Below are positions 1 through 64,000 of a stretch of 64,000 bases of DNA, one piece after another. Every line of letters begins with the position of its first letter. Position 1 is the first letter of the stretch. The stretch lies in the sequence record NC_061447.1. One strand, 5' to 3'. Under the pieces are notes generated by a model. It saw only the letters and a program-made list of their open reading frames with translations, did no database searches and was not told where the DNA came from. The position numbers and the translations under genes were made by a program.

Positions 1-1455
1 CCAAAGATTAAGGAAGCATACAGGACGGCCATGATGGGCCGTCTTGGCGTTTCTCACTTTAGTTCGGAAGTCACTCGCAAGGCATTCCGCCGCATAACTA
101 AGCTGGTGGAAGTCAAGAGCGAAATAATTGAATGGGAAGACTTGCTGGAAGACCCTAACCTGAGCGAGGAGTTCAGGGATAGTCTGCGTGGAGCGGAAGA
201 GACACCAGCAAAGACCATGAAAGGGTTCGATAAGATTTATGACAGTCTGGAGAAGTATCGCCAGCGTCGTGATATCATGAACCTGGGTAAGATGATTGCC
301 AAAGACTTTGGTGAAGCTGACCCGGAAGAGTTTGACGAGCAGACGTACATGCAAGAGCTGGCAGATAAGCTCGGGCAGGCGCAGCGTGGCACACGAACGA
401 CCGAGAAGGTTTGGACGTTTGGTGGCAAGAAGTCGAACGCAACCAAGTTAGCCAAGCAGGTAATCACTAACCCGAAAGAAGTGATGTACAAAACTGGCTT
501 CAACTCCTACGACAAGAAGAACGGCGGCTGGCCGACTACTGGCGTTGTGTTGTTAGCTGGTTCAACTTCTGGTGGTAAGTCTGTGTTGTCAATGAACATC
601 GCAGACCGCATGGCAAAGATCAATGGCATTCACTGTCTCAAGGTCACACTCGAAATGACCGCCGAGCAGGAAATGAAGCGTATGCTGTCCATGATCAGTG
701 GCATCGACTTCTGGAAGATCAAGCAGGGTAAACTCTCGAAGCGTGAGCAGAAAGAACTGCTGAAAGCCGCGAAGAAGTACGACAAGCTCATGAGCAAGTC
801 GAAGGGTCGTAACTCGTTTACCAGCCCTGAGCGCGGCATGTCGATTGATGACGTTTTGTATATGTCGATTCCATATGGCGTACACGTAACGTTCATCGAC
901 TACGTTGGTCTGCTTGAAGGTATTGATAACGACAACCAGTGGCGTGAACTGTCTACCGTTGTGCGTAAAGCGAAAGTACACGCATCGGCGACAGGCCAGC
1001 TCGTTGTTATCCTGTGTCAGTTGGATGACCAGTCTGGTCGTATTCGTTATTCTGGCGGTATGCGTGAACACGCCGACGTTGTATGGGCGTGGAACTACTC
1101 TGACCCTGAAATCCGTGAAGGCAAAATCATTCCTGTTCAGGTAATGAAAGCGCGTGACGGTGAACTGTTCGAGATGCCACTCAAAGACCTCTTTGAGAAA
1201 ATGCGCGTCGAAGATGCAGACGAGGGCACAGAGGTACCGAAGTCGAAAGCGATATCTGCTGACGATATGGAAGGCGGAGATTCCAAGAAGAAATTCGGAA
1301 AAGGTAATTTCAAGAAGAAAGGTGATAAGATTGAGATTAAGAAGTCTCGTCGTGGTGCTGCTGCGTTCCTCAATTCAGGCAACGATAGCGATGACGACGA
1401 TGACGACGACCTGCCGAAGAAAAAGAAAAAGCGTAAGTCTTATGACGTAGCTTAG
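1..1455 (+). CDS. DnaB-like (SF4) replicative DNA helicase, 5' partial
   Basis: Walker A LLAGSTSGGKS, VTLEMT, Walker B FIDYVGLL, LCQL, KARDG. Frame is open from base 1, so the true start lies upstream. Poly-Asp/poly-Lys C-terminal tail. Confidence 0.85.
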   Translation, partial: PKIKEAYRTAMMGRLGVSHFSSEVTRKAFRRITKLVEVKSEIIEWEDLLEDPNLSEEFRDSLRGAEETPAKTMKGFDKIYDSLEKYRQRRDIMNLGKMIAKDFGEADPEEFDEQTYMQELADKLGQAQRGTRTTEKVWTFGGKKSNATKLAKQVITNPKEVMYKTGFNSYDKKNGGWPTTGVVLLAGSTSGGKSVLSMNIADRMAKINGIHCLKVTLEMTAEQEMKRMLSMISGIDFWKIKQGKLSKREQKELLKAAKKYDKLMSKSKGRNSFTSPERGMSIDDVLYMSIPYGVHVTFIDYVGLLEGIDNDNQWRELSTVVRKAKVHASATGQLVVILCQLDDQSGRIRYSGGMREHADVVWAWNYSDPEIREGKIIPVQVMKARDGELFEMPLKDLFEKMRVEDADEGTEVPKSKAISADDMEGGDSKKKFGKGNFKKKGDKIEIKKSRRGAAAFLNSGNDSDDDDDDDLPKKKKKRKSYDVA

Positions 1456-1463
1456 GAGTCTTC

Positions 1464-1706
1464 ATGGACAATATCGAGTGGCTAGTCTTTGATGACGAAG
1501 CCCGCAACAACATAGACAAGGATTATGTCTATTACGTTCGCACCAAGGAGGGTGCAGAACTCTCTGGTATGTACCCGAACGGTAATGGGTTCCACTGCCA
1601 GAATCCAGGTGAACCTAATCGTACTGACATGAGTGACGTTTCTCACTATGCAGTGCAGATGACGTTCGATGATCATGCCGACAAGTACGTGTTTGCCCGT
1701 GAGTAA
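1464..1706 (+). CDS. hypothetical protein
   Basis: 80-aa ORF, AGGAG upstream, tightly packed after helicase. Confidence 0.7.
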   Translation: MDNIEWLVFDDEARNNIDKDYVYYVRTKEGAELSGMYPNGNGFHCQNPGEPNRTDMSDVSHYAVQMTFDDHADKYVFARE

Positions 1707-2496
1707 CTTCGAAGGCCCATACGGACTTGTTGAGTCTGATTCAATGGTACCACGCTGGACGTACCCTGTTAAGCATGGGCAGGTGCGTCGTGTAGAAGCG
1801 TGGGAACTCGATAGATTATCAAACGCCACAGCGCCTGTGCGTATGGTGAATGATATCCATGCTATTCATAGTACCCCTGTAGAGGACCACGACGATGTAC
1901 TCGACCTCGACGAAGAAGCCGCAGCGCTCTCGAAAACTGAGTCCCGACTTCTTATCAAGCCTCGACTCAATGAAGTCCGAGCCCGTAAAAACAAAGACCA
2001 CGTTGGTCCAGAAAACGTCTTCTCAGTCGAAAGTGAAGTAATCGACGGTGCGCTTGACAGCATAGACGAACACTCGAAAACCTTCCGTGACTATTTGCTG
2101 CATCAGGTATTCAGCCCGATACTTGGGTTTGATATCGCAGCGGGTGAAGTCGAAGCAATCTCTAAGGACTGCCTCAAAACAGATCTGGAGATTGATAGTG
2201 AACTCGTGCCTTACATTGAACGTGTTGGCTTGGCAAACATCATTGGTGTGATGTTGTCTAAGTCTGATTCGGTTCCAGAGTCTGTGCGTACTGACGTGCT
2301 GAAAGACTGGCTGATCAAATCGTTCGATGATGTGCGAGCGGAGTATAAGTTGAAACACGGAACGAATACCTTACGTGATAAACTGCGCCGCTTGATGCAC
2401 GGTAACGATGACCTTGTTGCTAAAGGCGTTGGGATAGGAACAACGCGTGGTTATACTGAACACAGGAAAAAGCTGACCGAAAATGGCCAAGCCTAA
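1699..2496 (+). CDS. hypothetical protein (adjacent to TerL; small-terminase role possible but unsupported)
   Basis: Long ORF; GTG at 1699 overlaps the previous stop; overlaps TerL start. Confidence 0.65.
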   Translation: MSNFEGPYGLVESDSMVPRWTYPVKHGQVRRVEAWELDRLSNATAPVRMVNDIHAIHSTPVEDHDDVLDLDEEAAALSKTESRLLIKPRLNEVRARKNKDHVGPENVFSVESEVIDGALDSIDEHSKTFRDYLLHQVFSPILGFDIAAGEVEAISKDCLKTDLEIDSELVPYIERVGLANIIGVMLSKSDSVPESVRTDVLKDWLIKSFDDVRAEYKLKHGTNTLRDKLRRLMHGNDDLVAKGVGIGTTRGYTEHRKKLTENGQA

Positions 2497-5311
2497 AAAG
2501 GGCCCAGCATTCACGATACGTCCGAAACGAATCGCTGCGTTTGATGCGCTGCTTGGTGACGACGTAGGTGTGTCTGCCGCTTCCGACATGGACTTTTTGT
2601 CGGAGAATAGTTCGAGTGCGATTAACTTTCTCGAAAAGGGTGAGGTCAACATTGTTGATCTCGTCGAGGGTGCTTTGGAGCAACGCACACTTGTGCCGCG
2701 CGATTTGAAGTTTGATGACAGTTCAATGCCAAAGGCGAAACACTTCCTTGAGTGGTGTACTAGTCCTGACTTCTTAAAAGCAGAACCGTATCTCGAACAG
2801 GCCCTTATTGGCCTTCGTCTATTCGGTGAGATCTGTGTACGCTGTAGTCCTAACTTGCAATGGATGTACACAGAGAACCACGAGCCGCAAGAAACCACAG
2901 CCGCGATTGAGAAGCATCTGCACCTGTTACACAATGGTGTATGCCCTCATTGCGGCGCTCGTCGTTCTGAGATGATTAAAAAGGGCGAGATGAACTTCTA
3001 CAACGAACTGGCGGTGAACGCCGGACAGCGTTGTGTGATTGCATCTACGCCTGTTGTGACTTCTCGTGGTATTATGCCTATCGGTCATATGATGATTGGC
3101 CACGACAGCCCTGGGTTCCACAAGCCGCAGCGTAACTTCAATGCGCATAACGGCCGTGAGATTCGAAGCGTCAGTCAAGTCTATGTGTCCGATGTTGCGC
3201 CAACCAAAGTCGTCATGCTTGCAAACGGCATGTGGATTGAAGCTACCCATGAGCACCCTGTGCGCACTGAGGAAGGCTTTAAGAAAGTGTCTAAGCTGCG
3301 GGGTGGTGAGCGTATCGAAATCAAACTCGGTACGAACGCATGGGGCAAGATTCAACGGCCTGTCAGTATCTACGATGCTGGCCTGTCTACGCGAGAAGAA
3401 GCGCTGCGTTACATTGCCGAGAGAAGTGTGCCTCTTGGTGATAAGATGCAGTACGTTACTGACGACACCGACGCACTTCAAATGGTGTGGTCGATTCTGA
3501 TCAACGCTGGTCATATGCCGCAAATCGTTCACGGTACGCGCATGTGGAGCTTGGTCTACGATTTGACTGAGCAGCCTGAGTGCCGTTCCGTTCACGTCGA
3601 AGTGATATCCGTTGATGATGGTACTCCGCAGGTTACGTATGACTTGCAGATGGAAGGCCTACCGCAGTTCGTTGCGTCAGGCATCCTACACCACAACAGC
3701 GGTAAGTCGGTCGTAGTAGCAATGATCTCGACCTATCTGACGCACAGGCTGCTTATGTCGCAGTCGCCTACTGGCATCTTGAGCATCGACAACACAACCG
3801 TATTGCACGGCACGTTCGTCGCGCTGACTCAGAAGCAAGCGTCCGATACACTCTGGACTCCGTACTTCAACTACATCATGGGTAGCCCTTGGTTCCAAGC
3901 CTATCATGATCTGATTCGCAAACACGAACGCCGTTACGGCATCGAGGTGATGAAGATTCGTGATACGTTCGTGCTATACGGACACAGGAACTTTGTTATC
4001 TACCCAGCAGGTCCAGATGGTCGTATTCTTCGTGGTCGAACCCGTGTACTGGCGGTAATCGACGAAGTGGCGTACTTCGACAACGACGCCCAATCGAAGA
4101 AGATTAAAGTTAGTGCTGGTGCGGTATACGGAGCACTTGACCGTTCACTCGCAACCGTTCGTGCTAAAGAAAAACGCCAGGTCGAAGCTGGCTATGATGA
4201 AGCGTTCACAGGTTACTTCTGCAACATTAGTAGTCCTGTACACGCCCGTGATAAGATCAACGAACTGCTTCGTATGTCAGTTGGCTCGAAGACGCTGCTT
4301 GGGATTCACGCTCCTACATGGAAGATGAACCCAGACATGCCGCGCAACTCCGAGTTCCTGTTAGAAGCATTTCGTCGTGACCCTGTAGGTGCCGCTCGTG
4401 ACTATGGAGCAGAAGCACCGTTGTCGGCTAACCCTTTCATCACGCAGCCTACGTTTATCGCAGATGCTATTCGTGAGAAAGGTCGTTCGATGTGTACCTA
4501 TACCCACCACATCATTCGACATAAGGACGGCGAGCGCCAGCGTTATGGTAGTCTCGTCAAAGCGGCCTCAACGACAAAAGCGTCGATACTTGCAATTGAC
4601 GCAGGCTTCTCGAACAACAGTTTTGCTCTGGTCACAGGCTCACGCGATGATGCCGGGATTATCAGTGTCGATTGTCTGGTAGAGATCGTACCGAAGCCTG
4701 GCATACCATTGAACTACACCCTCATATTCGATGAACTCCTAATTCCGTTGTGCAAATCGCGTAACGTGCGCGTGATGCTCGCTGACCAGTGGCAGTCACT
4801 CAAGCTGCTGCAAGATGCGAAACTGAAAGTGGATTCGATTGAGGAGTCTGCCCAGTACAGCCTGAAATATCAGGATATGTGGACTGTTAAGACGATGTTC
4901 GAATCGCAGCCAAGCCGCATCAGTCTGCCTCGCATGACTCACGCGAAAACTATTGCGGACACGTTGAAGTATGATGGCGACGAATATCCTCAGTGCTTCG
5001 AAAACAAACCAACAGAGCACTTGATTATGCAGCTCCAGACTGTGCAAGACACAGGCCGCAGCGTAATCAAGAACACAGGGGCAACCGATGACCTGTGGCG
5101 TGCTATGGCACTCATGGTCTATGGCTTCGAGTGTGGTGAGTATGACGAGTATCTGACGAAAGCTCCTGAGATAGCTATGAACCGTGACCCGAATCGCTTG
5201 GGACGCGTGGCACACAGACTCAACTCAGGTACTGCTGGTAGCTCGCGTGTTGCGCTTACTGGCGGTCGTGTTCTCGGTTCTGCGCGTACTCGAATGATTG
5301 GCCGTAAATAA
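2483..5311 (+). CDS. terminase large subunit, intein-containing
   Basis: After removing the intein, Walker A reads GQR/SGKS; GRTRVLAVIDE Walker B; nuclease AIDAG and DDLWRA acidic motifs; precedes portal. Confidence 0.9.
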   Translation: MAKPKKGPAFTIRPKRIAAFDALLGDDVGVSAASDMDFLSENSSSAINFLEKGEVNIVDLVEGALEQRTLVPRDLKFDDSSMPKAKHFLEWCTSPDFLKAEPYLEQALIGLRLFGEICVRCSPNLQWMYTENHEPQETTAAIEKHLHLLHNGVCPHCGARRSEMIKKGEMNFYNELAVNAGQRCVIASTPVVTSRGIMPIGHMMIGHDSPGFHKPQRNFNAHNGREIRSVSQVYVSDVAPTKVVMLANGMWIEATHEHPVRTEEGFKKVSKLRGGERIEIKLGTNAWGKIQRPVSIYDAGLSTREEALRYIAERSVPLGDKMQYVTDDTDALQMVWSILINAGHMPQIVHGTRMWSLVYDLTEQPECRSVHVEVISVDDGTPQVTYDLQMEGLPQFVASGILHHNSGKSVVVAMISTYLTHRLLMSQSPTGILSIDNTTVLHGTFVALTQKQASDTLWTPYFNYIMGSPWFQAYHDLIRKHERRYGIEVMKIRDTFVLYGHRNFVIYPAGPDGRILRGRTRVLAVIDEVAYFDNDAQSKKIKVSAGAVYGALDRSLATVRAKEKRQVEAGYDEAFTGYFCNISSPVHARDKINELLRMSVGSKTLLGIHAPTWKMNPDMPRNSEFLLEAFRRDPVGAARDYGAEAPLSANPFITQPTFIADAIREKGRSMCTYTHHIIRHKDGERQRYGSLVKAASTTKASILAIDAGFSNNSFALVTGSRDDAGIISVDCLVEIVPKPGIPLNYTLIFDELLIPLCKSRNVRVMLADQWQSLKLLQDAKLKVDSIEESAQYSLKYQDMWTVKTMFESQPSRISLPRMTHAKTIADTLKYDGDEYPQCFENKPTEHLIMQLQTVQDTGRSVIKNTGATDDLWRAMALMVYGFECGEYDEYLTKAPEIAMNRDPNRLGRVAHRLNSGTAGSSRVALTGGRVLGSARTRMIGRK
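3032..3697 (+). mobile_element. intein (222 aa) in TerL Walker A
   Basis: Begins CVIASTPV, block B ATHEHP, ends YDLQMEGLPQFVASGILHHN followed by Ser+1. Confidence 0.9.
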
Positions 5312-5350
5312 GCTAATTTAGTAGAGTCAGTTATCACAAGGAACAAGATC

Positions 5351-5566
5351 ATGAGCAAGCATTACAATCCGTTGCTGGACAATAACTCTGTAAAGTCAGA
5401 GTCAGGTACCAAAGGTGCAGTAGAGAGCACAAGCGCGTTCGTTGTTGATAGCGCTAACTACTGCCCTAAATGTGGTTCCTCAACAGTGCCGACTAAACTG
5501 CTTTCTGGTGAGGACGTCATGTTCTGCACTGGTTGCCGCGTAAGTCTCGCCATTCCGTTACAGTGA
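5351..5566 (+). CDS. small zinc-ribbon protein
   Basis: CPKC...CTGC; lies between TerL and portal. Confidence 0.7.
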   Translation: MSKHYNPLLDNNSVKSESGTKGAVESTSAFVVDSANYCPKCGSSTVPTKLLSGEDVMFCTGCRVSLAIPLQ

Positions 5567-5573
5567 GGTTCAG

Positions 5574-7517
5574 ATGGGTATTCAGGTCGGGCGTCGTCAA
5601 TTGGGCGCTGCACCCTCGGAGCCTGCAAAGAAGAAAACAAACAATTCTCTCGGCGCAGCCTCTTTACCGCGCGAGATAGGCAAAGCAATCCGCAGTGAGA
5701 GTTCGCGTCGTCACACTGACTTCGTATCTCAATCTGCGGGTGGCGCAGGGATGGCTGCCGGTAATATGCAAATTGGTACCGTGCCTCTTGATATCGACTT
5801 AGAGCCGATGATGGAAGGTATGGACTATGATGCTGACGACCGACAGCTATTCAACGTCTACCGCGATATGTATCACTTCGATCCAATCTGCGGCTCTTAT
5901 GTGGACTTGTTCTCAACGCTACCATTCTCCGATGTGAGTTTCAGTGGCGCGAAAGACAGTGTGCTTGAGCCGTATTACGAAGTGAACGAACGTCTGTCAC
6001 TGACCACCAGTATGCCGAACATCACAACCGATATTCAGGTTACTGGCGCGTTCGTTGGCAGTATGATCTACAACAAAGACCGTAAGAAGTTCATCGACCT
6101 GATGACGCACCGTTACGACAATATCGACGTGACAGCTCTGCCGTTTATCAGTCAAGACCCGATGTTCGAACTGCGCATTCCTCAGTACGTGAAGTCTGCT
6201 TTCGCCAAAGAAGGTAAACGTATTGACGCGCTGAAAAAAGAACTGGGCCCTGCGTTCGTTGATAAGTTGATGAACGACACGACGATGGAACTCGACCCCA
6301 TCGGCACAATCTACATTCCACGTAAGACGTTCAGCTTTGGCGAAGGTATCTCGGTGTTACGCCGTGTGCTGCCAATCTGGCTGATCGAAAAGAACCTGTA
6401 TCGTGGTACGCTGATTGAGTCGGGCCGTCGTCAACGCGGTATCTTACACGCCCAGCTGGGTGATGGTGATCAGTGGGAACCGTCGCAAGAAGAAATGGAC
6501 TTTATGACCGACCTTCTTCTGTCTGCGGATAGTGACCCGATTGGATCTATCATTACCACACGCTTGGGTGTGAACATCAGCGAGTTCCGTCAAGGCGGTG
6601 ACTTCTGGAAGATTACGGATATCTGGGACCAGACTGCTCAATTCAAAATGCGAGCTATGGGTATCAGTGAAGCGTTCCTCAGCGGTGAAGCGAACTATGA
6701 CTCTGGCGCTGCTGGCCTGACGATTTTCGTTGAAGCGATGCGAGCGTTCCGTGATCATCTGACGCGTAAAGTCTACTACGAGAAAGTCTTCCCTCTTATC
6801 AGTATGATGAACGGCCTTGCTGTTCAGCGTAACGGTAAGATCATCAAGAAGAACAATCTCATGGACGGCGGCTTGACCGAAGTAATGTACAAACTGAATG
6901 ACGGTAGCAAACTGTTTATTCCGAACGTGCATTGGTCTAAGCAACTGCGTCCTGACGTTGACCAAGCGATGATGGAAAACTTACGTGCGATGACTGAGCT
7001 GGGCGTTCCAGTTCCGTTACGTGCTATCGCTGCGGCTGGCGGGTACAACTTCGACCAGATTCTTATGGATCAGGATGAAGACCTCGCTATGCGTCGTAAG
7101 CTGATGGCCTATCGCAAACGTATGTCTGAAATCGACGCTGAGTTCGCACCTCCTGAGCCGGGTGCTGGTGGTGACGGTGACAGCTTTAGTTCTGTCAGTA
7201 GCATGTCTGGTGACCGTGACCTGCAACGTCGCCGTCGTCATATCGCTGGTATCGGCCTGTCATCTGCTGTTCTTGGTGGTGAGAAGCGTAAGCTGCTTAA
7301 CCGCGACTTCGGTGAACGTTCTGAAATCTTTGAACTGTCCAAGACAGGTAAGAAGAAACACGTCTTCCGTCAGTCTGTGGCGAACAGCCGTGCTAACGAC
7401 CAAATCTGGAAAGCTGCTAAGAACTATGAAGCCAACAAAACGATGCCTCTCGATAACGGCAAGGTTTCATTCCAGCCTACACCGGGTGAGCTTCGTGCAA
7501 TGTCGAGACTCCGTTAA
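5574..7517 (+). CDS. portal protein
   Basis: 647 aa downstream of TerL; YRDMYHFDPICGSYVD resembles the N-terminal motif of myovirus portals; synteny. Confidence 0.7.
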   Translation: MGIQVGRRQLGAAPSEPAKKKTNNSLGAASLPREIGKAIRSESSRRHTDFVSQSAGGAGMAAGNMQIGTVPLDIDLEPMMEGMDYDADDRQLFNVYRDMYHFDPICGSYVDLFSTLPFSDVSFSGAKDSVLEPYYEVNERLSLTTSMPNITTDIQVTGAFVGSMIYNKDRKKFIDLMTHRYDNIDVTALPFISQDPMFELRIPQYVKSAFAKEGKRIDALKKELGPAFVDKLMNDTTMELDPIGTIYIPRKTFSFGEGISVLRRVLPIWLIEKNLYRGTLIESGRRQRGILHAQLGDGDQWEPSQEEMDFMTDLLLSADSDPIGSIITTRLGVNISEFRQGGDFWKITDIWDQTAQFKMRAMGISEAFLSGEANYDSGAAGLTIFVEAMRAFRDHLTRKVYYEKVFPLISMMNGLAVQRNGKIIKKNNLMDGGLTEVMYKLNDGSKLFIPNVHWSKQLRPDVDQAMMENLRAMTELGVPVPLRAIAAAGGYNFDQILMDQDEDLAMRRKLMAYRKRMSEIDAEFAPPEPGAGGDGDSFSSVSSMSGDRDLQRRRRHIAGIGLSSAVLGGEKRKLLNRDFGERSEIFELSKTGKKKHVFRQSVANSRANDQIWKAAKNYEANKTMPLDNGKVSFQPTPGELRAMSRLR

Positions 7518-7852
7518 TGTACAACGTTTCAACGTGTCCAATTGACGGTACTGAGGGGGTGGTTGTTTATCGCCACCCAATCTTTACCGATTATGGCTTG
7601 GGGTTGAAGATTGATCGTAGTGGCGAAATGACTGTCGTTGAGTGCAACATCGTTAATGGTGTTATTGACGGCCAGTCAAAGCTGGAAGTAATCACGGACC
7701 ACACCGCACCGTTGGATGTTCAACTGTGGTGTTTTACGTGTATGATCAATCTGAGAGAATCTGTAAATAGACAGAGCCTTTCACTAGATGCCTTATTCCC
7801 TAATAATGGGGGCATCGTTTATTACAATCAAAATCAGGAGAGTACATCGTGA
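7517..7852 (+). CDS. hypothetical protein
   Basis: TAATG coupling with portal. Confidence 0.65.
   Translation: MYNVSTCPIDGTEGVVVYRHPIFTDYGLGLKIDRSGEMTVVECNIVNGVIDGQSKLEVITDHTAPLDVQLWCFTCMINLRESVNRQSLSLDALFPNNGGIVYYNQNQESTS
7761..7769 (+). promoter_or_regulatory. CTGTAAATA promoter-like motif
   Basis: Recurrent 9-mer, 80 nt upstream of the 7849 start. Confidence 0.55.
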
Positions 7853-8235
7853 GTGGATTATTCCCGCATCGCGTTATCGATCAAAAAGAAGGTTTCGTGT
7901 TCATCGTTCAGCCCGCTGACGACAACGATCCTGACGCGGTAGAAGCTGCGCGTGAAGTCGAAGAAGTGTTGGCAGAAGCCTGGCCGACTGCGCCTTCTGA
8001 ATTGACCGTCGATGACGTGCGCGATCCAGAAGAAGCCGAACTGATTTACGCCGACGTAGCGCAACTGCTGGAAGAAGCAGAGCGCGAAGAAGCGAAACAG
8101 ATCGTGATCACCAGCGTTGTAGTTGCTGGTAACATGGCCATCGTCAACTGTATGCTGACTGGCGAAGACATGGAAGAAGACGACGAAGACGAAGATGATG
8201 ATTCCGTTGAAGCTGACGAAGAAGACTTCGATTAA
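7849..8235 (+). CDS. highly acidic hypothetical protein
   Basis: AGGAG SD, GTG start; Asp/Glu-rich throughout, tail EDMEEDDEDEDDD. Confidence 0.75.
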   Translation: MSGLFPHRVIDQKEGFVFIVQPADDNDPDAVEAAREVEEVLAEAWPTAPSELTVDDVRDPEEAELIYADVAQLLEEAEREEAKQIVITSVVVAGNMAIVNCMLTGEDMEEDDEDEDDDSVEADEEDFD

Positions 8236-8244
8236 CGTCTGTCG

Positions 8245-8264
8245 TGAGGACCTTCGGGTCCTCA
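8245..8264 (+). promoter_or_regulatory. UUCG hairpin containing the GAGGA SD
   Basis: TGAGGACC-TTCG-GGTCCTCA perfect 8-bp stem, no U tract, ends at ATG 8264. Confidence 0.5.
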
Positions 8265-8398
8265 TGAATCTTGCTGATACTAACGTGGCTTATGCAGCAA
8301 AGTTCCTTACTAACAAGACAGACGACGAAGCACGTAGTCTGCTTGCTGCCCTTAACAATGAGGAAGTAGAATCACTCTATAACTTCTTGGTGGCATAA
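8264..8398 (+). CDS. small hypothetical protein (44 aa)
   Basis: ATG after hairpin; TAATG coupling to the next gene. Confidence 0.5.
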   Translation: MNLADTNVAYAAKFLTNKTDDEARSLLAALNNEEVESLYNFLVA

Positions 8399-8895
8399 TG
8401 GAAACAAACTCAGTGGACGGAAGTCCTAATAGCGCAAGGCATCGCATTTTCTTCAAGCAGCCGAAACGAGTACCTCCCTTCGATACAGCTTTCGTTCGTT
8501 CCTCAAACAAGGAAGGACTGAAAGTTCTCCTATCGGCTGCTCCTGAACATTGTCAGATTATTTTGTTTACGGACGGCCCCGGCGCCGCTTACGCCTTGAA
8601 ACGCCTCTTTAAGCGCAACTTCAAACTCTGTTCGCAAGCTCCACAACTTGACCTTAGGACACTTACGTTCACAGGTCAGGTCGTTCTACAGTTCGTTCGC
8701 GGTGGTGCAGTCGTCGATCCACTCGCTCGTTACTTCTGTGCTGGTGATAGCTATCTGCATGAGCTTGCCCAGACGTCGAAGATTGCCGAAGTCGATACAG
8801 ATACGATTGATATGTTCTGTTGCGGCTTGGGGTTTCATCATGCGCTACGCGAACGCGGTCGAGGCCGTTCTCTCGTATTCGCGGAGGAACAATGA
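8398..8895 (+). CDS. hypothetical protein
   Basis: 165-aa ORF coupled on both sides. Confidence 0.65.
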   Translation: METNSVDGSPNSARHRIFFKQPKRVPPFDTAFVRSSNKEGLKVLLSAAPEHCQIILFTDGPGAAYALKRLFKRNFKLCSQAPQLDLRTLTFTGQVVLQFVRGGAVVDPLARYFCAGDSYLHELAQTSKIAEVDTDTIDMFCCGLGFHHALRERGRGRSLVFAEEQ

Positions 8896-9920
8896 GTAGA
8901 TCGTTCGCCTCTATCGGGAAAACTCCCGTTGCTGGCACGACACCGAAGATGAAAATCAAGTACGGTAAGCTGCCTATGCTGCATATCGTTGATGCCTCGA
9001 ACTGGATGTGCCGAGCATACTTTGCCACGAACAAGAATCCGACTTACGCCAAAGATGGTACTCCCAACTATGGCTTGCGTCAGTTCATGAACATGGCGAA
9101 AGACTTGATTGATATTGCGGCGAAAGACCCTAACGGTGCGTACATTGCGTGGTGCTTCGACCCAAGCAGTTCCGCAACATGGCGCTACCGTGCGATTCAA
9201 CAATGGGCTGCCGAGAACAAAAAGAAATACGTTAAGGAGGTCTTCAAGAAGTCGAGCGACTATAAGGGCAACCGAGATCGTTCGCTGACTGTCGAACTCC
9301 CTGTGCAAATGGAACTGGCGCAGCGTATTCTTGAAATGGCTGGGTACTACGTTGGCATAAAAGCGCCTTACGAATGTGATGACCTTGTAGGCACACTGAG
9401 TGATCGCTTCAAGCACAACTATCTGGTCAAGCTATACTCGCGTGATAAAGACTACGTGCAACTTGTGGACCACAAGAACGTTGAGCTTATCATGCAAGCG
9501 CAGTCTAATGCAGCCGAGCGTCGCTTCACGCTTAAAACTGCTCAAGGATTCTTTGGCGTACCTCCGGATCGCGTTATTGATATGCTGGCACTTTCCGGCG
9601 ATAGCGTTGATAACGTTCCAGGGATTCCGGGCATTGGCGAAAAGACTGCGGCCGAGTTCATTCACCGTTATGGCGGCGCGCTCGAACTTCGAGATGCGTT
9701 GTTGAGCGGCAAGTTGAAGTCGAATGCTCGTTGGGCGCAAGCACTGACAGGCAAGGTACCTTCAATGGATATTGAATTGCAAATGGAGCTTGTAACTATC
9801 GACCGTAACGTTCCGACTTTGCCTCGCAAGATCGAAGCGTTCGCGCCAGGCAGACCTGATATAAAAGCGTTGAAAGCAACTATGAAACGCTTGGGTCTAC
9901 CGCATCTATTACACGTCTAA
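8892..9920 (+). CDS. 5'-3' exonuclease / flap endonuclease (PolI N-terminal, T4 RNase H / T5 D15 family)
   Basis: IVDAS..YFA, CFD, YKGNR, ECDD, SRDKD, GDSVDNVPGIPGIGEKTA (H3TH). Confidence 0.92.
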   Translation: MSRSFASIGKTPVAGTTPKMKIKYGKLPMLHIVDASNWMCRAYFATNKNPTYAKDGTPNYGLRQFMNMAKDLIDIAAKDPNGAYIAWCFDPSSSATWRYRAIQQWAAENKKKYVKEVFKKSSDYKGNRDRSLTVELPVQMELAQRILEMAGYYVGIKAPYECDDLVGTLSDRFKHNYLVKLYSRDKDYVQLVDHKNVELIMQAQSNAAERRFTLKTAQGFFGVPPDRVIDMLALSGDSVDNVPGIPGIGEKTAAEFIHRYGGALELRDALLSGKLKSNARWAQALTGKVPSMDIELQMELVTIDRNVPTLPRKIEAFAPGRPDIKALKATMKRLGLPHLLHV

Positions 9921-9930
9921 TGAGGATATC

Positions 9931-10473
9931 ATGACGGATAAGATTACGCAGTTGGAGAAATGGTACGGAGCGGCGAAAGTCGCGTTTAAGATGGGCACTG
10001 TCAATCCTGATGGTGATGCAGCACTGCTTCTGGCTATTTATAAGCGATTGGCGAAAGCTGCCGAAGATTCGGGTGACAAAGACACTGTGACCGCAGATCG
10101 ATTGAATCTGCAAGAGTTCCTTGAGGATTTGCGCAAAGAACTCCGCATGTACGACCTGATCTGCCGCCGTTTCAATACTGACTTGTACCCACACATCAAA
10201 GTCAGTGAAGACGTTAAAATCTATATCGCACTCATGGCCACAACTCCAGGCAGTGCGGTAATGGCAATGACATATCTGTACCTTGCTCGCTGCTATTCGC
10301 TGCAAGACATGGTGCTGAATTTCCTGCCGAGTGGTTACCCTGGTGAAGATGCTCTTGGCCTTACGTGGAGCATTCAGAAAGGGAACAGCGATGCCTTCAC
10401 CGGAAACCTGGTGGACGATATCGAAACTGTAAATAGCCTGTACAATAAGATGTATAACTCGGGAGAGAAGTAA
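9931..10473 (+). CDS. hypothetical protein
   Basis: GAGGA SD, 180 aa. Confidence 0.7.
   Translation: MTDKITQLEKWYGAAKVAFKMGTVNPDGDAALLLAIYKRLAKAAEDSGDKDTVTADRLNLQEFLEDLRKELRMYDLICRRFNTDLYPHIKVSEDVKIYIALMATTPGSAVMAMTYLYLARCYSLQDMVLNFLPSGYPGEDALGLTWSIQKGNSDAFTGNLVDDIETVNSLYNKMYNSGEK
10427..10435 (+). promoter_or_regulatory. CTGTAAATA promoter-like motif
   Basis: 38 nt upstream of the 10473 start. Confidence 0.55.
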
Positions 10474-11066
10474 TGGATTTGTCTGCTATCGGTTACGCTC
10501 CGAAGCAGTTTCGAGTAATCCCCGTTGAGAAGGGCAATCTCGTTACTGACTTCATTCAAGGTAAGTTCCGCGTTATCGGCGTTGAGTGCAACGCTCGTGG
10601 TGCTTACGGTAGTCCCATTCAAAAGAGCATTGCACGTCGATTCCCGGAGGTTGTGCGCAAGGTCGAATCAATCGACTACGAACACGAACTCACTATCGGT
10701 AAGACGCACATGGTTCGTGTGGGTACTCAGCACCGCCGCAATCTGTTTGTGGCCAACATGCACATCGCTCGCGGTTTCGGTCTCGGCCAGAACGGTTCTT
10801 CGGAAGGTTATCACAAACCTATCAATCGTTTCAGTGAGAAGTTCCTGACGCGAGCGTTCGAAGACCTGCTGGAACAGGCAGACAAACTGAACATTGCATT
10901 GGACCGACAGATCGCTATTCAGCGTTTCTATGGCGGACTCGGCGGGGTTTCGTGGGAAGAAGTATGTGTCGTCCTTGATGCTATCTGTGAGAAGCACCAG
11001 TTCAACATGTACGCATACTTACCACGCAACTACAACACTAACTTTGTGCGGGGCGTTGCGCAATAA
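10473..11066 (+). CDS. macrodomain protein (Poa1p/DarG-like, divergent)
   Basis: KGNLV...ECNARGAYGSPIQKSIARRFP...VANM...IAIQRFYGGLGGVSW matches the macro-fold layout. Confidence 0.7.
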   Translation: MDLSAIGYAPKQFRVIPVEKGNLVTDFIQGKFRVIGVECNARGAYGSPIQKSIARRFPEVVRKVESIDYEHELTIGKTHMVRVGTQHRRNLFVANMHIARGFGLGQNGSSEGYHKPINRFSEKFLTRAFEDLLEQADKLNIALDRQIAIQRFYGGLGGVSWEEVCVVLDAICEKHQFNMYAYLPRNYNTNFVRGVAQ

Positions 11067-11078
11067 CTCTGGGGTGTA

Positions 11079-11423
11079 TTGATGAATACAATACGCGGAT
11101 TTGATTGGCTCTTTTACGGAGATGGAACCGATAGTGGCCAACACTCTATTTTAAGCGTCGTTGTTGAAGAAGCAACGAAATCAGTGCAGGTGGAAGTTAA
11201 GCCAGGAGTGGCGGTGCCTGTAATTCAAGCGATTCAGGAAAATGAAGTCCTGTACGCTCAGACGGAAGAAGGCCTGTATCGCATTCGCTATGGCTGTTCT
11301 TTCCGTACTCTGGATGCTAACGCATTCCCGAAAGACAAAACTGTTTTCCGCTTGAAGCTGATTGCATGTGACTTCCTTGCGGGTGTAACAACGCACGATA
11401 AGCTGTCGGAGTACGTGCCATGA
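11079..11423 (+). CDS. hypothetical protein
   Basis: ORF track, operon packing. Confidence 0.65.
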   Translation: MMNTIRGFDWLFYGDGTDSGQHSILSVVVEEATKSVQVEVKPGVAVPVIQAIQENEVLYAQTEEGLYRIRYGCSFRTLDANAFPKDKTVFRLKLIACDFLAGVTTHDKLSEYVP

Positions 11424-12181
11424 TAACTGTGCAGAAAATTGAAGCCCGTTTAAACAGACTGGATTATACTCGGCCCTCACCTGATCGTGAGATGCTTGAG
11501 GGACTTATGAAAGACGGACGCACTCGCATCCTCAGCAAGTCTGCTGAAAGTGATTTGTGCGCTGACTCAGATCGCTACTTTGAGTTCTGTCTTTCGCAGG
11601 TCGGCTCTTTCTGTACTGCCTCGTATAACGCTGTGGAGATTGGTCTGTCTCTCAACATCCAACCGATCTATATCGCTGCCGCTATTCATCTGTATGGCAG
11701 CGACTGGCAGTTCCGCTTCCTCGAACTTAAACGCTTCGGTCAACTGGCTAGGGGTGATTACTCGGTATGGAAGTCTGCTGACGCGTGGTTCGGTTTAGGT
11801 GAATGTCGCCGTCGTCTAGTGAGTGTTGGCACTACGTCTGAGATCTCAACTGGGCAATCTATTCTTCGCATGGCTGTACGCAAAGGCGAGATGGATAAGA
11901 TTCGTGAGATTGCTGAGGCGCACCCACATCGCATGATGTCCATTCTCGGCATGAAGCGTGAGCCACTCTATACTGATCCACGCATCGTCGCTTCAAAGAA
12001 GGCGCGTGAGAAAGCAAAAGCAGACGCGGCCGCTGCTGGTAAGAAACTGGCCGAGCCTCGCTCCTATGCAGACCTTACTCCTGCGTTCAACGGCTCTATC
12101 GCTCCACGTGACGTTACTCGTGGGTTCAGTGATCCCTCTGAAACTCGTAGTACGGTTAACGGTCGTCGTTTTCGCGTTTAA
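11420..12181 (+). CDS. hypothetical protein
   Basis: ATGA overlap, 253 aa. Confidence 0.7.
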   Translation: MITVQKIEARLNRLDYTRPSPDREMLEGLMKDGRTRILSKSAESDLCADSDRYFEFCLSQVGSFCTASYNAVEIGLSLNIQPIYIAAAIHLYGSDWQFRFLELKRFGQLARGDYSVWKSADAWFGLGECRRRLVSVGTTSEISTGQSILRMAVRKGEMDKIREIAEAHPHRMMSILGMKREPLYTDPRIVASKKAREKAKADAAAAGKKLAEPRSYADLTPAFNGSIAPRDVTRGFSDPSETRSTVNGRRFRV

Positions 12182-12190
12182 GGAAAAATA

Positions 12191-12574
12191 ATGGATAAGA
12201 AAATAATCAGTTTTCTTGTGGACAGTCTAAGCAGTGATGAAAGGGAACCTGCGGAGAAGTATGTGGGTAAAACTGCGGGACAAATAGCCAAGGAAGAGAC
12301 AGGCATTGCGTTTATCGTCAACAACGCATTCGCCATGAATCATCTTCTTTGGTTGCCTGATATGGAGCATGATTGGTTCACACCAGTCGAAGCCCTGATT
12401 CATTTATCAAGCGGTCTTATTGGTCATGTCGGCGATGTGCCTGTTTACAGCGATTGGTATTACGGTAGCCCGAGTGACCGTCAGCGGCCGTGTGATAAAA
12501 TAGCTCGCGTGGGCGTCGTCGATATTGCGGCCAATCAAATTTCTTTGCTGACTGTCGAACAATTTGCTCGCTAA
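12191..12574 (+). CDS. hypothetical protein
   Basis: AAGGA SD, 127 aa. Confidence 0.65.
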   Translation: MDKKIISFLVDSLSSDEREPAEKYVGKTAGQIAKEETGIAFIVNNAFAMNHLLWLPDMEHDWFTPVEALIHLSSGLIGHVGDVPVYSDWYYGSPSDRQRPCDKIARVGVVDIAANQISLLTVEQFAR

Positions 12575-12615
12575 CGGTAATTTCGAGCGTCAAAACAAAT
12601 AACGGAAATCCAATC

Positions 12616-13386
12616 ATGAGCAACGTTGATAAAACAATGCCGGAAGGTCGCTGGGAGTTCAATGAGCCAGTAGCTTCTGTGTTCGATAACATGCTGCAAA
12701 ACTCAATCCCATCGTATGACCGTATGCGTGACCTGACGTACCGTCTTGGTCGCCAGTTCGTAACACCTGGCTCGGCCATTGTCGATCTTGGCGCATCACT
12801 CGGTCGTGCTGTCGAACCGTTCTGTGCAGAGTTCGGCGAGTACCTGTATCTTCACGCTGCTGATCGTCCTGAGCCAGACCGTGAAGTAGGTAACCTGTAC
12901 TGCTGCTACGAAGTCGCGCCTGCGATGCTTGAGCGTCTGCGTGAAAACCCTGTGCTGAAAACGGCTAAAGCGAAGATCAGTAGTGAGTCGCTGGTGGAAG
13001 TAGACACGTTCCGCTTCGACGAGCAGGTTGAGTGCTCACTGATTCTGTCTGTGCTTACTCTACAGTTCACGCCGATTGAACACCGTCAGCACATCCTGGA
13101 GAAAGTGTACGACTCGTTGCAGAAAGGCGGCGCGTTTATTCTGGTTGAGAAAGTGTTGGGTGATGACAACTTCCTCGACCGTCTGCTGGTAGACACCTAC
13201 TACGGCATGAAAGGCGATAACGGCTACTCGCAAGAATCTATTGCGGCTAAGCGTAAGTCCCTCGAAGGCGTACTGGTGCCTGTGAAAGCTGCATGGAACG
13301 AAGAACTGCTGCGTAAAGCTGGCTTCGACCGTGTAGAGTGTTTCTACCGCGACCTGAACTTTGCTGGATGGATCGCAGTCAAATAA
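12616..13386 (+). CDS. cmoA: carboxy-S-adenosyl-L-methionine synthase (CmoA-like)
   Basis: WEFNEPVASVFDNMLQNSIPSY, DLGASLG, LTLQF, GGAFILVEK, NGYSQESIAAKRKSLE, AGF...LNF are colinear with E. coli CmoA, including the KR Arg. Confidence 0.88.
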   Translation: MSNVDKTMPEGRWEFNEPVASVFDNMLQNSIPSYDRMRDLTYRLGRQFVTPGSAIVDLGASLGRAVEPFCAEFGEYLYLHAADRPEPDREVGNLYCCYEVAPAMLERLRENPVLKTAKAKISSESLVEVDTFRFDEQVECSLILSVLTLQFTPIEHRQHILEKVYDSLQKGGAFILVEKVLGDDNFLDRLLVDTYYGMKGDNGYSQESIAAKRKSLEGVLVPVKAAWNEELLRKAGFDRVECFYRDLNFAGWIAVK

Positions 13387-13397
13387 GGTAAAACGAA

Positions 13398-14453
13398 ATG
13401 AGCGTAAGTGGTGATATTTATAACATCCCTCAACCGTTCGCCATGTATTGTGGCAACTGTGAAACTCGTGCTCAGGCAAAAGTTGCCTCAGGCACAATCG
13501 AATGGGCGGCAGAGAAAGTCTGCTGCGTTGTTGCCGACGATAACGGCCTGTTCCCTGATGTGCCTCACGTCAACATCGCAAGCGTCCATGCCACAGATGC
13601 ACGTACTCTGGTAATCGGCTGTGCACCGTTCGGCGGTAAGATTGACGAGCACATGGACCGCACTATTCGCAGTGCTATCTATCGTGGCATGAACGTCGCT
13701 GCCGCTATGCACAATCGTCTGGCTGATAATGCCGAGTACGTTGCGTTGGCCGAACAGTATAACGTCAAGCTGTATGACTTCCGCCACCGTCCTGATGCGT
13801 ACCCTCTAGGTACTGGCGAGAAGCGCAAAGGCATTCGTCTGCTAACTGTTGGCACCGATAGCTCCTGCGGTAAGAAGTTCACGACGTTGACTCTGTTTAA
13901 CGCGCTTAAGGCTCGTCATCCAGATACCGTATTCTGCTCTACTGGCCAGACTGGTTTTCTGATCAGTAACTGCGGCATCAACAACGATACGCTGGTGGCT
14001 GACTTCCTTGCAGGTGCTGCTGAGTCTTTATCTCCAGATGGTCCTGCTGATCGTGTGTATCTGATCGAAGGTCAGGGTGCTATTACTCACCCAGCGTATA
14101 CTGGCGGCAGCATGAGCCTGATTGCTGGCTCGCAGCCTGACTACTTCATCATGTGTCATGCGTGGGGCCGTAAGAACCAGCTCGGTGTTAAACGTGCGCC
14201 TGACCTGACATTCGAATTGACTGCTAACCTGGACGCAGCGGCCATTCACGGTCTTACTCCTGAGTATCTCGGTATCAGTGTCAATTTCTCTGAAAGCGAC
14301 CTGACTATCGAAGAACAAGACGATGCTATGCGCGAGATGGAGGACCTGTACTCGATGCCTGTGTTCGACCCATCGCGCGATCTGTCTTACGTTGCTGACA
14401 TTGCTGATCGACTTGAACGAGAGGCTATGTGCAGGAGCGAGTCCAATGGCTAA
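13398..14453 (+). CDS. DUF1611 family protein (DgcN-like, Rossmann plus P-loop)
   Basis: LLTVGTDSSCGKKFT, STGQTG, DFLAGAAE, IEGQGAITHPAY, GSQPD..IMCH. Confidence 0.85.
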   Translation: MSVSGDIYNIPQPFAMYCGNCETRAQAKVASGTIEWAAEKVCCVVADDNGLFPDVPHVNIASVHATDARTLVIGCAPFGGKIDEHMDRTIRSAIYRGMNVAAAMHNRLADNAEYVALAEQYNVKLYDFRHRPDAYPLGTGEKRKGIRLLTVGTDSSCGKKFTTLTLFNALKARHPDTVFCSTGQTGFLISNCGINNDTLVADFLAGAAESLSPDGPADRVYLIEGQGAITHPAYTGGSMSLIAGSQPDYFIMCHAWGRKNQLGVKRAPDLTFELTANLDAAAIHGLTPEYLGISVNFSESDLTIEEQDDAMREMEDLYSMPVFDPSRDLSYVADIADRLEREAMCRSESNG

Positions 14454-15315
14454 ACATCCTCTTCGCAAGCTGTTTGAACAGCACGTAAAGAAAGAGGTCA
14501 AAGCCAAAGAAGTGGCCGTTCTGCTTTCGAGCGGCCTCGACGGTTTGGTTAGCGCACTCGCCGCGCACGATCTCGGCATGAAGGTCCATGCCTTTACTTT
14601 CCAGATGGGCGACAACCAGAGCTTCGATAGCAAACACGCCGCAATCGTCGCACAGAAGATGGGCTGGGAGTTCACGCTCGTCAAAGTGCCTACGTCTGAC
14701 AGTGCTATCGCTCAGGGTTGGAAGACGCTACATAAAAAGTTCCGCTGCATTAAGAAGCGTGACTATGAGTGTGCGTACCCTATGGTGTATTGCTACAAGG
14801 CGATCAAAGAAGCTGGGTTTAAGTATGTGCTCAGTGGTCTGGTGGCCGACGGTTACTTCCTGTATAACCGCAATACGCACATTCAGAAAGTAAGTGGCCC
14901 GCACTCAGTCGCTGAAAAGTATCACGCGTACCGCACCGAATACTTCCGCCCGTGGATCAAAGACGGTAAGAAGTCTCTCGGTGTTGATGGGTATAACCCA
15001 AGCGGTATGCTGCAACACGAAATGCTGTGTGACCACTTCGGCCTCGTTCACGTTAACCCGTGGATGCAGCCGAAAGTATTTGATTACTTCATCAAGTACA
15101 CATGGCAGGAACTCAATCAGCCTAAGCAGAAACAACCTATTACAGAAGCATGGGCTGACCACATCGCTATTGTAGGGCATCGCCCACATCGCGGATATCA
15201 AACAGAAGCTGGAGTACCTGCGTACTTCGAACGCTTACTGGATAATCCTGAGATCAACTTCAACGGGCGCAAGCGTATCATGGATGTTGCCCGTGATTGG
15301 TCAACGAGGACGTAA
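14446..15315 (+). CDS. asparagine-synthetase-like ATP-dependent amide ligase (synthetase domain only)
   Basis: PP-loop VLLSSGLDG, AFTF, VLSGLVADGYF (cf. SGEGADE); no N-terminal Ntn glutaminase domain. Confidence 0.78.
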   Translation: MAKHPLRKLFEQHVKKEVKAKEVAVLLSSGLDGLVSALAAHDLGMKVHAFTFQMGDNQSFDSKHAAIVAQKMGWEFTLVKVPTSDSAIAQGWKTLHKKFRCIKKRDYECAYPMVYCYKAIKEAGFKYVLSGLVADGYFLYNRNTHIQKVSGPHSVAEKYHAYRTEYFRPWIKDGKKSLGVDGYNPSGMLQHEMLCDHFGLVHVNPWMQPKVFDYFIKYTWQELNQPKQKQPITEAWADHIAIVGHRPHRGYQTEAGVPAYFERLLDNPEINFNGRKRIMDVARDWSTRT

Positions 15316-15316
15316 C

Positions 15317-15937
15317 ATGTTAGTACACATCATTGACGGTGGCGTAGGCTGCAATTATGTAGCTGAGAAATTGCGTGAGTCGAATATCAACTGTCGCACT
15401 CATGCTCCAAACAATCCGCGCATTCGCGCTCAGTATGCTCCTTATCCTTCACTGTCTATGGGCTTTGAGGCACAGGAGATCGAGAAACATATCGGTAACG
15501 TGCTGGGCACCTATCGCGGACTGTTCCTGATCAGTAGTTACGTCGGCTCTCTTGTTGCACGTAGCATGATTGATCAATGCGGCCAGAGCCATAACATCAT
15601 CTATTGTGATGACTTGCAGTGTGGCTCAACGCCTGTTGTTGCTTCCTCAATTTCTGTAAACATCTACAAGAAGCAACGGCAACTCGGACGCATCGCTGGG
15701 CGCATCAAACACTTCGACCTTGACCACGAATTTATTATCGCTGATAAGTCAGTGCGGTTCGCGTCAGGCTTGGAGTTTGATGAACGCGGCGCGCGTGAAG
15801 AACTGGACGATACGCCTAAGTTCTTATCGAGTCCGTCAATGATTGTTGCAGCACACAAACTCGGTGTGAAGCGCAGCATGTATCACAACTATGCAGGGTT
15901 GGTGCGAGAGTTCCTTGAAAAGCGCCAGCAGCAATAA
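15317..15937 (+). CDS. divergent Asp/Glu racemase (MurI)-like protein
   Basis: IIDGGVG (cf. VFDSGVG), APYPSLS (cf. FPYGEKS), LISSYVGS where MurI has VACNTAS; catalytic Cys residues not evident. Confidence 0.45.
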   Translation: MLVHIIDGGVGCNYVAEKLRESNINCRTHAPNNPRIRAQYAPYPSLSMGFEAQEIEKHIGNVLGTYRGLFLISSYVGSLVARSMIDQCGQSHNIIYCDDLQCGSTPVVASSISVNIYKKQRQLGRIAGRIKHFDLDHEFIIADKSVRFASGLEFDERGAREELDDTPKFLSSPSMIVAAHKLGVKRSMYHNYAGLVREFLEKRQQQ

Positions 15938-15949
15938 CGCGAGGGCACG

Positions 15950-16213
15950 ATGATTAATCGCTTTCAGTTAAAACGAGTTCCAGTGATTGAAGCCTGTCAG
16001 TGGAACGGTGAGAACGTTGAGGAGATGAATAACTTTCTCAACGGCAGCGGTTACGTTGTAGGGCGTTACGTTCAAATCGGTGTGACTGACCAGTACGGCA
16101 AGCCCACTCTTGCGAACGTGGCAGTTGGCAACTATGCAATAAAACGCGAAGATGGTAAGTTCGATGCACTCACAGCATCCGAGCTGCACACCAACTACGT
16201 GTTGGCAGATTGA
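15950..16213 (+). CDS. conserved phage hypothetical protein
   Basis: IEACQWNGEN...GNYAIKREDGKF pattern common in phages. Confidence 0.7.
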   Translation: MINRFQLKRVPVIEACQWNGENVEEMNNFLNGSGYVVGRYVQIGVTDQYGKPTLANVAVGNYAIKREDGKFDALTASELHTNYVLAD

Positions 16214-16217
16214 GGGC

Positions 16218-16676
16218 ATGATGAACCTGTTTTCTATTTTAAAACAGCAAGTGAAAAAAGCGCTATCGACCGAAGCGAATCACGAGCCTGAGATTCGTTC
16301 GTTGTTCGACTGGCGTTACTCTGTGGAAATCAAAGGCCAGATGTATATCGTCGGCAAGACTGGCGCTAACACCTGCTTCTATATTGAGCCAGGTACTTCT
16401 GAGCCTATCGCTTGTTACCCTGATGCGTTACTCGAAAAGATCGACGAGTGGGGAGCGAGCAAGTACGTGTCGTATTCGATCTTCTTTAAACGCTTCGATA
16501 GCCCTGTCGCCGAGAACATCAAAACTCTCGAAAAGGCAATGAGCGGTAAGCCTAAGTCATTTAAGAAAGGCTACTTCATCTGTGGCGTGACGCCTAAAGG
16601 TAAGCGTGAGAAACTCTATCGCTTGCAGCAAGGTCTGTCAGGTATGCAGTGGGTAGCTGTGGAGAAACAAGCATGA
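16218..16676 (+). CDS. hypothetical protein
   Basis: GAGGG SD before ATG 16218. Confidence 0.65.
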   Translation: MMNLFSILKQQVKKALSTEANHEPEIRSLFDWRYSVEIKGQMYIVGKTGANTCFYIEPGTSEPIACYPDALLEKIDEWGASKYVSYSIFFKRFDSPVAENIKTLEKAMSGKPKSFKKGYFICGVTPKGKREKLYRLQQGLSGMQWVAVEKQA

Positions 16677-16882
16677 GTAAGCGCATTCAATTCCTTTTGT
16701 CCTGTAGCGCGTTTGTCTCAGGCTTGTTCCTGACTCTGGTGATCTTCGCTCTGATCGTGTTCAACGCGGTTATGGACATATCGAAGGAAGTAACCACGCC
16801 GCTGTTGATCGTTCTCGTTGTCTGTTTTATTAACAACATGTCAACGGTGTTCTTGATGCGGACCAACAACTCTAAATCGTAA
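16673..16882 (+). CDS. small membrane protein (2 TM)
   Basis: Two hydrophobic stretches; GGAG SD. Confidence 0.65.
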   Translation: MSKRIQFLLSCSAFVSGLFLTLVIFALIVFNAVMDISKEVTTPLLIVLVVCFINNMSTVFLMRTNNSKS

Positions 16883-16911
16883 CGCACGGTCTGTCCGTGT
16901 GAGGAGCAAGT

Positions 16912-17205
16912 ATGATTAGTGACATTACAGTCGGCCATATCTACAAGTCGCATAGCGACAAGCCATTTATTGTTGACTGCATTGCTGCACACGGACAGGA
17001 TTGCTCACTACCTATGGTTGTCTATCGTAATCTCGAACCTACGTCAGACAGACCTGCTGATAGCGTGTGGGTAATCCCAGAATCGTTGTTTGTGATGCAG
17101 TTCTCTGAGTACGAATCAGGAGAGCACCATGAACACAACGAGCTTGTATCGTCATCTGGAATCAAGGGGATTTGCTCCTTCTTCCTATCACTGTTGGCTA
17201 AGTGA
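16912..17205 (+). CDS. DUF1653-like SH3-fold protein
   Basis: IYKSHSDKPFIV...MVVYRNL...VWVIPESLF. Confidence 0.6.
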   Translation: MISDITVGHIYKSHSDKPFIVDCIAAHGQDCSLPMVVYRNLEPTSDRPADSVWVIPESLFVMQFSEYESGEHHEHNELVSSSGIKGICSFFLSLLAK

Positions 17206-17645
17206 AACGCAAATGACCGTGCCTCTGTTTGGCTTTGATCGAGCCATGCGCGGTCTACAGGTCTACACACCAGATGCACCAAAGCACGATAAGAACCCAA
17301 AAGAGTGTCGCTACTTCACGCGGGCATTCGGTGGCAAGCAGTTGGTGTGGGGATCGGAAATTAAACCTGAACGGGTCGACCGTATTCTTAACTGAGTCTG
17401 TGTTCAAGGCATGTGCTCTGCATCGCGTTGGACTTAACGCTTGGTCCGTTCTAGGCTCGGATGTTAGTCTGCACCTTTACCATCAGTTGCGTCTTCTCGG
17501 TCTACGCTTCGTCTGTCTTGGTGACAACGATGCAGCAGGTGAAAAGTTTAGTCAGACGTTTGGACTAGGCACCACCAGCAAAGACCTTGATGAAATGACT
17601 GACAGTGAACTTCTCGATCTAACTCTCCCATTCGTGAGGAAGTAG
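17129..17645 (+). pseudogene. Toprim/primase-like gene split by a frameshift near 17360
   Basis: The N-half frame ends ...VWGSEIKPERVDRILN*; the next frame continues LNLNGSTVFLTESVFKA...VLGS...GDNDAAG (Toprim E and DxD motifs). Confidence 0.65.
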
Positions 17646-17668
17646 CTCTGAAAACTTTCTGCGTGATA

Positions 17669-17833
17669 ATGTATGTCATCTGCATCATCTTTATTGTGCT
17701 TGCAGTTGGCACTCTTGTACTGAATCTTTGGTTGAAGTGGGACCCTTCCTGCAATCTATCAATTGTTGGACTTATCGCTGTGGGTTTCTGTAACTTCATG
17801 GTCTTTCGTTATCTCCTTAAAGGATGTTCGTAA
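17669..17833 (+). CDS. small 2-TM membrane protein (54 aa, not in ORF track)
   Basis: MYVICIIFIVLAVGTLVLNLWLKWDPSCNLSIVGLIAVGFCNFMVFRYLLKGCS; TAATG coupling. Confidence 0.65.
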   Translation: MYVICIIFIVLAVGTLVLNLWLKWDPSCNLSIVGLIAVGFCNFMVFRYLLKGCS

Positions 17834-18267
17834 TGGAAAATAAACACAAAATCATCGTGCGTATTCTCGGCGATGTTGGTAGCGGTAAGTCTGCTGCCTA
17901 CTGTCGCATTGCTGCGATGCTGAAAGACAGTGGCGCGACCGTTGTTCATGCTGACGAGAAGGCGTGGAACATGTTGCAGAATGCTGGCGAAGCGGCTTCG
18001 GCTCAGGCTGACCTGTATCAGTTTGCTCCAGAAGTTGTTCTGGAAGAAGCCTGCATCCGCACCGACTCCGCCATGTCGAAAAATCAGATCATGCAGTATT
18101 TCGCATACGCCCATCTGCCGCCTCATTTGCAGCGTGTCAGTAAACCTTTCGCGCTGCTGGCGCAAGAGATGGACCTGTATCTGCCTGACGGTGCTGAGAA
18201 GTCTGCGGGTCTGCGTAAACTTCTCGAAGCCAAAGACTGCGCTGTTCGTGCAGTAGTCGCTAAGTAA
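17833..18267 (+). CDS. P-loop-like N-domain fused to an Acb2/Tad1-like helical hairpin
   Basis: GDVGSGKS; C-terminal YFAYAHLP...LPDGAEKSAGLRKLLEAKDCAVRA. Confidence 0.55.
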   Translation: MENKHKIIVRILGDVGSGKSAAYCRIAAMLKDSGATVVHADEKAWNMLQNAGEAASAQADLYQFAPEVVLEEACIRTDSAMSKNQIMQYFAYAHLPPHLQRVSKPFALLAQEMDLYLPDGAEKSAGLRKLLEAKDCAVRAVVAK

Positions 18268-18281
18268 TCTGGAGCACAAAC

Positions 18282-18665
18282 ATGCCTCGTTTTATTCGAC
18301 CGCCTGTGATCGTTAAGTCTGTACCTACAGTATCAACTACGTCAGCTACTGACTTTTTCGGCCAGCTAGCTCCTGTTAACCACGTCATTAATCTGGACGC
18401 TGTGCAGGCGCTGCATCGTGAGATGATTGGTGCGGGTCACATCGAACAGTTCACTGCTGATATCGGTCTGCATCCAGACGACGTTCTGCCTGATAACGAG
18501 AGTCACGTAAGCGTACCAGCTCTCGCTTTCTTCCTTGAAGGTGGCGAGAGTGAAATCTGGTACTTCTGCGGACCTGAGCGTACTTTGGCCGAATGGGCAG
18601 TAGTGCGTGATAAGGTTGAACAGGCTGTGTTCGATAACTCGTACTATCATGAGATCGAAGCCTGA
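18282..18665 (+). CDS. hypothetical protein
   Basis: GGAG SD; apparent paralog of the next gene. Confidence 0.7.
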   Translation: MPRFIRPPVIVKSVPTVSTTSATDFFGQLAPVNHVINLDAVQALHREMIGAGHIEQFTADIGLHPDDVLPDNESHVSVPALAFFLEGGESEIWYFCGPERTLAEWAVVRDKVEQAVFDNSYYHEIEA

Positions 18666-18994
18666 TGCAGTTGAACCTAATCTGCCCTCCGATTGACCTG
18701 CGTGAAGCTGTGTACATGCGGCACGATTATGCCAACGTTGCGATCAACATTCAGAACATCATCTACGTCAGGGCCACGACATTTAAAGTCAGTCCTGACG
18801 AAGAAGGTACGCCTGCAATATCTTTCGTAGTTGTGGGCAAAGACCCTGTTCTGTGGTTGTTCCCCAAACATCGTTTTGGTTTTGATCGAGCTGTTGCTTT
18901 GCGCGATGCTGTACTCGAACAGATAGAGCGTGGTACGTATTCGCAGGACTTCACGACCACGCAGTATCTTGAGGCGTTAAAAATAACCAGCTAA
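18665..18994 (+). CDS. hypothetical protein
   Basis: TGATG coupling. Confidence 0.7.
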   Translation: MQLNLICPPIDLREAVYMRHDYANVAINIQNIIYVRATTFKVSPDEEGTPAISFVVVGKDPVLWLFPKHRFGFDRAVALRDAVLEQIERGTYSQDFTTTQYLEALKITS

Positions 18995-19005
18995 AGGAGG
19001 CGATC

Positions 19006-19032
19006 ATGAGCGATTGGTTCTACGACTGGTAA
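19006..19032 (+). CDS. possible 8-aa micropeptide MSDWFYDW
   Basis: AAGGAGG SD 5 nt before ATG; ends just before a terminator. Confidence 0.35.
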   Translation: MSDWFYDW

Positions 19033-19037
19033 TACTC

Positions 19038-19064
19038 AAAGGGTGGCCATTTGGCTGCCCTTTT
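19038..19064 (+). terminator. intrinsic terminator
   Basis: GGGTGGCC-ATTT-GGCTGCCC-TTTT. Confidence 0.75.
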
Positions 19065-19189
19065 CTGATCTTAGACAACTAAAACAAGCCCATAAGGACC
19101 ATGTAGAACCGTGCGTAAACAGTATAAAACCATGTGTAGGCAGCGTAGAAACACCACCTTTTTCTTGAGCAATGGTAAGCGCTTAAAAA

Positions 19190-19198
19190 CTGTAAATA
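19190..19198 (+). promoter_or_regulatory. CTGTAAATA promoter-like motif
   Basis: After a terminator, 19 nt upstream of dam. Confidence 0.65.
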
Positions 19199-19216
19199 CT
19201 GATAAAGGAGAGAAAA

Positions 19217-20059
19217 ATGACCGTAATCAGTCCAATCCGTTATCAGGGCAATAAGCGAAGCCTTATCCCTCTTATTCTTGAGCACACACCAAGCGTACAG
19301 GACTGTCCTCGTATGGTCGATGTGTTTGGTGGTAGTGCTACCGTCTGCGCTAACATGCCACAGAAGTTTCGCGTGTACAACGAGCTTAGTCCTCAGGTGT
19401 TTGAGATCGTTAAGATGCTGGTGGAACAAGACCCGAAGAAAACTCTCGGTCAAGTCAAGCGTCTGGTCAAACACTGGTGTCTGACAAACAGCAACGAAGC
19501 GAACTATGATGCGTTTCGAACTGTCGTCCAGAAGAAGCGTACACCGATACTACATTACGTTGCACACAGACACGCGCACTCGAACATGCTGCGCTTCAAC
19601 CAGCAAGGTGTGTATAACGTCGGCTTCGGTGATCGTGGCCTGATTGGAAAGTTCGACGAGCTGGAGCATGAACTCACTACCTTCCACAGTCACATGCAGG
19701 GTGTCCACCTGACGAACATGAAGTATGGTAAGTTGCTGAGTCGCTTAGGCCATCAACTGAACTGTAACACGTTCTGCTACTTCGACCCTCCATATCTGGC
19801 GAGCGGTGCAATGCAGTACGGCAAGTGGACGGAAACTAACGAGCGTAACCTGCTGGCCACTCTGGAGCAACTCAATCGTTTAGGCGTACCGTGGATGTTG
19901 AGCAACGTGACCGAGCACCGACACTTCTCAAACGATTTGTTGAAGCGTTGGTTAAAGAAACATGCAACAACCGTGCTGTACCCAAACAAAAGCTATGCGA
20001 TGAACAACGGCCAGAGTGGCTCGCATGGTACTGTTGAAATTCTGGCAATGAACTATTGA
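19217..20059 (+). CDS. dam: DNA adenine methyltransferase (Dam/D12 class)
   Basis: SPIRYQGNK, DVFGGSATV, YNEL, YFDPPY, WMLSN. Confidence 0.9.
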   Translation: MTVISPIRYQGNKRSLIPLILEHTPSVQDCPRMVDVFGGSATVCANMPQKFRVYNELSPQVFEIVKMLVEQDPKKTLGQVKRLVKHWCLTNSNEANYDAFRTVVQKKRTPILHYVAHRHAHSNMLRFNQQGVYNVGFGDRGLIGKFDELEHELTTFHSHMQGVHLTNMKYGKLLSRLGHQLNCNTFCYFDPPYLASGAMQYGKWTETNERNLLATLEQLNRLGVPWMLSNVTEHRHFSNDLLKRWLKKHATTVLYPNKSYAMNNGQSGSHGTVEILAMNY

Positions 20060-20066
20060 GGCTAAT

Positions 20067-20372
20067 ATGACTATGCGTACAAACCAAAAACTTATCTTCG
20101 TCTTAAAGGCTCTGACGCGCAAGCTGGAAGAGGTTAACGCTCTAGCCTGGTCAATATCGAAAGATCCCAAAGATACTTGCGGAGCTATTGATATGTCTGC
20201 CATATCTGACTACTCAGATGAAGGTCTGATCAAAGAAATTGAAATACGCGCCAATCAAATCGAAGAACGTAAGCGCTACATTGCGGGTCTTCATGGCGGC
20301 GCTGATGGTCATTGCCGCGCTGCAAATAGCCAGGCCGACGAGCTTTACCAGAAATACTGCCCCAAGAAGTAA
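20067..20372 (+). CDS. hypothetical protein
   Basis: GAGG SD. Confidence 0.7.
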   Translation: MTMRTNQKLIFVLKALTRKLEEVNALAWSISKDPKDTCGAIDMSAISDYSDEGLIKEIEIRANQIEERKRYIAGLHGGADGHCRAANSQADELYQKYCPKK

Positions 20373-20424
20373 TCTGTAAAACAATAACGTACCAACCATT
20401 TGACTACACATTAAGGATATAAAA

Positions 20425-21006
20425 ATGAAAGAGTTCCTGTCTAAGTATTTCGACCTGCGTGAGTACGATAGCTGGCCACTGGGTCTGATGTTCCTCGGCA
20501 TTCTCTGGGGAATGGCCAGTGACTTCCTGTTCGACTACAACGCCATCTGGCCGTCAATCGTTGTTGTCGCAATCTACTCGGTTGCGGTGGTTCTCGATGT
20601 TCGTAAGATTATGGACAGCGGCAACACTTCGCCATCGTGGGGCTGGTTGCTGTTCATTCCTATCTACTTGTGGAAGCGCGATACACTGACGAAGAAAAAG
20701 AATCGCAATATCTTCTGGGCGTGGATGTTGTTGTGTGTAATCTCTTTCGGCACCAGCTTCCTTGCTATGTCAAAAGACAACAACGTGCAAGTTGAACAAG
20801 ACGTGTGCCGCATTCTCAATACGCTGGATAGTCTGAAAGAGAACGACGTTACCTGCGTTCGTGCGTACAACATGGAAGAGCAATACGACGGCTACTGGAA
20901 AGGTAGTGCGCATCTGTCCAACAACCGCGACGTAAACGTAAGTGCCGACTACAATAAACAACAAGGCATGGTGTACGTTCAAATCCACAGTCTGCTTGGA
21001 GAGTAA
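20425..21006 (+). CDS. membrane protein
   Basis: Several hydrophobic segments and a soluble C-terminal domain; AAGGA SD. Confidence 0.75.
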   Translation: MKEFLSKYFDLREYDSWPLGLMFLGILWGMASDFLFDYNAIWPSIVVVAIYSVAVVLDVRKIMDSGNTSPSWGWLLFIPIYLWKRDTLTKKKNRNIFWAWMLLCVISFGTSFLAMSKDNNVQVEQDVCRILNTLDSLKENDVTCVRAYNMEEQYDGYWKGSAHLSNNRDVNVSADYNKQQGMVYVQIHSLLGE

Positions 21007-21007
21007 C

Positions 21008-21706
21008 ATGGAACAGGAACAAGACCTGCGCGATCTGCCTCAGCACATCGTTAACGGCTTTTCATTCCGCGACGGTTCGGCGCAACTCATGTCCTTTGCT
21101 TTAGACGTCGTTCGTCTTGGTGGTAGAATTGACGAGTCTTTCTGGGAAGACCGCATCGTCGAAGACCCCAACAAGATTGATCTCATGTCCGTTATCCATA
21201 TCACAGGGCCTGTTATTGGTCGCCGTCAGTTTGATTTGTTTGAATCGCTGGAGACCTGCCGCAAAAATGCGCACGTTGTTCTTGGTGCTCTTATCTACGG
21301 CCTCGATTTGTTGATGCGAGAATTGAAGACTGCGTTCCTAAGAGAAGAGGGAGCGTTTACTCGTATTCGCCACAACGAAACGAACATGTTCAGCCGTGAA
21401 CTGATTAGTTATCTGACGCGCCCTGCCGAAGAGAAAGACATTCTGATGCTTCACACGTATCGTCGTCAGTCGGCCAGTCTGTGTGACGCCGAGCCTGTTT
21501 TGTTTGGCATTCACTCCAGTGGCGGCAGCCAGTTTGTCTGGAACGGTGATTGGCGGGCGTACCTGAAGCAGCCACTGGAGATGCGTAAGATGCACCTCTC
21601 CAGCTGGCATCACAATCACGCGCTTACTGAGCACCGCATGAAAGAAATGCTCAATGCGTACCTATATAATAAATTCCCTGAGCAGTTCGGAGGCAAGAGT
21701 GCGTAA
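21008..21706 (+). CDS. hypothetical protein
   Basis: GGAG SD before ATG 21008. Confidence 0.7.
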   Translation: MEQEQDLRDLPQHIVNGFSFRDGSAQLMSFALDVVRLGGRIDESFWEDRIVEDPNKIDLMSVIHITGPVIGRRQFDLFESLETCRKNAHVVLGALIYGLDLLMRELKTAFLREEGAFTRIRHNETNMFSRELISYLTRPAEEKDILMLHTYRRQSASLCDAEPVLFGIHSSGGSQFVWNGDWRAYLKQPLEMRKMHLSSWHHNHALTEHRMKEMLNAYLYNKFPEQFGGKSA

Positions 21707-22037
21707 GATCGTTGCTGTATTGAAAATGCGTTTTCTGGAGCAGTTGCGTAACGGCTATGAAGACGGTCCTCTGTTTGATATCATCTTCTTTGACGGCGAC
21801 CCTAAAGCTGCGCCGGACTTTGTTCGCAACCGCGTGTGCGACAAGCTGTTTCCAAACTGCATCGAAGATTCCATCGTAGGCGGTTATGACTACATGGTAC
21901 TCAACGTTCGTGATATGGACGTTGAAGTCGAACTCAAGCCTGGTGACTTCGTTGTGTTCCGTGATAACGATAGCTTCACGACTATTCGTGGCTTCGATAA
22001 AGCAGAGGTAGTCGATGGCACCCTCATCCTTCACTGA
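21699..22037 (+). CDS. hypothetical protein
   Basis: GGAGG SD before GTG 21699. Confidence 0.65.
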   Translation: MRKIVAVLKMRFLEQLRNGYEDGPLFDIIFFDGDPKAAPDFVRNRVCDKLFPNCIEDSIVGGYDYMVLNVRDMDVEVELKPGDFVVFRDNDSFTTIRGFDKAEVVDGTLILH

Positions 22038-22494
22038 GTTACGTGAGCGTCTGGTTAAGGCGCTCGATATGTCCGTAGTAAGCGACGGCCCATCTGCCTG
22101 TTACGTCGATGCAACTGGCAACCCAATGGGTCTGGTCAGTCAATGGCGTCCTGAGTCGGCAGAGAACATTCTGCTTGTGATCGAGCGCTATGGTCTGCAT
22201 GTCGAGCGCACTGTCGATCCACGACACAAACCAAAGCCTGGCGAAGAAGACAGAATTGTGTGGGAGTTTAACGTGTGGTCCCGCAATCCTATCTATCGCA
22301 ACCTATCTCAGGACTACGGACGTGCGTTGCAGAACGGACCGCGTATCGTTGGTCCTGACCTGACAACTGCCGTGTTTACGTGGGCTGTACTTCGCGCCGA
22401 GCGTGTTAAGCAACTGCGCGAGTCTAAAACAGAAGGTAAGCTCTACCACTTCGGTGCACTGCGGGAGAAAGTCTATGTATCGCCAGCTGAGTGA
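22015..22494 (+). CDS. hypothetical protein
   Basis: GAGG SD, operon packing. Confidence 0.7.
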   Translation: MAPSSFTELRERLVKALDMSVVSDGPSACYVDATGNPMGLVSQWRPESAENILLVIERYGLHVERTVDPRHKPKPGEEDRIVWEFNVWSRNPIYRNLSQDYGRALQNGPRIVGPDLTTAVFTWAVLRAERVKQLRESKTEGKLYHFGALREKVYVSPAE

Positions 22495-22885
22495 TGATGC
22501 CTCGTCCGATGAAATCCGCCGTTACTACGAGCAGATTCATCGTGATGCCGAAGCGGTCATGCAGCAGGTGTGGGCGCTTCGTGGTTGGACTGTACGTTGG
22601 GCATGGCACAATGGCATTTGCGACGATTGTGAGTTTGTCTTTGACGAGACAGGCAAGTGTCGGGGTACTAAGTCTGACTGCATCCCACAACAAATGGGCA
22701 TAGCTGATCGCATTGACGAGCTAAAGCTGTTTGTCTCGCATACCAAGAAATCTGTAAAGATCAGCAACAAGGGCGATGAAAATCCAGTTGAAGGTAAAGG
22801 CCGTAATCTGCGGCTTGCCTATCTTGATTGGTTGCTCAACGTCGAAAAGAGAAAAGCGGAGGAAAGAACGTGCGCTGCACCTTAA
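22475..22885 (+). CDS. hypothetical protein
   Basis: GGGAG SD before ATG 22475. Confidence 0.65.
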   Translation: MYRQLSDDASSDEIRRYYEQIHRDAEAVMQQVWALRGWTVRWAWHNGICDDCEFVFDETGKCRGTKSDCIPQQMGIADRIDELKLFVSHTKKSVKISNKGDENPVEGKGRNLRLAYLDWLLNVEKRKAEERTCAAP

Positions 22886-23391
22886 ACGAATTACCGATTA
22901 ACATCACTCAGGCTGAACACATCATGGCGAGCGTGTTTACTCTGGCTGGTGCTTCAAAGTCAAAACGTCGTGCGACTGCTGCGATGTTGATTCATTTCCA
23001 CAACGGCTTCCCTACCATTGTGAGCAGCGGCGTTAACGGTACTGAGCCTGGCGCAAGCAACGTCATGGAGAACGAAGACCTGACGTTATCGCTCGACACG
23101 GTTATCCATGCAGAGGTGAACTGCCTAAACCGCATGGAAGAGTACAGCATGTGGGCAAACGAAGAAGATATTCTGTTCTGCACCGATTCGCCGTGCCCTA
23201 ACTGTTTGGCTGATCTCGAAGCCGAAGGCGTTAAGACAGTTGTGTATGCGCGTGAATATCGCCTGACTGATCATCTGGACGCATCTCCTATCAAGATGTT
23301 CTGTCTGGATATGGACAGCGTTGTCCGGCGTATGCAGCACGGCATCGACCGCATCAAAGAAGTGATCGCAACAACACCAGCGTCTAACTAA
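22870..23391 (+). CDS. dCMP deaminase
   Basis: GVNG, IHAEVN, TDSPCPNC, VVYAREYR zinc-deaminase motifs. Confidence 0.88.
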   Translation: MRCTLNELPINITQAEHIMASVFTLAGASKSKRRATAAMLIHFHNGFPTIVSSGVNGTEPGASNVMENEDLTLSLDTVIHAEVNCLNRMEEYSMWANEEDILFCTDSPCPNCLADLEAEGVKTVVYAREYRLTDHLDASPIKMFCLDMDSVVRRMQHGIDRIKEVIATTPASN

Positions 23392-23416
23392 GACCAATAA
23401 CTGAGAGGCTCTCAAC

Positions 23417-24199
23417 ATGGAAAAGCATTACAACACTGCGCAACCTACAGAGGCACAGATACGTCAGGTTACTGACGCAGAAGATCGACGGTTCTTAGAC
23501 GCAATGGCTGAGATTGAAAAAAGTCGTCGCCGTAATCTGGAGCGTTTTGTGCAGATGATTGAATCCAGTCCTGAGTTGAGGGCCAAGTACGGTCTGTGGC
23601 TAGACAAGGATCAGAAGAAGTTTGAGAACCTCGACCTGTCTGCGCTTGAGAAAGTCATAGCCTCGCAGGCTGATGTTCATGCTGATCGTATGCAGCAGCC
23701 ACGCGGACATGTCTCACCTACGTTACGTCGCACGTCAGGCGTAACTCGCGGTGTTGTGCAGCGCTTTCCTATAATGATGGACAATCTGCCTCGTGATGGA
23801 CGTATTAAAGTTGACGTAGCACCAGGGAAACGTATTATGCAAACTGATATCTATGCAGGCAATGTGAAGACCGAAGATTTGGGCGATGCGCTTGCCGCAT
23901 TTGCGTATGGTCTTAGTGGCGAACAACTTGGCGTTATTCCTGCTGAGTCTGGTGGCGGCCAATCTACACCAGAACATCTCCCTCTGCATTATCTGCAATC
24001 TGAGAGAGGCCTTATCGTCGATTTCAAAACAACCGGCGACCCTAAAGGCCCTCAGGGTTCTGGTCGTGCGCTGCGTGTACGCCGTGGCTCTAATTGGTCT
24101 GCCGAACGCCGTGATCGTGCTGCAACATCCGCTTCTGATCGCAAGAAGCTCCGTGCCAAAACACGCGCCCAGAAGAAAGCGCGTCGTAAACAACGCTGA
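23417..24199 (+). CDS. hypothetical protein with basic C-terminus
   Basis: 260 aa, GAGG SD. Confidence 0.7.
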   Translation: MEKHYNTAQPTEAQIRQVTDAEDRRFLDAMAEIEKSRRRNLERFVQMIESSPELRAKYGLWLDKDQKKFENLDLSALEKVIASQADVHADRMQQPRGHVSPTLRRTSGVTRGVVQRFPIMMDNLPRDGRIKVDVAPGKRIMQTDIYAGNVKTEDLGDALAAFAYGLSGEQLGVIPAESGGGQSTPEHLPLHYLQSERGLIVDFKTTGDPKGPQGSGRALRVRRGSNWSAERRDRAATSASDRKKLRAKTRAQKKARRKQR

Positions 24200-24209
24200 G
24201 GTAACAGCA

Positions 24210-24698
24210 ATGATTGATCTTAAAGAAGTTGCGATTCAGCGCTACCGTGCTCTCGGTCTGCCTGATGATTTTATGAATCTCTTCCCAGACGATGACGCTG
24301 CGCGTTTTGTGGATAGTCTCTCCGAAGAGAAGCGTCGCAAGATGGTTGTCGGCCTGGCGCTGCTGCAACTCCAAATTCCTGATGAAGTTCGTTTTGAGTT
24401 ACTGACGAACCATCTGGACGAAACTGAGCGTCTGGTTAATACTGCGTATCAGGACCTGAGTGCCTCGCTTGTGAACAAGCTGACGCAAGCAGGTGACGCG
24501 GAAACTAAATCGACACTCGGTAGTGTTCGTCTGGCTATGCTGATGAACATTCTGGGTTTTGATGATGCCACTCTCACTGGCGTCTTGACCGACCCGATTC
24601 TCGCTCGTCGCGCCAGCCTTGTTGCTGTGACGTGCATGAACGAGATGGGTCAGAAAATCCAACAATTGTACGACGAGAAAAGCAATGAGCCAACCTGA
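24210..24698 (+). CDS. hypothetical helical protein
   Basis: GAGGT SD before ATG 24210. Confidence 0.7.
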   Translation: MIDLKEVAIQRYRALGLPDDFMNLFPDDDAARFVDSLSEEKRRKMVVGLALLQLQIPDEVRFELLTNHLDETERLVNTAYQDLSASLVNKLTQAGDAETKSTLGSVRLAMLMNILGFDDATLTGVLTDPILARRASLVAVTCMNEMGQKIQQLYDEKSNEPT

Positions 24699-24843
24699 AA
24701 ACCCCTTAGCGAAATTCTTCGATGAATCTGCATCTATCCCTGGTCTGGACGAAGCCCAAGAGCGTGTTGAAACAATGCGTGACGGTGGCGGTGAAGTTGT
24801 AGAAGCATCCGATGAATGCGAAGGTGGCGGCTGCAAGATCTAA
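24685..24843 (+). CDS. 52-aa acidic protein ending in an NrdA-like redox tail (DECEGGGCKI); not in ORF track
   Basis: Translated by hand: MSQPENPLAKFFDESASIPGLDEAQERVETMRDGGGEVVEASDECEGGGCKI; immediately followed by a terminator. Confidence 0.7.
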   Translation: MSQPENPLAKFFDESASIPGLDEAQERVETMRDGGGEVVEASDECEGGGCKI

Positions 24844-24846
24844 TTC

Positions 24847-24869
24847 ATGGGGCCTAGTGCCCCATTTTT
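24847..24869 (+). terminator. intrinsic terminator
   Basis: ATGGGGC-CTAGT-GCCCCAT-TTTT. Confidence 0.75.
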
Positions 24870-24880
24870 GTTTGGAGAAC

Positions 24881-25411
24881 ATGATGCAAACAGCATACCG
24901 TTGTAAACACTGCAAGTATGTCCACATCGGAAAAGTCAGTAGCTGCGACTGTCAGGGCAGCACAAAATTCGAATACACGTTGGTGCAAATCATTGACGTG
25001 CCTGAGAACGAAGACGGTGTACCTCCGTTCAAAGATCTCAAACACTCACGCGCTCAACGTTACGTCAACGTAAAGAACGGAACGTATGGCAACGGCATTT
25101 ATGAGCTACGTGAAAAGCGAGAAGGCGAGCGCTACTGGTGGACGCATCTGGGTCAGATGCAAAGCGGTCTGGACAGCACTGACGCAGGATATAAGATGTG
25201 CGAAGATAACCGCAGAGCCAACTGTGTGCTGGCTGCTGCTGGTCCTGTTATGCTCGAAGCGCTGTACATGACCTATCAGTATTTCCATCGTAAGCGTCTG
25301 GTGCAAGGCGATACGCCACAGACTGCTATGCGTCTATCCATCATCGCAGATGCAATTCGTCAGGGCACAGACCTGTCTGTGTTCGACACACCTCAGATAC
25401 CTAAGGAATGA
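24881..25411 (+). CDS. hypothetical protein (CxxC...CxC N-terminus)
   Basis: GGAG SD before ATG 24881. Confidence 0.65.
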   Translation: MMQTAYRCKHCKYVHIGKVSSCDCQGSTKFEYTLVQIIDVPENEDGVPPFKDLKHSRAQRYVNVKNGTYGNGIYELREKREGERYWWTHLGQMQSGLDSTDAGYKMCEDNRRANCVLAAAGPVMLEALYMTYQYFHRKRLVQGDTPQTAMRLSIIADAIRQGTDLSVFDTPQIPKE

Positions 25412-26049
25412 CCATGTTGATTGATACGTTGAAAGCTATACCTGCGGTAATCCTGTGCTACATCCTCTGGCGTTATGTCACGAACAAGGTCGAACGTGAC
25501 CGCCACTTGATCAAAGCGCAGGAACACTACAACTGCGGTCGTCTTGACAGTGGCAACGTTTGGGTCCATTTGAAAACTGGCCGACCGTACACTGTGCTGT
25601 GTCTGACCAATACAGGCACTTCAAAGGCTGGGTGGGAGGTTAACGTCGTCTACACGAATGACTTTGAACAGATCTACAACAGGCCTTTCAGTGAGTTCTG
25701 CCATAAGTTCACGCACGTTAGTCGTGGTGGAAATGAAGAACACTTCACTAATATTCTGGCTGGCTTGCAGATGGAGGCTAACACCCGCATCCTTATTCCT
25801 CGTGAGGGTGAGATATGGTTTGAAGGCACAGTCCATGCAACACCGCCAGAGTTAGTTGCACGAGGCCACGCGCCTCAGGTTGTATCTCAACGCCGTGCGC
25901 ATGTTGATATGGTGCTTGGCTTAGGTGAAGCGCATCCAGTCGTTGTATATACTGTAAATGAAAAGCAGACAGCAATGTTGCTCTCGCAATTCATTTTCAT
26001 CTATCGCAAAGAGGTGTCCTTCGATGGAACAACCAGCTCTTGTGTTTAA
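25408..26049 (+). CDS. membrane-anchored protein with DUF1653-like domain
   Basis: N-terminal TM; WVHLKTGRPYTV...VVY...YNRPFSEF. Confidence 0.6.
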   Translation: MTMLIDTLKAIPAVILCYILWRYVTNKVERDRHLIKAQEHYNCGRLDSGNVWVHLKTGRPYTVLCLTNTGTSKAGWEVNVVYTNDFEQIYNRPFSEFCHKFTHVSRGGNEEHFTNILAGLQMEANTRILIPREGEIWFEGTVHATPPELVARGHAPQVVSQRRAHVDMVLGLGEAHPVVVYTVNEKQTAMLLSQFIFIYRKEVSFDGTTSSCV

Positions 26050-26371
26050 GTACGTGATGTTCGTCCGCACTCGTAATAAAGAGCGTACGGACGGCGTACA
26101 CATGCCAGTGATCTTTCCGTCGCATATCATGCACTCTGATATGGACGAAGCCATGATTGGCTACGCGGTCTATAATGGCCACGTGGAGAATCACTACTAC
26201 CAGCAGATGAAAGCCGTGTCTGCTGGCTTCATCGATCTGCGTACCCTTCAATGCTTCGGTGAGTCTGAATCTCTGGAACTCAAATCACGCCCAGAAGACA
26301 GTCAGATAATTGCCGAGTACATGAAGACTCAGGGCAAAGGTGCAGAAGCGCCTCCAGAGGACGACGCGTAA
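26024..26371 (+). CDS. conserved phage hypothetical protein
   Basis: PVIFP..H...VSAGF...CFGESESL..KSRPED pattern. Confidence 0.7.
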   Translation: MEQPALVFKYVMFVRTRNKERTDGVHMPVIFPSHIMHSDMDEAMIGYAVYNGHVENHYYQQMKAVSAGFIDLRTLQCFGESESLELKSRPEDSQIIAEYMKTQGKGAEAPPEDDA

Positions 26372-26712
26372 TGGACATGCTTAAAGCAATCTGGAACAGT
26401 CCTTTCTGGGACGAGCCTATCAGTGCGTTCGTCGTGCCTGTTATCGTCATCGGCTATTTCATTTTCACCGAATGGCGTGAGCGTCGTACTCTGCGTTTGT
26501 CCCGCAAGGCTTTCGCAGACGGCTGGGGTCCTAAGAAGAATGCGCGTTTTCGTCACAAGTGGTTCCCGTTTATGACGTGTCGCGTTGACTTCTACTCGAA
26601 CAGCCCGAACGATAAGTTCACGCCGTCCGTGTTCGTACAAAGAAATGGTGGGCGTTATGTTGAAATGCCTGCCTGTGTATTACGCTACCGCTACAGCGAG
26701 ATAAAAGAATGA
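26371..26712 (+). CDS. hypothetical membrane protein
   Basis: One TM segment, TAATG coupling. Confidence 0.65.
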   Translation: MDMLKAIWNSPFWDEPISAFVVPVIVIGYFIFTEWRERRTLRLSRKAFADGWGPKKNARFRHKWFPFMTCRVDFYSNSPNDKFTPSVFVQRNGGRYVEMPACVLRYRYSEIKE

Positions 26713-27071
26713 CTCCAGTAATTCGCTTTGATGCTAAGACGCGTGAACTGCTGGCAAAGATCTTCGGCATACACAAGCCGTTCTTTGTCGTGCGTCGAGA
26801 TACAATCATTGGCGGCCCAGGTCCTGATTCAGATTTAGGTTCAGCGCTGGGCTTTCGTGTGTATCTGTCTAATGGCACGAACACTGTTACCGTTCCTCGC
26901 GTCAAAGGTCTTGACCTTGGCGACAAGCTCTATCTGGGCGAAGACGAGGAAGTGTACGAATGGCATCCGCATTTCGACCGTGAGTACATGGCAGTCGGTG
27001 ATAGCCAACCAGAAGCACTCGCCTTCGAACTCCATCCAATCATCTACCATAAAGACAGACGGAACTCGTAA
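26709..27071 (+). CDS. hypothetical protein
   Basis: ATGA overlap. Confidence 0.65.
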   Translation: MTPVIRFDAKTRELLAKIFGIHKPFFVVRRDTIIGGPGPDSDLGSALGFRVYLSNGTNTVTVPRVKGLDLGDKLYLGEDEEVYEWHPHFDREYMAVGDSQPEALAFELHPIIYHKDRRNS

Positions 27072-28177
27072 TGAGCAAACAACAAACCCTTGATCTGCGT
27101 GACCCTAACCAGTACGAACTCTACTCTCTACATTGCGTAGACGAGCAGTACATCAATCTGGGCAACGCTATCATGATGCACGGTACCGACGAAACGGACC
27201 CAGGCCGCACCGAAGATACGTGGCGCACTCTGATTGGTGTTGGATTCCAGTTGTCTAACACGCTGATCGCTTTCCCTGCGCTGGTGTCTGCGCGTAAGAA
27301 CTGGTACGCTGCTGTAGATGAAATGTGCTGGATGGCTCGCGGTGAAACGAACATCGGCAGCCTCGGCTCCAAAATCTGGAACGAGTGGGCAGACGAAGAC
27401 GGCGAGTGCGGTCCTATCTACGGTCTGATGTGGCGTATGTGGCCTGATATCAAAACGTTCCCGACTATTGAGTCGATGAAAGAACGTCAGATTAGCGATG
27501 CTGAAATCGAGCGTATCTCCAAAGAGATCAATCGCATGAAAGCCGCTGGTTATACCGAAACACAAATGGCAGATGGCCGTGTGTGCTATGAAGGTACTGT
27601 TGATCAGTTCGCTGATGCTCTGCGCCAAGTGATGAACCGCAGTCGCTCTCGTCGTATTCGCGTTCAGGCATATAACCCAGCGTATCTCCACATGCAGGGT
27701 CTGCCTCCGTGCCACACCGAGTTCGAGTTCAACGTCACTAAGCCGACGCTGTATGAAGTTGCTCAGATGGAAGCGCGTCAAATGGCACCTGCCGAAGATA
27801 CGCTGCATATCACTGTGACCATGCGTTCCAACGATGTGCTGCTTGGGCGTCCGTTCAATATCATGGGCTACAGTGCGATGCACCAGATGATCGCCAAGTG
27901 GGCTGGCCTGAACGTAGGTAGCTTTACGCTGAACACTACCAACACTCACCTGTATACGCATCACTTCGAAGCGTTTGAAAAGCAACGTGAGCAGTGGGCA
28001 GTTCTCGCAGACAACATGAAACGCACAGGCGAACCTGTTGTCTATCCTATGCTGGAAATCAGCGACGACATTCTCGGCCTGACGCCAGAAGAGTTGCTGG
28101 ACAACGCCAACGCAGAGTGGTTCCAGCTCCTCGATTATGCGCCATCACCAGCGGTTAAGGGACGTGTGACCAAATGA
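27071..28177 (+). CDS. thyA: thymidylate synthase
   Basis: IWNEWADEDG.CGPIYG, SRRI, LPPCH, MRSNDVLLGRPFN, THLY; dUMP-type Asn. Confidence 0.92.
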   Translation: MSKQQTLDLRDPNQYELYSLHCVDEQYINLGNAIMMHGTDETDPGRTEDTWRTLIGVGFQLSNTLIAFPALVSARKNWYAAVDEMCWMARGETNIGSLGSKIWNEWADEDGECGPIYGLMWRMWPDIKTFPTIESMKERQISDAEIERISKEINRMKAAGYTETQMADGRVCYEGTVDQFADALRQVMNRSRSRRIRVQAYNPAYLHMQGLPPCHTEFEFNVTKPTLYEVAQMEARQMAPAEDTLHITVTMRSNDVLLGRPFNIMGYSAMHQMIAKWAGLNVGSFTLNTTNTHLYTHHFEAFEKQREQWAVLADNMKRTGEPVVYPMLEISDDILGLTPEELLDNANAEWFQLLDYAPSPAVKGRVTK

Positions 28178-28827
28178 ACAACGATAACTTCATGTTGATT
28201 AAACGCTTGAGTGCGTTCCTGTATGTCGGGTATGCAGAGCATGAGCTGCATATTCCTCGTCGTGGTGTCCAGAGCGTCCACGTTGTCATCCCAGATCCAA
28301 AAGGTGATGATGAACCTATTCTGGACATGCAGGCTCAGTGTATCTACCACCTGCCGCACAACTGCTTTATCTTGCAGGCTAGACCTGGTGCAGAAGGTAA
28401 TGAGACAATGTGTGCTATGAAGTCGCATTGTAAATTCAACGAAGGTTTGTTCCAGAAGTCAGTGCATGGCCGCGAGCAGGCTGCTATCAATCTGATCCTG
28501 AACGAACTGCGCGATGCAGAAACAGATCATCCTACGTGGCCAGAAGAATGTATTCACGCTGCGTCTATCGTGGTTGAAGAAGCAGGTGAGTTGCTGCGTG
28601 ACTGCGCAACGTTTGAAGAAAACGGCGATGCGCGTCTGATCGAAAACATGCGCATTGAGGCGATGCAGACAGGTGCAATGGCTCTGCGCTTCCTCAAGAA
28701 CCTGCCGTTCAGTCAGAAGCGTACAATCCCTAACAAGGCGATTCGCTCTGTGCTTGAATCGGACATGACACCTGAGCAGCAGGTCGCAGAAATGCGTAAG
28801 CTACTCGATTTGGGAGAGATGCAATGA
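28174..28827 (+). CDS. protein with C-terminal MazG-like (NTP pyrophosphatase) domain
   Basis: ELRDAETDHPTWP...IVVEEAGEL...EAMQTGAMALRF. Confidence 0.6.
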   Translation: MNNDNFMLIKRLSAFLYVGYAEHELHIPRRGVQSVHVVIPDPKGDDEPILDMQAQCIYHLPHNCFILQARPGAEGNETMCAMKSHCKFNEGLFQKSVHGREQAAINLILNELRDAETDHPTWPEECIHAASIVVEEAGELLRDCATFEENGDARLIENMRIEAMQTGAMALRFLKNLPFSQKRTIPNKAIRSVLESDMTPEQQVAEMRKLLDLGEMQ

Positions 28828-29714
28828 AGCTATTAGGTTATGAGGCTTGCGGTGGCACGCCGTTTCGTATTCTGCGAGTAGAAGACTCAGGCCAACTCAC
28901 TGACGGTACGCATGAACGTATCGACCTGTTCGACTGCATCTTCACCAACGTTGACGTGTCGCACGACATTGATACGGGCCATGCGATTCTCGCTTTGCCT
29001 GCGGCTACTGATTGGCGTGTTGACCTGACCAGTAAGATGTTCACTAAAGAATACATGGACTGGTTCAACGGCTATTCACCGACAATCGAAGTCCTGCTTG
29101 ATGCGCATAAGCTGAAAGCACTTCTGCCTAACATCACTCAGGAGTTTGATCAGTTCGTTGAGTGGTTGAAAGCAGAAACAGCCAAGATGCCTACGCTCGA
29201 AGTCACGTTTAAATACGACACGCTTACGGCAGTTAAGACAGGTAGTAAGTACGATATCTGGATGTTGTACAAACACTACCTGATGGTTGAAGGTAATCTG
29301 ACTGTGACGCGCAACCCTGAAGGTGACGTTATCTTCCACGATGCGCATATCTCTGAAAAGGGTACGCAGCACTGGCTGCACGAGCACAACAAAGAGATGA
29401 TGCGCCTTGCAGCGGAAAACGATCTGCTTGCAGCGTACATCACTTTCGGTGTCGACCGTGGTAGACCTCAATACCAGTACACATTTGTTGCGCGTGATGG
29501 TGGGTACGCGACTCGTCAAGTTGATGATGCAGAGTTCATGCACATCGCAATTCGTGGACTGATGCCGAAAGTGTTGATGCAGGACGCTGGCGCCAATCTA
29601 AACATGACGGTAAGTATCGAACATCACTTCCCGCAAAAGTATCTGGACTTTGAGCGCAGTGCTCGACCTACCATCGGTTATAACCATGCACTGAATCTGA
29701 TTCGTTTCATCTGA
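28824..29714 (+). CDS. hypothetical protein
   Basis: 296 aa, ATGA overlap. Confidence 0.75.
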   Translation: MKLLGYEACGGTPFRILRVEDSGQLTDGTHERIDLFDCIFTNVDVSHDIDTGHAILALPAATDWRVDLTSKMFTKEYMDWFNGYSPTIEVLLDAHKLKALLPNITQEFDQFVEWLKAETAKMPTLEVTFKYDTLTAVKTGSKYDIWMLYKHYLMVEGNLTVTRNPEGDVIFHDAHISEKGTQHWLHEHNKEMMRLAAENDLLAAYITFGVDRGRPQYQYTFVARDGGYATRQVDDAEFMHIAIRGLMPKVLMQDAGANLNMTVSIEHHFPQKYLDFERSARPTIGYNHALNLIRFI

Positions 29715-29764
29715 CCGGCGTTGGCCTCCTGTCAGTAATTTGATTGTCTAACAGGAGAGCTAAC

Positions 29765-30100
29765 ATGAAATATGATCCGAAGAAAGACTTCCATCCGTTT
29801 CAATATCTGGGCGCACCTAAAGCTCCGCACACAGGGTTCTTAGGTAACACAGTGAACTTGGTGGAGAACGATGTAAACATCGGCAGCGATGAATGCACGT
29901 TCGAGTTCACTGTGGCTCAGATGAATCAGATGGACCGAGGTACTGTTACGTTCAGGGCTAAAGACTCTGGCGGAGGTATCGACATTAAGAAATGCTCTGT
30001 CTCAGGTCTGAAAATGGTAATTAAGCTGGACCGACGTGTGATTGAGTTCGGCAAAGTTCAAGTTGAATGGCAGACCACTCCTCGTCACTACTATTACTGA
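29765..30100 (+). CDS. hypothetical beta-rich protein
   Basis: AGGAG SD before ATG 29765. Confidence 0.65.
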   Translation: MKYDPKKDFHPFQYLGAPKAPHTGFLGNTVNLVENDVNIGSDECTFEFTVAQMNQMDRGTVTFRAKDSGGGIDIKKCSVSGLKMVIKLDRRVIEFGKVQVEWQTTPRHYYY

Positions 30101-30102
30101 AT

Positions 30103-30111
30103 CTGTAAATA
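30103..30111 (+). promoter_or_regulatory. CTGTAAATA promoter-like motif
   Basis: 35 nt upstream of the ParB-like/MTase unit; 20-nt context identical to the 7761 copy. Confidence 0.65.
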
Positions 30112-30145
30112 GACAGAGAAAGAGCAACCGATAAGAGATACGACA

Positions 30146-30856
30146 ATGGCAAAAACTGCTATCAAAGCAAAGGACGGGAAAAAGAAAAAGAATGACGGAC
30201 TAAAGTTTGAGTTGAATAAACTCAGCTCCGTCTCTCAGTTGAAGGGGGCTACGTACAACCCGCGTTTCATTACAGACAGTCGCCTGAAAGCACTCGAAGG
30301 TTCTTTGGGTAGCTTCGGCGACTTGTCTGGTATCGTGTTCAACAACAACATCAAATCTGGTGTGTTGATCTCTGGCCACCAGCGCCTGAAATCAATCGAA
30401 GGCTGGAAGACTCGTATCGAGATTCAGAAGTCTGTTGATAAGCACGGCACAATCGGCCTGGGTTACATTCACGCGACGCATCCAAAGAAAGCTGATAAAG
30501 TGATCAGCATTCCTCTGCGTGTCGTGAACTGGACCGATAAGAAAGCCGAGTACGCTGCGAACATCGCGGCAAACGCCCATGGCGGTGAGTTCGATAACAA
30601 GAAACTCGCCAAGCTGGTTGAACAACTCGACCTCAATACAATCAAGCCTCAACTGCTCGGTCTCGACCCGTTAGAAATTCGCGGTCTTCAAGCCAAGCTG
30701 AAAGTTCAGGCCGTTGTGCAGGACGAGAAACGTGCTGGCAAGACTACTGGCCAGATGAACGGTAGTACAGGCAAGTTCAACGAGTATAGCCCAGATGATG
30801 TGGGTGACGCTCTGAACTGCACCTGCCCGCGTTGTGGATTCAAGTTCGAGGGATAA
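30146..30856 (+). CDS. ParB/Srx-like N-terminal domain protein with CPRCG tail
   Basis: YNPR.I...L..SL..FG...IVFN...LISGHQRL...ANIAAN...GEFD; C-terminal CTCPRCGFKF. Confidence 0.8.
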   Translation: MAKTAIKAKDGKKKKNDGLKFELNKLSSVSQLKGATYNPRFITDSRLKALEGSLGSFGDLSGIVFNNNIKSGVLISGHQRLKSIEGWKTRIEIQKSVDKHGTIGLGYIHATHPKKADKVISIPLRVVNWTDKKAEYAANIAANAHGGEFDNKKLAKLVEQLDLNTIKPQLLGLDPLEIRGLQAKLKVQAVVQDEKRAGKTTGQMNGSTGKFNEYSPDDVGDALNCTCPRCGFKFEG

Positions 30857-30858
30857 TA

Positions 30859-32988
30859 ATGATCATCAAGCCGCCTACGATGAAGGAAATCAACAAGCTG
30901 GATAAACCCTGGCGTGGTATGAGTTTCTTCGCAGGTTGCGGTGGTTCTTCTACCGGTCACAAGATGGCCGGTATCAACATCGTGCTGAGTAACGAGTTTG
31001 TTGACTCGGCGCGTGAGTCGTATGAAGCAAACCACCCGACAACCAAAGTGCTGCCGCATGATATTCGTCGCTTAGACCCAGGCAAGCTGATGCGCTATGC
31101 TGGTCTGTCTAAAGGCGAATTGGATTTACTTGACGGTAGTCCTCCTTGCTTTACCGAAGACACTATCATTCATACAGCAGACGGCATGAAGTTCATCTCG
31201 GACATGAACGTCGGCGATAAAGCGATGACAAGCATCGGTCAGTATCTTCCTGTGTATGACACTATGGTTCGTCCGTATGTCGGTACTATGCACAAGATTG
31301 AAACTCTGATCAGTGCAAACAACGCAACGCCCGAGCATCCGTTCTTCATTCGTCGTCCGCTTGAGTCTGGTGGCTTCTCTGACCCGTTCTGGTGTGACGC
31401 TAAAGACGTGCAGGAAGGTGACCTGGTCGGTACTCCAAGAACTACTCCTGACATTGGTGCAGATGCAGTACACGCCCAGATGGAACAACTGCCGAAGTTG
31501 ATTCAGCAGTGGGTGAGCATCCCTGAGTTCTGGTGGATGGTAGGTCACTGGTGTGATCGCGGTTCAATCGAGACTGTTAGTGGTGTAGAAGTTGTTAGCT
31601 TCGAATCGCATACCAGTCTGGAAAACGCGATGATTGAGCAGGCGTTTGATGCGCTTAAACTCAGTAGCCTGAACCGTATCGACCGCATGACAGCACAACG
31701 TAAAACGTTCCGTACTGTTATCGACGCCGAGCTGGTGCAGTTCCTGCGCCGCTTCGTCAGTGCTGGCAACAACACGTTCTCTCGTCGTCTACCTGCTCTG
31801 GTATTCCACCTGAGCACCGAGCTGAAACGTCAATTCATTCTCGGCTGCGCTGGGCATGACTACGTTACAGCGATGGGCACTGGCCTTGCTATCACGTCTT
31901 CAAGCAAGCGCTTCCTGTTAGAGATGAACTACCTGTGCTGTTCTGCGTTCAACCGTCCGCTATTCGACGGAATGATTTGGGGCGACGTGTACTTCGGTAG
32001 CGCGTTAACTCCAAAAGAGCGTAACAGTGCGCGTGAACATCTCGGCTATTTGTTCCTGCAGGAAGAGCACAACTTCTTCCACGAGTTCGATAAAGAAGAC
32101 CCGAACCTGTGGGTACAAGTGATTGAGAACCTTGCGTATCAGGCAACTTGTGACGTCTATAACTTCTCGGTTGAAGTTGACGAAACCTACGTGGCTAATG
32201 GTACTGTGGTGCACAACTGCAAAGGCTTCTCGACTGCTGGCGTGAAAGAAGAAGGCTGGGGCAAAGAAGTTAAGTACAGCGATAACAAGTATCAGCAGGT
32301 TGATGACCTGTTCGATCAGTATTGCCGTATGCTGGAAGGCATGATGCCGAAAGTGTTCACTGCGGAGAACGTTAGTGGTCTTGTTAAGGGCGCTTCGAAA
32401 GGTTACTTCATCGAGATCATGAAAGAGTTCGACAGGATTGGGTATTACGTCCGAGCGCCGCTGCTTAACGCTGCCTGGCTCGGTGTGCCTCAGTCCCGTG
32501 AGCGTATCATCTTCATGGGTGTACGCAAAGACGTAGCACACGCTCTCGGTCACAAGAGCATTAAGACCGCTGTGCCTGATGTTGTGCCTTGTGACACAAT
32601 GGCATTCCTTGCCGATGCGCTGCCGCATATTCAACGGTATAAGTCCACGAAGAAAGATATCATTACGTATCTGCCTGCGATGAACGGACCGATGCCGACT
32701 ATCACTGCGGCCGATGCGATAGCCTATGAAACTGCGCGGTTCTCGTCTGCTGGTTTCATCGAAGATAACAAAGGCCATCGCCGTAAACTGACCATCGACG
32801 AACTCAAAGTTATTTCTGGTCTGCCCTCTGACTATAAGCTGGTGGGCAAATTCGAAGAACAATGGGAGCGTCTCGGTCGTATCTGTGTGCCAGCAATGAC
32901 ACACGCTGCATCCAAAGCGCTTATCGAACACGTCTTACTTCCGTACGCGAAGAAGCGTAAGAAGAAGCCTGGCGATATCTTCAAGTAA
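30859..32988 (+). CDS. C5-cytosine DNA methyltransferase homolog with intein; motif X GN->GR (candidate carboxymethyltransferase)
   Basis: Motif I FFAGCGG, IV GSPP/C (split by intein), VI AENV, VIII QSRERIIF, X WERLGRICVP. Confidence 0.9.
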   Translation: MIIKPPTMKEINKLDKPWRGMSFFAGCGGSSTGHKMAGINIVLSNEFVDSARESYEANHPTTKVLPHDIRRLDPGKLMRYAGLSKGELDLLDGSPPCFTEDTIIHTADGMKFISDMNVGDKAMTSIGQYLPVYDTMVRPYVGTMHKIETLISANNATPEHPFFIRRPLESGGFSDPFWCDAKDVQEGDLVGTPRTTPDIGADAVHAQMEQLPKLIQQWVSIPEFWWMVGHWCDRGSIETVSGVEVVSFESHTSLENAMIEQAFDALKLSSLNRIDRMTAQRKTFRTVIDAELVQFLRRFVSAGNNTFSRRLPALVFHLSTELKRQFILGCAGHDYVTAMGTGLAITSSSKRFLLEMNYLCCSAFNRPLFDGMIWGDVYFGSALTPKERNSAREHLGYLFLQEEHNFFHEFDKEDPNLWVQVIENLAYQATCDVYNFSVEVDETYVANGTVVHNCKGFSTAGVKEEGWGKEVKYSDNKYQQVDDLFDQYCRMLEGMMPKVFTAENVSGLVKGASKGYFIEIMKEFDRIGYYVRAPLLNAAWLGVPQSRERIIFMGVRKDVAHALGHKSIKTAVPDVVPCDTMAFLADALPHIQRYKSTKKDIITYLPAMNGPMPTITAADAIAYETARFSSAGFIEDNKGHRRKLTIDELKVISGLPSDYKLVGKFEEQWERLGRICVPAMTHAASKALIEHVLLPYAKKRKKKPGDIFK
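31147..32217 (+). mobile_element. intein (357 aa) with degenerate LAGLIDADG region, inserted before the catalytic Cys
   Basis: CFTEDT..., block B ATPEHP, block F/G VYNFSVEVDETYVANGTVVHN then Cys+1; LAGLIDADG-like boxes (MVGHWCDRGS, FILGCAGHD) lack canonical acidic residues. Confidence 0.9.
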
Positions 32989-32996
32989 GGTCACCT

Positions 32997-33101
32997 ATGT
33001 TCTGGACAGGCTTAGTGGTAGGTATCGTGGTGGGAGTTGTCATCACGCTATTCAGCTTGTGGTATTTCTTCCTTAAGGACTTCAAGGTGTTCAAGTCTTG
33101 A
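32997..33101 (+). CDS. 34-aa single-TM peptide (not in ORF track)
   Basis: MFWTGLVVGIVVGVVITLFSLWYFFLKDFKVFKS; AAGG upstream. Confidence 0.55.
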   Translation: MFWTGLVVGIVVGVVITLFSLWYFFLKDFKVFKS

Positions 33102-33134
33102 TACAACAGGACAAGGACGTCCAGGAGATTTAAA

Positions 33135-33698
33135 ATGTCATACAGTTTAGTTCGTTCAATGATGATTGCGCATGTGCAAGAAGGTCAGCTTGTTTGCTCT
33201 AAGTACAAGGTCAAACTCGGTGGTAAAGACTCCACAACGCTGTTCAACTTCATGCACCGCGTCTTCTTTGAGTACAATGGTCGCATTCTACTTGAAGACG
33301 AGCAGGACCGTGACCTGATGCCTACGCTTAACTACCGCAAGATGGCCAAAGTGCTGGAAGGTAACGGCAGCGTATTCTCTCGCATTGTTCAGCTTGCTCT
33401 GAAACATGGCGTTAACTGTCGTCTGGTGAACTGTTTCAAAGACACAACTGACGTGGCCTCTGTGTTTTATCTGACGCAGCCTTCGGCAGTTGCCTGTCAG
33501 GTTCTGGAGACAGACAAAGAAGACCTCTTCGGTAAAACGTTGTTTGTTGGCGCAGACTCAGACGTCGATTACGTCGGTCGCAATGTCGTGCCTGTTGTGT
33601 GCGATGATAACTTTGACGTCGATGATAAAGTTCTCGGCGTCAACATGTTCTCACTGTATGATGACAGCAGCAAGCTGATGGTTCTGGTTGGTAAATAA
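33135..33698 (+). CDS. hypothetical protein
   Basis: AGGAG SD. Confidence 0.75.
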   Translation: MSYSLVRSMMIAHVQEGQLVCSKYKVKLGGKDSTTLFNFMHRVFFEYNGRILLEDEQDRDLMPTLNYRKMAKVLEGNGSVFSRIVQLALKHGVNCRLVNCFKDTTDVASVFYLTQPSAVACQVLETDKEDLFGKTLFVGADSDVDYVGRNVVPVVCDDNFDVDDKVLGVNMFSLYDDSSKLMVLVGK

Positions 33699-33699
33699 A

Positions 33700-33867
33700 A
33701 TGATACGCTACCCGATAATATTCCTCGCTACATGGATTCTGGTAGCGTACTCGTTATCGACAATGGACGTTACATATGAGTGGTGTGAGAAGATAGGCAT
33801 CGTTTGCGCTGCGCTTGTCACACACTTCGAAATCAAATGGCAACGTTTTATCAAGGGGCAGAGTTAA
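33700..33867 (+). CDS. small membrane protein (55 aa, not in ORF track)
   Basis: MIRYPIIFLATWILVAYS...; TAATG coupling to the next gene. Confidence 0.55.
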   Translation: MIRYPIIFLATWILVAYSLSTMDVTYEWCEKIGIVCAALVTHFEIKWQRFIKGQS

Positions 33868-34277
33868 TGAGTAAGCGCCAAGACGCCCTCAACGTTCTGA
33901 AAGAGTTCGGCTTCGACCACCAGCGTGGGTTTATTCGTATCGTTCGTGGCGAATATCTTTCAGCATTCCAGTTCCATCTGGACGAAATTCGTGAAGTCAC
34001 CATAGAACGTGGTGAAGGTGTTAACAGTGTAGATGGAAGCATTGTCATTGTATGCCGTGTCAATATCTGCCTGGTTAGCGGTGGTTCTGCACACTCAGTG
34101 GCTATGCACCCCGAGCGCGATAAGAAAGACCTTTCGCGTTTGGCTTCTGCATTTTTGTTGTTGCGTGATTCTTCTTGCGGCCTTCCGTACGCGGACTATC
34201 ACGTCAGCATCGTCGATACCAAGTTTTACATCAATCCGCCTGTAGTTAAGTGGCCGGTTGAAACTCCCGCCGAGTAA
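33867..34277 (+). CDS. hypothetical protein
   Basis: Start moved to the coupled ATG 33867. Confidence 0.65.
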   Translation: MSKRQDALNVLKEFGFDHQRGFIRIVRGEYLSAFQFHLDEIREVTIERGEGVNSVDGSIVIVCRVNICLVSGGSAHSVAMHPERDKKDLSRLASAFLLLRDSSCGLPYADYHVSIVDTKFYINPPVVKWPVETPAE

Positions 34278-34335
34278 TCGGCATTCGGTGTGTAGCACAA
34301 ACGTGACTACACCCTCTACCTAAAAGGTATGTACT

Positions 34336-35241
34336 ATGTCAAAGCAACATGTGTCTTATAGCAGTGCGTTCGCAATCGGTGAGATGGCGTTACTGTCTCT
34401 CGATAACTTTGGTCAGAACAAAGTACCTTACGGCGTTATCGAAGGTGTGATGTTCTACGGACGTCAGCGTCTGTATCGCGTGTCGTTATTCGTTAACGAT
34501 GGACCAGAGTCGAACCCATCTGCGTTCTTGCACCAGGGTCGTCCTGTTGATGGTTTCATTGCGCAGGACTTGAAGCCGATTCTTGATCGTCAGTATATCG
34601 ATCACATCGGCCATGTTGGTAAGTTCGAGCGTCCTGACGAAGCGTACTCAGGTAACACGCAGTTCATTCCTGGTCAGCTTGTCGAAGTTGATATCGACCT
34701 CGAAGGAACTGGCGAACAGGATAAGTTCAACATTCCTGTTATGGTTACTGGCGTTACCTACGTCGAAGGTAAAGTGCTGTACGAAGTGAGCATTCAACGT
34801 GCTTATTATGAAGATGGTCGTGTTAAAAACGGCCGTCTGGTGCGTGATACTCTGAGCAATATCGACAGCATCTATCTGAAACCTGTTGGTGGTTGGCCTG
34901 AAACCGTTCTCGATTCTGAGAAAGGTGATGTAGCGCTCACCATTAAAGGTGATGGCACTGTGGCTATCGACTGCGACGCAGAGCTGGTTATTACAGCCAA
35001 CTCAATCGCATTCGAGCCTACCGCTGTACCAATCTCCAACGATCTGTTCGACGCTGCATATGAAGCGCATCTCAACGGTGTGCTGTGCGGCGATAGTAAC
35101 AAAGACGCGGCACGTAACTTCTTAGGTCAGTATATCCATGAACAGGAGAAACGCCTCAGCGCATTCCGTTCTAAGGGTACAGTTACAGGTCGTGTTAGCT
35201 GTGCGCATGAAAACCTGAGCGAGATTCCTCGTTCTAAGTAA
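34336..35241 (+). CDS. hypothetical protein with PolA-like TxTGRxSxxxxNLxxIP tail
   Basis: C-terminal GTVTGRVSCAHENLSEIPRSK. Confidence 0.7.
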   Translation: MSKQHVSYSSAFAIGEMALLSLDNFGQNKVPYGVIEGVMFYGRQRLYRVSLFVNDGPESNPSAFLHQGRPVDGFIAQDLKPILDRQYIDHIGHVGKFERPDEAYSGNTQFIPGQLVEVDIDLEGTGEQDKFNIPVMVTGVTYVEGKVLYEVSIQRAYYEDGRVKNGRLVRDTLSNIDSIYLKPVGGWPETVLDSEKGDVALTIKGDGTVAIDCDAELVITANSIAFEPTAVPISNDLFDAAYEAHLNGVLCGDSNKDAARNFLGQYIHEQEKRLSAFRSKGTVTGRVSCAHENLSEIPRSK

Positions 35242-35248
35242 GACCCTG

Positions 35249-35273
35249 TGGGTGGCTTCGGCCGCCCATTTTT
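35249..35273 (+). terminator. intrinsic terminator
   Basis: TGGGTGGC-TTCG-GCCGCCCA-TTTTT. Confidence 0.85.
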
Positions 35274-35284
35274 GTATCTGAATA

Positions 35285-35293
35285 CTGTAAATA
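35285..35293 (+). promoter_or_regulatory. CTGTAAATA promoter-like motif
   Basis: Immediately after a terminator, 30 nt before the 35323 start. Confidence 0.65.
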
Positions 35294-35322
35294 TCTGATA
35301 CACAAACAAAGAGAGAATCAAT

Positions 35323-35982
35323 ATGAATCTTGAGCACGTACAACTGGCCACTGTGGCTGTGGTAAATCTCGTTAATGAGATGAAAAGCGAAGCAGAAAAA
35401 CAAGGCTTCGAAGTCAAAGATACAACGGACGGCATTCGTATCTTCTACCCAGGCTTTAACGGAAGTCAGGAGTATGACTTCTTGCGTCTATCTCGCATGG
35501 CCCTTGTAGGTGTCGTATCGAAGTGTCCGTTTAAAATCAAACTCGACGAGCGCTACGGGCCAGTGATGTTGCCTGAAATCGATCTTGATGCGTATGAGGG
35601 TGACTTTCCAACTACAAGGGAGATGTTCGGTACGCTGAACAAAGAGCTGCGCGAGTTCTTGGCTGCACAGGGAGATCTTGCGCCTGCACACATCTTCTGG
35701 TCACAAGCCGAAGCACCAGGGGTCAACGCAAGCAAAGAAGAACGCGATTATTTCGCTGTGTTGGGTAACGTGTACGAAGACGGGCGCTTCCGTAATCTTA
35801 CTATCACCCTTAACCACTTCTCGTACATCTACCTGACGGCTAACGTCAAGTACGCAGTGCTGGAGAATCCAGAACGCGGCCAGTATGTCGATCTGCACGA
35901 AGACTCAGACAAGGCATACGGCGAGATTTGCTGGGAAGTATTCAGTCGTGTCAAACGTGAACTCCATACCGTTCAATCATAG
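35323..35982 (+). CDS. hypothetical protein
   Basis: 219-aa ORF. Confidence 0.75.
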   Translation: MNLEHVQLATVAVVNLVNEMKSEAEKQGFEVKDTTDGIRIFYPGFNGSQEYDFLRLSRMALVGVVSKCPFKIKLDERYGPVMLPEIDLDAYEGDFPTTREMFGTLNKELREFLAAQGDLAPAHIFWSQAEAPGVNASKEERDYFAVLGNVYEDGRFRNLTITLNHFSYIYLTANVKYAVLENPERGQYVDLHEDSDKAYGEICWEVFSRVKRELHTVQS

Positions 35983-35990
35983 AGGTTAAC

Positions 35991-36341
35991 ATGGAGCAGG
36001 ATAAACAGGCAGTCAAACAAATGGCCGACTACATATCGAAGCGTGTTAATGAGAACGCTGTAGAAGGCCTCGATATCAGCGATGAAGCGATTAAAAGCCA
36101 CGTCCGTGATATCGTTCAGGGCGTGGCGAAATCGCTTGCTGCACACAATTGCGGTATGCGTGTTGTCTGCGATGAATCAAACAATCCGCAGTACAATCTC
36201 GAAAACAACATCTTGACTATGCGCCTGGAGATTAACAGGCCAAGCAGGATCCAAGTAATTCTCGAAACGGGGAACGACAATGCTAAAACGTCTGTTGGCT
36301 TTATTCAGCAAGAAGAAACCGCAGGTCAAAAAGACCTTTGA
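35991..36341 (+). CDS. hypothetical protein
   Basis: GAGGT SD. Confidence 0.7.
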   Translation: MEQDKQAVKQMADYISKRVNENAVEGLDISDEAIKSHVRDIVQGVAKSLAAHNCGMRVVCDESNNPQYNLENNILTMRLEINRPSRIQVILETGNDNAKTSVGFIQQEETAGQKDL

Positions 36342-36768
36342 AGAAAAGCTGGATGCGATTGCGGACGCTACACAGGAAGAACGTCTGGCTGATCAGATTC
36401 GTCGTGACGAGGAACGTCTACGTCGTGCTCTGCATCCTGGGCATCAACCTGTGCGTAAGAAAGAGCGTCATGTGGTAGTCGATGCGCCGCGCAAGCGATA
36501 TCAGCCTCAACGTTCGGCAGCTCGTCCTGAACCGTTGAATCGTGGCATGACAATCAATCAGACTACTTCTAATCGCGTTGTTTCGGATGATCTGACAATG
36601 GCTATGCTGATGCGGGAAACCTATGTTGCACCAGCACCCATTCGTTCGTATGATGATAACTGCCGCGTAGACCATACGCCAAGTCATCGTCATAGTGACC
36701 CTGATCCAAGCCCAGCATACGATGGTGGTTCGGACTCTGGGTATAGCGGAGGTAGCGGCTGTGATTAA
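36280..36768 (+). CDS. hypothetical protein with Ser/Gly/Asp low-complexity tail
   Basis: Ends SPAYDGGSDSGYSGGSGCD, a common phage accessory pattern. Confidence 0.65.
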   Translation: MLKRLLALFSKKKPQVKKTFEEKLDAIADATQEERLADQIRRDEERLRRALHPGHQPVRKKERHVVVDAPRKRYQPQRSAARPEPLNRGMTINQTTSNRVVSDDLTMAMLMRETYVAPAPIRSYDDNCRVDHTPSHRHSDPDPSPAYDGGSDSGYSGGSGCD

Positions 36769-37102
36769 ACGTCTAATGAACTGGATAGGCTTGATGCTTA
36801 TCTCAGACGCAAACAAGCGCAAGCTGCGCCAGCACGAAGCGATGATGCGCGCCTGTACTGACGTGTACGACTGGTGTGGTGCAGACCTACCACAGACGGC
36901 GGAGGCTGTTGAGTATGTTCGTACACGCGCTCTCGGTTATGAAAACCGATTGAACATTCATAACGGTAAAATCATGACGCCGTATGAGTGTCACACAGGC
37001 ATAAGCGATTGGCGTGATGCCATGCGTCGTAAGTACAGAGACATTCCTGAACTTGACTTCGATGGTAAGGACTTCAAGGTCAAATCAGTTTCTGTAAACT
37101 AA
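36761..37102 (+). CDS. hypothetical protein
   Basis: GGAGG SD before GTG 36761. Confidence 0.65.
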   Translation: MIKRLMNWIGLMLISDANKRKLRQHEAMMRACTDVYDWCGADLPQTAEAVEYVRTRALGYENRLNIHNGKIMTPYECHTGISDWRDAMRRKYRDIPELDFDGKDFKVKSVSVN

Positions 37103-37131
37103 CAGTACGATCAACATATACCGAGAAAAAT

Positions 37132-37341
37132 ATGCTTCTAGTCAACTTCGCTTTTGCATGGGTTACAATAGGTTTGCTCGTTTCTGCCGCTGCGACAATG
37201 AGCCTGTTAGGTGAAATCACATTTCGCAGACGTAACAGAACAATGCTGATGCTTGCCGTTCACATGTTTGCGGCGATCATCGCATGGCCAATCATTGTGT
37301 TTGCCAACCGTACGTATCAGAAGATACTAAATCGTTTTTAA
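37132..37341 (+). CDS. small 2-TM membrane protein
   Basis: Two hydrophobic helices. Confidence 0.65.
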   Translation: MLLVNFAFAWVTIGLLVSAAATMSLLGEITFRRRNRTMLMLAVHMFAAIIAWPIIVFANRTYQKILNRF

Positions 37342-37359
37342 CTATACCGAGAATAAACT

Positions 37360-37827
37360 ATGGAACGTAACACTGATGAAAAGGTTGTGGTGCTGGATAA
37401 AGATGTGTACCGCACCCTTGTACAATACGCAGAGTGCGGTGAACGCGACTGCGGGGAAGGCTTCTTCGGGAAATCCATGAACGAACTTCAAAAACATGCG
37501 CGACACTTCAATCCGCATCTACGTCCTCCGTTCGAGCGTATGCTTGAAAATGAACGCTTAGGCAAAGCAGAACGTCGTCGTCTGGTTAAGAAAGCGCGCC
37601 GCCTGAGTTCGCAACGCGAGCCTGTTCGTTTTCTCGTTGACCACCAGCATAGGGTAATCTATCCGATTGTCATTATTGGTGTGTCGTCTGACAATCAACT
37701 ACGCTTGAAGTATCGCGCACTGTCTGACGGTTGGGAGTCGTGTGCTATGGCAGATCTGATCTTTGAAAAGCCAGAAGAACTGCCGCAGTCGTATCGTGTG
37801 CTCAAAGAAGGAGAGAAAGCAGAATGA
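37360..37827 (+). CDS. hypothetical protein
   Basis: 155-aa ORF. Confidence 0.7.
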   Translation: MERNTDEKVVVLDKDVYRTLVQYAECGERDCGEGFFGKSMNELQKHARHFNPHLRPPFERMLENERLGKAERRRLVKKARRLSSQREPVRFLVDHQHRVIYPIVIIGVSSDNQLRLKYRALSDGWESCAMADLIFEKPEELPQSYRVLKEGEKAE

Positions 37828-38222
37828 AAGCACTTTCCATTCGACAACCCTGGGCGTGGCTGATAACTCAAGGCCACAAGAAGATTGAGAACCGTACGTG
37901 GGACACAAAGAAGCGCGGACGTTTTCTCATTCACGCCAGCTCGAAGCGGCCAAGCGACGATGACATGCAAGCAGCCTCAGAGATTTGTGCTGGCCTGAAC
38001 ATCAAGCTGCCTGAGAAGAATGAGTTTGTTCTCGGTTCTATCGTCGGTTACGCAACGTTGTGTGGTACGACAACGAAATCAGACGATCCATTCTTCTTCG
38101 GTCCTGTTGGTCTGCAACTGAAAGACTGTCGTGCCGTTGAGCCTGTCCGCTTCAAAGGCGCTCTCAGTTTCTTCAACACACCGTACTGTGTAATAGGCGG
38201 TAAGCTGGCTAAAACACAGTGA
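37824..38222 (+). CDS. ASCH domain protein
   Basis: MKALSIRQPWAWLI..GHKKIENRTW...RGRFLIHAS. Confidence 0.9.
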   Translation: MKALSIRQPWAWLITQGHKKIENRTWDTKKRGRFLIHASSKRPSDDDMQAASEICAGLNIKLPEKNEFVLGSIVGYATLCGTTTKSDDPFFFGPVGLQLKDCRAVEPVRFKGALSFFNTPYCVIGGKLAKTQ

Positions 38223-38434
38223 GGCCGATACTGGTTGTATTCCGTGGCAAGGTATTGCCCGCACAACTGGTTAATGAAGATCGTAATGACGTGTATTTCG
38301 TTCGGCACATGCAGGTACGTGGCGCAACAATCTACACTACAGGCATTGCACCAGTTGCTGCCGTTGTCTTTCTCTATGGCTACTCGCCTACTGCTGATGA
38401 CTATGAAGTTGTTAGGCAGATGCGAGGTATGTAA
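38219..38434 (+). CDS. hypothetical protein
   Basis: GTGA overlap. Confidence 0.55.
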   Translation: MRPILVVFRGKVLPAQLVNEDRNDVYFVRHMQVRGATIYTTGIAPVAAVVFLYGYSPTADDYEVVRQMRGM

Positions 38435-38479
38435 AACAAGGGTGGCCTCGTGCTACCCTTTTCGCGTTTAAGGAGCACC

Positions 38480-38905
38480 ATGTTACCGTTTGCACCTAAG
38501 ACCCGCGTAGTCAGTATGCGTAATGGCAATAAGGACTATGACGTTCGTATTGACCGTGAGACTAAGTGGGGTAATAAGTTCTACATGACCCACGAGTCTG
38601 TCGCCGAACGTGACCGAGTATGTGATGAACATGAGATAGATTTGTGGCTCAAGATATATGACGGTGAGATACGCATCGGCCATTTGCTCGAACTCTACGG
38701 CAAGCGTCTTGGTTGTTGGTGTAGCCCAAAGCGTTGTCATGGTGACGCGTTGGCTAGAGCGGCAGAATGGGCATACAATGCAAACTGTAAATGGGAGCGT
38801 ATAAAAGCCACTTACAGGAAACGTCGTCGTGCAGCAGCCAAAGCCAATCGTCAAAAAGACGGGAAGAAAGTTTCTCGCAAAAAGCCCATCACTAAAAGCC
38901 GTTAA
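38480..38905 (+). CDS. DUF4326 domain protein
   Basis: YDVRIDRETKWGNKF...LYGKRLGCWCSPKRCHGD. Confidence 0.85.
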   Translation: MLPFAPKTRVVSMRNGNKDYDVRIDRETKWGNKFYMTHESVAERDRVCDEHEIDLWLKIYDGEIRIGHLLELYGKRLGCWCSPKRCHGDALARAAEWAYNANCKWERIKATYRKRRRAAAKANRQKDGKKVSRKKPITKSR

Positions 38906-39395
38906 TTGGGAAGTGTACGTGAGTCCATTCAGCGGTACTGCTTACGGCCAGTTCGCTGTGGCGTGGGGAGATTCCTACGTTGTGATTCACACACTAGACG
39001 CAACTGATGCGATACGCGATAACTGCGATCAGTTATACATCGACAAGCTGACCAAAATCATCGACTGCCTGAATGCGTTCATGGACCTGCTGGGTACGAC
39101 CAACACTGGTCATTGCCGTGAATGGTTGAACCCTATTGAGACGGGAGCCACAGGCAGTGTTGCTTTCTGCTATTCAGTTACGCCAAAAGAGGCCACCATC
39201 TATTTCGAACTGGCCTCATGTACGGAGAAGATTCGATTCTACCCAGCACCCACGGGACGCAATAGACTGCGTACCCTAAAGACCACCCTTGAGCGTCTGC
39301 GTGTAGAATTAGCCAACCACAGGCAAGCTATGCTTGATACCATGGGCGTGGTCAACGAAACACGGGCTATGTTGAAATCTGTAAATAAAGCATAG
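38829..39395 (+). CDS. hypothetical protein
   Basis: 188-aa ORF; start uncertain. Confidence 0.6.
   Translation: MQQPKPIVKKTGRKFLAKSPSLKAVNWEVYVSPFSGTAYGQFAVAWGDSYVVIHTLDATDAIRDNCDQLYIDKLTKIIDCLNAFMDLLGTTNTGHCREWLNPIETGATGSVAFCYSVTPKEATIYFELASCTEKIRFYPAPTGRNRLRTLKTTLERLRVELANHRQAMLDTMGVVNETRAMLKSVNKA
39379..39387 (+). promoter_or_regulatory. CTGTAAATA promoter-like motif
   Basis: 38 nt upstream of 39425. Confidence 0.6.
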
Positions 39396-39424
39396 AACCA
39401 CTATACCAAGAATAAGGACCTATT

Positions 39425-39751
39425 ATGGCTATGACAGAATTGCAGTTTGCTCTTTCCATGTTTGCTCAGAAGTGTACTGAGGCCTCAGCCCTTGCTATTG
39501 AGGCACAGCAGTTTGGTCTGGAGCACAAAGATGGTAACGGCAAGTCGGTTGAGGCGCGTCTGTACGGCAGCCTGCGTGATATTGACGCGGCCCGTTATCT
39601 GCTTGAAGAAAAGACGCGTGGGTTTGAATACGTTCCTGACCTGATTCGTGCGTTGAACCGTACTGACGAATTGAAGGCTCTCATGGAAGAAGCCAAAGAT
39701 AATGGTCAAGTGTTACGTGAAGACGAAGCCGACGAAGACGAGGACGAATAA
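39425..39751 (+). CDS. hypothetical protein, possibly degenerate MazG-like fold
   Basis: FAQKCTEASALAIEAQQFG...LRDIDA resembles LAEECxE...KxxRFG...ExxD with acidic residues lost. Confidence 0.5.
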   Translation: MAMTELQFALSMFAQKCTEASALAIEAQQFGLEHKDGNGKSVEARLYGSLRDIDAARYLLEEKTRGFEYVPDLIRALNRTDELKALMEEAKDNGQVLREDEADEDEDE

Positions 39752-40266
39752 TGAGCTATTCATTTGTTGTTGACTGGAACATTCGCTTGAAGCCTGATAC
39801 ACCCAAAGAGGTTATCAGCATGTTGAAGCAGTGGCACAACAATCCACACGGGTTTGATGACTTCCTGCATCTCGGTATTGATGTTGGTGCTGCTTTGGGT
39901 TGCCGCGATAGTGAAGGCTTTGCTGGTGTTGTACCTGAACGTAACTTCATTCATGGTTCTGGCGTCGTATCGTATATCCGCACCAGTGCCAACTTCTCTC
40001 GTCGCGCTCAAGGCACAGACCGTCTCGTAGGATTTATCAACTGGCTCGAACCATACATCGATCATCGTGATGAAGTAATTGGTGTTATGCGAGGCGAAGA
40101 CGACCTGTATAATATTCACGATGATCGTGTGAACATCTGGGCAGACGAGCCAAGCACTCCGTCGCACACGTACTTCGAAATCCGTATCGTCAATAACCAT
40201 GCACAAATCAAATACGTGCGTGGCGATCTCTACAACCTCTACCCGTGGGTACAACATGCTTACTAA
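39751..40266 (+). CDS. hypothetical protein
   Basis: TAATG coupling. Confidence 0.7.
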   Translation: MSYSFVVDWNIRLKPDTPKEVISMLKQWHNNPHGFDDFLHLGIDVGAALGCRDSEGFAGVVPERNFIHGSGVVSYIRTSANFSRRAQGTDRLVGFINWLEPYIDHRDEVIGVMRGEDDLYNIHDDRVNIWADEPSTPSHTYFEIRIVNNHAQIKYVRGDLYNLYPWVQHAY

Positions 40267-40930
40267 CATTGCTCGTCTTGTCGCTACACAAGCTCACTCT
40301 GGTCAGATTCGTAAGTACACCAACGAGCCGTACATCAATCACCCGCTTCGTGTTAGCCAGTGGTTGTCTCAGTTTCACGTTGGTGAACTGATCGAAGCCG
40401 CCGCGATCTGCCATGACGTTATCGAAGACACAGGTGTCGGTCACAGTGCTCTCGAACTGACGGTCGGTACACAGGTTGCCGATCTGGTACTCGAAGTAAC
40501 CAACAACGAATACCCTGAAGGTACACCGCGTGTTGAGAAGTTCTGGGGCAACATCATCAAGCTGCTGCAAGCGAGCCATCAGGCGCAAACGCTCAAGTGC
40601 GGTGATATCTATGACAACTGCAAAGACGTTTACGACCTTGACCCTGCGTATGCTGCACGTTACATCGCAGAGAAGTTCTTCCTGGTTCGCATGTTCACTC
40701 GCGCTCAGGGTGACGTTCGTGCCGCAGTGATTCTCCTGCTGTCTGATATCTTCAACAAAATGGCAGACGAGCACCGCATCTACTGTCTGGAGTATATGCA
40801 GCGTCTGGAACGCGAATGTCCAGACAGTCTGTTAATCCACTTCCACAATGCGCTGGCCGAAGCACAGAACTACAACGGCTACACGCTGCATATCGGAGAT
40901 TCATATGGACATGAAGCTGCCTCCGTTTAA
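40256..40930 (+). CDS. HD-domain hydrolase (RelA/SpoT hydrolase, Mesh1/SAH-like)
   Basis: AHSGQIRKYTNEPYINHP, CHDVIEDT, VLEVT, LKCGDIYDN. Confidence 0.85.
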   Translation: MLTNIARLVATQAHSGQIRKYTNEPYINHPLRVSQWLSQFHVGELIEAAAICHDVIEDTGVGHSALELTVGTQVADLVLEVTNNEYPEGTPRVEKFWGNIIKLLQASHQAQTLKCGDIYDNCKDVYDLDPAYAARYIAEKFFLVRMFTRAQGDVRAAVILLLSDIFNKMADEHRIYCLEYMQRLERECPDSLLIHFHNALAEAQNYNGYTLHIGDSYGHEAASV

Positions 40931-41279
40931 AACTCGTAGCGTGTTGGTTGAAAACATGGAAGTTAAAAACAAACACGCTAATGCAGTTCTGTCCGTAAGC
41001 GAAACAAGCTGGTGGGGTTTTCGTAAACGTCATCTGCGTGTGGCAATGCGCTGCGATAAGATCACTCGTAAGGAACCTGAGTGGTCTGCGCTTGTAAAAT
41101 GGGATGATGGCTTTATCGTCACTCCCATCTGCAAGGACAGTGAAGTCTTGACAGTAGCAACCAATACACTACGCGATATGCGCAACATGAACATGACTCA
41201 TTATGATCAGTTGCTTGCGCATCGCCTTTCTATTCACATGAGGAAGAATCATGGCCGCCTTATCTCTGCATCTGTTTGA
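40905..41279 (+). CDS. hypothetical protein
   Basis: GGAG SD. Confidence 0.6.
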   Translation: MDMKLPPFKTRSVLVENMEVKNKHANAVLSVSETSWWGFRKRHLRVAMRCDKITRKEPEWSALVKWDDGFIVTPICKDSEVLTVATNTLRDMRNMNMTHYDQLLAHRLSIHMRKNHGRLISASV

Positions 41280-41634
41280 GAACGTAGCGAACGAACAGGA
41301 GTTCGCTGAACGTCGCTTCCACAAAAGCATTATGTTCATGCACGGCGTATCGTCGAATAGTCCGTACGCCAAAGACAGTCAGCCTGTGACGTTCGCTGTA
41401 TACGAAGTAGGTGACACCCGCACGTATGCTGCTACTGTTGGCCAGAAGCTGCCTGAGCACCTGCAGGACGCGATGAATCTTGAACCTGTGCGTGTCTGGC
41501 AGTTGATTCGTCGCGGCAACGATGTGTTCTTTGTTGGCGAAAGCTCCGAAGCAATCGTCGCAGACAACGTGGTGCCTGTAGAGATCCGCGTGGAAGGAGG
41601 GCAAGATGCTGAACGCTGCTGGGCCCGCGCTTGA
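41251..41634 (+). CDS. hypothetical protein
   Basis: GAGGA SD. Confidence 0.65.
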   Translation: MAALSLHLFENVANEQEFAERRFHKSIMFMHGVSSNSPYAKDSQPVTFAVYEVGDTRTYAATVGQKLPEHLQDAMNLEPVRVWQLIRRGNDVFFVGESSEAIVADNVVPVEIRVEGGQDAERCWARA

Positions 41635-42256
41635 GCTAACAGCCAAAGACGTTGAAGCGTACTGGCGTGGTCGTGCGTACATTGAAGCTGCTCGTTTGGC
41701 TCATGATGCGCACGACGACAAGACCGCCAACACCATGACGTATCAGGCGATTGAGCCTTATCTCGAACAAGGCCATGCTGCTATTGCTGATGAACGAGCG
41801 GCTCATACAGGCGATGATTTGCCTGATGCTGTGTTTGAGGAAGGGCAGACGCTTGAAGCACGTTTCGTTGTGCTGCTGGCTCTGATGCTGGACAGTGATC
41901 GGCACGAAGTTGGTGGGAAGACGATTCTTTCTATGGCGCATCTGTCTGCTGCTGCGCGTGATAAGAAGATCGTGTTAGTGCTTAATGGTCACGGTACTGC
42001 GCTGGCTAAACATCTGGCCCTTGAGTCTGGTTATGAGGTACGTGACTCAGGCCAGATTGCGGCTATTAGCGAAAAGATGGCCCGATGTTCACAGAGCACA
42101 GGCTTCTTCGAACTTGATACGCCTCGTGTGCGCAAAGAGCCTGACCCTAATCTGAAAGCAGTTCGTCAGACGCATAATCGTGTAGGCAGACACTTTGGCA
42201 ATCAGCGTTTCAGCGCGAAGCCTCAGCGTCAGAACTTTAAAGGTCGCGGTCGTTGA
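41606..42256 (+). CDS. hypothetical protein
   Basis: GGAGG SD; basic tail. Confidence 0.7.
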   Translation: MLNAAGPALELTAKDVEAYWRGRAYIEAARLAHDAHDDKTANTMTYQAIEPYLEQGHAAIADERAAHTGDDLPDAVFEEGQTLEARFVVLLALMLDSDRHEVGGKTILSMAHLSAAARDKKIVLVLNGHGTALAKHLALESGYEVRDSGQIAAISEKMARCSQSTGFFELDTPRVRKEPDPNLKAVRQTHNRVGRHFGNQRFSAKPQRQNFKGRGR

Positions 42257-42400
42257 CAAACAATCCACCATCTCTGCCGCAGCATCCAATTGATGCGGTA
42301 TCGACACGCACACAGGTTTTTCTTGATGTGCTTAATAATGAACGTACACCAGCAGGTCAGTGTATCAGCCGTGTTGTAGATGCAGAGCTTGCTCAGGGGA

Positions 42401-42754
42401 ATGGCCATGAGTATCAAAGACTGGTTGATAACGACGGAGACAGTCATCCACAAGATGATTGTTGATGCCGAAGAAGGCACAGCGGTTGGTCTAGTAGAGA
42501 CTGTCTACTACGGACCTAAGCGCACTGGAGGTCGTCGTATTCATGGTTCAAGTCTGTCCTGCATCTGCCACGATATCTATCGACGCCATCTGACGTGGAC
42601 TGATACTAACGGCATGGCAGACTTGCTGCCTAAAGATAACCGTGCAAAGTCATTGAGCCGTAGACTGCGCACTGAACTTAACAAACTCGTTGCAGAAGGT
42701 AAAGTAAATGGCGAGTCCTTTATCCGAAATCAACATCGGGAGCCCGCTGCCTGA
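42401..42754 (+). CDS. hypothetical protein
   Basis: ORF with GGGG SD; start approximate. Confidence 0.55.
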   Translation: MAMSIKDWLITTETVIHKMIVDAEEGTAVGLVETVYYGPKRTGGRRIHGSSLSCICHDIYRRHLTWTDTNGMADLLPKDNRAKSLSRRLRTELNKLVAEGKVNGESFIRNQHREPAA

Positions 42755-43433
42755 CAGTGGCGACCTGATTTACAAACAGATTCTCGATGGTAGCATTGAG
42801 ATTCTGGACAGCACCCTTGACCTGCACAGGCACAGCAGTGTGGTGCTACGCTCTACGAAAGAGCTAGGCGTTGATTTACTCAACGGTACTTGGACCTACA
42901 CTCCGAAGTACACGTATGAGAACAAACACCCTCTGGCCTATACGTTCGGTCATATGCTGGCTGATCCAAACGCTACGTACACTGACCTGGCTAAAGCAAT
43001 AACGGCGAAAGCGGAGCAGGACCTGTTCTATGCACCGTTGCGCAAGCTCCGCGCTTTCTTGATCAACCACGATCCGGTAACAGCAAAAACCGAGTTGCGT
43101 ATGCCAGAAGCGTGGATCGTTAATATCGACGATGCGCTCAATATGCGTGACTTTATGGGTGTAATTGAAGGCTATGTTCACTCAGGTCCTCGCCAGGAAA
43201 TCTCGTCAGTGGTGTTTGAGAAATATTACGCCACAGGTGAGAGCATGAGAAATTCCAAGGCGCGTCTGCTGTTTAGTGGCGGCAATCTGATCGTGGTTGA
43301 CCCTGACAGACATACAGCAGGTACAGCGAATCTGTTTGATATGACGCCTGTGTTCAAATTCATTACCCAGCCGTGGGATCACGGTCTGACGCAAGAACAT
43401 CTGCGCGCCTATCGCAAGTTAGTAAATCTGTAA
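42708..43433 (+). CDS. hypothetical protein
   Basis: AAGGT SD, 241 aa. Confidence 0.7.
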   Translation: MASPLSEINIGSPLPDSGDLIYKQILDGSIEILDSTLDLHRHSSVVLRSTKELGVDLLNGTWTYTPKYTYENKHPLAYTFGHMLADPNATYTDLAKAITAKAEQDLFYAPLRKLRAFLINHDPVTAKTELRMPEAWIVNIDDALNMRDFMGVIEGYVHSGPRQEISSVVFEKYYATGESMRNSKARLLFSGGNLIVVDPDRHTAGTANLFDMTPVFKFITQPWDHGLTQEHLRAYRKLVNL

Positions 43434-43436
43434 ATA
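43428..43436 (+). promoter_or_regulatory. CTGTAAATA promoter-like motif
   Basis: At the preceding stop codon, 63 nt upstream of 43499. Confidence 0.6.
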
Positions 43437-43498
43437 CTAACTGCTAAAGTTATCTATCTAAACTAACTCTATCTATCAAATATCAGAAGGAACAAAGT

Positions 43499-44200
43499 AT
43501 GGCTTCTAAAGAACGTGGTGGTGCTGTCGATAACTCTGCTAAGTCTGCCCGCTCCGGTGGCTCTGCTGGTAAGCGTGTGACTGCGCCTGTCTATAACGGT
43601 GTCCAGGCCTCGGCTGTAGTTGAAGCGGGTGCTGCTACCTCAGCCTGCATCGGTCTGTCTGTAGCCCAGCAGATCTATGGCCGCATTGATAGCCTAAACT
43701 CCGCTCGTTCGCAACTGGCGGACACGCTGATGGCTCTCGGCCTGTACGAGCCATCCCCAGCCAAAGCAGAAGATCTGGCAGCGAGTCAGCACCACAACGT
43801 GCTGCGCATCCTTAATGAAGATCTGAACGTGGCTCTGCGTCACACCAACCATCTGGTGTATGAAGCTGTTAACGGTGATGGTGAGCGTGATGAAATGGGC
43901 GAAGACGAAGACGTAGCCAAAGAGCCTACCGGCCTGATCATGAAAACGCAGTATGGTCGTAGCGTGTATCATGACTCACAGACTGCTATTCTTCGTCTGC
44001 TGTCTATTCAGAGCCAGGCCAATCGTCTGAACGCTTCTATGATCGGCGTAGAGGGTCCTGCTGACCGCCGTGAAGCTGAGGTGACCGATAGCGTTCACGC
44101 TTGCCTGTGCAATCTGGTTGATCACCTGGACGACACAATCTCTACCCTGCATCGCGTCAATGCAGACCTGTCAAACAATCTGCTGGGAGCCACTTTATAA
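43499..44200 (+). CDS. hypothetical coiled-coil protein
   Basis: AAGGA SD; biased, highly-expressed-looking codons. Confidence 0.75.
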   Translation: MASKERGGAVDNSAKSARSGGSAGKRVTAPVYNGVQASAVVEAGAATSACIGLSVAQQIYGRIDSLNSARSQLADTLMALGLYEPSPAKAEDLAASQHHNVLRILNEDLNVALRHTNHLVYEAVNGDGERDEMGEDEDVAKEPTGLIMKTQYGRSVYHDSQTAILRLLSIQSQANRLNASMIGVEGPADRREAEVTDSVHACLCNLVDHLDDTISTLHRVNADLSNNLLGATL

Positions 44201-45222
44201 TGATCGACTTTACCGCTGTTAAATTCGATGATGACCGTAACCCGTACATTGTTGTACGCGGCGAGAAAGGCAAGTTCAAGCGTCACTATCTGACAGACGC
44301 AGAACAGCAAGCACACAAAGAGTGGGACGCCGACCGTGTTCGTAAACTGAACTCTCAGGCGGTAGCACCTGCTCGCGGTCAGACACAATCTTTCCAACAC
44401 GCTGACACTATCGGTACTGATCGTGCCGCTGCGCGTAACTCTACTCTGCGTACTGGTTACGGTTTGGCTGATGGTCCTACTGGCGCACTCGGCCCAGGTC
44501 CTTGCCCACGCGGCTCTGCATCTAGCCCGGGTCCTGCTGGTGTAATCTCTCACATTCCACCGTCAATCGAAAGTGGCTCAGACACAGAAGTGCCAATCGG
44601 CCCGCGCGTTGCTCGCCGCTCTGTGAACCTGATGGACAGCATTGCACATCTGACTGTCGCGCTGTATGACTTCGGTGCGATTGACAATGCCTGCGTTGCT
44701 GACCTGCGTTCTCGCATCAACGAAATATTTGAAGGCCAGAACGAAGCGGACGCTGATGGTGATATTCGTGCAGACGGCGAACTGGTTCCTGCATACGATT
44801 ATGTACGCAGCATGGCATACTACATGCACAATTCGTACTTCGAATCGCGTACTCAATCGCCGCTGAAAGTTGTTGGCTGCCACGCCGCACCGATCATCAC
44901 TCTGACTCAGTTCCTCATGGGTCAGGTATTCCCTGACGGTGATATGGCCCGTCGTGCGCAAGAAGGCGTGCTGCTGAACCGTGCAGATCAAGACGTTCGT
45001 GATCTGGCTATGGACATTCTTGTTGTCTACAATAACATTCAGGCGGATATCAGTGAAGCTGGTTTGCGTCTGTTGGGTGAGGCGCCAGAAGAAATCGGCG
45101 GAATCAATGTGGGCTTTAGTGAACTGGCTAAGCTCGAAATTGTTCGCGCTATTGACGAGATGCTGGAGTATCTGGTGATTCGTGTTGATGGTCTGACTCA
45201 GATGATCAACGACCAGCTGTAA
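44200..45222 (+). CDS. hypothetical protein
   Basis: TAATG coupling, 340 aa. Confidence 0.75.
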   Translation: MIDFTAVKFDDDRNPYIVVRGEKGKFKRHYLTDAEQQAHKEWDADRVRKLNSQAVAPARGQTQSFQHADTIGTDRAAARNSTLRTGYGLADGPTGALGPGPCPRGSASSPGPAGVISHIPPSIESGSDTEVPIGPRVARRSVNLMDSIAHLTVALYDFGAIDNACVADLRSRINEIFEGQNEADADGDIRADGELVPAYDYVRSMAYYMHNSYFESRTQSPLKVVGCHAAPIITLTQFLMGQVFPDGDMARRAQEGVLLNRADQDVRDLAMDILVVYNNIQADISEAGLRLLGEAPEEIGGINVGFSELAKLEIVRAIDEMLEYLVIRVDGLTQMINDQL

Positions 45223-45238
45223 TCTGCTGTAGAAAAGC

Positions 45239-45276
45239 AAAAAGGGCGGCCCTCGTAATTGAGAGTCGCCCTTTTT
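45239..45276. terminator. bidirectional intrinsic terminator between convergent blocks
   Basis: AAAAAGGGCGGCCCTC-GTAATT-GAGAGTCGCCCTTTTT. Confidence 0.85.
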
Positions 45277-45278
45277 CG

Positions 45279-45743
45279 TTATAGCGCTAAACCTATACCG
45301 ATAGCTGCCGCAATGCGCGTCAACCACAATTGAAAATCGGCTGACTTCTGATCTTCAATACGTGCCTTGCGCTCTGCTGCTAAGTCATCGGATAGTCCGT
45401 TCGCCCTCACCTCTTCGGCTTGAGCCAAACGCAGTAGTTTGTTGCGTTCATCAATCGTCAGATTCAACACATCGAGTAGCTTGTTTCGTTCTTCGGTGCG
45501 TGTCTTACCTGACTCATACAAATTGATCAAATCAACCATTCCCTTATTGTCGAGCACTGCAACCTTCTTGTCGTCTACAACTTTGACAACGACTTGAGGC
45601 TTGGCAGGAACGGCTTCCTTTTCCCACTCAACACGATTGATCTGCTGAATGTCTTGCATGGTTGTTTTCTTGGTCGGTTCGATGCCAGACAACGAACTAC
45701 AACCAGTCACTAGCAAGCACAGGAGTAACGTGATTATTTTCAT
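45279..45743 (-). CDS. lipoprotein, spanin-like (o-spanin or unimolecular)
   Basis: Lipobox LVTG-C, coiled-coil body, hydrophobic C-terminus. Confidence 0.65.
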   Translation of the reverse strand: MKIITLLLCLLVTGCSSLSGIEPTKKTTMQDIQQINRVEWEKEAVPAKPQVVVKVVDDKKVAVLDNKGMVDLINLYESGKTRTEERNKLLDVLNLTIDERNKLLRLAQAEEVRANGLSDDLAAERKARIEDQKSADFQLWLTRIAAAIGIGLAL

Positions 45744-46036
45744 AGCTTATTGTACCTGTCCACCAGCTCGTCCATGCTGTCTTCTTTGGTCGGAGGCTTA
45801 ACATCAGTCTCAGGCTTCCGCGTGTTCAGTTCTTTCACCGCCTCGTTGACAGTCTTGCTGTCTTGGACTTGGTTCTCGATTGCTGCTTCACGCGTATTGT
45901 CAGCGGCTTTCTGTTCACCTGTGGTAGTTGAAGGACTTGTCTTAGGGCGACGGAACAACAACGCCGTAACGACAAGCACAATAACAGATGCGAAAACCTT
46001 CCAGTATTTTCTCACGATCTCAATAGCCTTAGACAT
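45740..46036 (-). CDS. inner-membrane spanin-like protein (i-spanin)
   Basis: N-terminal TM (YWKVFASVIVLVVTALLF) and periplasmic helix; overlaps the lipoprotein start. Confidence 0.55.
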   Translation of the reverse strand: MSKAIEIVRKYWKVFASVIVLVVTALLFRRPKTSPSTTTGEQKAADNTREAAIENQVQDSKTVNEAVKELNTRKPETDVKPPTKEDSMDELVDRYNKL

Positions 46037-46050
46037 AATCACGCACTCCA

Positions 46051-46359
46051 CTATTCGGCTTTGTCTTTATCCTGCTCCTGAGCTTTGGTGGTCTGCATGT
46101 TGACAAGGTTCTCAACTGTGAACGCCAAAGAGAAGTAGGTAAGATGGTCTGTCTGGCCGTTCATCAGTAAACCAATGAACATACCTGTAGACACAAACAC
46201 TGCGGCGACGGAAGAGATTGGATTCAGAGTCCAATACTCTTTCCAGTTTAAGCCTTCTCGCTTAGTCTTGACCACATAGTTCATCAAGACGCCGCCAACA
46301 TATGAAAGGAAGAAGGCTACGATTTGGATCGTTGGCATTTGTGATAACACATCACCCAT
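46051..46359 (-). CDS. holin-like membrane protein
   Basis: 102 aa, 2-3 hydrophobic segments, charged C-tail, upstream of spanins. Confidence 0.55.
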   Translation of the reverse strand: MGDVLSQMPTIQIVAFFLSYVGGVLMNYVVKTKREGLNWKEYWTLNPISSVAAVFVSTGMFIGLLMNGQTDHLTYFSLAFTVENLVNMQTTKAQEQDKDKAE

Positions 46360-46380
46360 GTTTAATACTCCCTATTAGAC

Positions 46381-46409
46381 AAAAAGAAAGGGCAGCCGAA
46401 GCCGCCCTT
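46381..46409 (-). terminator. intrinsic terminator
   Basis: Minus strand AAGGGCGGC-TTCG-GCTGCCCTT-TCTTTTT. Confidence 0.85.
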
Positions 46410-46414
46410 ATCGA

Positions 46415-46636
46415 TCAAAGTTGCTCAGAGGTAATCTGACCATCTTGATACAGTTCACGCTTACGCGCTTTCCACGAAGAGGAAAGTTCAGAGAAGAACT
46501 CCCTCATACGATCATCGTCCAGCTCAAACGGTTGCTGTACGCCATACTTCGCGCACATACCATTGAACGCGTCAGCATACTCCTTCTGGAGCAGTGACTT
46601 CTCTGCGCTTACGCTGATATACTGCTTAGCCGACAT
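46415..46636 (-). CDS. small hypothetical (virion?) protein
   Basis: ORF ending just before the terminator. Confidence 0.6.
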   Translation of the reverse strand: MSAKQYISVSAEKSLLQKEYADAFNGMCAKYGVQQPFELDDDRMREFFSELSSSWKARKRELYQDGQITSEQL

Positions 46637-46688
46637 AGCTACTGAAAGTTGCATAATACCATCCTCTTATCTGTACTCGCTTAAATTA

Positions 46689-47288
46689 TCAAGCGAATTT
46701 CAAAACGAGGTCGTTAATGATAACAGCTTTCGACTGATCAGTAGGCGTGGTATTGTTTGCGAATACCTTGCCTCCAAGCAGCTTCAAGTCTGCGCTTGAG
46801 TTTTCATCGCCTACACTACAGACTGCGAGGAAAGAAGCTCCTGCATCGTTGCTGCCTGTCTGCAAGTTAACTGTATTCGAATACGCACCGATGACGATAC
46901 ACCATGTAGGGAAAGCGTCTTTCAGGAAGTAGCTTGCACGGTAGTCGTTGTAGGTGTTATTCAGACGCATGTTCATCGCAGAAGACATAGGAACAATGAC
47001 GTTGTTTGCCATCTGAGTAACAACAGGCTTGTTGCCCGTCACACCGCCAACGTAGTCTGCAACACGCGCAGTAAACAAAGGACCTACTCGCGTATACGCC
47101 GCGTTACCACCAGCCAATTGCGTTCCCTCGGCAAGCAGCGACTGCACCTCTGCTTTGGTCGGCATCGTGCCTGTGTAGAACAAAACAGACATGGTAGTGG
47201 CAGTAAACGCCGTAGGTGATGCGTTACCGACCAAGTTGATAAGCGCATTTCGCATCATGGCGTTAGCGGTTGCTGGAAGCATCTTCAT
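46689..47288 (-). CDS. virion fibre-array protein, short paralog
   Basis: FYTGTMPT...FPTWC...VGDENSSADLKL shared with 48200 and 49851 ORFs. Confidence 0.7.
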   Translation of the reverse strand: MKMLPATANAMMRNALINLVGNASPTAFTATTMSVLFYTGTMPTKAEVQSLLAEGTQLAGGNAAYTRVGPLFTARVADYVGGVTGNKPVVTQMANNVIVPMSSAMNMRLNNTYNDYRASYFLKDAFPTWCIVIGAYSNTVNLQTGSNDAGASFLAVCSVGDENSSADLKLLGGKVFANNTTPTDQSKAVIINDLVLKFA

Positions 47289-48190
47289 TATACACTCCCC
47301 AAGAAGTTATCAGAGATGCGGATAGTGAAATCAGATACCGCAAGAGTTCCATACTGGCCGATAGACGGAGTACCGAGTACGATATCCGTACCTACATCAA
47401 GCACAAGACCATAATAGTCTTCGGCGCTTGCCCCAAGATAGGGCTGAGTTGTTGTAGGGACAGCAGGCGTCAGAGGTACGAGCACAGCGTGTGTAAAAGC
47501 GGCTGTAACGAAGTCACTGCCTTTCTCTGCATACGGCGTAAACATGATTTGGGTGACCGATGAGGTACCGTTCGTGTTGATACGCAGTTTACGTGCTGTG
47601 ATATCGACTTCATTCATACCAAGAGCAACTACGATGCGCGTCCACACCAGAGTCGTCGGGTCTTGATACTCCAGTCGGATATTGCCTGTGTTTATACCCG
47701 AGGTTGCGATCATAAATGAACGGAAACGCAGAGTACGTCCGTAGTCGTACTCCATTGTATCGTTCGCATCCCAAGACTGAGCAATAGGCAACGTAATGTC
47801 AGAGCAGGAGCAAACGTTGGCCATTATCTGCTGAGGTGTTTTAGACCAACCAATAGATGGTGTATAGCGCGAGTATTCAGGGAACACTGCATACGTTTGC
47901 ACAGACTGTTTGGTTGTAGTGTCAAATGCGACACGGCCTTGACCGTAGCCACCAATAGGCATCAGGCTTCTAACCTTGCTGTACTGACGACACAGAATGC
48001 CATTAGGGTCTGCGGTCTGCGTTTGGTACTTCAACTCAACGGCAGCGCGAGATGAAGCCACGAGATCAGTAAACGCTTTCGGTACGTTGTTGCTACTTCC
48101 GTTTCGGAAGAAAGCAGCCCAGCCGTTACTGGCGCTAGTACCAACTGTTTGCAGTAGCTGATACAGCGCCTGTTTTTCAGAGACTAACAT
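47288..48190 (-). CDS. virion fibre-array protein, long paralog with discoidin-like insert
   Basis: EYDYG...IRLEYQD...W...ARKLRI beta-sandwich pattern. Confidence 0.6.
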   Translation of the reverse strand: MLVSEKQALYQLLQTVGTSASNGWAAFFRNGSSNNVPKAFTDLVASSRAAVELKYQTQTADPNGILCRQYSKVRSLMPIGGYGQGRVAFDTTTKQSVQTYAVFPEYSRYTPSIGWSKTPQQIMANVCSCSDITLPIAQSWDANDTMEYDYGRTLRFRSFMIATSGINTGNIRLEYQDPTTLVWTRIVVALGMNEVDITARKLRINTNGTSSVTQIMFTPYAEKGSDFVTAAFTHAVLVPLTPAVPTTTQPYLGASAEDYYGLVLDVGTDIVLGTPSIGQYGTLAVSDFTIRISDNFLGSV

Positions 48191-48199
48191 AATGCCTCC

Positions 48200-48733
48200 T
48201 TAGAGTTTGATACGCATATCAGGTACGCGCACAGGCTGACCAGCAGTAACAGCACCACCAACGATTTTGAGATCTGCTGCGGAGTTCTCGTCGCCAACAG
48301 TACCGACGATGCAGTTGTACAGGTTGGTACCTGATACAAAGTTTGCCCAAGCGTCAGCGTTCGATGCCGCGGAGCACTGACGCAACATAAACCATGTAGG
48401 TGTTCCCGACGTTGCGATAGTGAACAGGTTAGTCTGAGCACTTAACGGCAGATTAAACACGTTGTTGTCGAAGTCCATAGTTGGAACGAACGCGCCTAGA
48501 GCAACGTTACCCAAGAAATTCGTCTGTGTTGCAAATGCTGAGATAAGTGATGCAGACCACGAGGTCATCGTGTTAGTTGTAGCCAGCAGTGTCTGCAACT
48601 GGTCATCTGTAGGAGGAGTGCCTGAGAACAAGGCAACGTGAACAGCTCCAGCCGTGACTGCCTGCCCTGGTGGCATACGGATGCAAAGAGCAATTTGGGC
48701 CTGGAGTGTGTTGTATGCTTTTGAGACGCGCAT
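48200..48733 (-). CDS. virion fibre-array protein, short paralog
   Basis: LFSGTPPT, GTPTWF, GTVGDENSAADLKI. Confidence 0.7.
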   Translation of the reverse strand: MRVSKAYNTLQAQIALCIRMPPGQAVTAGAVHVALFSGTPPTDDQLQTLLATTNTMTSWSASLISAFATQTNFLGNVALGAFVPTMDFDNNVFNLPLSAQTNLFTIATSGTPTWFMLRQCSAASNADAWANFVSGTNLYNCIVGTVGDENSAADLKIVGGAVTAGQPVRVPDMRIKL

Positions 48734-48734
48734 A

Positions 48735-49790
48735 TTAGTATACCTCAGTTGCGACAGGTTTATAGGTTACAGTGAACGAGCTTACAGCTTGTTCCTGCGC
48801 AGGGTAAACAGTGGCGTCATTGATAACGAGGTCAAAGTTTGCGGCCTGTTTCAAATCGTCAGTAACAGTCAGGCCATAGTGACCGAAGTAGCGTCCGTAT
48901 GCCACCGTGCTTAGGCCGTTAGACATAGACACAGAACCCCACGTTGTGGCATACATAACAGGCATGATCACTGCGTGTTGAATCTTTGCCAGAGTACGTG
49001 GTGACGTACCTGAAACGTAGTCGCCATAGAAGTGCAAAATAAACGGACCCAACCCTGTAGGGAATGGGTTGGTTGCCGCTTTAGAGACGACACGCCAGCG
49101 ACGACCTTGAACTGTAGCAGGGAGCTGGAAATACTTCTCGGATTGTGCTGTGGTGACGGATAGGTTCGTGTTGATGTTCGTCACGTCAACCCAGGAGCTA
49201 CCCTGCTGAACTTGCAGGAAGGTTAAGTTTCCTGCTGTGACACTGAACAAGTTATTCGCTGGTATCATGCATATTGCAGCCAAACTATTTACTACAACCT
49301 CAGCGCCAAAATCATATTCAGCAAGAGTCCATGACCCATCTGCGTTGACGTTCTTAACCGGAGGTACAGATGAGTTCGTTGAAATACACGGCCCAATATA
49401 TGCGGCTGTAGTGGACGCGGTGCGGTGGGCCAGAATAGTGAAGAACAACATATCAAGCTGTGTGCTGTTGAGGGACAGGTTGGCCACAAGATCTTGATAG
49501 ACAGTGCTGTATGTTGCGAAGGTCACTTTAGGCAGGACGCGCTTTCCACGGTAGCCCTGCACAGTAGTCCAGGCAGGAGCTGGAGATACTTGGTAGTTAG
49601 AGACAGCGGTAGGCACCAGTTGCTGCTGGGAGTTACCGATGTTGTTTTGCAGAAAAGCACGACCACTCACCATGTTATTCAACACAGTTTGGAGATCGTA
49701 GTTCAGTGTAGTCGGAAGATTCCCTTCCATGAAGGCGCCGAACACAGCAAGTGGTGTGTTCTGATAGATAGGTACAATTTTCATATACAT
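48735..49790 (-). CDS. virion fibre-array protein, long paralog (discoidin-like)
   Basis: WTLAEYDFGAE, WVD, LPATVQGRRWR, GRYFG...VTDD shared with the 50372 ORF. Confidence 0.65.
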   Translation of the reverse strand: MYMKIVPIYQNTPLAVFGAFMEGNLPTTLNYDLQTVLNNMVSGRAFLQNNIGNSQQQLVPTAVSNYQVSPAPAWTTVQGYRGKRVLPKVTFATYSTVYQDLVANLSLNSTQLDMLFFTILAHRTASTTAAYIGPCISTNSSVPPVKNVNADGSWTLAEYDFGAEVVVNSLAAICMIPANNLFSVTAGNLTFLQVQQGSSWVDVTNINTNLSVTTAQSEKYFQLPATVQGRRWRVVSKAATNPFPTGLGPFILHFYGDYVSGTSPRTLAKIQHAVIMPVMYATTWGSVSMSNGLSTVAYGRYFGHYGLTVTDDLKQAANFDLVINDATVYPAQEQAVSSFTVTYKPVATEVY

Positions 49791-49850
49791 GCCCTTGGTT
49801 TAAAGACAGTTCAAATTAATGACGTGGCAGCCGAAGCCACCACGTAGATA

Positions 49851-50375
49851 TCACAGCTGGATTGTCAGATCGAGGAAGCGATATGCTTGACCCGTCACAA
49901 TCTGACCTCCGATGAACTGGAGTTCGGCATCAGAACCCTGTGTACCCACAGAGCCAATCCAGAAGGGCCCTGTCAGACTAGCGCTGTACGCAAAACCTGC
50001 CCAGTTGTTCGATGCGTTTGCAGGTAGAATACGTGCAACGTAGAACGTAGGCGTACCGTCAGCAACACCAGTAAGAGTAGCAGCCTGACCAGCAAGAGGC
50101 AGTGTTACTGTACGCGCCTGTGTATTAACAACAGGTGTGATCGCAGCAGAGGCCAGTACACCGAGAAAATCGGCGGACACAAGTCCCAGGTTTGCACACA
50201 CGGTGTTCCAGTTCAGTAGACTATTGACAGCACCTGGAGGTAACACGTCAAGCGCCTTACTAATCTTAGGAGCTGTGCCTTTGAACAGACCAATATGCAG
50301 AGAGTTGGCAACGAGTGGTGTAGCAGGGAATCCCGCATTCATCTGAGCCAAAGAAACAGCTTTATTGCTAATCAT
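49851..50375 (-). CDS. virion fibre-array protein, short paralog
   Basis: LFKGTAP, GTPTFY, GSVGTQGSDAEL. Confidence 0.7.
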   Translation of the reverse strand: MISNKAVSLAQMNAGFPATPLVANSLHIGLFKGTAPKISKALDVLPPGAVNSLLNWNTVCANLGLVSADFLGVLASAAITPVVNTQARTVTLPLAGQAATLTGVADGTPTFYVARILPANASNNWAGFAYSASLTGPFWIGSVGTQGSDAELQFIGGQIVTGQAYRFLDLTIQL

Positions 50376-51448
50376 ACGCCCCTCCCTACGAGTGCGTCTT
50401 GCTTCACACGGAACGTAGGCACAGGCGCTTCACCGAATGCTGTGTTATACGTTGTGTCCAGCATTACGATATCGTTACTGGCTGACAGCTTAACGTCGTC
50501 GGTGACAGTGAAGTGTGTCATACCGAAGTATCGGCCAGCAACCGTAGCCTCTAAGGCAGGCCAGTTGAAGTGCCACTGGGTGCTGTTTGCATAGCTTGCG
50601 CTGGCAATCAGGTTAAGCACCGACATGTGTTTGTACTTACCCAACGTGCGAGGCTTAACACCTGTATAGTTGCCGTAGAACTGCAAGCTAAACGGATAGT
50701 GGCCAAGCGTTGTCCACGGCCATGATACTGATTTATTGATCAGCCTAAACTTCTGAGCTTTGACAGATGCAGGCAGCGTATATGCAATAGGAGCCCAGTT
50801 AGTTATTGTACGAACGTTAGCGTAGCAGTCTACCGCATCTACCCACTGATCATTAACGTAGGCTTGTAGTACGGTACCTTGTGTACCGAGTACCATAAGT
50901 GTGTTCACGGCAGCGCCTACTGAAACACCCACGAGACCTTTGAGTTCCATCTCGGCACCGAAATCATACTCGGCGATCAGCCAATTACCTGCTTCTGTTA
51001 GATTGTACTGAGGACTCAAGTACAGACTGGTAGTCGTTGAGAATTGGCTTGCCGCGTTGCCCATCTTGTGCGCAAGGATAGTAGTTGCCACACTCTCGTT
51101 ATACTTACCGACAGTTGCAGCAAAACGGTTGTCGAGTGCAGGCAGACGCAACTTAGGAATGATGCGAGTCATTGCGTTGATCGCAGCGCCATATCCGAAC
51201 GTGGCGTTAATCTCCACCCAAGCTGGGTAGAAGTTATTACCGACAAAGGTCGAGGCCGATACTGGCGTGTACTGCCAACGAAACGGCGCTGTGCTCATTG
51301 GCGTCTTTTGTAGCAGACGAATCGTAATGGCATCGTTGAACGTGCTGTGAATACCACGCTCACCATTCTCAGGCACGTCTGTATCGTACAACAGGCCGAG
51401 CGAGAACAGAGAAGCTACGTTCGCTGCCTGATACGGAAAGAGTTCCAT
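50372..51448 (-). CDS. virion fibre-array protein, long paralog (discoidin-like)
   Basis: WLIAEYDFGAE, WVD, LPASVKAQKFRL, GRYFG...VTDD. Confidence 0.65.
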   Translation of the reverse strand: MELFPYQAANVASLFSLGLLYDTDVPENGERGIHSTFNDAITIRLLQKTPMSTAPFRWQYTPVSASTFVGNNFYPAWVEINATFGYGAAINAMTRIIPKLRLPALDNRFAATVGKYNESVATTILAHKMGNAASQFSTTTSLYLSPQYNLTEAGNWLIAEYDFGAEMELKGLVGVSVGAAVNTLMVLGTQGTVLQAYVNDQWVDAVDCYANVRTITNWAPIAYTLPASVKAQKFRLINKSVSWPWTTLGHYPFSLQFYGNYTGVKPRTLGKYKHMSVLNLIASASYANSTQWHFNWPALEATVAGRYFGMTHFTVTDDVKLSASNDIVMLDTTYNTAFGEAPVPTFRVKQDALVGRGV

Positions 51449-51457
51449 AATGCGTCC

Positions 51458-52036
51458 TTAGCTGAATGTGATGTTGTTGATATTGACAGTGCCATTCAGG
51501 TTGAACGTACCATCACCGTTATCAGTCAGAGGAACACCCATAGAGATCAAATCTTGCGGTGTGAACTCAACCAGAGATGAAACAGAAGCCGTACCTGTCC
51601 CAAGAGCAGACACGCTATTGCCCAACAGCAGATACATGCGGTTGAACGCCTTAGCATAGGCGAAGCGACCGAGCGCAGTATACAGATCGAACATGCGCTT
51701 ACCGTTGCCCAGATTGACGATACGAATCGTACCAGACGAGGCAAAGGTTGATTCCATTACGCAGCCAGGAACGTTCGCTGTCAGGTATGTGCGCAATGAA
51801 GTCAGACTGAATGGTGCCTGCGCTTGGTTGTTCCACACTGAATCGGGAATAGTATCGCCAGCAGAGAAAACAAGAGCGGCAGTAACTTCGGCCGAGATCG
51901 GAATGCCACCCGCCTGTAGATTACCTGAGTTATATCCCACAAAAGATGCAGGCTGACACGGGTTTTCAACAGTCGGGTTGGCCGTTGACCCAAGCGAATC
52001 CCCGCGCATGTTGAGCATTGCTTTAGAGATATACAT
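51458..52036 (-). CDS. virion fibre-array protein, short divergent paralog
   Basis: LVFSAG.IP pattern; position in the alternating array. Confidence 0.55.
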   Translation of the reverse strand: MYISKAMLNMRGDSLGSTANPTVENPCQPASFVGYNSGNLQAGGIPISAEVTAALVFSAGDTIPDSVWNNQAQAPFSLTSLRTYLTANVPGCVMESTFASSGTIRIVNLGNGKRMFDLYTALGRFAYAKAFNRMYLLLGNSVSALGTGTASVSSLVEFTPQDLISMGVPLTDNGDGTFNLNGTVNINNITFS

Positions 52037-52941
52037 CAGCTACTCCTTTGCGTGAATCGCAGTTTAGGACAGTACATCAACGTCTTCTGACTTGGGATAA
52101 CCTGATCCACCAGCTTGAACGGACCCTGATTCCCCACAGCGCCGGCAGTGTACATGATGCTGTCCGAGTAATCGGTATCGCCGTGCGTGAACGTATTGCA
52201 GTGTGCGAGCGCCGCCCACGTAGGAGAAGTTACAGCAACAGAAGACGGCACATCAACAGAGCTGAGTAGCACACGCATAGCGCTTGCTGCGGTCAGGCTC
52301 GTTGACTTAAAGCGATAGCGCTTCGACGCCTTAGGCGCGGACAGAGACATGGCGGTGGCGTCACCTGTAACTGTGGAAGCTCCACCAAGAGTTGACTCAG
52401 TGGTTCCATCGTCAGATAGCGCAACCAACTGGAAGCCATCAGTCACGGCACTATTAAATTTGATATGTGTCACTGTGACAGCCGTATCGAACTCAATGTC
52501 AATATCGACACCACCGAAACGAACAGCAGGTTCTGCAACGCTACCAGCTCCCATAACTAACGTGATGTTACGATCAGTAACGCCTGAACGAGTGATACGA
52601 TGAGGCACAAGTTGAGATACCACAATAGCAGGAGTGCCAATGGTCCCATAGTACGATACCCCTTTAGGGATGTACTGAGATTGAAGGGCAAGTGCAATCA
52701 CGTTGCCGTTTTCAATACCAGTAATAGGGTTTCGCACAATGCCGATAGCTTGGTTATACATATCAGCAAGTGACTTATTGTTGAAGGCCGCTTCGAAGCC
52801 TTCTTTAGACGTAGGCAGTTTGCCACTAAACGCAAAGATGTTCCAGCCAGCACCTACGTTTGGGTCGTTGAGTAGTGCTGCCGTGTTTGCGTTCGTGCCT
52901 ACAACTGCTTGCGCCATGATACGTGTGTTAATGATCTTCAT
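52036..52941 (-). CDS. virion fibre-array protein, long paralog
   Basis: IFAFSGKLPT; IDIEFD...SKRYRF insert; AGAVG tail. Confidence 0.6.
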   Translation of the reverse strand: MKIINTRIMAQAVVGTNANTAALLNDPNVGAGWNIFAFSGKLPTSKEGFEAAFNNKSLADMYNQAIGIVRNPITGIENGNVIALALQSQYIPKGVSYYGTIGTPAIVVSQLVPHRITRSGVTDRNITLVMGAGSVAEPAVRFGGVDIDIEFDTAVTVTHIKFNSAVTDGFQLVALSDDGTTESTLGGASTVTGDATAMSLSAPKASKRYRFKSTSLTAASAMRVLLSSVDVPSSVAVTSPTWAALAHCNTFTHGDTDYSDSIMYTAGAVGNQGPFKLVDQVIPSQKTLMYCPKLRFTQRSS

Positions 52942-53396
52942 TAGCTCACCACCGGTGCAACAGATTTGTTATTCGCTTTCGTATCAGACAGGTCAAGCGC
53001 AGGAACCGACACACGGAACACGATGTTATCAAACAGCGGTTCAATGGTCTGGTCAGTCACGAAAGCACCAGTAGCCAGAGGTACGTCGATACGGCCTGGC
53101 GTGACACTGGAGTTAAACGTGCGGGCCGTGAATTTCGACTGCACCTGAGTGACAAGTGCTGCAACAAACACAAGCGTGTCTGCGCTCGTTATCTGCTGAT
53201 TGAGAATCTGTGACCAACGATACACAGGAATCGTTTGAGACAGAACATCAGCCACACGTTCCTGAGGAATGTATGTGGCTTTCTCGTTCGTCGTAGGCTT
53301 AGACGGCTGTGATGCCGTGCTGATTTCAAGCTGCGACATAACGAACACGAAGTCAGCAAAGAGATCAGGATCATACGCAATGACAGGTACAAACAT
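52941..53396 (-). CDS. virion fibre-array protein, short
   Basis: Coupled ORF in the array. Confidence 0.55.
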   Translation of the reverse strand: MFVPVIAYDPDLFADFVFVMSQLEISTASQPSKPTTNEKATYIPQERVADVLSQTIPVYRWSQILNQQITSADTLVFVAALVTQVQSKFTARTFNSSVTPGRIDVPLATGAFVTDQTIEPLFDNIVFRVSVPALDLSDTKANNKSVAPVVS

Positions 53397-53397
53397 G

Positions 53398-54486
53398 TTA
53401 TGCTCCTTGTCTCACGCTGTAGTTGTTGATGATAGGTGTATACGAGGCATTGCCTCCGCCGTAACCACCAGTTACCTGCTGTATTGTTGCTGTAGCCGGT
53501 TTGGTGACTGCGTAGGTGAACTGATCAACCTGAGTACCGTTGATATACACAGTATGTTGGTTGGTCGTAGCATCGTACACATACTTGATATGCACGATAG
53601 AGCCTGACCACAAAGCTGAATAGGCAGAAATAGAACGTGACACTTTGGCTGTAGCAGAACCGCCGTTAGTGTTGTTCCATATACACAGACCACGCTCGTT
53701 TGAGCGGTCGAATGCGATTGCAAAGCGGTCTGAGGTGCCTGTGCCGATCTTGAGTATTGACCATTCGGCATAATCAGCGTTACCTGATTGGTGGTAGTCA
53801 CACTCAATCGTGAATGACTTACTCGGATCGAAACCAGGAACAGATGGTGTTGAGATTACACCGGCAGTGCCGAGATCGATACCTTGACCGTCTGTGGCAA
53901 CTTTGGTTCCTGTCGATGTGTACGCAATACCTACGTAGTCAGTGAATGCTCCAGTGTTGAAGCAACCAAGGTCGAATGCTGTAGACTCAGAACCTGTCAG
54001 CCACGTAGCGCCAGTAGTCTCTGACCACATCTGCGTCAGGCTGATAGAGAACGCAAGGATAGTGATCTGCGTCTTATAGCCATTAGGGTCATACTTGATG
54101 TTCAGGTCAGGATAGAGCAACGTCACATCCGTGCCCACAGTCAGGCAGATAGGGAGAATGCCACCGAGAATGAGATGGGTAGGCACACCTTCCGCTAAAG
54201 CCGTAAGCAAGCAGTCAGAGATAGACAGCTTGTTGCGATCAATAGTACGAACGCAGTTAGTGCCTTTGGCCAACACAGTACAGATACCGCTGGACGCTGC
54301 AAGTGCTGCATCGAACACATATCCTGCGCCAGTTTGTGTCTGGTAGTTAAGGCACTTGTTGATATCTGCTTCGGTGTAACCCGCATTCAGCTTTACCAGA
54401 TAGCAGGACTTATCATCCGCCGTCGCTTGAGCAAACAAACGTGTCAACTGAGGCACAGCAGAGTTAGCAAACAACTTATAGTTCAT
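53398..54486 (-). CDS. virion protein with C-terminal LamG/ConA-like lectin domain
   Basis: SFTIECDY...HIKYVYD...VYINGTQV; start set at ATG 54486 after GAGGT. Confidence 0.65.
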   Translation of the reverse strand: MNYKLFANSAVPQLTRLFAQATADDKSCYLVKLNAGYTEADINKCLNYQTQTGAGYVFDAALAASSGICTVLAKGTNCVRTIDRNKLSISDCLLTALAEGVPTHLILGGILPICLTVGTDVTLLYPDLNIKYDPNGYKTQITILAFSISLTQMWSETTGATWLTGSESTAFDLGCFNTGAFTDYVGIAYTSTGTKVATDGQGIDLGTAGVISTPSVPGFDPSKSFTIECDYHQSGNADYAEWSILKIGTGTSDRFAIAFDRSNERGLCIWNNTNGGSATAKVSRSISAYSALWSGSIVHIKYVYDATTNQHTVYINGTQVDQFTYAVTKPATATIQQVTGGYGGGNASYTPIINNYSVRQGA

Positions 54487-54487
54487 G

Positions 54488-55444
54488 TTATACCTCGGTA
54501 GACAGACGAAGCTGGGCGACAGAAGCAAACTCACCAGGACCGAGTGCTGTAGAAAGTAACTCGATAGGTTTGCCGCTACCAATGGCGCCTACTTCACAGG
54601 CGAAGTAAGTAGGGATGTAGCTGCCATTCGCTAGAGCACCGTAGTTGGTGTCTTGAATAACAACCAGCGCTGTCTTAATCGTTCTGTATGCTGCGTTGCG
54701 GCCTACATCTGATGCAGTTACAGGCAGCACACGACGAGTACCAGACGTCTGAATGAAGCGATAGCGGTTGGACTGAGGCACAGCGGTAGCAATCACGTTG
54801 CCCTCTTGGTTTGCTGCAATCGACCAAGCGACAGCAGTACCAACAACGCCAGAACCATCAATAGGAGCAATGGTACCTGCTGCGGCAGTGCTCATATCAC
54901 CAACGTCAGACAGCACCGCATCAATCGTAACAGCGAAGTCAAACGTCAGGTCAGTAGTTGACAGGTGGAGGCCGGGCATGAGTGCGTCGTGAGGAACGCC
55001 CGCATAGTCCCAGGCACGATAGCCAGCAGGACCAGCTCCCCACAGAGCTTTGTTACCTGCATCGTTGCTTGTGGTGTACGCAGTTTGAATCTGAACAGAA
55101 GCCGCACCGTTATAACCGATAGGACGAGCCTTAGACGGGTAGTGTACGGTAGCGCCGTTCTTGATCTCATACACATGACCAGAACGAGCTTTCCATCCTT
55201 CCTGTTGGTCCATAAGAGGCAACAGGCCTTCTGTAGTTGGACGCAGTGTGAGTCGTGTTGCAGCAACAGCGTTGTCGAACAGGTTACGCATGTCCAACAG
55301 ATGCTGTGAGAAGTTACCTTGATCGGCCATCTCAGTGTCGAAGAAGAATACGTTAACAGGAATGCCGTTAGCCGCGTTCGACGCCCAACCAGAACCTAAG
55401 TTGAGCACACTGAAAGGCAGAAGGTTGTGTCCTAAGATGCGCAT
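54488..55444 (-). CDS. virion fibre-array protein, long paralog
   Basis: LTFDFAVTID...NRYRF insert; PTYF..EVGAIGSG tail. Confidence 0.6.
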   Translation of the reverse strand: MRILGHNLLPFSVLNLGSGWASNAANGIPVNVFFFDTEMADQGNFSQHLLDMRNLFDNAVAATRLTLRPTTEGLLPLMDQQEGWKARSGHVYEIKNGATVHYPSKARPIGYNGAASVQIQTAYTTSNDAGNKALWGAGPAGYRAWDYAGVPHDALMPGLHLSTTDLTFDFAVTIDAVLSDVGDMSTAAAGTIAPIDGSGVVGTAVAWSIAANQEGNVIATAVPQSNRYRFIQTSGTRRVLPVTASDVGRNAAYRTIKTALVVIQDTNYGALANGSYIPTYFACEVGAIGSGKPIELLSTALGPGEFASVAQLRLSTEV

Positions 55445-55941
55445 TAGAACTCCTTAGAATCTTTGACGACGGTAGCAAGGAACTTACCGTTACGCAGGTT
55501 AGATGCAGACAGAATCAGGTCAGCACCAGAGCCAGCAGCGCCGATAGTCAGAATCAAGAAGCCACCATAAGGCGTGCTTGCAATATCTTTGTTGAAGACA
55601 ATCACGTTGTACGCGTTCAACAAATCAGAGATAGTGCCCGCGAATGTGCCTTGCAGCGTAGCGCTCAGACGGAACTTGTATTTGTTATCGGAGCCGTGAA
55701 TCCAGCGCACAGGGTTAACGGTAACAGAAGTCAGGTCAAGCACCGCAGTAGCCCCGATAGCTGTCTGCACTGTAGTGCCGTCGGCAACAACAATGTTCGC
55801 AGGGTCAGGTACCTTAGCGAGGCAGATTGTCTTCTGCATGTTTGAAAGGCCGTACTTCAACGGCGGATCAGTTACAGGACGTTTGCCTGCATCTGGAATC
55901 ACAATGCCGTTGGCGACCAAAGGGAATGAAACTATTTCCAT
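55444..55941 (-). CDS. virion fibre-array protein, short paralog
   Basis: TIGAAGSGADLIL C-terminal motif. Confidence 0.6.
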   Translation of the reverse strand: MEIVSFPLVANGIVIPDAGKRPVTDPPLKYGLSNMQKTICLAKVPDPANIVVADGTTVQTAIGATAVLDLTSVTVNPVRWIHGSDNKYKFRLSATLQGTFAGTISDLLNAYNVIVFNKDIASTPYGGFLILTIGAAGSGADLILSASNLRNGKFLATVVKDSKEF

Positions 55942-55998
55942 TGTATGTCTCCAGTTAACTCGCTATAAAATTACTGACAAGTCGAATACGCTAGGCCA

Positions 55999-56949
55999 TC
56001 ACAGACGTATGGGATCTGTAGAGTATATGTCAGGCTGAGGTTGGATATTGAATGAAGTTGTGTTGCCTACACCCAATGTCTTAACGCCAAAATCTTCTTC
56101 GGTATAAAGCACTGTGCGGACGCGCGTACCTTCCCAAATAAACAGCGCGAACTTATCTATGGTCTGCGGTGACTCTGCATAGCCGCTGTTTCCGTATGGG
56201 TTTGAGCAGCAAACATACTTGCCTGCATCGTAGGTATTGCGGCGTACTGGAGTTGTTGCTCGCCACCAGCCTCCATTTGAAAAGGATTCCAGATATGCGC
56301 CCATACTGAACGCCATCAAGTCTGTTTGGTCAGATGCCCATGAGGAGTAGTTTGTGCCTGTGAAATTATACGACCACGAGTGAACAGACTTAGTGACTGT
56401 AGTTGCACTCGTTGACGTAAACAGTCTACGTCTGTGATTGTAAGCATCACCCGTCTGTCTACTAGCAGACGATACAGTGACTTGCGTATCAGGGAATGAA
56501 GCCAGGAATGTTGTAGGTAGCGTTGTCCCTTGAATAGCACTCGGTACTAATGAGAAAGGCGTATATGCAAAGTTTGTTGTATTCCCTGTGAATGGTGTGT
56601 TCGAGTTGTAGTTATCAATAAAGTCCATCTGGCTAGACTTACGTCCGTAGCCGTCCTTAAGACCTGTAACCAATAACGTTCGAATGACGCCATCATCCGA
56701 TGTGAAGTCCGGCGGTTCGGCAACCATGGTTAACTTCGAGTAATAGAGTCGTGCTTGTGTGTTGTACGCAGCGACACCCATCATTGGTTGACAGGTTATC
56801 GTGTTTCCAGAGATACTTGCAACGGAGCTTCTGCTATTACGAATTAAATCACGTAGCTCGGATATGCTTTTGAATTGTATCTGCTGGTTCGAATCGAAGA
56901 AGAATCCGTATTTACGAACATCATCCTGCTTCGGAAGAACAAGCAACAT
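55999..56949 (-). CDS. putative virion/fibre protein (lower GC)
   Basis: 316 aa, Ser/Thr/Asn-rich, within the structural block. Confidence 0.55.
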   Translation of the reverse strand: MLLVLPKQDDVRKYGFFFDSNQQIQFKSISELRDLIRNSRSSVASISGNTITCQPMMGVAAYNTQARLYYSKLTMVAEPPDFTSDDGVIRTLLVTGLKDGYGRKSSQMDFIDNYNSNTPFTGNTTNFAYTPFSLVPSAIQGTTLPTTFLASFPDTQVTVSSASRQTGDAYNHRRRLFTSTSATTVTKSVHSWSYNFTGTNYSSWASDQTDLMAFSMGAYLESFSNGGWWRATTPVRRNTYDAGKYVCCSNPYGNSGYAESPQTIDKFALFIWEGTRVRTVLYTEEDFGVKTLGVGNTTSFNIQPQPDIYSTDPIRL

Positions 56950-56958
56950 ATTGTGTCC

Positions 56959-58002
56959 TTACACTTTGAACAGTGTTTTGGTCCCAAATGGGTTCTCAAA
57001 TTCGATGTTCAATACAGCAACATCGCCAGTGGCCGCGGGTGCGGTCTGTATAATGTCCTGGCCAATTTTGGCACGAAGCATATACCCTTGACCATTGCAT
57101 TTAAACATCATCATGCATGAGGTCAGAAGCACGTCAGGCGTATTGTCTTTTCCAGTGACCGCAGTGCGCATAGGAAAAGCCGCACTATCACGGACATAAC
57201 CGCCGACGCCATTCGAAACAGTAGGTGCATCCCAAGCAGTAAACTGATTAAGTCCACTATAGCTGTAGCGTTTACCAACAGGCCTAATGAATGTGATATG
57301 AGGATTAGAAGCAGGACCACTAAGGACAGAAGGGATGCCTTGTATCGGCGAAGAGGTAGTCTGAATGTAGGAATAAGACTGCGCTCCTGATTCTGCCCGC
57401 GTATTCAGATTAAGAGAAGCATTCATAAATCCTGCATCATAACCACTATACGTTCCCCAGAAACCATCAACGTACCTAGAATACTGACTGCCTGCCTTAG
57501 AACTGTATGATTCAATTATGGATGATTCACGCATGTTCTCAGGGAAGACGAGCATACAGGATGAAGGCCAATAGTAACCAGTCTCGCCCGTATCTCTACT
57601 GACGCCGTTCCAGCCATTGAACACAGGATTGCCGTTAGCCCACTGCTGACCATTTCCTGCAGCTGTATCGTACACACAGAAATAACGTTCGGCCATAGCC
57701 TTATAGGTCTGAATTGCCGTGTAGCTATTGTGAGGAGCAGAGTTGCCTGAGATTAGGTTAGCACTACGCGCAGGGTAGAAGTAGTTGTCCTTAACACCGC
57801 TCATAGGGCTTAAGGTAACTTGGTCGCCTTGTGTATCAGAGCTATTTCCCCAAGCACGGGCAGAAGCAATCTTAGATATGTAATGCTCCTCGTCAACGTG
57901 TGCGTCTGATATGTCTGTCTGATCATCAAAGTAAAGACCTCGATGTACAGCCAGCTTGGCAATCGCATTCGCCTTATTGTTATGGTACGTGGCATACAAC
58001 AT
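56959..58002 (-). CDS. putative virion/fibre protein (lower GC)
   Basis: 347 aa, AGGAG SD; C-terminal KIGQDII resembles the array tails. Confidence 0.55.
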   Translation of the reverse strand: MLYATYHNNKANAIAKLAVHRGLYFDDQTDISDAHVDEEHYISKIASARAWGNSSDTQGDQVTLSPMSGVKDNYFYPARSANLISGNSAPHNSYTAIQTYKAMAERYFCVYDTAAGNGQQWANGNPVFNGWNGVSRDTGETGYYWPSSCMLVFPENMRESSIIESYSSKAGSQYSRYVDGFWGTYSGYDAGFMNASLNLNTRAESGAQSYSYIQTTSSPIQGIPSVLSGPASNPHITFIRPVGKRYSYSGLNQFTAWDAPTVSNGVGGYVRDSAAFPMRTAVTGKDNTPDVLLTSCMMMFKCNGQGYMLRAKIGQDIIQTAPAATGDVAVLNIEFENPFGTKTLFKV

Positions 58003-58011
58003 AAAAACTCC

Positions 58012-58647
58012 TTAATCTAATTCGAATGCGCTAGCAGGAGGTACGAATGTGGTGTCGTAACGAGAGAAGTTACTCACACGAATCTGATCCCAATAACTAT
58101 TCGAGGACCCTTCGTACCCACCAATGCGCAGAGGTACGGCGGACATGCCGAATCCAGGAGCGGTGTCAGTAGTAGTCATTTTAGCAACACCATCAATCCA
58201 GATAGTATATACGTTGCCCTTGCGCGTTAACGCTAGGTGATACCAACGACCAACAGGAATGATCGCAGCAGCAGAAGCCATAGCGTATTGTGTGCGAGTC
58301 TGTAGATACACGTTGCCTTGATATGTCTTAAAGCAACTCGACACACCATCACCCTTACTCAACCACCACTGATTGCCTGTGATACTAATCGTATACACCC
58401 AGCCCTCAATAGTGAAGTCACCGATCTCGAATGGCAAGTCTGTGGTACCGAAGTCCACATAACCGTTGTTCATCAGAAAGGATTTGTCACCAAACTTGGA
58501 TTGTGCCGTGCTTACGACAGGGCTTGTCCACAGTGTTAGCTTTCTTCCTGGAACGGCGAGATCGTTGAATCCGTCTGTAGCTCTCAAGAGCACACGCGTC
58601 TTGTCGCCAACATCGAAGTCATACGTCAATGCTTGGACGTAAGTCAT
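58012..58647 (-). CDS. LamG/concanavalin-A-like domain virion protein
   Basis: SKFG..S, GDFTIEGWVY, WYHLALTR...IWIDG, YWDQIRVS..RY...FVPP. Confidence 0.85.
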   Translation of the reverse strand: MTYVQALTYDFDVGDKTRVLLRATDGFNDLAVPGRKLTLWTSPVVSTAQSKFGDKSFLMNNGYVDFGTTDLPFEIGDFTIEGWVYTISITGNQWWLSKGDGVSSCFKTYQGNVYLQTRTQYAMASAAAIIPVGRWYHLALTRKGNVYTIWIDGVAKMTTTDTAPGFGMSAVPLRIGGYEGSSNSYWDQIRVSNFSRYDTTFVPPASAFELD

Positions 58648-58670
58648 GGTGAAAATCTCCGATAGAAGGT

Positions 58671-58702
58671 AAAATGGCCCGTACCATTAAGATACAGGCC
58701 AT
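58671..58702 (-). terminator. probable intrinsic terminator
   Basis: Minus strand ATGGCCTGTATC-TTAAT-GGTACGGGCCAT-TTT. Confidence 0.55.
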
Positions 58703-58707
58703 ATATG

Positions 58708-59289
58708 TTACACCAGCAGACGGCCTGCGATAGTGATTGCCACGCCGTTCAGTGTCGTATCAGCAGTATCTGGTGCGACAACGCGGAGCTGGTCACCAGC
58801 AACCAGAATGATCTCAGTGTCGAGATATGCAGATAACGGTGCGAATACGCCAGTCTTAGAACCAGCACCGAACGTGATGGTACCAAGCTGAATGACAGCC
58901 TGAGTAACTGTGTCGTATGCGCTTACTTTGAACACCGCTTGAGCGGTAGCAGCAACATCAGCATTCGCCATAGAGCCAGCGAAGTTTTTGATGATTGCAG
59001 TGGTACGTACTGACAGGTAACGCGCAATCTCTTGGCCACCAGCGTAGCGCTTGAGAATGCTCAGGCCTACGTCATATGGATTTACAGACTGCAACTGGTT
59101 AACCCACTTAGCGCGGACAGTCGAGTAGACGTACAGGCCAGGCTGGTTAGCGCCAACAACAGCAGTCAGGTTCCATACACGACCGTTTGTTGGGTTTGAA
59201 GGAAAGGTAGGTCCAGATGAATTAGGGTCACCTGGTGCGCGTGTAATCTGAGCTTGTTCGCCTGCGAGTTGCAAACCAAAAGTATACAT
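58708..59289 (-). CDS. virion/fibre-associated protein
   Basis: FPSNPTNG..W..W motif and beta-sandwich C-domain (LVAGDQL...D.TL). Confidence 0.65.
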   Translation of the reverse strand: MYTFGLQLAGEQAQITRAPGDPNSSGPTFPSNPTNGRVWNLTAVVGANQPGLYVYSTVRAKWVNQLQSVNPYDVGLSILKRYAGGQEIARYLSVRTTAIIKNFAGSMANADVAATAQAVFKVSAYDTVTQAVIQLGTITFGAGSKTGVFAPLSAYLDTEIILVAGDQLRVVAPDTADTTLNGVAITIAGRLLV

Positions 59290-59300
59290 TGTTTATCTCC

Positions 59301-59522
59301 TTAGGCGATCCGCACATGCCCCGTAACTGCATACGGGAATGTTACTTTGACCGTATTCATATCCACAACGATAACATCGAGTGGTAGCACTTGATGGAGC
59401 TTACCATCAGGCATATTCACGCAAGTTGTCACTGCGACGTAGCGGCCGAAGTTATGTGCGATCGTCCATTCGGTCGCGGGCGTCTCCTGTTCAAAGGTGC
59501 GCCCCATCGAATAGTTGATCAT
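59301..59522 (-). CDS. single WxxxHN(L/F)G module protein
   Basis: WTIAHNFGRYVAV...DMNTVKVTF...GHVRI. Confidence 0.65.
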   Translation of the reverse strand: MINYSMGRTFEQETPATEWTIAHNFGRYVAVTTCVNMPDGKLHQVLPLDVIVVDMNTVKVTFPYAVTGHVRIA

Positions 59523-59533
59523 GCGAATCTCCC

Positions 59534-60130
59534 TTAATACAGAATAACAGTACCAGACTGCGCACTGTCAAACGTGATGGTGAGCTGGGTATTGCTATCA
59601 TGGACGATAGACTTAGGCTGAACTTCTTTCGTACCTTGATAGATACGAACAGCAGGATGGTAGCCGAGGTTATGAGTAACAACCCACACAGCTTCGTCAG
59701 TGAATGACGCAGTGAACGCAACTGTAGGTGCAGGCAGACCGCTCTCGATACCAGACAGCAGAACAGCAGTACCAGCAACAGGCTCAGGGAACAGCACGAT
59801 TGTGGTGTTAGCATCTTGCGCTTTGATCGAGGAAGGCATCAGCACTTCACCATTTCCATCGTAGCACTGTACGATAGGTGTTGCTGTGTTCATGTTGTGG
59901 GCGATTTCCCAGCGAGATGAAGCAGATGCCTGTGCATGACGGTACATCGTCATTTGCTGAGTCAGTGGAACCCAGATAGGTAGCTCCAGAAACTCAACAC
60001 AGAACATCAGTCGCTTGTCCATGAAGATTGCCATGCCCGGCTGAGGGTTAGTTGGCCAATCAGAAACTTCTTCGAACTTGAAGTTCTTGATCGAACCGAA
60101 CTCTAAATCTAAACTCCCGAGGACTTTCAT
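59534..60130 (-). CDS. fibre protein with two WxxxHN modules
   Basis: WEIAHNMN..., WVVTHNLG...; start at ATG 60130 after AGGAG. Confidence 0.7.
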   Translation of the reverse strand: MKVLGSLDLEFGSIKNFKFEEVSDWPTNPQPGMAIFMDKRLMFCVEFLELPIWVPLTQQMTMYRHAQASASSRWEIAHNMNTATPIVQCYDGNGEVLMPSSIKAQDANTTIVLFPEPVAGTAVLLSGIESGLPAPTVAFTASFTDEAVWVVTHNLGYHPAVRIYQGTKEVQPKSIVHDSNTQLTITFDSAQSGTVILY

Positions 60131-60150
60131 AAATCTTCTCCTGAAAGGTA

Positions 60151-60178
60151 AAAAGGGCAGGCAGATGCCCACCCTTTT
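60151..60178 (-). terminator. probable intrinsic terminator
   Basis: Minus strand GGGTGGGC-ATCT-GCCTGCCC-TTTT. Confidence 0.6.
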
Positions 60179-60188
60179 ATTATGCTAC

Positions 60189-61814
60189 TTACGCTTCTGG
60201 TTCAACGTAGGCGTTAGTACCAGTTACGAATGCGATTGCGACTTTCTTCGCAGTAGCCAGCTCAACACGCAGACTGTTTGCGTCGATGAACACAACTTCA
60301 TCAGGGATGATCTGATAGCCAGTGTCGTCAACAACGGTGACAGTACCGTACTTCACGCCAGCATTGTGGGTGAAGGTGTGGGCAGTTGCGGCAGCATCAC
60401 CAGCAGCAGTTTTGTCGTACTGGTACAGTTTAGCAGCAGCGCCGCCAGAACCAGCAGCGATAGCATCGTCAACGTATTTCTTGCTGACAGCAGAAACGTC
60501 GGTCAGAGCACCAGTACCAGTCAGGTTGATGTGGTCAACGTCACCACCGTTTGCGTCGATGAAGCCACCAGCAGTTTTAACCGCAGCAACGTCAACAGCG
60601 ATTTTGCTGTTAGTGGTGTCCTGTTTCAGGCCATCACCCAGGGCAGCCGCAGCAATCTGAGTATAGCCCACACCGCCGTCAGCAATCGCCAGACCATCGA
60701 CAGAACGTGCCAGAGTAGCGCCGTCCAGTTTAACGCGAGTGCTACCAGCGTTATCTTCCAGGCCACCAGCAGAGTCCAGCTTCGCAGTCACAGCGTTAGA
60801 GGTGATCTGAATACCAGCACCAACAACGACGTTAACAACGTTACCAGATTTGTTCAGACCGTCACCGGCGTTGAACTCAGAAGCACCGCCGAACGTAGTC
60901 CACACAGTGCCGTCAAAACGACGATACTCTTTGATGGACTTAATCCAGGTAACAGCGCCACCAGCTTCGCTGCCAGTAGGGTCGAACACGATAACGAACG
61001 CAGTGCCGTTATAGCGAACGATCATGTTGTCTACCAGACCAGTGATAGAACCGAAGTTCGGGTTGATCTGGTCAGCGGCCAGAATCAGGTACTGTTTGCC
61101 AGCTACCAGCTCTGGGTCGAGAGTACCGTCTTCCTGGATAGCGTCAGAGTCTTGCAGCCAGTCGATGCCTGCGATAGCGTTGTCGATATCGATCTTACGA
61201 GCGGCATCGTTCGCGTTAGCAGGTGCAGCCAGGTTAGAAACGGTGTTACCGTTCGCGTCGAGGTCACCAGTCAGTTGACCATTAGCAGCGTTCAGCTTAC
61301 CAGCCAGAGCAGTTTCGTTCGCGTTAGCTTTGTTGCTAACCGCAGTGATCTGCGACTGAATGTTGGAGCTTGCGCCAGACAGATAGCCCAGCTCGGCAGC
61401 AGTTACGTTTGAGGTTTGCAGTTCGTTGTCTGCACCAGCAACCACTACGCCGTTTTCAGTCAGGCCGGTCAGCTTGTCCTGCTTGGTAGCAACAACTGTT
61501 TCAACGTGCTTTTTAGACACAGCAGCGTTGTCACCAGAAGCAGACTGGTCAGGGCCAGACAGCAGCAGGTCAGCAGTCATCGGTACAGTACCGTCAGCCA
61601 GGATAGCGCCTTCTACAGAACCGCCACCGCCCAGCTCTTTGATTGCAGTACCATCGAAGTATTTGTACTTCCCGTCGGTGCTGTTGTACCACATACGTGC
61701 AGTTTGTGCCTGCACCAGATCGCCTACAACTGGGTCAGTAGCAAGAACCTCTGGACGGAAGTTCTTAATCTGAGCACTGAGCATCAGTTCAATATTACCA
61801 GTACGCATTGTCAT
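60189..61814 (-). CDS. long tail-fibre/whisker-like structural protein
   Basis: 541 aa, Gly/Ala-rich; AVSKKYVD / AARKIDID fibre motifs; C-terminal HN module; strongly biased codons. Confidence 0.75.
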   Translation of the reverse strand: MTMRTGNIELMLSAQIKNFRPEVLATDPVVGDLVQAQTARMWYNSTDGKYKYFDGTAIKELGGGGSVEGAILADGTVPMTADLLLSGPDQSASGDNAAVSKKHVETVVATKQDKLTGLTENGVVVAGADNELQTSNVTAAELGYLSGASSNIQSQITAVSNKANANETALAGKLNAANGQLTGDLDANGNTVSNLAAPANANDAARKIDIDNAIAGIDWLQDSDAIQEDGTLDPELVAGKQYLILAADQINPNFGSITGLVDNMIVRYNGTAFVIVFDPTGSEAGGAVTWIKSIKEYRRFDGTVWTTFGGASEFNAGDGLNKSGNVVNVVVGAGIQITSNAVTAKLDSAGGLEDNAGSTRVKLDGATLARSVDGLAIADGGVGYTQIAAAALGDGLKQDTTNSKIAVDVAAVKTAGGFIDANGGDVDHINLTGTGALTDVSAVSKKYVDDAIAAGSGGAAAKLYQYDKTAAGDAAATAHTFTHNAGVKYGTVTVVDDTGYQIIPDEVVFIDANSLRVELATAKKVAIAFVTGTNAYVEPEA

Positions 61815-61832
61815 TCTCCTGAGTGCGTGGGA

Positions 61833-62576
61833 TTAGAAGAAGTTACTTTCACAGTCATCGAGGCTACAGCGTAGCTTCTGGTAGGCCGTAATTCTTTCTT
61901 CCGTAAGATTGATATATTTATCATCAATATTGTACTTCACTCGGATTGGCACATCGTACCCATCGAGCAGGCCGTGACGTTGATAAACTTCAAGGCGAAG
62001 TACCGGGGCGCTGACTCCACCGCGTTCCATAATGGTGAGGTCAATCTTGTCGGCATAAATGAATGGTCGTTCACGCTTACACAAGATGTAGTCAATCTCA
62101 TGCAAATTAAACAATGTGAAATTCATATAGCCAATAATGAACTCGGCTATGAGTTTAAACGATTCACTCATGTCCTGCCGAAACTGTTGTGTGAGAATCT
62201 GATCAACGTAAGGTCGAATTACCATACGCATCTCATACCAACTCTCACAGAACAGCGCGGGAAAGTCTTCTGGGTGGTGGGCCATAAGACCCAACACCTC
62301 GTTTTCCGTATCTGCAAAGGAACTTAAAATATCAGTGGCATCGTGTTCCATTTCGACACCACGACCAGTTGAAATGAATCGACGTTCAATGTCTCTCAAC
62401 CAAGACTCCGACGCAGATAGGTATTGAAGCAATGTTTCTCGTGCGGCAGCCGTGAAGTCATGCCTGTTGGAGTCAAGGACTTCACCAAGCATAAAGGCTT
62501 TCGCTTTGTAGAAATCACCATAGCGTTCGGCGGTGAATCGTCTGAACCCTATGTTATTCTTCAAATAGCCCATCAT
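61833..62576 (-). CDS. hypothetical protein
   Basis: 247-aa ORF. Confidence 0.65.
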   Translation of the reverse strand: MMGYLKNNIGFRRFTAERYGDFYKAKAFMLGEVLDSNRHDFTAAARETLLQYLSASESWLRDIERRFISTGRGVEMEHDATDILSSFADTENEVLGLMAHHPEDFPALFCESWYEMRMVIRPYVDQILTQQFRQDMSESFKLIAEFIIGYMNFTLFNLHEIDYILCKRERPFIYADKIDLTIMERGGVSAPVLRLEVYQRHGLLDGYDVPIRVKYNIDDKYINLTEERITAYQKLRCSLDDCESNFF

Positions 62577-63091
62577 CGCAATGCCCTCAAATCATTCAAC
62601 TCCGTGTTGCCTTGAGCATTCGGGGTTGTATAAAGAGAACTGGATATGCTCTGCAATCGCAGACCGAGCTTCTCAAGTTCTTGTTGACTCCCACCTAACT
62701 TATCAAGCACTTCGCGCATTAGCTCGACTGATACCTGATGGTCATGGGACTGCTGGGATATGATTCGTTCGAAGCGCTGCATCGCACGGAGAACTGAGTT
62801 CAATCCCTCTTTCATGTCCAAATTATCGACTGGTGCGGAGTCGGCGATTGACTGAATCAGTCGCATCATCTGCGCCAAGTCGGCTTGCACTATACTGCTA
62901 TCTGGATTGACAGCAGTAGTCGCGGCTTCCAGCTCTGCATTCCGCTCTTTCAGTTGCTCCAGTTCTTCAAGCTGAGGCAGTATTTTCCACCAAACATAGC
63001 CACCGCCAATGATCAGTAGAACAACAGAGAAGACAGTCGCATAGTTGGACGCGAGCAACTTGTCTAAAATTTCCGCCCACATTATATTCAA
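62573..63091 (-). CDS. membrane-anchored coiled-coil protein
   Basis: N-terminal TM, heptad-like body. Confidence 0.7.
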   Translation of the reverse strand: MNIMWAEILDKLLASNYATVFSVVLLIIGGGYVWWKILPQLEELEQLKERNAELEAATTAVNPDSSIVQADLAQMMRLIQSIADSAPVDNLDMKEGLNSVLRAMQRFERIISQQSHDHQVSVELMREVLDKLGGSQQELEKLGLRLQSISSSLYTTPNAQGNTELNDLRALR

Positions 63092-63372
63092 CCCTTACAG
63101 GTGTTGTCGTTCAGATCAACAATAATCCTCTCGGCACCTGGTTCGTTTACGTCAGTGGTTTTGTACGTGTGCGCCATCCTAGGCTTGAACTCTAAGCAAC
63201 TCTGTCCGTAACGACCATCGACGACACAAATGGCAGACAAGCAGCTAACATCTTCCTTGAGTATTAAATTTTCAGGAGACTCGTTGGCGCTCCTAACAGC
63301 AGTGATCACGAAACCAACCACAGCGAGAGAAACGGCAACGACAATCGCAATCCTAATTCGCTTGGCTTGCAT
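63088..63372 (-). CDS. small membrane-anchored protein with three Cys
   Basis: N-terminal TM; CLSAIC...C. Confidence 0.6.
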   Translation of the reverse strand: MQAKRIRIAIVVAVSLAVVGFVITAVRSANESPENLILKEDVSCLSAICVVDGRYGQSCLEFKPRMAHTYKTTDVNEPGAERIIVDLNDNTCKG

Positions 63373-63436
63373 TTCGGGTTCTACCTCATGGTCCTTTTAT
63401 CTGACTGAAATTAGCGAACCACTTGTGTACGGAAGG

Positions 63437-64000
63437 TCATTCCTTCAATACACCACCAATCTCCGCAAACATATTTTTGTAAACCAATGAGCCATCCAGC
63501 TTGTCCAATCGTTCAGCCTGAACATAAAGTCTAGGTGATGTGCGCATGTTAGCCCACGTCTTCTCATTACGGTCGAGTCCACCAAGCATCGGGATAATGA
63601 CCATACTGAGATTCCTATTTGCTCTGACGAAACCTATGTCAATATGCTTCCTGTTTATGCTTATGAACAGTCTATTGATTGCGTCCAAACCAACAGGCCG
63701 ATTGAATTCCGTGTCACTAACAGTATTGACCAAGCTAATGAGAAACCCTTTCTCCTTACTTTCGATATCAAACAAGTTCTCTTTTAAATCGCCAACAGTT
63801 GACGCAGAGTAATACGATACGTCATGACCATAATCTTTGAGGCAAGCACCTAACGCACGAGCAGATTCGATGTGCGCAACGTTATCATCTCTCAGGATAT
63901 AGACAGGAGCATCGGACTGATAGGTCTTCTGCGCAACCATGTTGATAAGATCGCAAGAGGGCTTGCCTACAGTGGCCAAGCCCTTATTGGCGATAAAGAA
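63437..64000 (-). CDS. hypothetical alpha/beta protein, 5' partial
   Basis: Frame is open to the window end (FFIANKGLATVGK...). Confidence 0.6.
   Translation of the reverse strand, partial: FFIANKGLATVGKPSCDLINMVAQKTYQSDAPVYILRDDNVAHIESARALGACLKDYGHDVSYYSASTVGDLKENLFDIESKEKGFLISLVNTVSDTEFNRPVGLDAINRLFISINRKHIDIGFVRANRNLSMVIIPMLGGLDRNEKTWANMRTSPRLYVQAERLDKLDGSLVYKNMFAEIGGVLKE

Follow-up and report, generated by a model that had tools for sequence, protein, structure and literature searches.

Protein gp050 of Erwinia phage pEa_SNUABM_33 is most probably a DNA cytosine C5-carboxymethyltransferase of the CmoX family, made as an intein-containing precursor; judging from its sequence and that of its relatives, we put the probability of this reading at about 0.85. 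The phage, an Alexandravirus with a jumbo genome of 263 kb, is the source of the 64-kb stretch of DNA analyzed here (the window). The CmoA/CmoX principle as such is already known from Synechococcus phage S-B43 (PMC12783734), and gp050 is an uncharacterised member of it. The S-B43 enzyme, SpCmoX (PDB 8YF3; Yang et al., Nat Commun 2025, December 2025, PMC12783734), is a DNA cytosine C5-carboxymethyltransferase whose wild-type form takes carboxy-SAM (Cx-SAM) only. A preliminary description of the window had predicted that the enzyme carboxymethylates DNA with Cx-SAM supplied through the phage cmoA; the homology of gp050 to SpCmoX and the alignment of its motif X arginine with R350 of that enzyme support such a putative activity.

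The gp050 precursor and its intein

The gp050 open reading frame codes for a C5-methyltransferase (PF00145, E 1.8e-37; TIGR00675 also matches) interrupted by a 357-aa intein located immediately N-terminal of the catalytic cysteine. The features of the locus are as follows:

30146..30856 (+), gp049, ParB-like protein directly upstream of cmoX (phrog_620, E 3.3e-32)
30859..32988 (+), gp050, cmoX precursor gene (RefSeq MPK70_gp050, annotated 'hypothetical protein'; PF00145, Intein_splicing and Hint_2)
30859..31146 (+), N-extein, 96 aa (gapless match of residues 21-97 to 8YF3 residues 22-98, E 1.7e-22)
30925-30945 (+), motif I FFAGCGG in the N-extein
30988-30999 (+), SNEF in the N-extein
31054-31074 (+), PHDIRRL in the N-extein
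31135-31146 (+), GSPP in the N-extein
31147..32217 (+), intein of class 1, 357 aa, containing a LAGLIDADG-type homing-endonuclease domain (intein matches in Pfam and NCBIfam)
31147-31149 (+), intein Cys1
31327-31338 (+), intein block B TPEH
31528-31569 and 31834-31866 (+), intein LAGLIDADG-like motifs
32206-32217 (+), intein terminal VVHN
32218..32985 (+), C-extein, 256 aa (8YF3, E 1.2e-31)
32218-32220 (+), catalytic Cys, doubling as the +1 nucleophile of splicing, in the C-extein
32221-32223 (+), Lys in place of the motif IV Gln, C-extein
32362-32382 (+), motif VI AENVSGL, C-extein
32491-32514 (+), motif VIII QSRERIIF, C-extein
32782-32835 (+), motif IX region, C-extein
32860-32892 (+), motif X, C-extein
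32878..32880 (+), CGT, Arg317 of the spliced protein (Arg674 of the precursor), counterpart of SpCmoX R350, HhaI N304 and M.MpeI N374

Removal of residues 97-453 (CFTEDT...VVHN) leaves 96 + 256 = 352 aa, the length that had been foreseen for the spliced protein. Whether the N-extein, the C-extein or the spliced protein is searched, the best PDB match is 8YF3 (E 5.7e-60 and 39% identity for the spliced protein), and the alignment of the spliced protein runs unbroken across the splice junction. Splicing would rebuild GSPP followed by the cysteine, aligned to SpCmoX 95-98, the S95-P96-P97-C98 segment that holds the catalytic cysteine of that enzyme (PMC12783734). Two intein-free homologues, P0001 and P0002, 70-71% identical to the window protein, confirm the junction, and SPPC-x-x-[FY]-S is uninterrupted in all 120 of the best intein-free homologues.

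The ATG of gp050 lies 2 nt downstream of the stop codon of gp049 (junction sequence TAATAATGA), and the two genes are probably translationally coupled. Gp049 matched PHROGs but no Pfam domain, even at E <= 1. Many CmoX contigs share such a ParB-like neighbour: among the 80 best of at least 564 loci, 23 have a homologue upstream of cmoX, and an association of ParBc with CmoX has been reported (PMC12783734).

Residues C1, T61, H64, H356 and N357 of the intein and the +1 Cys are invariant across 11 inteins sharing 23-86% identity with that of the window. An AF2 model (pLDDT 79) contains a HINT domain and a LAGLIDADG domain, and with this model Foldseek retrieved 7QSU, 1EF0, 1VDE and 1DQ3 (E 8e-12 to 6e-10; best TMq 0.66, for 7QSU), the model thereby matching the TliVMA, PI-SceI and PI-PfuI inteins. 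A sequence search of the PDB with the intein alone gave no meaningful close intein, the best match being a CD1 chain (E 0.1), and sequence identity to the solved inteins is only 9-14%. The window intein shares Cys1, the block B TxxH, the C-terminal His-Asn and the +1 Cys with PI-SceI, TliVMA and PI-PfuI, but differs from them in that its host is an enzyme of the C5-methyltransferase fold and that the insertion falls right before the catalytic cysteine. In the literature found, the phage methyltransferases reported to contain an intein are all N6/N4 methylases (PMC5050341), and a literature search for inteins in C5-methyltransferases found none. The catalytic-Cys site of this methyltransferase subfamily is an intein homing site common to methyl- and carboxymethyltransferases.

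The cofactor pocket and its association with cmoA

The arginine pointed out in the preliminary description at the position of the conserved motif X asparagine is indeed there: positions 32860-32892 (+) read QWERLGRICVP, with the CGT codon coding for the arginine after the glycine. The HMMER alignment to M.HhaI stops at query residue 316 and HhaI residue 303, hence R317 is the counterpart of N304; in the DNMT1 alignment 'erlgricvp' sits over 'hrqvgnavpp'. Both the pairwise phmmer alignment and a MAFFT alignment of 123 sequences place R317, gap-free, in the column of SpCmoX R350, the residue that touches the carboxymethyl group of Cx-SAM and stands in for HhaI N304 (PMC12783734). When the window protein is aligned with its 120 best intein-free homologues, this column holds Arg in 118 of the 121 sequences and Asn in 3. 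The arginine is not a chance substitution, given its frequency in the column and its association with cmoA.

The remainder of the pocket agrees with that of SpCmoX. F24, E46, F47 and D68 of gp050 align to F25, E47, F48 and D69, the ligands of the Cx-SAM adenine and ribose, and AENVSGL and QSRERIIF align to the ENV and QxRxR motifs, whose conserved Glu and Arg contact the N4 and O2 of the cytosine in CmoX (PMC12783734). Gp050 thus has in common with SpCmoX the C5-methyltransferase fold, the adenine/ribose ligands, the ENV and QxRxR motifs, the motif X arginine and an SPPC lacking the following Gln. The two proteins differ in the intein at the catalytic Cys, in the residue after that Cys (Lys in gp050, Ser in SpCmoX) and in the region between motifs VIII and IX, in charge of target recognition, which is unaligned in gp050. 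Since overall identity is only 39% and this region is unaligned, the GC specificity of SpCmoX is not transferable to gp050.

Motif IV had been considered canonical. The PPC is present, but the spliced sequence is PPC-K-GFS, so that the canonical P-C-Q (PPCQSWS in HaeIII, PPCQGFS in DNMT1) has become PCK; most homologues have Ala, Ser, Cys or Lys at the position of the Gln. M.HhaI needs this Gln for efficient methyl transfer, which the Q82A change specifically lowers. The expectation that reverting the arginine to Asn would restore methyl transfer is therefore unlikely to hold, because SpCmoX R350N is inactive with both SAM and Cx-SAM (PMC12783734) and the family has lost the motif IV Gln. Two altered positions in the pocket could explain why the single R350N reversion is dead.

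Both positions have been targets of engineering. M.MpeI N374K, named in the preliminary description as a user of Cx-SAM, is confirmed as such by PMC12783734, where the parallel to the CmoX arginine is also drawn. This engineered CpG carboxymethyltransferase and gp050 have a positive charge at the motif X Asn position and, by homology in the case of gp050, the use of Cx-SAM; however, M.MpeI N374K is a single mutant of a true methyltransferase with a CG target, whereas gp050 is natural, carries Arg instead of Lys and lacks the motif IV Gln as well. Steric engineering of M.HhaI to accept extended SAM analogues gave eM.HhaI Q82A/Y254S/N304A (PMC3526304), in which the motif IV Gln and the motif X Asn are changed; these two conserved positions border the part of the pocket that takes up the transferable group, and they are the ones held by Lys98 and Arg317 in gp050. 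There, alanines widen the pocket for synthetic cofactors, while an enzyme of the gp050 type would add charge for a carboxylate.

The association with cmoA was analyzed in IMG/VR, where the 80 best of at least 564 loci were sampled; these are not phylogenetically independent. The motif X residue is Arg in 74 of the 80 and Asn in 6. Outside Alexandravirus, cmoA was present in the fetched flanks of 53 of 61 Arg loci versus none of the 6 Asn loci (Fisher p = 3e-5, relatedness uncorrected). In the same sample of 80, PCQ is retained in 5 of 6 Asn loci versus 1 of 74 Arg loci (p = 1.5e-6). Eight of its Arg-type loci, and Moraxella phage Mcat8, lack a nearby phage cmoA; host CmoA is able to supply Cx-SAM, as happened in E. 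coli (PMC12783734). The gene order of one 278-kb contig is cmoX, chorismate mutase, cmoA and an Asn-synthase-like ligase. Chorismate mutase makes prephenate. Neither the window nor the fetched loci contain a chorismate mutase like that of locus L091, apart from L091 itself and L092. Both cmoA and cmoX are present in 48/48 Erwinia, 2/2 Dickeya and 1/1 Yersinia records.

The cmoA cassette and competing readings

Like S-B43, pEa_SNUABM_33 encodes a CmoA and a CmoY-type ligase, in the following cassette:

12616..13386 (+), gp017, cmoA (annotated 'tRNA methyltransferase'), carboxy-SAM synthase homologue (4GEK, E 4.2e-30)
13398..14453 (+), gp018, DgcN-like / DUF1611 protein within the cmoA cassette (PF07755, E 5.8e-46; PF17396)
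14446..15315 (+), gp019, CmoY-type ATP-dependent amide ligase, 289 aa (PF00733, E 1.2e-13)

The distance of 18 kb given earlier between cmoA and the methyltransferase gene is fair, being 17.5 kb from the start of gp050 and 19.5 kb from the Arg codon. In S-B43, by contrast, cmoA and cmoY adjoin cmoX, and the DgcN-like gene of pEa_SNUABM_33 is additional; moreover, S-B43 is a cyanophage whereas pEa_SNUABM_33 is an enterobacterial jumbo phage. Against TIGR00740 gp017 scores 144.7 bits (E 3.5e-42; cutoff 193.3 bits) and against NF011995 108.2 bits (cutoff 285), below the equivalog level, and aligned to E. coli CmoA it shows extra sequence inserted around residues 67-98. It is 30% identical to the assayed SpCmoA (E 2e-28), which is active though only 27.9% identical to EcCmoA (PMC12783734). 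Conservation of E. coli CmoA Arg199 was dropped as a test of gp017, as active SpCmoA lacks an Arg at the aligned position.

Gp019 lies one gene away from cmoA, with gp018 in between, and has the synthetase domain of Asn synthetase without the glutaminase domain (PF00733 only). SpCmoY, the enzyme that couples glycine to the 5-carboxymethylcytosine (5cxmC) of S-B43 DNA (PMC12783734), aligns to gp019 over 276 columns with 34% identity (E 5e-52). Gp018 is a candidate for an extra hypermodification step, as judged from its sequence and position. It matches NF041892 (DgcN) with E 1.5e-83, under the family cutoff; a literature search for DUF1611/DgcN gave unrelated papers only, therefore the DgcN name comes from NCBIfam alone. 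In viral contigs, gp018-like proteins are found beside cmoA/cmoY only, in Alexandravirus and one unrelated 216-kb contig; a locus search with the single protein returned close relatives only, and an alignment query added one distant contig. Close relatives differ in this cassette: in pEa_SNUABM_1 it encodes in addition an unknown protein of 420 aa and one that is Ala_racemase_N-like, and in phB78 it is reduced to another CmoY-type ligase, whose identity is about 24% to gp019 and 35% to SpCmoY.

Two readings would deprive gp050 of carboxymethyltransferase activity, and we consider each of them very improbable. According to one, gp050 is an ordinary SAM-dependent 5-methylcytosine methyltransferase in which the arginine is tolerated or contacts the DNA, and cmoA serves the cmo5U modification of tRNA. 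The matches to PF00145 and TIGR00675, the RefSeq label of cmoA and its location away from gp050 would fit; yet the arginine aligns to the Cx-SAM-contacting residue of an enzyme that does not use SAM, the Gln whose loss impairs methyl transfer in M.HhaI is missing as well, cmoA tracks Arg and not Asn among the best 80 of at least 564 loci, and it shares its cassette with a ligase of a type that acts on DNA 5cxmC in S-B43. According to the other, gp050 is a disabled remnant, its intein failing to splice or splicing too inefficiently. In its favour, the catalytic loop is split in the precursor, no close intein came up when the PDB was searched by sequence, and the acidic residues of the LAGLIDADG motifs are degenerate, WCDRGS and GHDY here versus WLGDGW and FADG / AADG in loci L045 and L053; these positions vary within Alexandravirus, and the motif-2 Asp is gone in Yoloswag (L014). 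Loss of the endonuclease is, however, the usual fate of a fixed intein and has no effect on splicing. Moreover, the intein-containing frame is open at the identical site in each of the 51 jumbo-phage records from Erwinia, Dickeya and Yersinia, the splicing residues are invariant even among inteins as little as 23% identical to that of the window, and both the exteins (dN/dS 0.03-0.12, strong purifying selection; 0.03-0.10 for the C-extein versus six relatives) and the intein (dN/dS 0.10-0.28) are under purifying selection.

A further alternative leaves the use of Cx-SAM by gp050 untouched and concerns the end product, which would be another amide or a base further elaborated by gp019 and gp018 in place of 5-glycyl-carboxymethylcytosine. 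The mere 34% identity of gp019 to SpCmoY, the DgcN-like gene between cmoA and the ligase, the differences from the cassettes of the close relatives pEa_SNUABM_1 and phB78, and the alternative amines predicted for other ligase clusters (PMC12783734) speak for it. DgcN-like proteins, on the other hand, occur in only two independent viral lineages, and the match of gp018 to DgcN is under the family cutoff, so that even its reaction type is uncertain; we rate this alternative as a serious contender at somewhat less than even odds. A search for literature on the DNA chemistry of pEa_SNUABM_33 or any Alexandravirus found none.

Proposed pathway and its significance

For gp050 as an intein-containing CmoX we propose the following pathway. 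The 357-aa intein would excise itself with its Cys1 and the +1 Cys as nucleophiles, the latter being also the catalytic Cys of the methyltransferase, and excision would join GSPP to CKGFS, thereby making the catalytic PPC loop. Gp017, by homology to assayed SpCmoA, would convert SAM and prephenate into Cx-SAM. As in the assayed and crystallised SpCmoX, the mature enzyme would flip the cytosine, its Cys would attack C6, and the carboxymethyl group of Cx-SAM would be transferred to C5, with Arg317 paired with the carboxylate and Lys98 located where canonical enzymes have the motif IV Gln; the expected product in phage DNA is 5cxmC. Gp019, by homology to SpCmoY, may adenylate the 5cxmC carboxylate and couple an amine, which is glycine in S-B43. 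Speculatively, gp018 would add or prepare a further group. The purpose is likely, by analogy, to shield the phage genome from nucleases of the host, an effect demonstrated with S-B43 DNA (PMC12783734).

With still more reserve than for the alternative amide, we raise the possibility that Alexandravirus either makes a cytosine hypermodification of its own, different from 5-glycyl-carboxymethylcytosine and using 5cxmC as a handle, or gates installation of the handle by intein splicing. The former is considered because the cassette contains a DgcN-like enzyme, sister phages add the alanine-racemase-like and 420-aa proteins, and the cassette is swapped between genomes that are nearly identical.

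These findings leave the published basic picture of CmoX unchanged. PMC12783734 lists 5,615 CmoX candidates, and the pEa_SNUABM_33 genome is present in IMG/VR (L002); neither that paper nor its supplements mention Erwinia, Dickeya, inteins, DUF1611 or the motif IV Gln. The features absent from it are the fixed intein at the catalytic Cys, the change of PCQ to PCK together with that of Asn to Arg, and the DgcN-like gene in a variable cassette after cmoA. The public annotation of gp050 and of cmoA is corrected. Two positions of the pocket set natural carboxymethyltransferases apart from methyltransferases, Asn to Arg in motif X and Gln to non-Gln in motif IV, the same two that engineers mutate. 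The putative carboxymethylcytosine pathway is placed in jumbo phages of Erwinia, Dickeya and Yersinia that can be cultured and are thus open to plaque assays and genetics. Since the genes after cmoA form a variable cassette, several end products are suggested. If installation is gated by splicing, the +1 nucleophile being the catalytic Cys of the enzyme, the conditions of splicing would control the timing of phage DNA modification.

Motif X, motif IV and kinship to CmoX

The window covers bases 1-64000 of Erwinia phage pEa_SNUABM_33 (NC_061447.1 / MZ443779.1), an Alexandravirus jumbo phage of 263 kb whose host is Erwinia amylovora. For the 709-aa product of its cmoX gene (MPK70_gp050), the matches are PF00145 (C5-cytosine methylases, E 1.8e-37) and, in mid-protein, intein and Hint families. 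Residues 97-453 (CFTEDT...VVHN) are an intein placed between GSPP and CKGFS, whose removal leaves 96 + 256 residues, that is, the 352-aa spliced protein of the preliminary description. The motif X reading given there also stands, since window positions 32860-32892 translate as QWERLGRICVP with the Arg codon CGT at 32878-32880, and several alignments agree in placing this arginine at the conserved Asn position. The alignment of spliced gp050 with M.HhaI stops at query 316 / HhaI 303, setting Arg317 against Asn304; in that with DNMT1, 'hrqvgnavpp' lies under 'erlgricvp'; and a MAFFT alignment of 120 homologues, SpCmoX and one canonical phage methyltransferase, that of E. coli phage A4, brings gp050 R317, SpCmoX R350 and A4 Asn270 into one column.

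Genes of the window discussed here
30859-32988, + strand: cmoX (gp050), RefSeq label 'hypothetical protein'
12616-13386: cmoA (gp017); E. coli CmoA 4GEK, E 4.2e-30; 30% identity to the assayed SpCmoA
13398-14453: DUF1611 / DgcN-like gene (gp018), between cmoA and ligase; NF041892 E 1.5e-83, under cutoff
14446-15315: CmoY-type ligase (gp019); 34% identity to SpCmoY, E 5e-52
30146-30856: ParB-like gene (gp049), stop codon 2 nt ahead of the cmoX ATG

The closest solved relative of the N-extein (E 1.7e-22), the C-extein (E 1.2e-31) and spliced gp050 (E 5.7e-60) is PDB 8YF3, with 39% identity and an alignment unbroken over the splice junction. This structure shows SpCmoX, from Synechococcus phage S-B43 (Yang et al., Nat Commun, 7 Dec 2025; PMC12783734). 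In that system phage CmoA produces carboxy-SAM (Cx-SAM), and CmoX, which in its wild-type form accepts only this cofactor, moves the carboxymethyl group onto cytosine C5 in GC contexts, forming 5-carboxymethylcytosine (5cxmC); R350, in place of HhaI N304, directly contacts the carboxymethyl group, and the Asn-synthetase-like ligase CmoY later joins glycine to the 5cxmC carboxylate (PMC12783734). The same authors draw the comparison with the engineered M.MpeI N374K that the preliminary description also makes, and count 5,615 candidate CmoX sequences, defined by SPPC and the Arg, in phage data, accompanied usually by CmoA and often by a ligase and a ParBc protein (PMC12783734). Every sequence hallmark of the family is found in gp050: SPPC, which splicing would rebuild here, the Arg, the ENV and QxRxR motifs, and F24, E46, F47 and D68, equivalent to the SpCmoX adenine/ribose ligands F25, E47, F48 and D69. 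Between motifs VIII and IX, gp050 cannot be aligned with SpCmoX, and hence the target sequence of gp050 is not predictable.

Motif IV, previously described as canonical, is not so: it reads PPC-K rather than P-C-Q. The residue following the catalytic Cys is Lys in gp050 (window 32221-32223) and Ser in SpCmoX (PPC-S). In an alignment of gp050 with 120 intein-free homologues, the best found among 5.8 billion proteins, the motif X residue is Arg in 118 sequences and Asn in 3, while the post-Cys position holds Ala (53), Cys (25), Ser (21), Lys (18) or Gln (4), with Gln kept in all three Asn-type sequences. Among 80 IMG/VR loci, 74 Arg-type and 6 Asn-type, PCQ occurs in 5/6 Asn-type versus 1/74 Arg-type (p = 1.5e-6, shared ancestry uncorrected). 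In M.HhaI, Gln82 and Asn304 jointly border the space that surrounds the group to be transferred, and methyl transfer is selectively reduced by Q82A (PMC3526304); therefore, both pocket positions set natural carboxymethyltransferases apart from methyltransferases. Such a difference fits the inactivity of SpCmoX R350N with both SAM and Cx-SAM (PMC12783734), and it also speaks against a return to methylation in an R-to-N revertant, as was earlier expected. The motif IV Gln position is not mentioned in the CmoX paper (PMC12783734).

Arginine type and the presence of cmoA

Whether Arg versus Asn tracks cmoA, a check proposed in the preliminary description, was examined in the same 80 loci, with flanks of up to 10 kb scored by tblastn. 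Thirteen Arg-type loci are Alexandravirus-like, with cmoA known to lie beyond the flank. In the remainder, cmoA is present in the fetched sequence of 53/61 Arg-type loci, usually directly downstream, versus 0/6 Asn-type loci (Fisher p = 3e-5, only indicative, since kinship is uncorrected and the 80 loci are the closest of at least 564 relatives). In the isolated-phage collection, cmoX and cmoA are both present in all 48 Erwinia, both Dickeya and the single Yersinia jumbo-phage records. Arg-type enzymes without phage cmoA do occur, as in Moraxella phage Mcat8, and are compatible with host CmoA as the Cx-SAM source (PMC12783734).

Three related phage enzymes, from FpV9 (Flavobacterium), PD491P1 (Parabacteroides) and Melnitz (Methylophilales), carry SPPC-[S/P] and no Gln, and their motif X has neither Asn nor Arg (Gly-Met in the first two, Gly-Leu in Melnitz); no phage cmoA match was found in FpV9 and its Flavobacterium relatives. 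An 87-kb viral contig (L053) encodes two CmoX-like paralogues (3800-5989 and 9728-10732) followed by cmoA, the upstream one with an intein about 25% identical to that of the window, the downstream one intein-free and Arg-type.

The intein at the catalytic cysteine

The gp050 intein has Cys1, a block B T-P-E-H, a C-terminal His-Asn and a +1 Cys, residues that do not vary among 11 homologous inteins with 23-86% identity to it. Structural matches of its AlphaFold2 model (pLDDT 79) are inteins that contain an endonuclease: TliVMA 7QSU (TMq 0.66, E 8e-12), PI-SceI and PI-PfuI. As its LAGLIDADG motifs are degenerate (WCDRGS, GHDY), whereas those of distant homologues are clear (WLGDGW, FADG/AADG), the homing endonuclease is probably inactive. 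The +1 splice nucleophile is the methyltransferase catalytic Cys, and therefore the enzyme would be inactive until spliced.

The intein occupies the identical site in 51/51 records (Erwinia, Dickeya, Yersinia); where the C-extein is still 75-76% identical, intein identity drops to 36-38%. The dN/dS values are low in exteins (0.03-0.12) and intein (0.10-0.28), and thus the gene is maintained, not decaying. Intein-free homologues exist, up to 71% identical, and the contig of one encodes Dam-type methyltransferases and dCMP deaminase, as does the window. Homologous inteins interrupt canonical Asn/PCQ C5-methyltransferases at the same site, in an IMG/VR locus (L045, 8162-10156) and in E. coli phage A4 (292647-294545; junctions GFP|C...VVHN|CQAWS, motif X LGNG), which makes it a homing site of the wider methyltransferase subfamily. 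The A4 intein has intact-looking LAGLIDADG motifs (FMGDGW, YFDADG).

A second intein of the window, 222 aa long (about 3032-3697; CVIAST...ILHHN, +1 Ser; Pfam Intein_splicing E 5.7e-4), interrupts Walker A (NAGQR|intein|SGKS) of the 942-aa large terminase subunit (2483-5311). Terminase inteins in this phage group were already noted in the phage PaBG paper (PMC7412058).

Companion genes, cassette variation and proposed pathway

The window cmoA scores under the NCBIfam equivalog cutoff. The RefSeq annotation is misleading, cmoA being a 'tRNA methyltransferase' and cmoX, the ligase and the DgcN-like gene 'hypothetical protein'; CmoX with its intein forms PHROG 36001, a family likewise listed as 'unknown function'. 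Between cmoA and cmoX lie genes for a Dam-family N6-adenine methyltransferase (19217-20059, TIGR00571 E 2e-29) and, by its annotation, a dCMP deaminase (22870-23391); the nearest intein-free cmoX homologue (L090) has Dam-type methyltransferase, dCMP deaminase and also thymidylate synthase genes nearby.

The genes between cmoA and a conserved 206-aa neighbour take three forms in near-identical phages.

Forms of the cassette
pEa_SNUABM_33, window 12616-15315: cmoA, DgcN-like, ligase
pEa_SNUABM_1, 12234-17111: cmoA, 420-aa protein, DgcN-like, Ala_racemase_N-like, ligase
phB78, 12634-14316: cmoA, then one alternative CmoY-type ligase alone

The phB78 ligase has 35% identity to SpCmoY and about 24% to gp019. 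This variation among close relatives suggests that the final base may differ among these phages and from that of S-B43. Among viral contigs, the DgcN-like family was detected in Alexandravirus and, outside it, in a single unrelated contig of 216 kb, where ParB, CmoX, DgcN-like, ligase and CmoA genes are contiguous in this order.

Two other loci, one of them in a 278-kb metagenomic contig (L091, 10001-13010; the other is L092), have a gene for a type II chorismate mutase (PF01817, 117 aa) between cmoX and cmoA, followed by that of an Asn-synthase-like ligase. Prephenate is both the product of chorismate mutase and the co-substrate of CmoA. With the mutase beside cmoA, the L091 phage seems to secure the prephenate supply for CmoA, an open question in the CmoX paper (PMC12783734). 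A search of the window gave no homologue of this mutase.

We propose the following pathway. Intein excision would create the PPC catalytic loop of gp050. CmoA, by homology, would convert SAM and prephenate into Cx-SAM, and CmoX, as judged from the SpCmoX structure and assays, would carboxymethylate phage-DNA cytosines at C5, with Arg317 holding the cofactor carboxylate. The new carboxylate would be adenylated by gp019 and ligated to an amine, as in its homologues, and gp018 might, speculatively, perform a further step. By analogy with S-B43 DNA and its HhaI resistance (PMC12783734), phage DNA would thus be shielded from host nucleases.

The preliminary description was correct, although only the sequence was used: a predicted carboxymethyltransferase is supported by SpCmoX homology, the Arg position, the companion genes and the tracking of Arg with cmoA. 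The principle is already known, having been published in December 2025 (PMC12783734), and the pEa_SNUABM_33 genome is included in a database mined by the CmoX authors; therefore, gp050 is a new, uncharacterised representative of a known type, to which it adds, modestly, a catalytic-Cys intein, the joint replacement of Gln and Asn and a variable DgcN-containing cassette.
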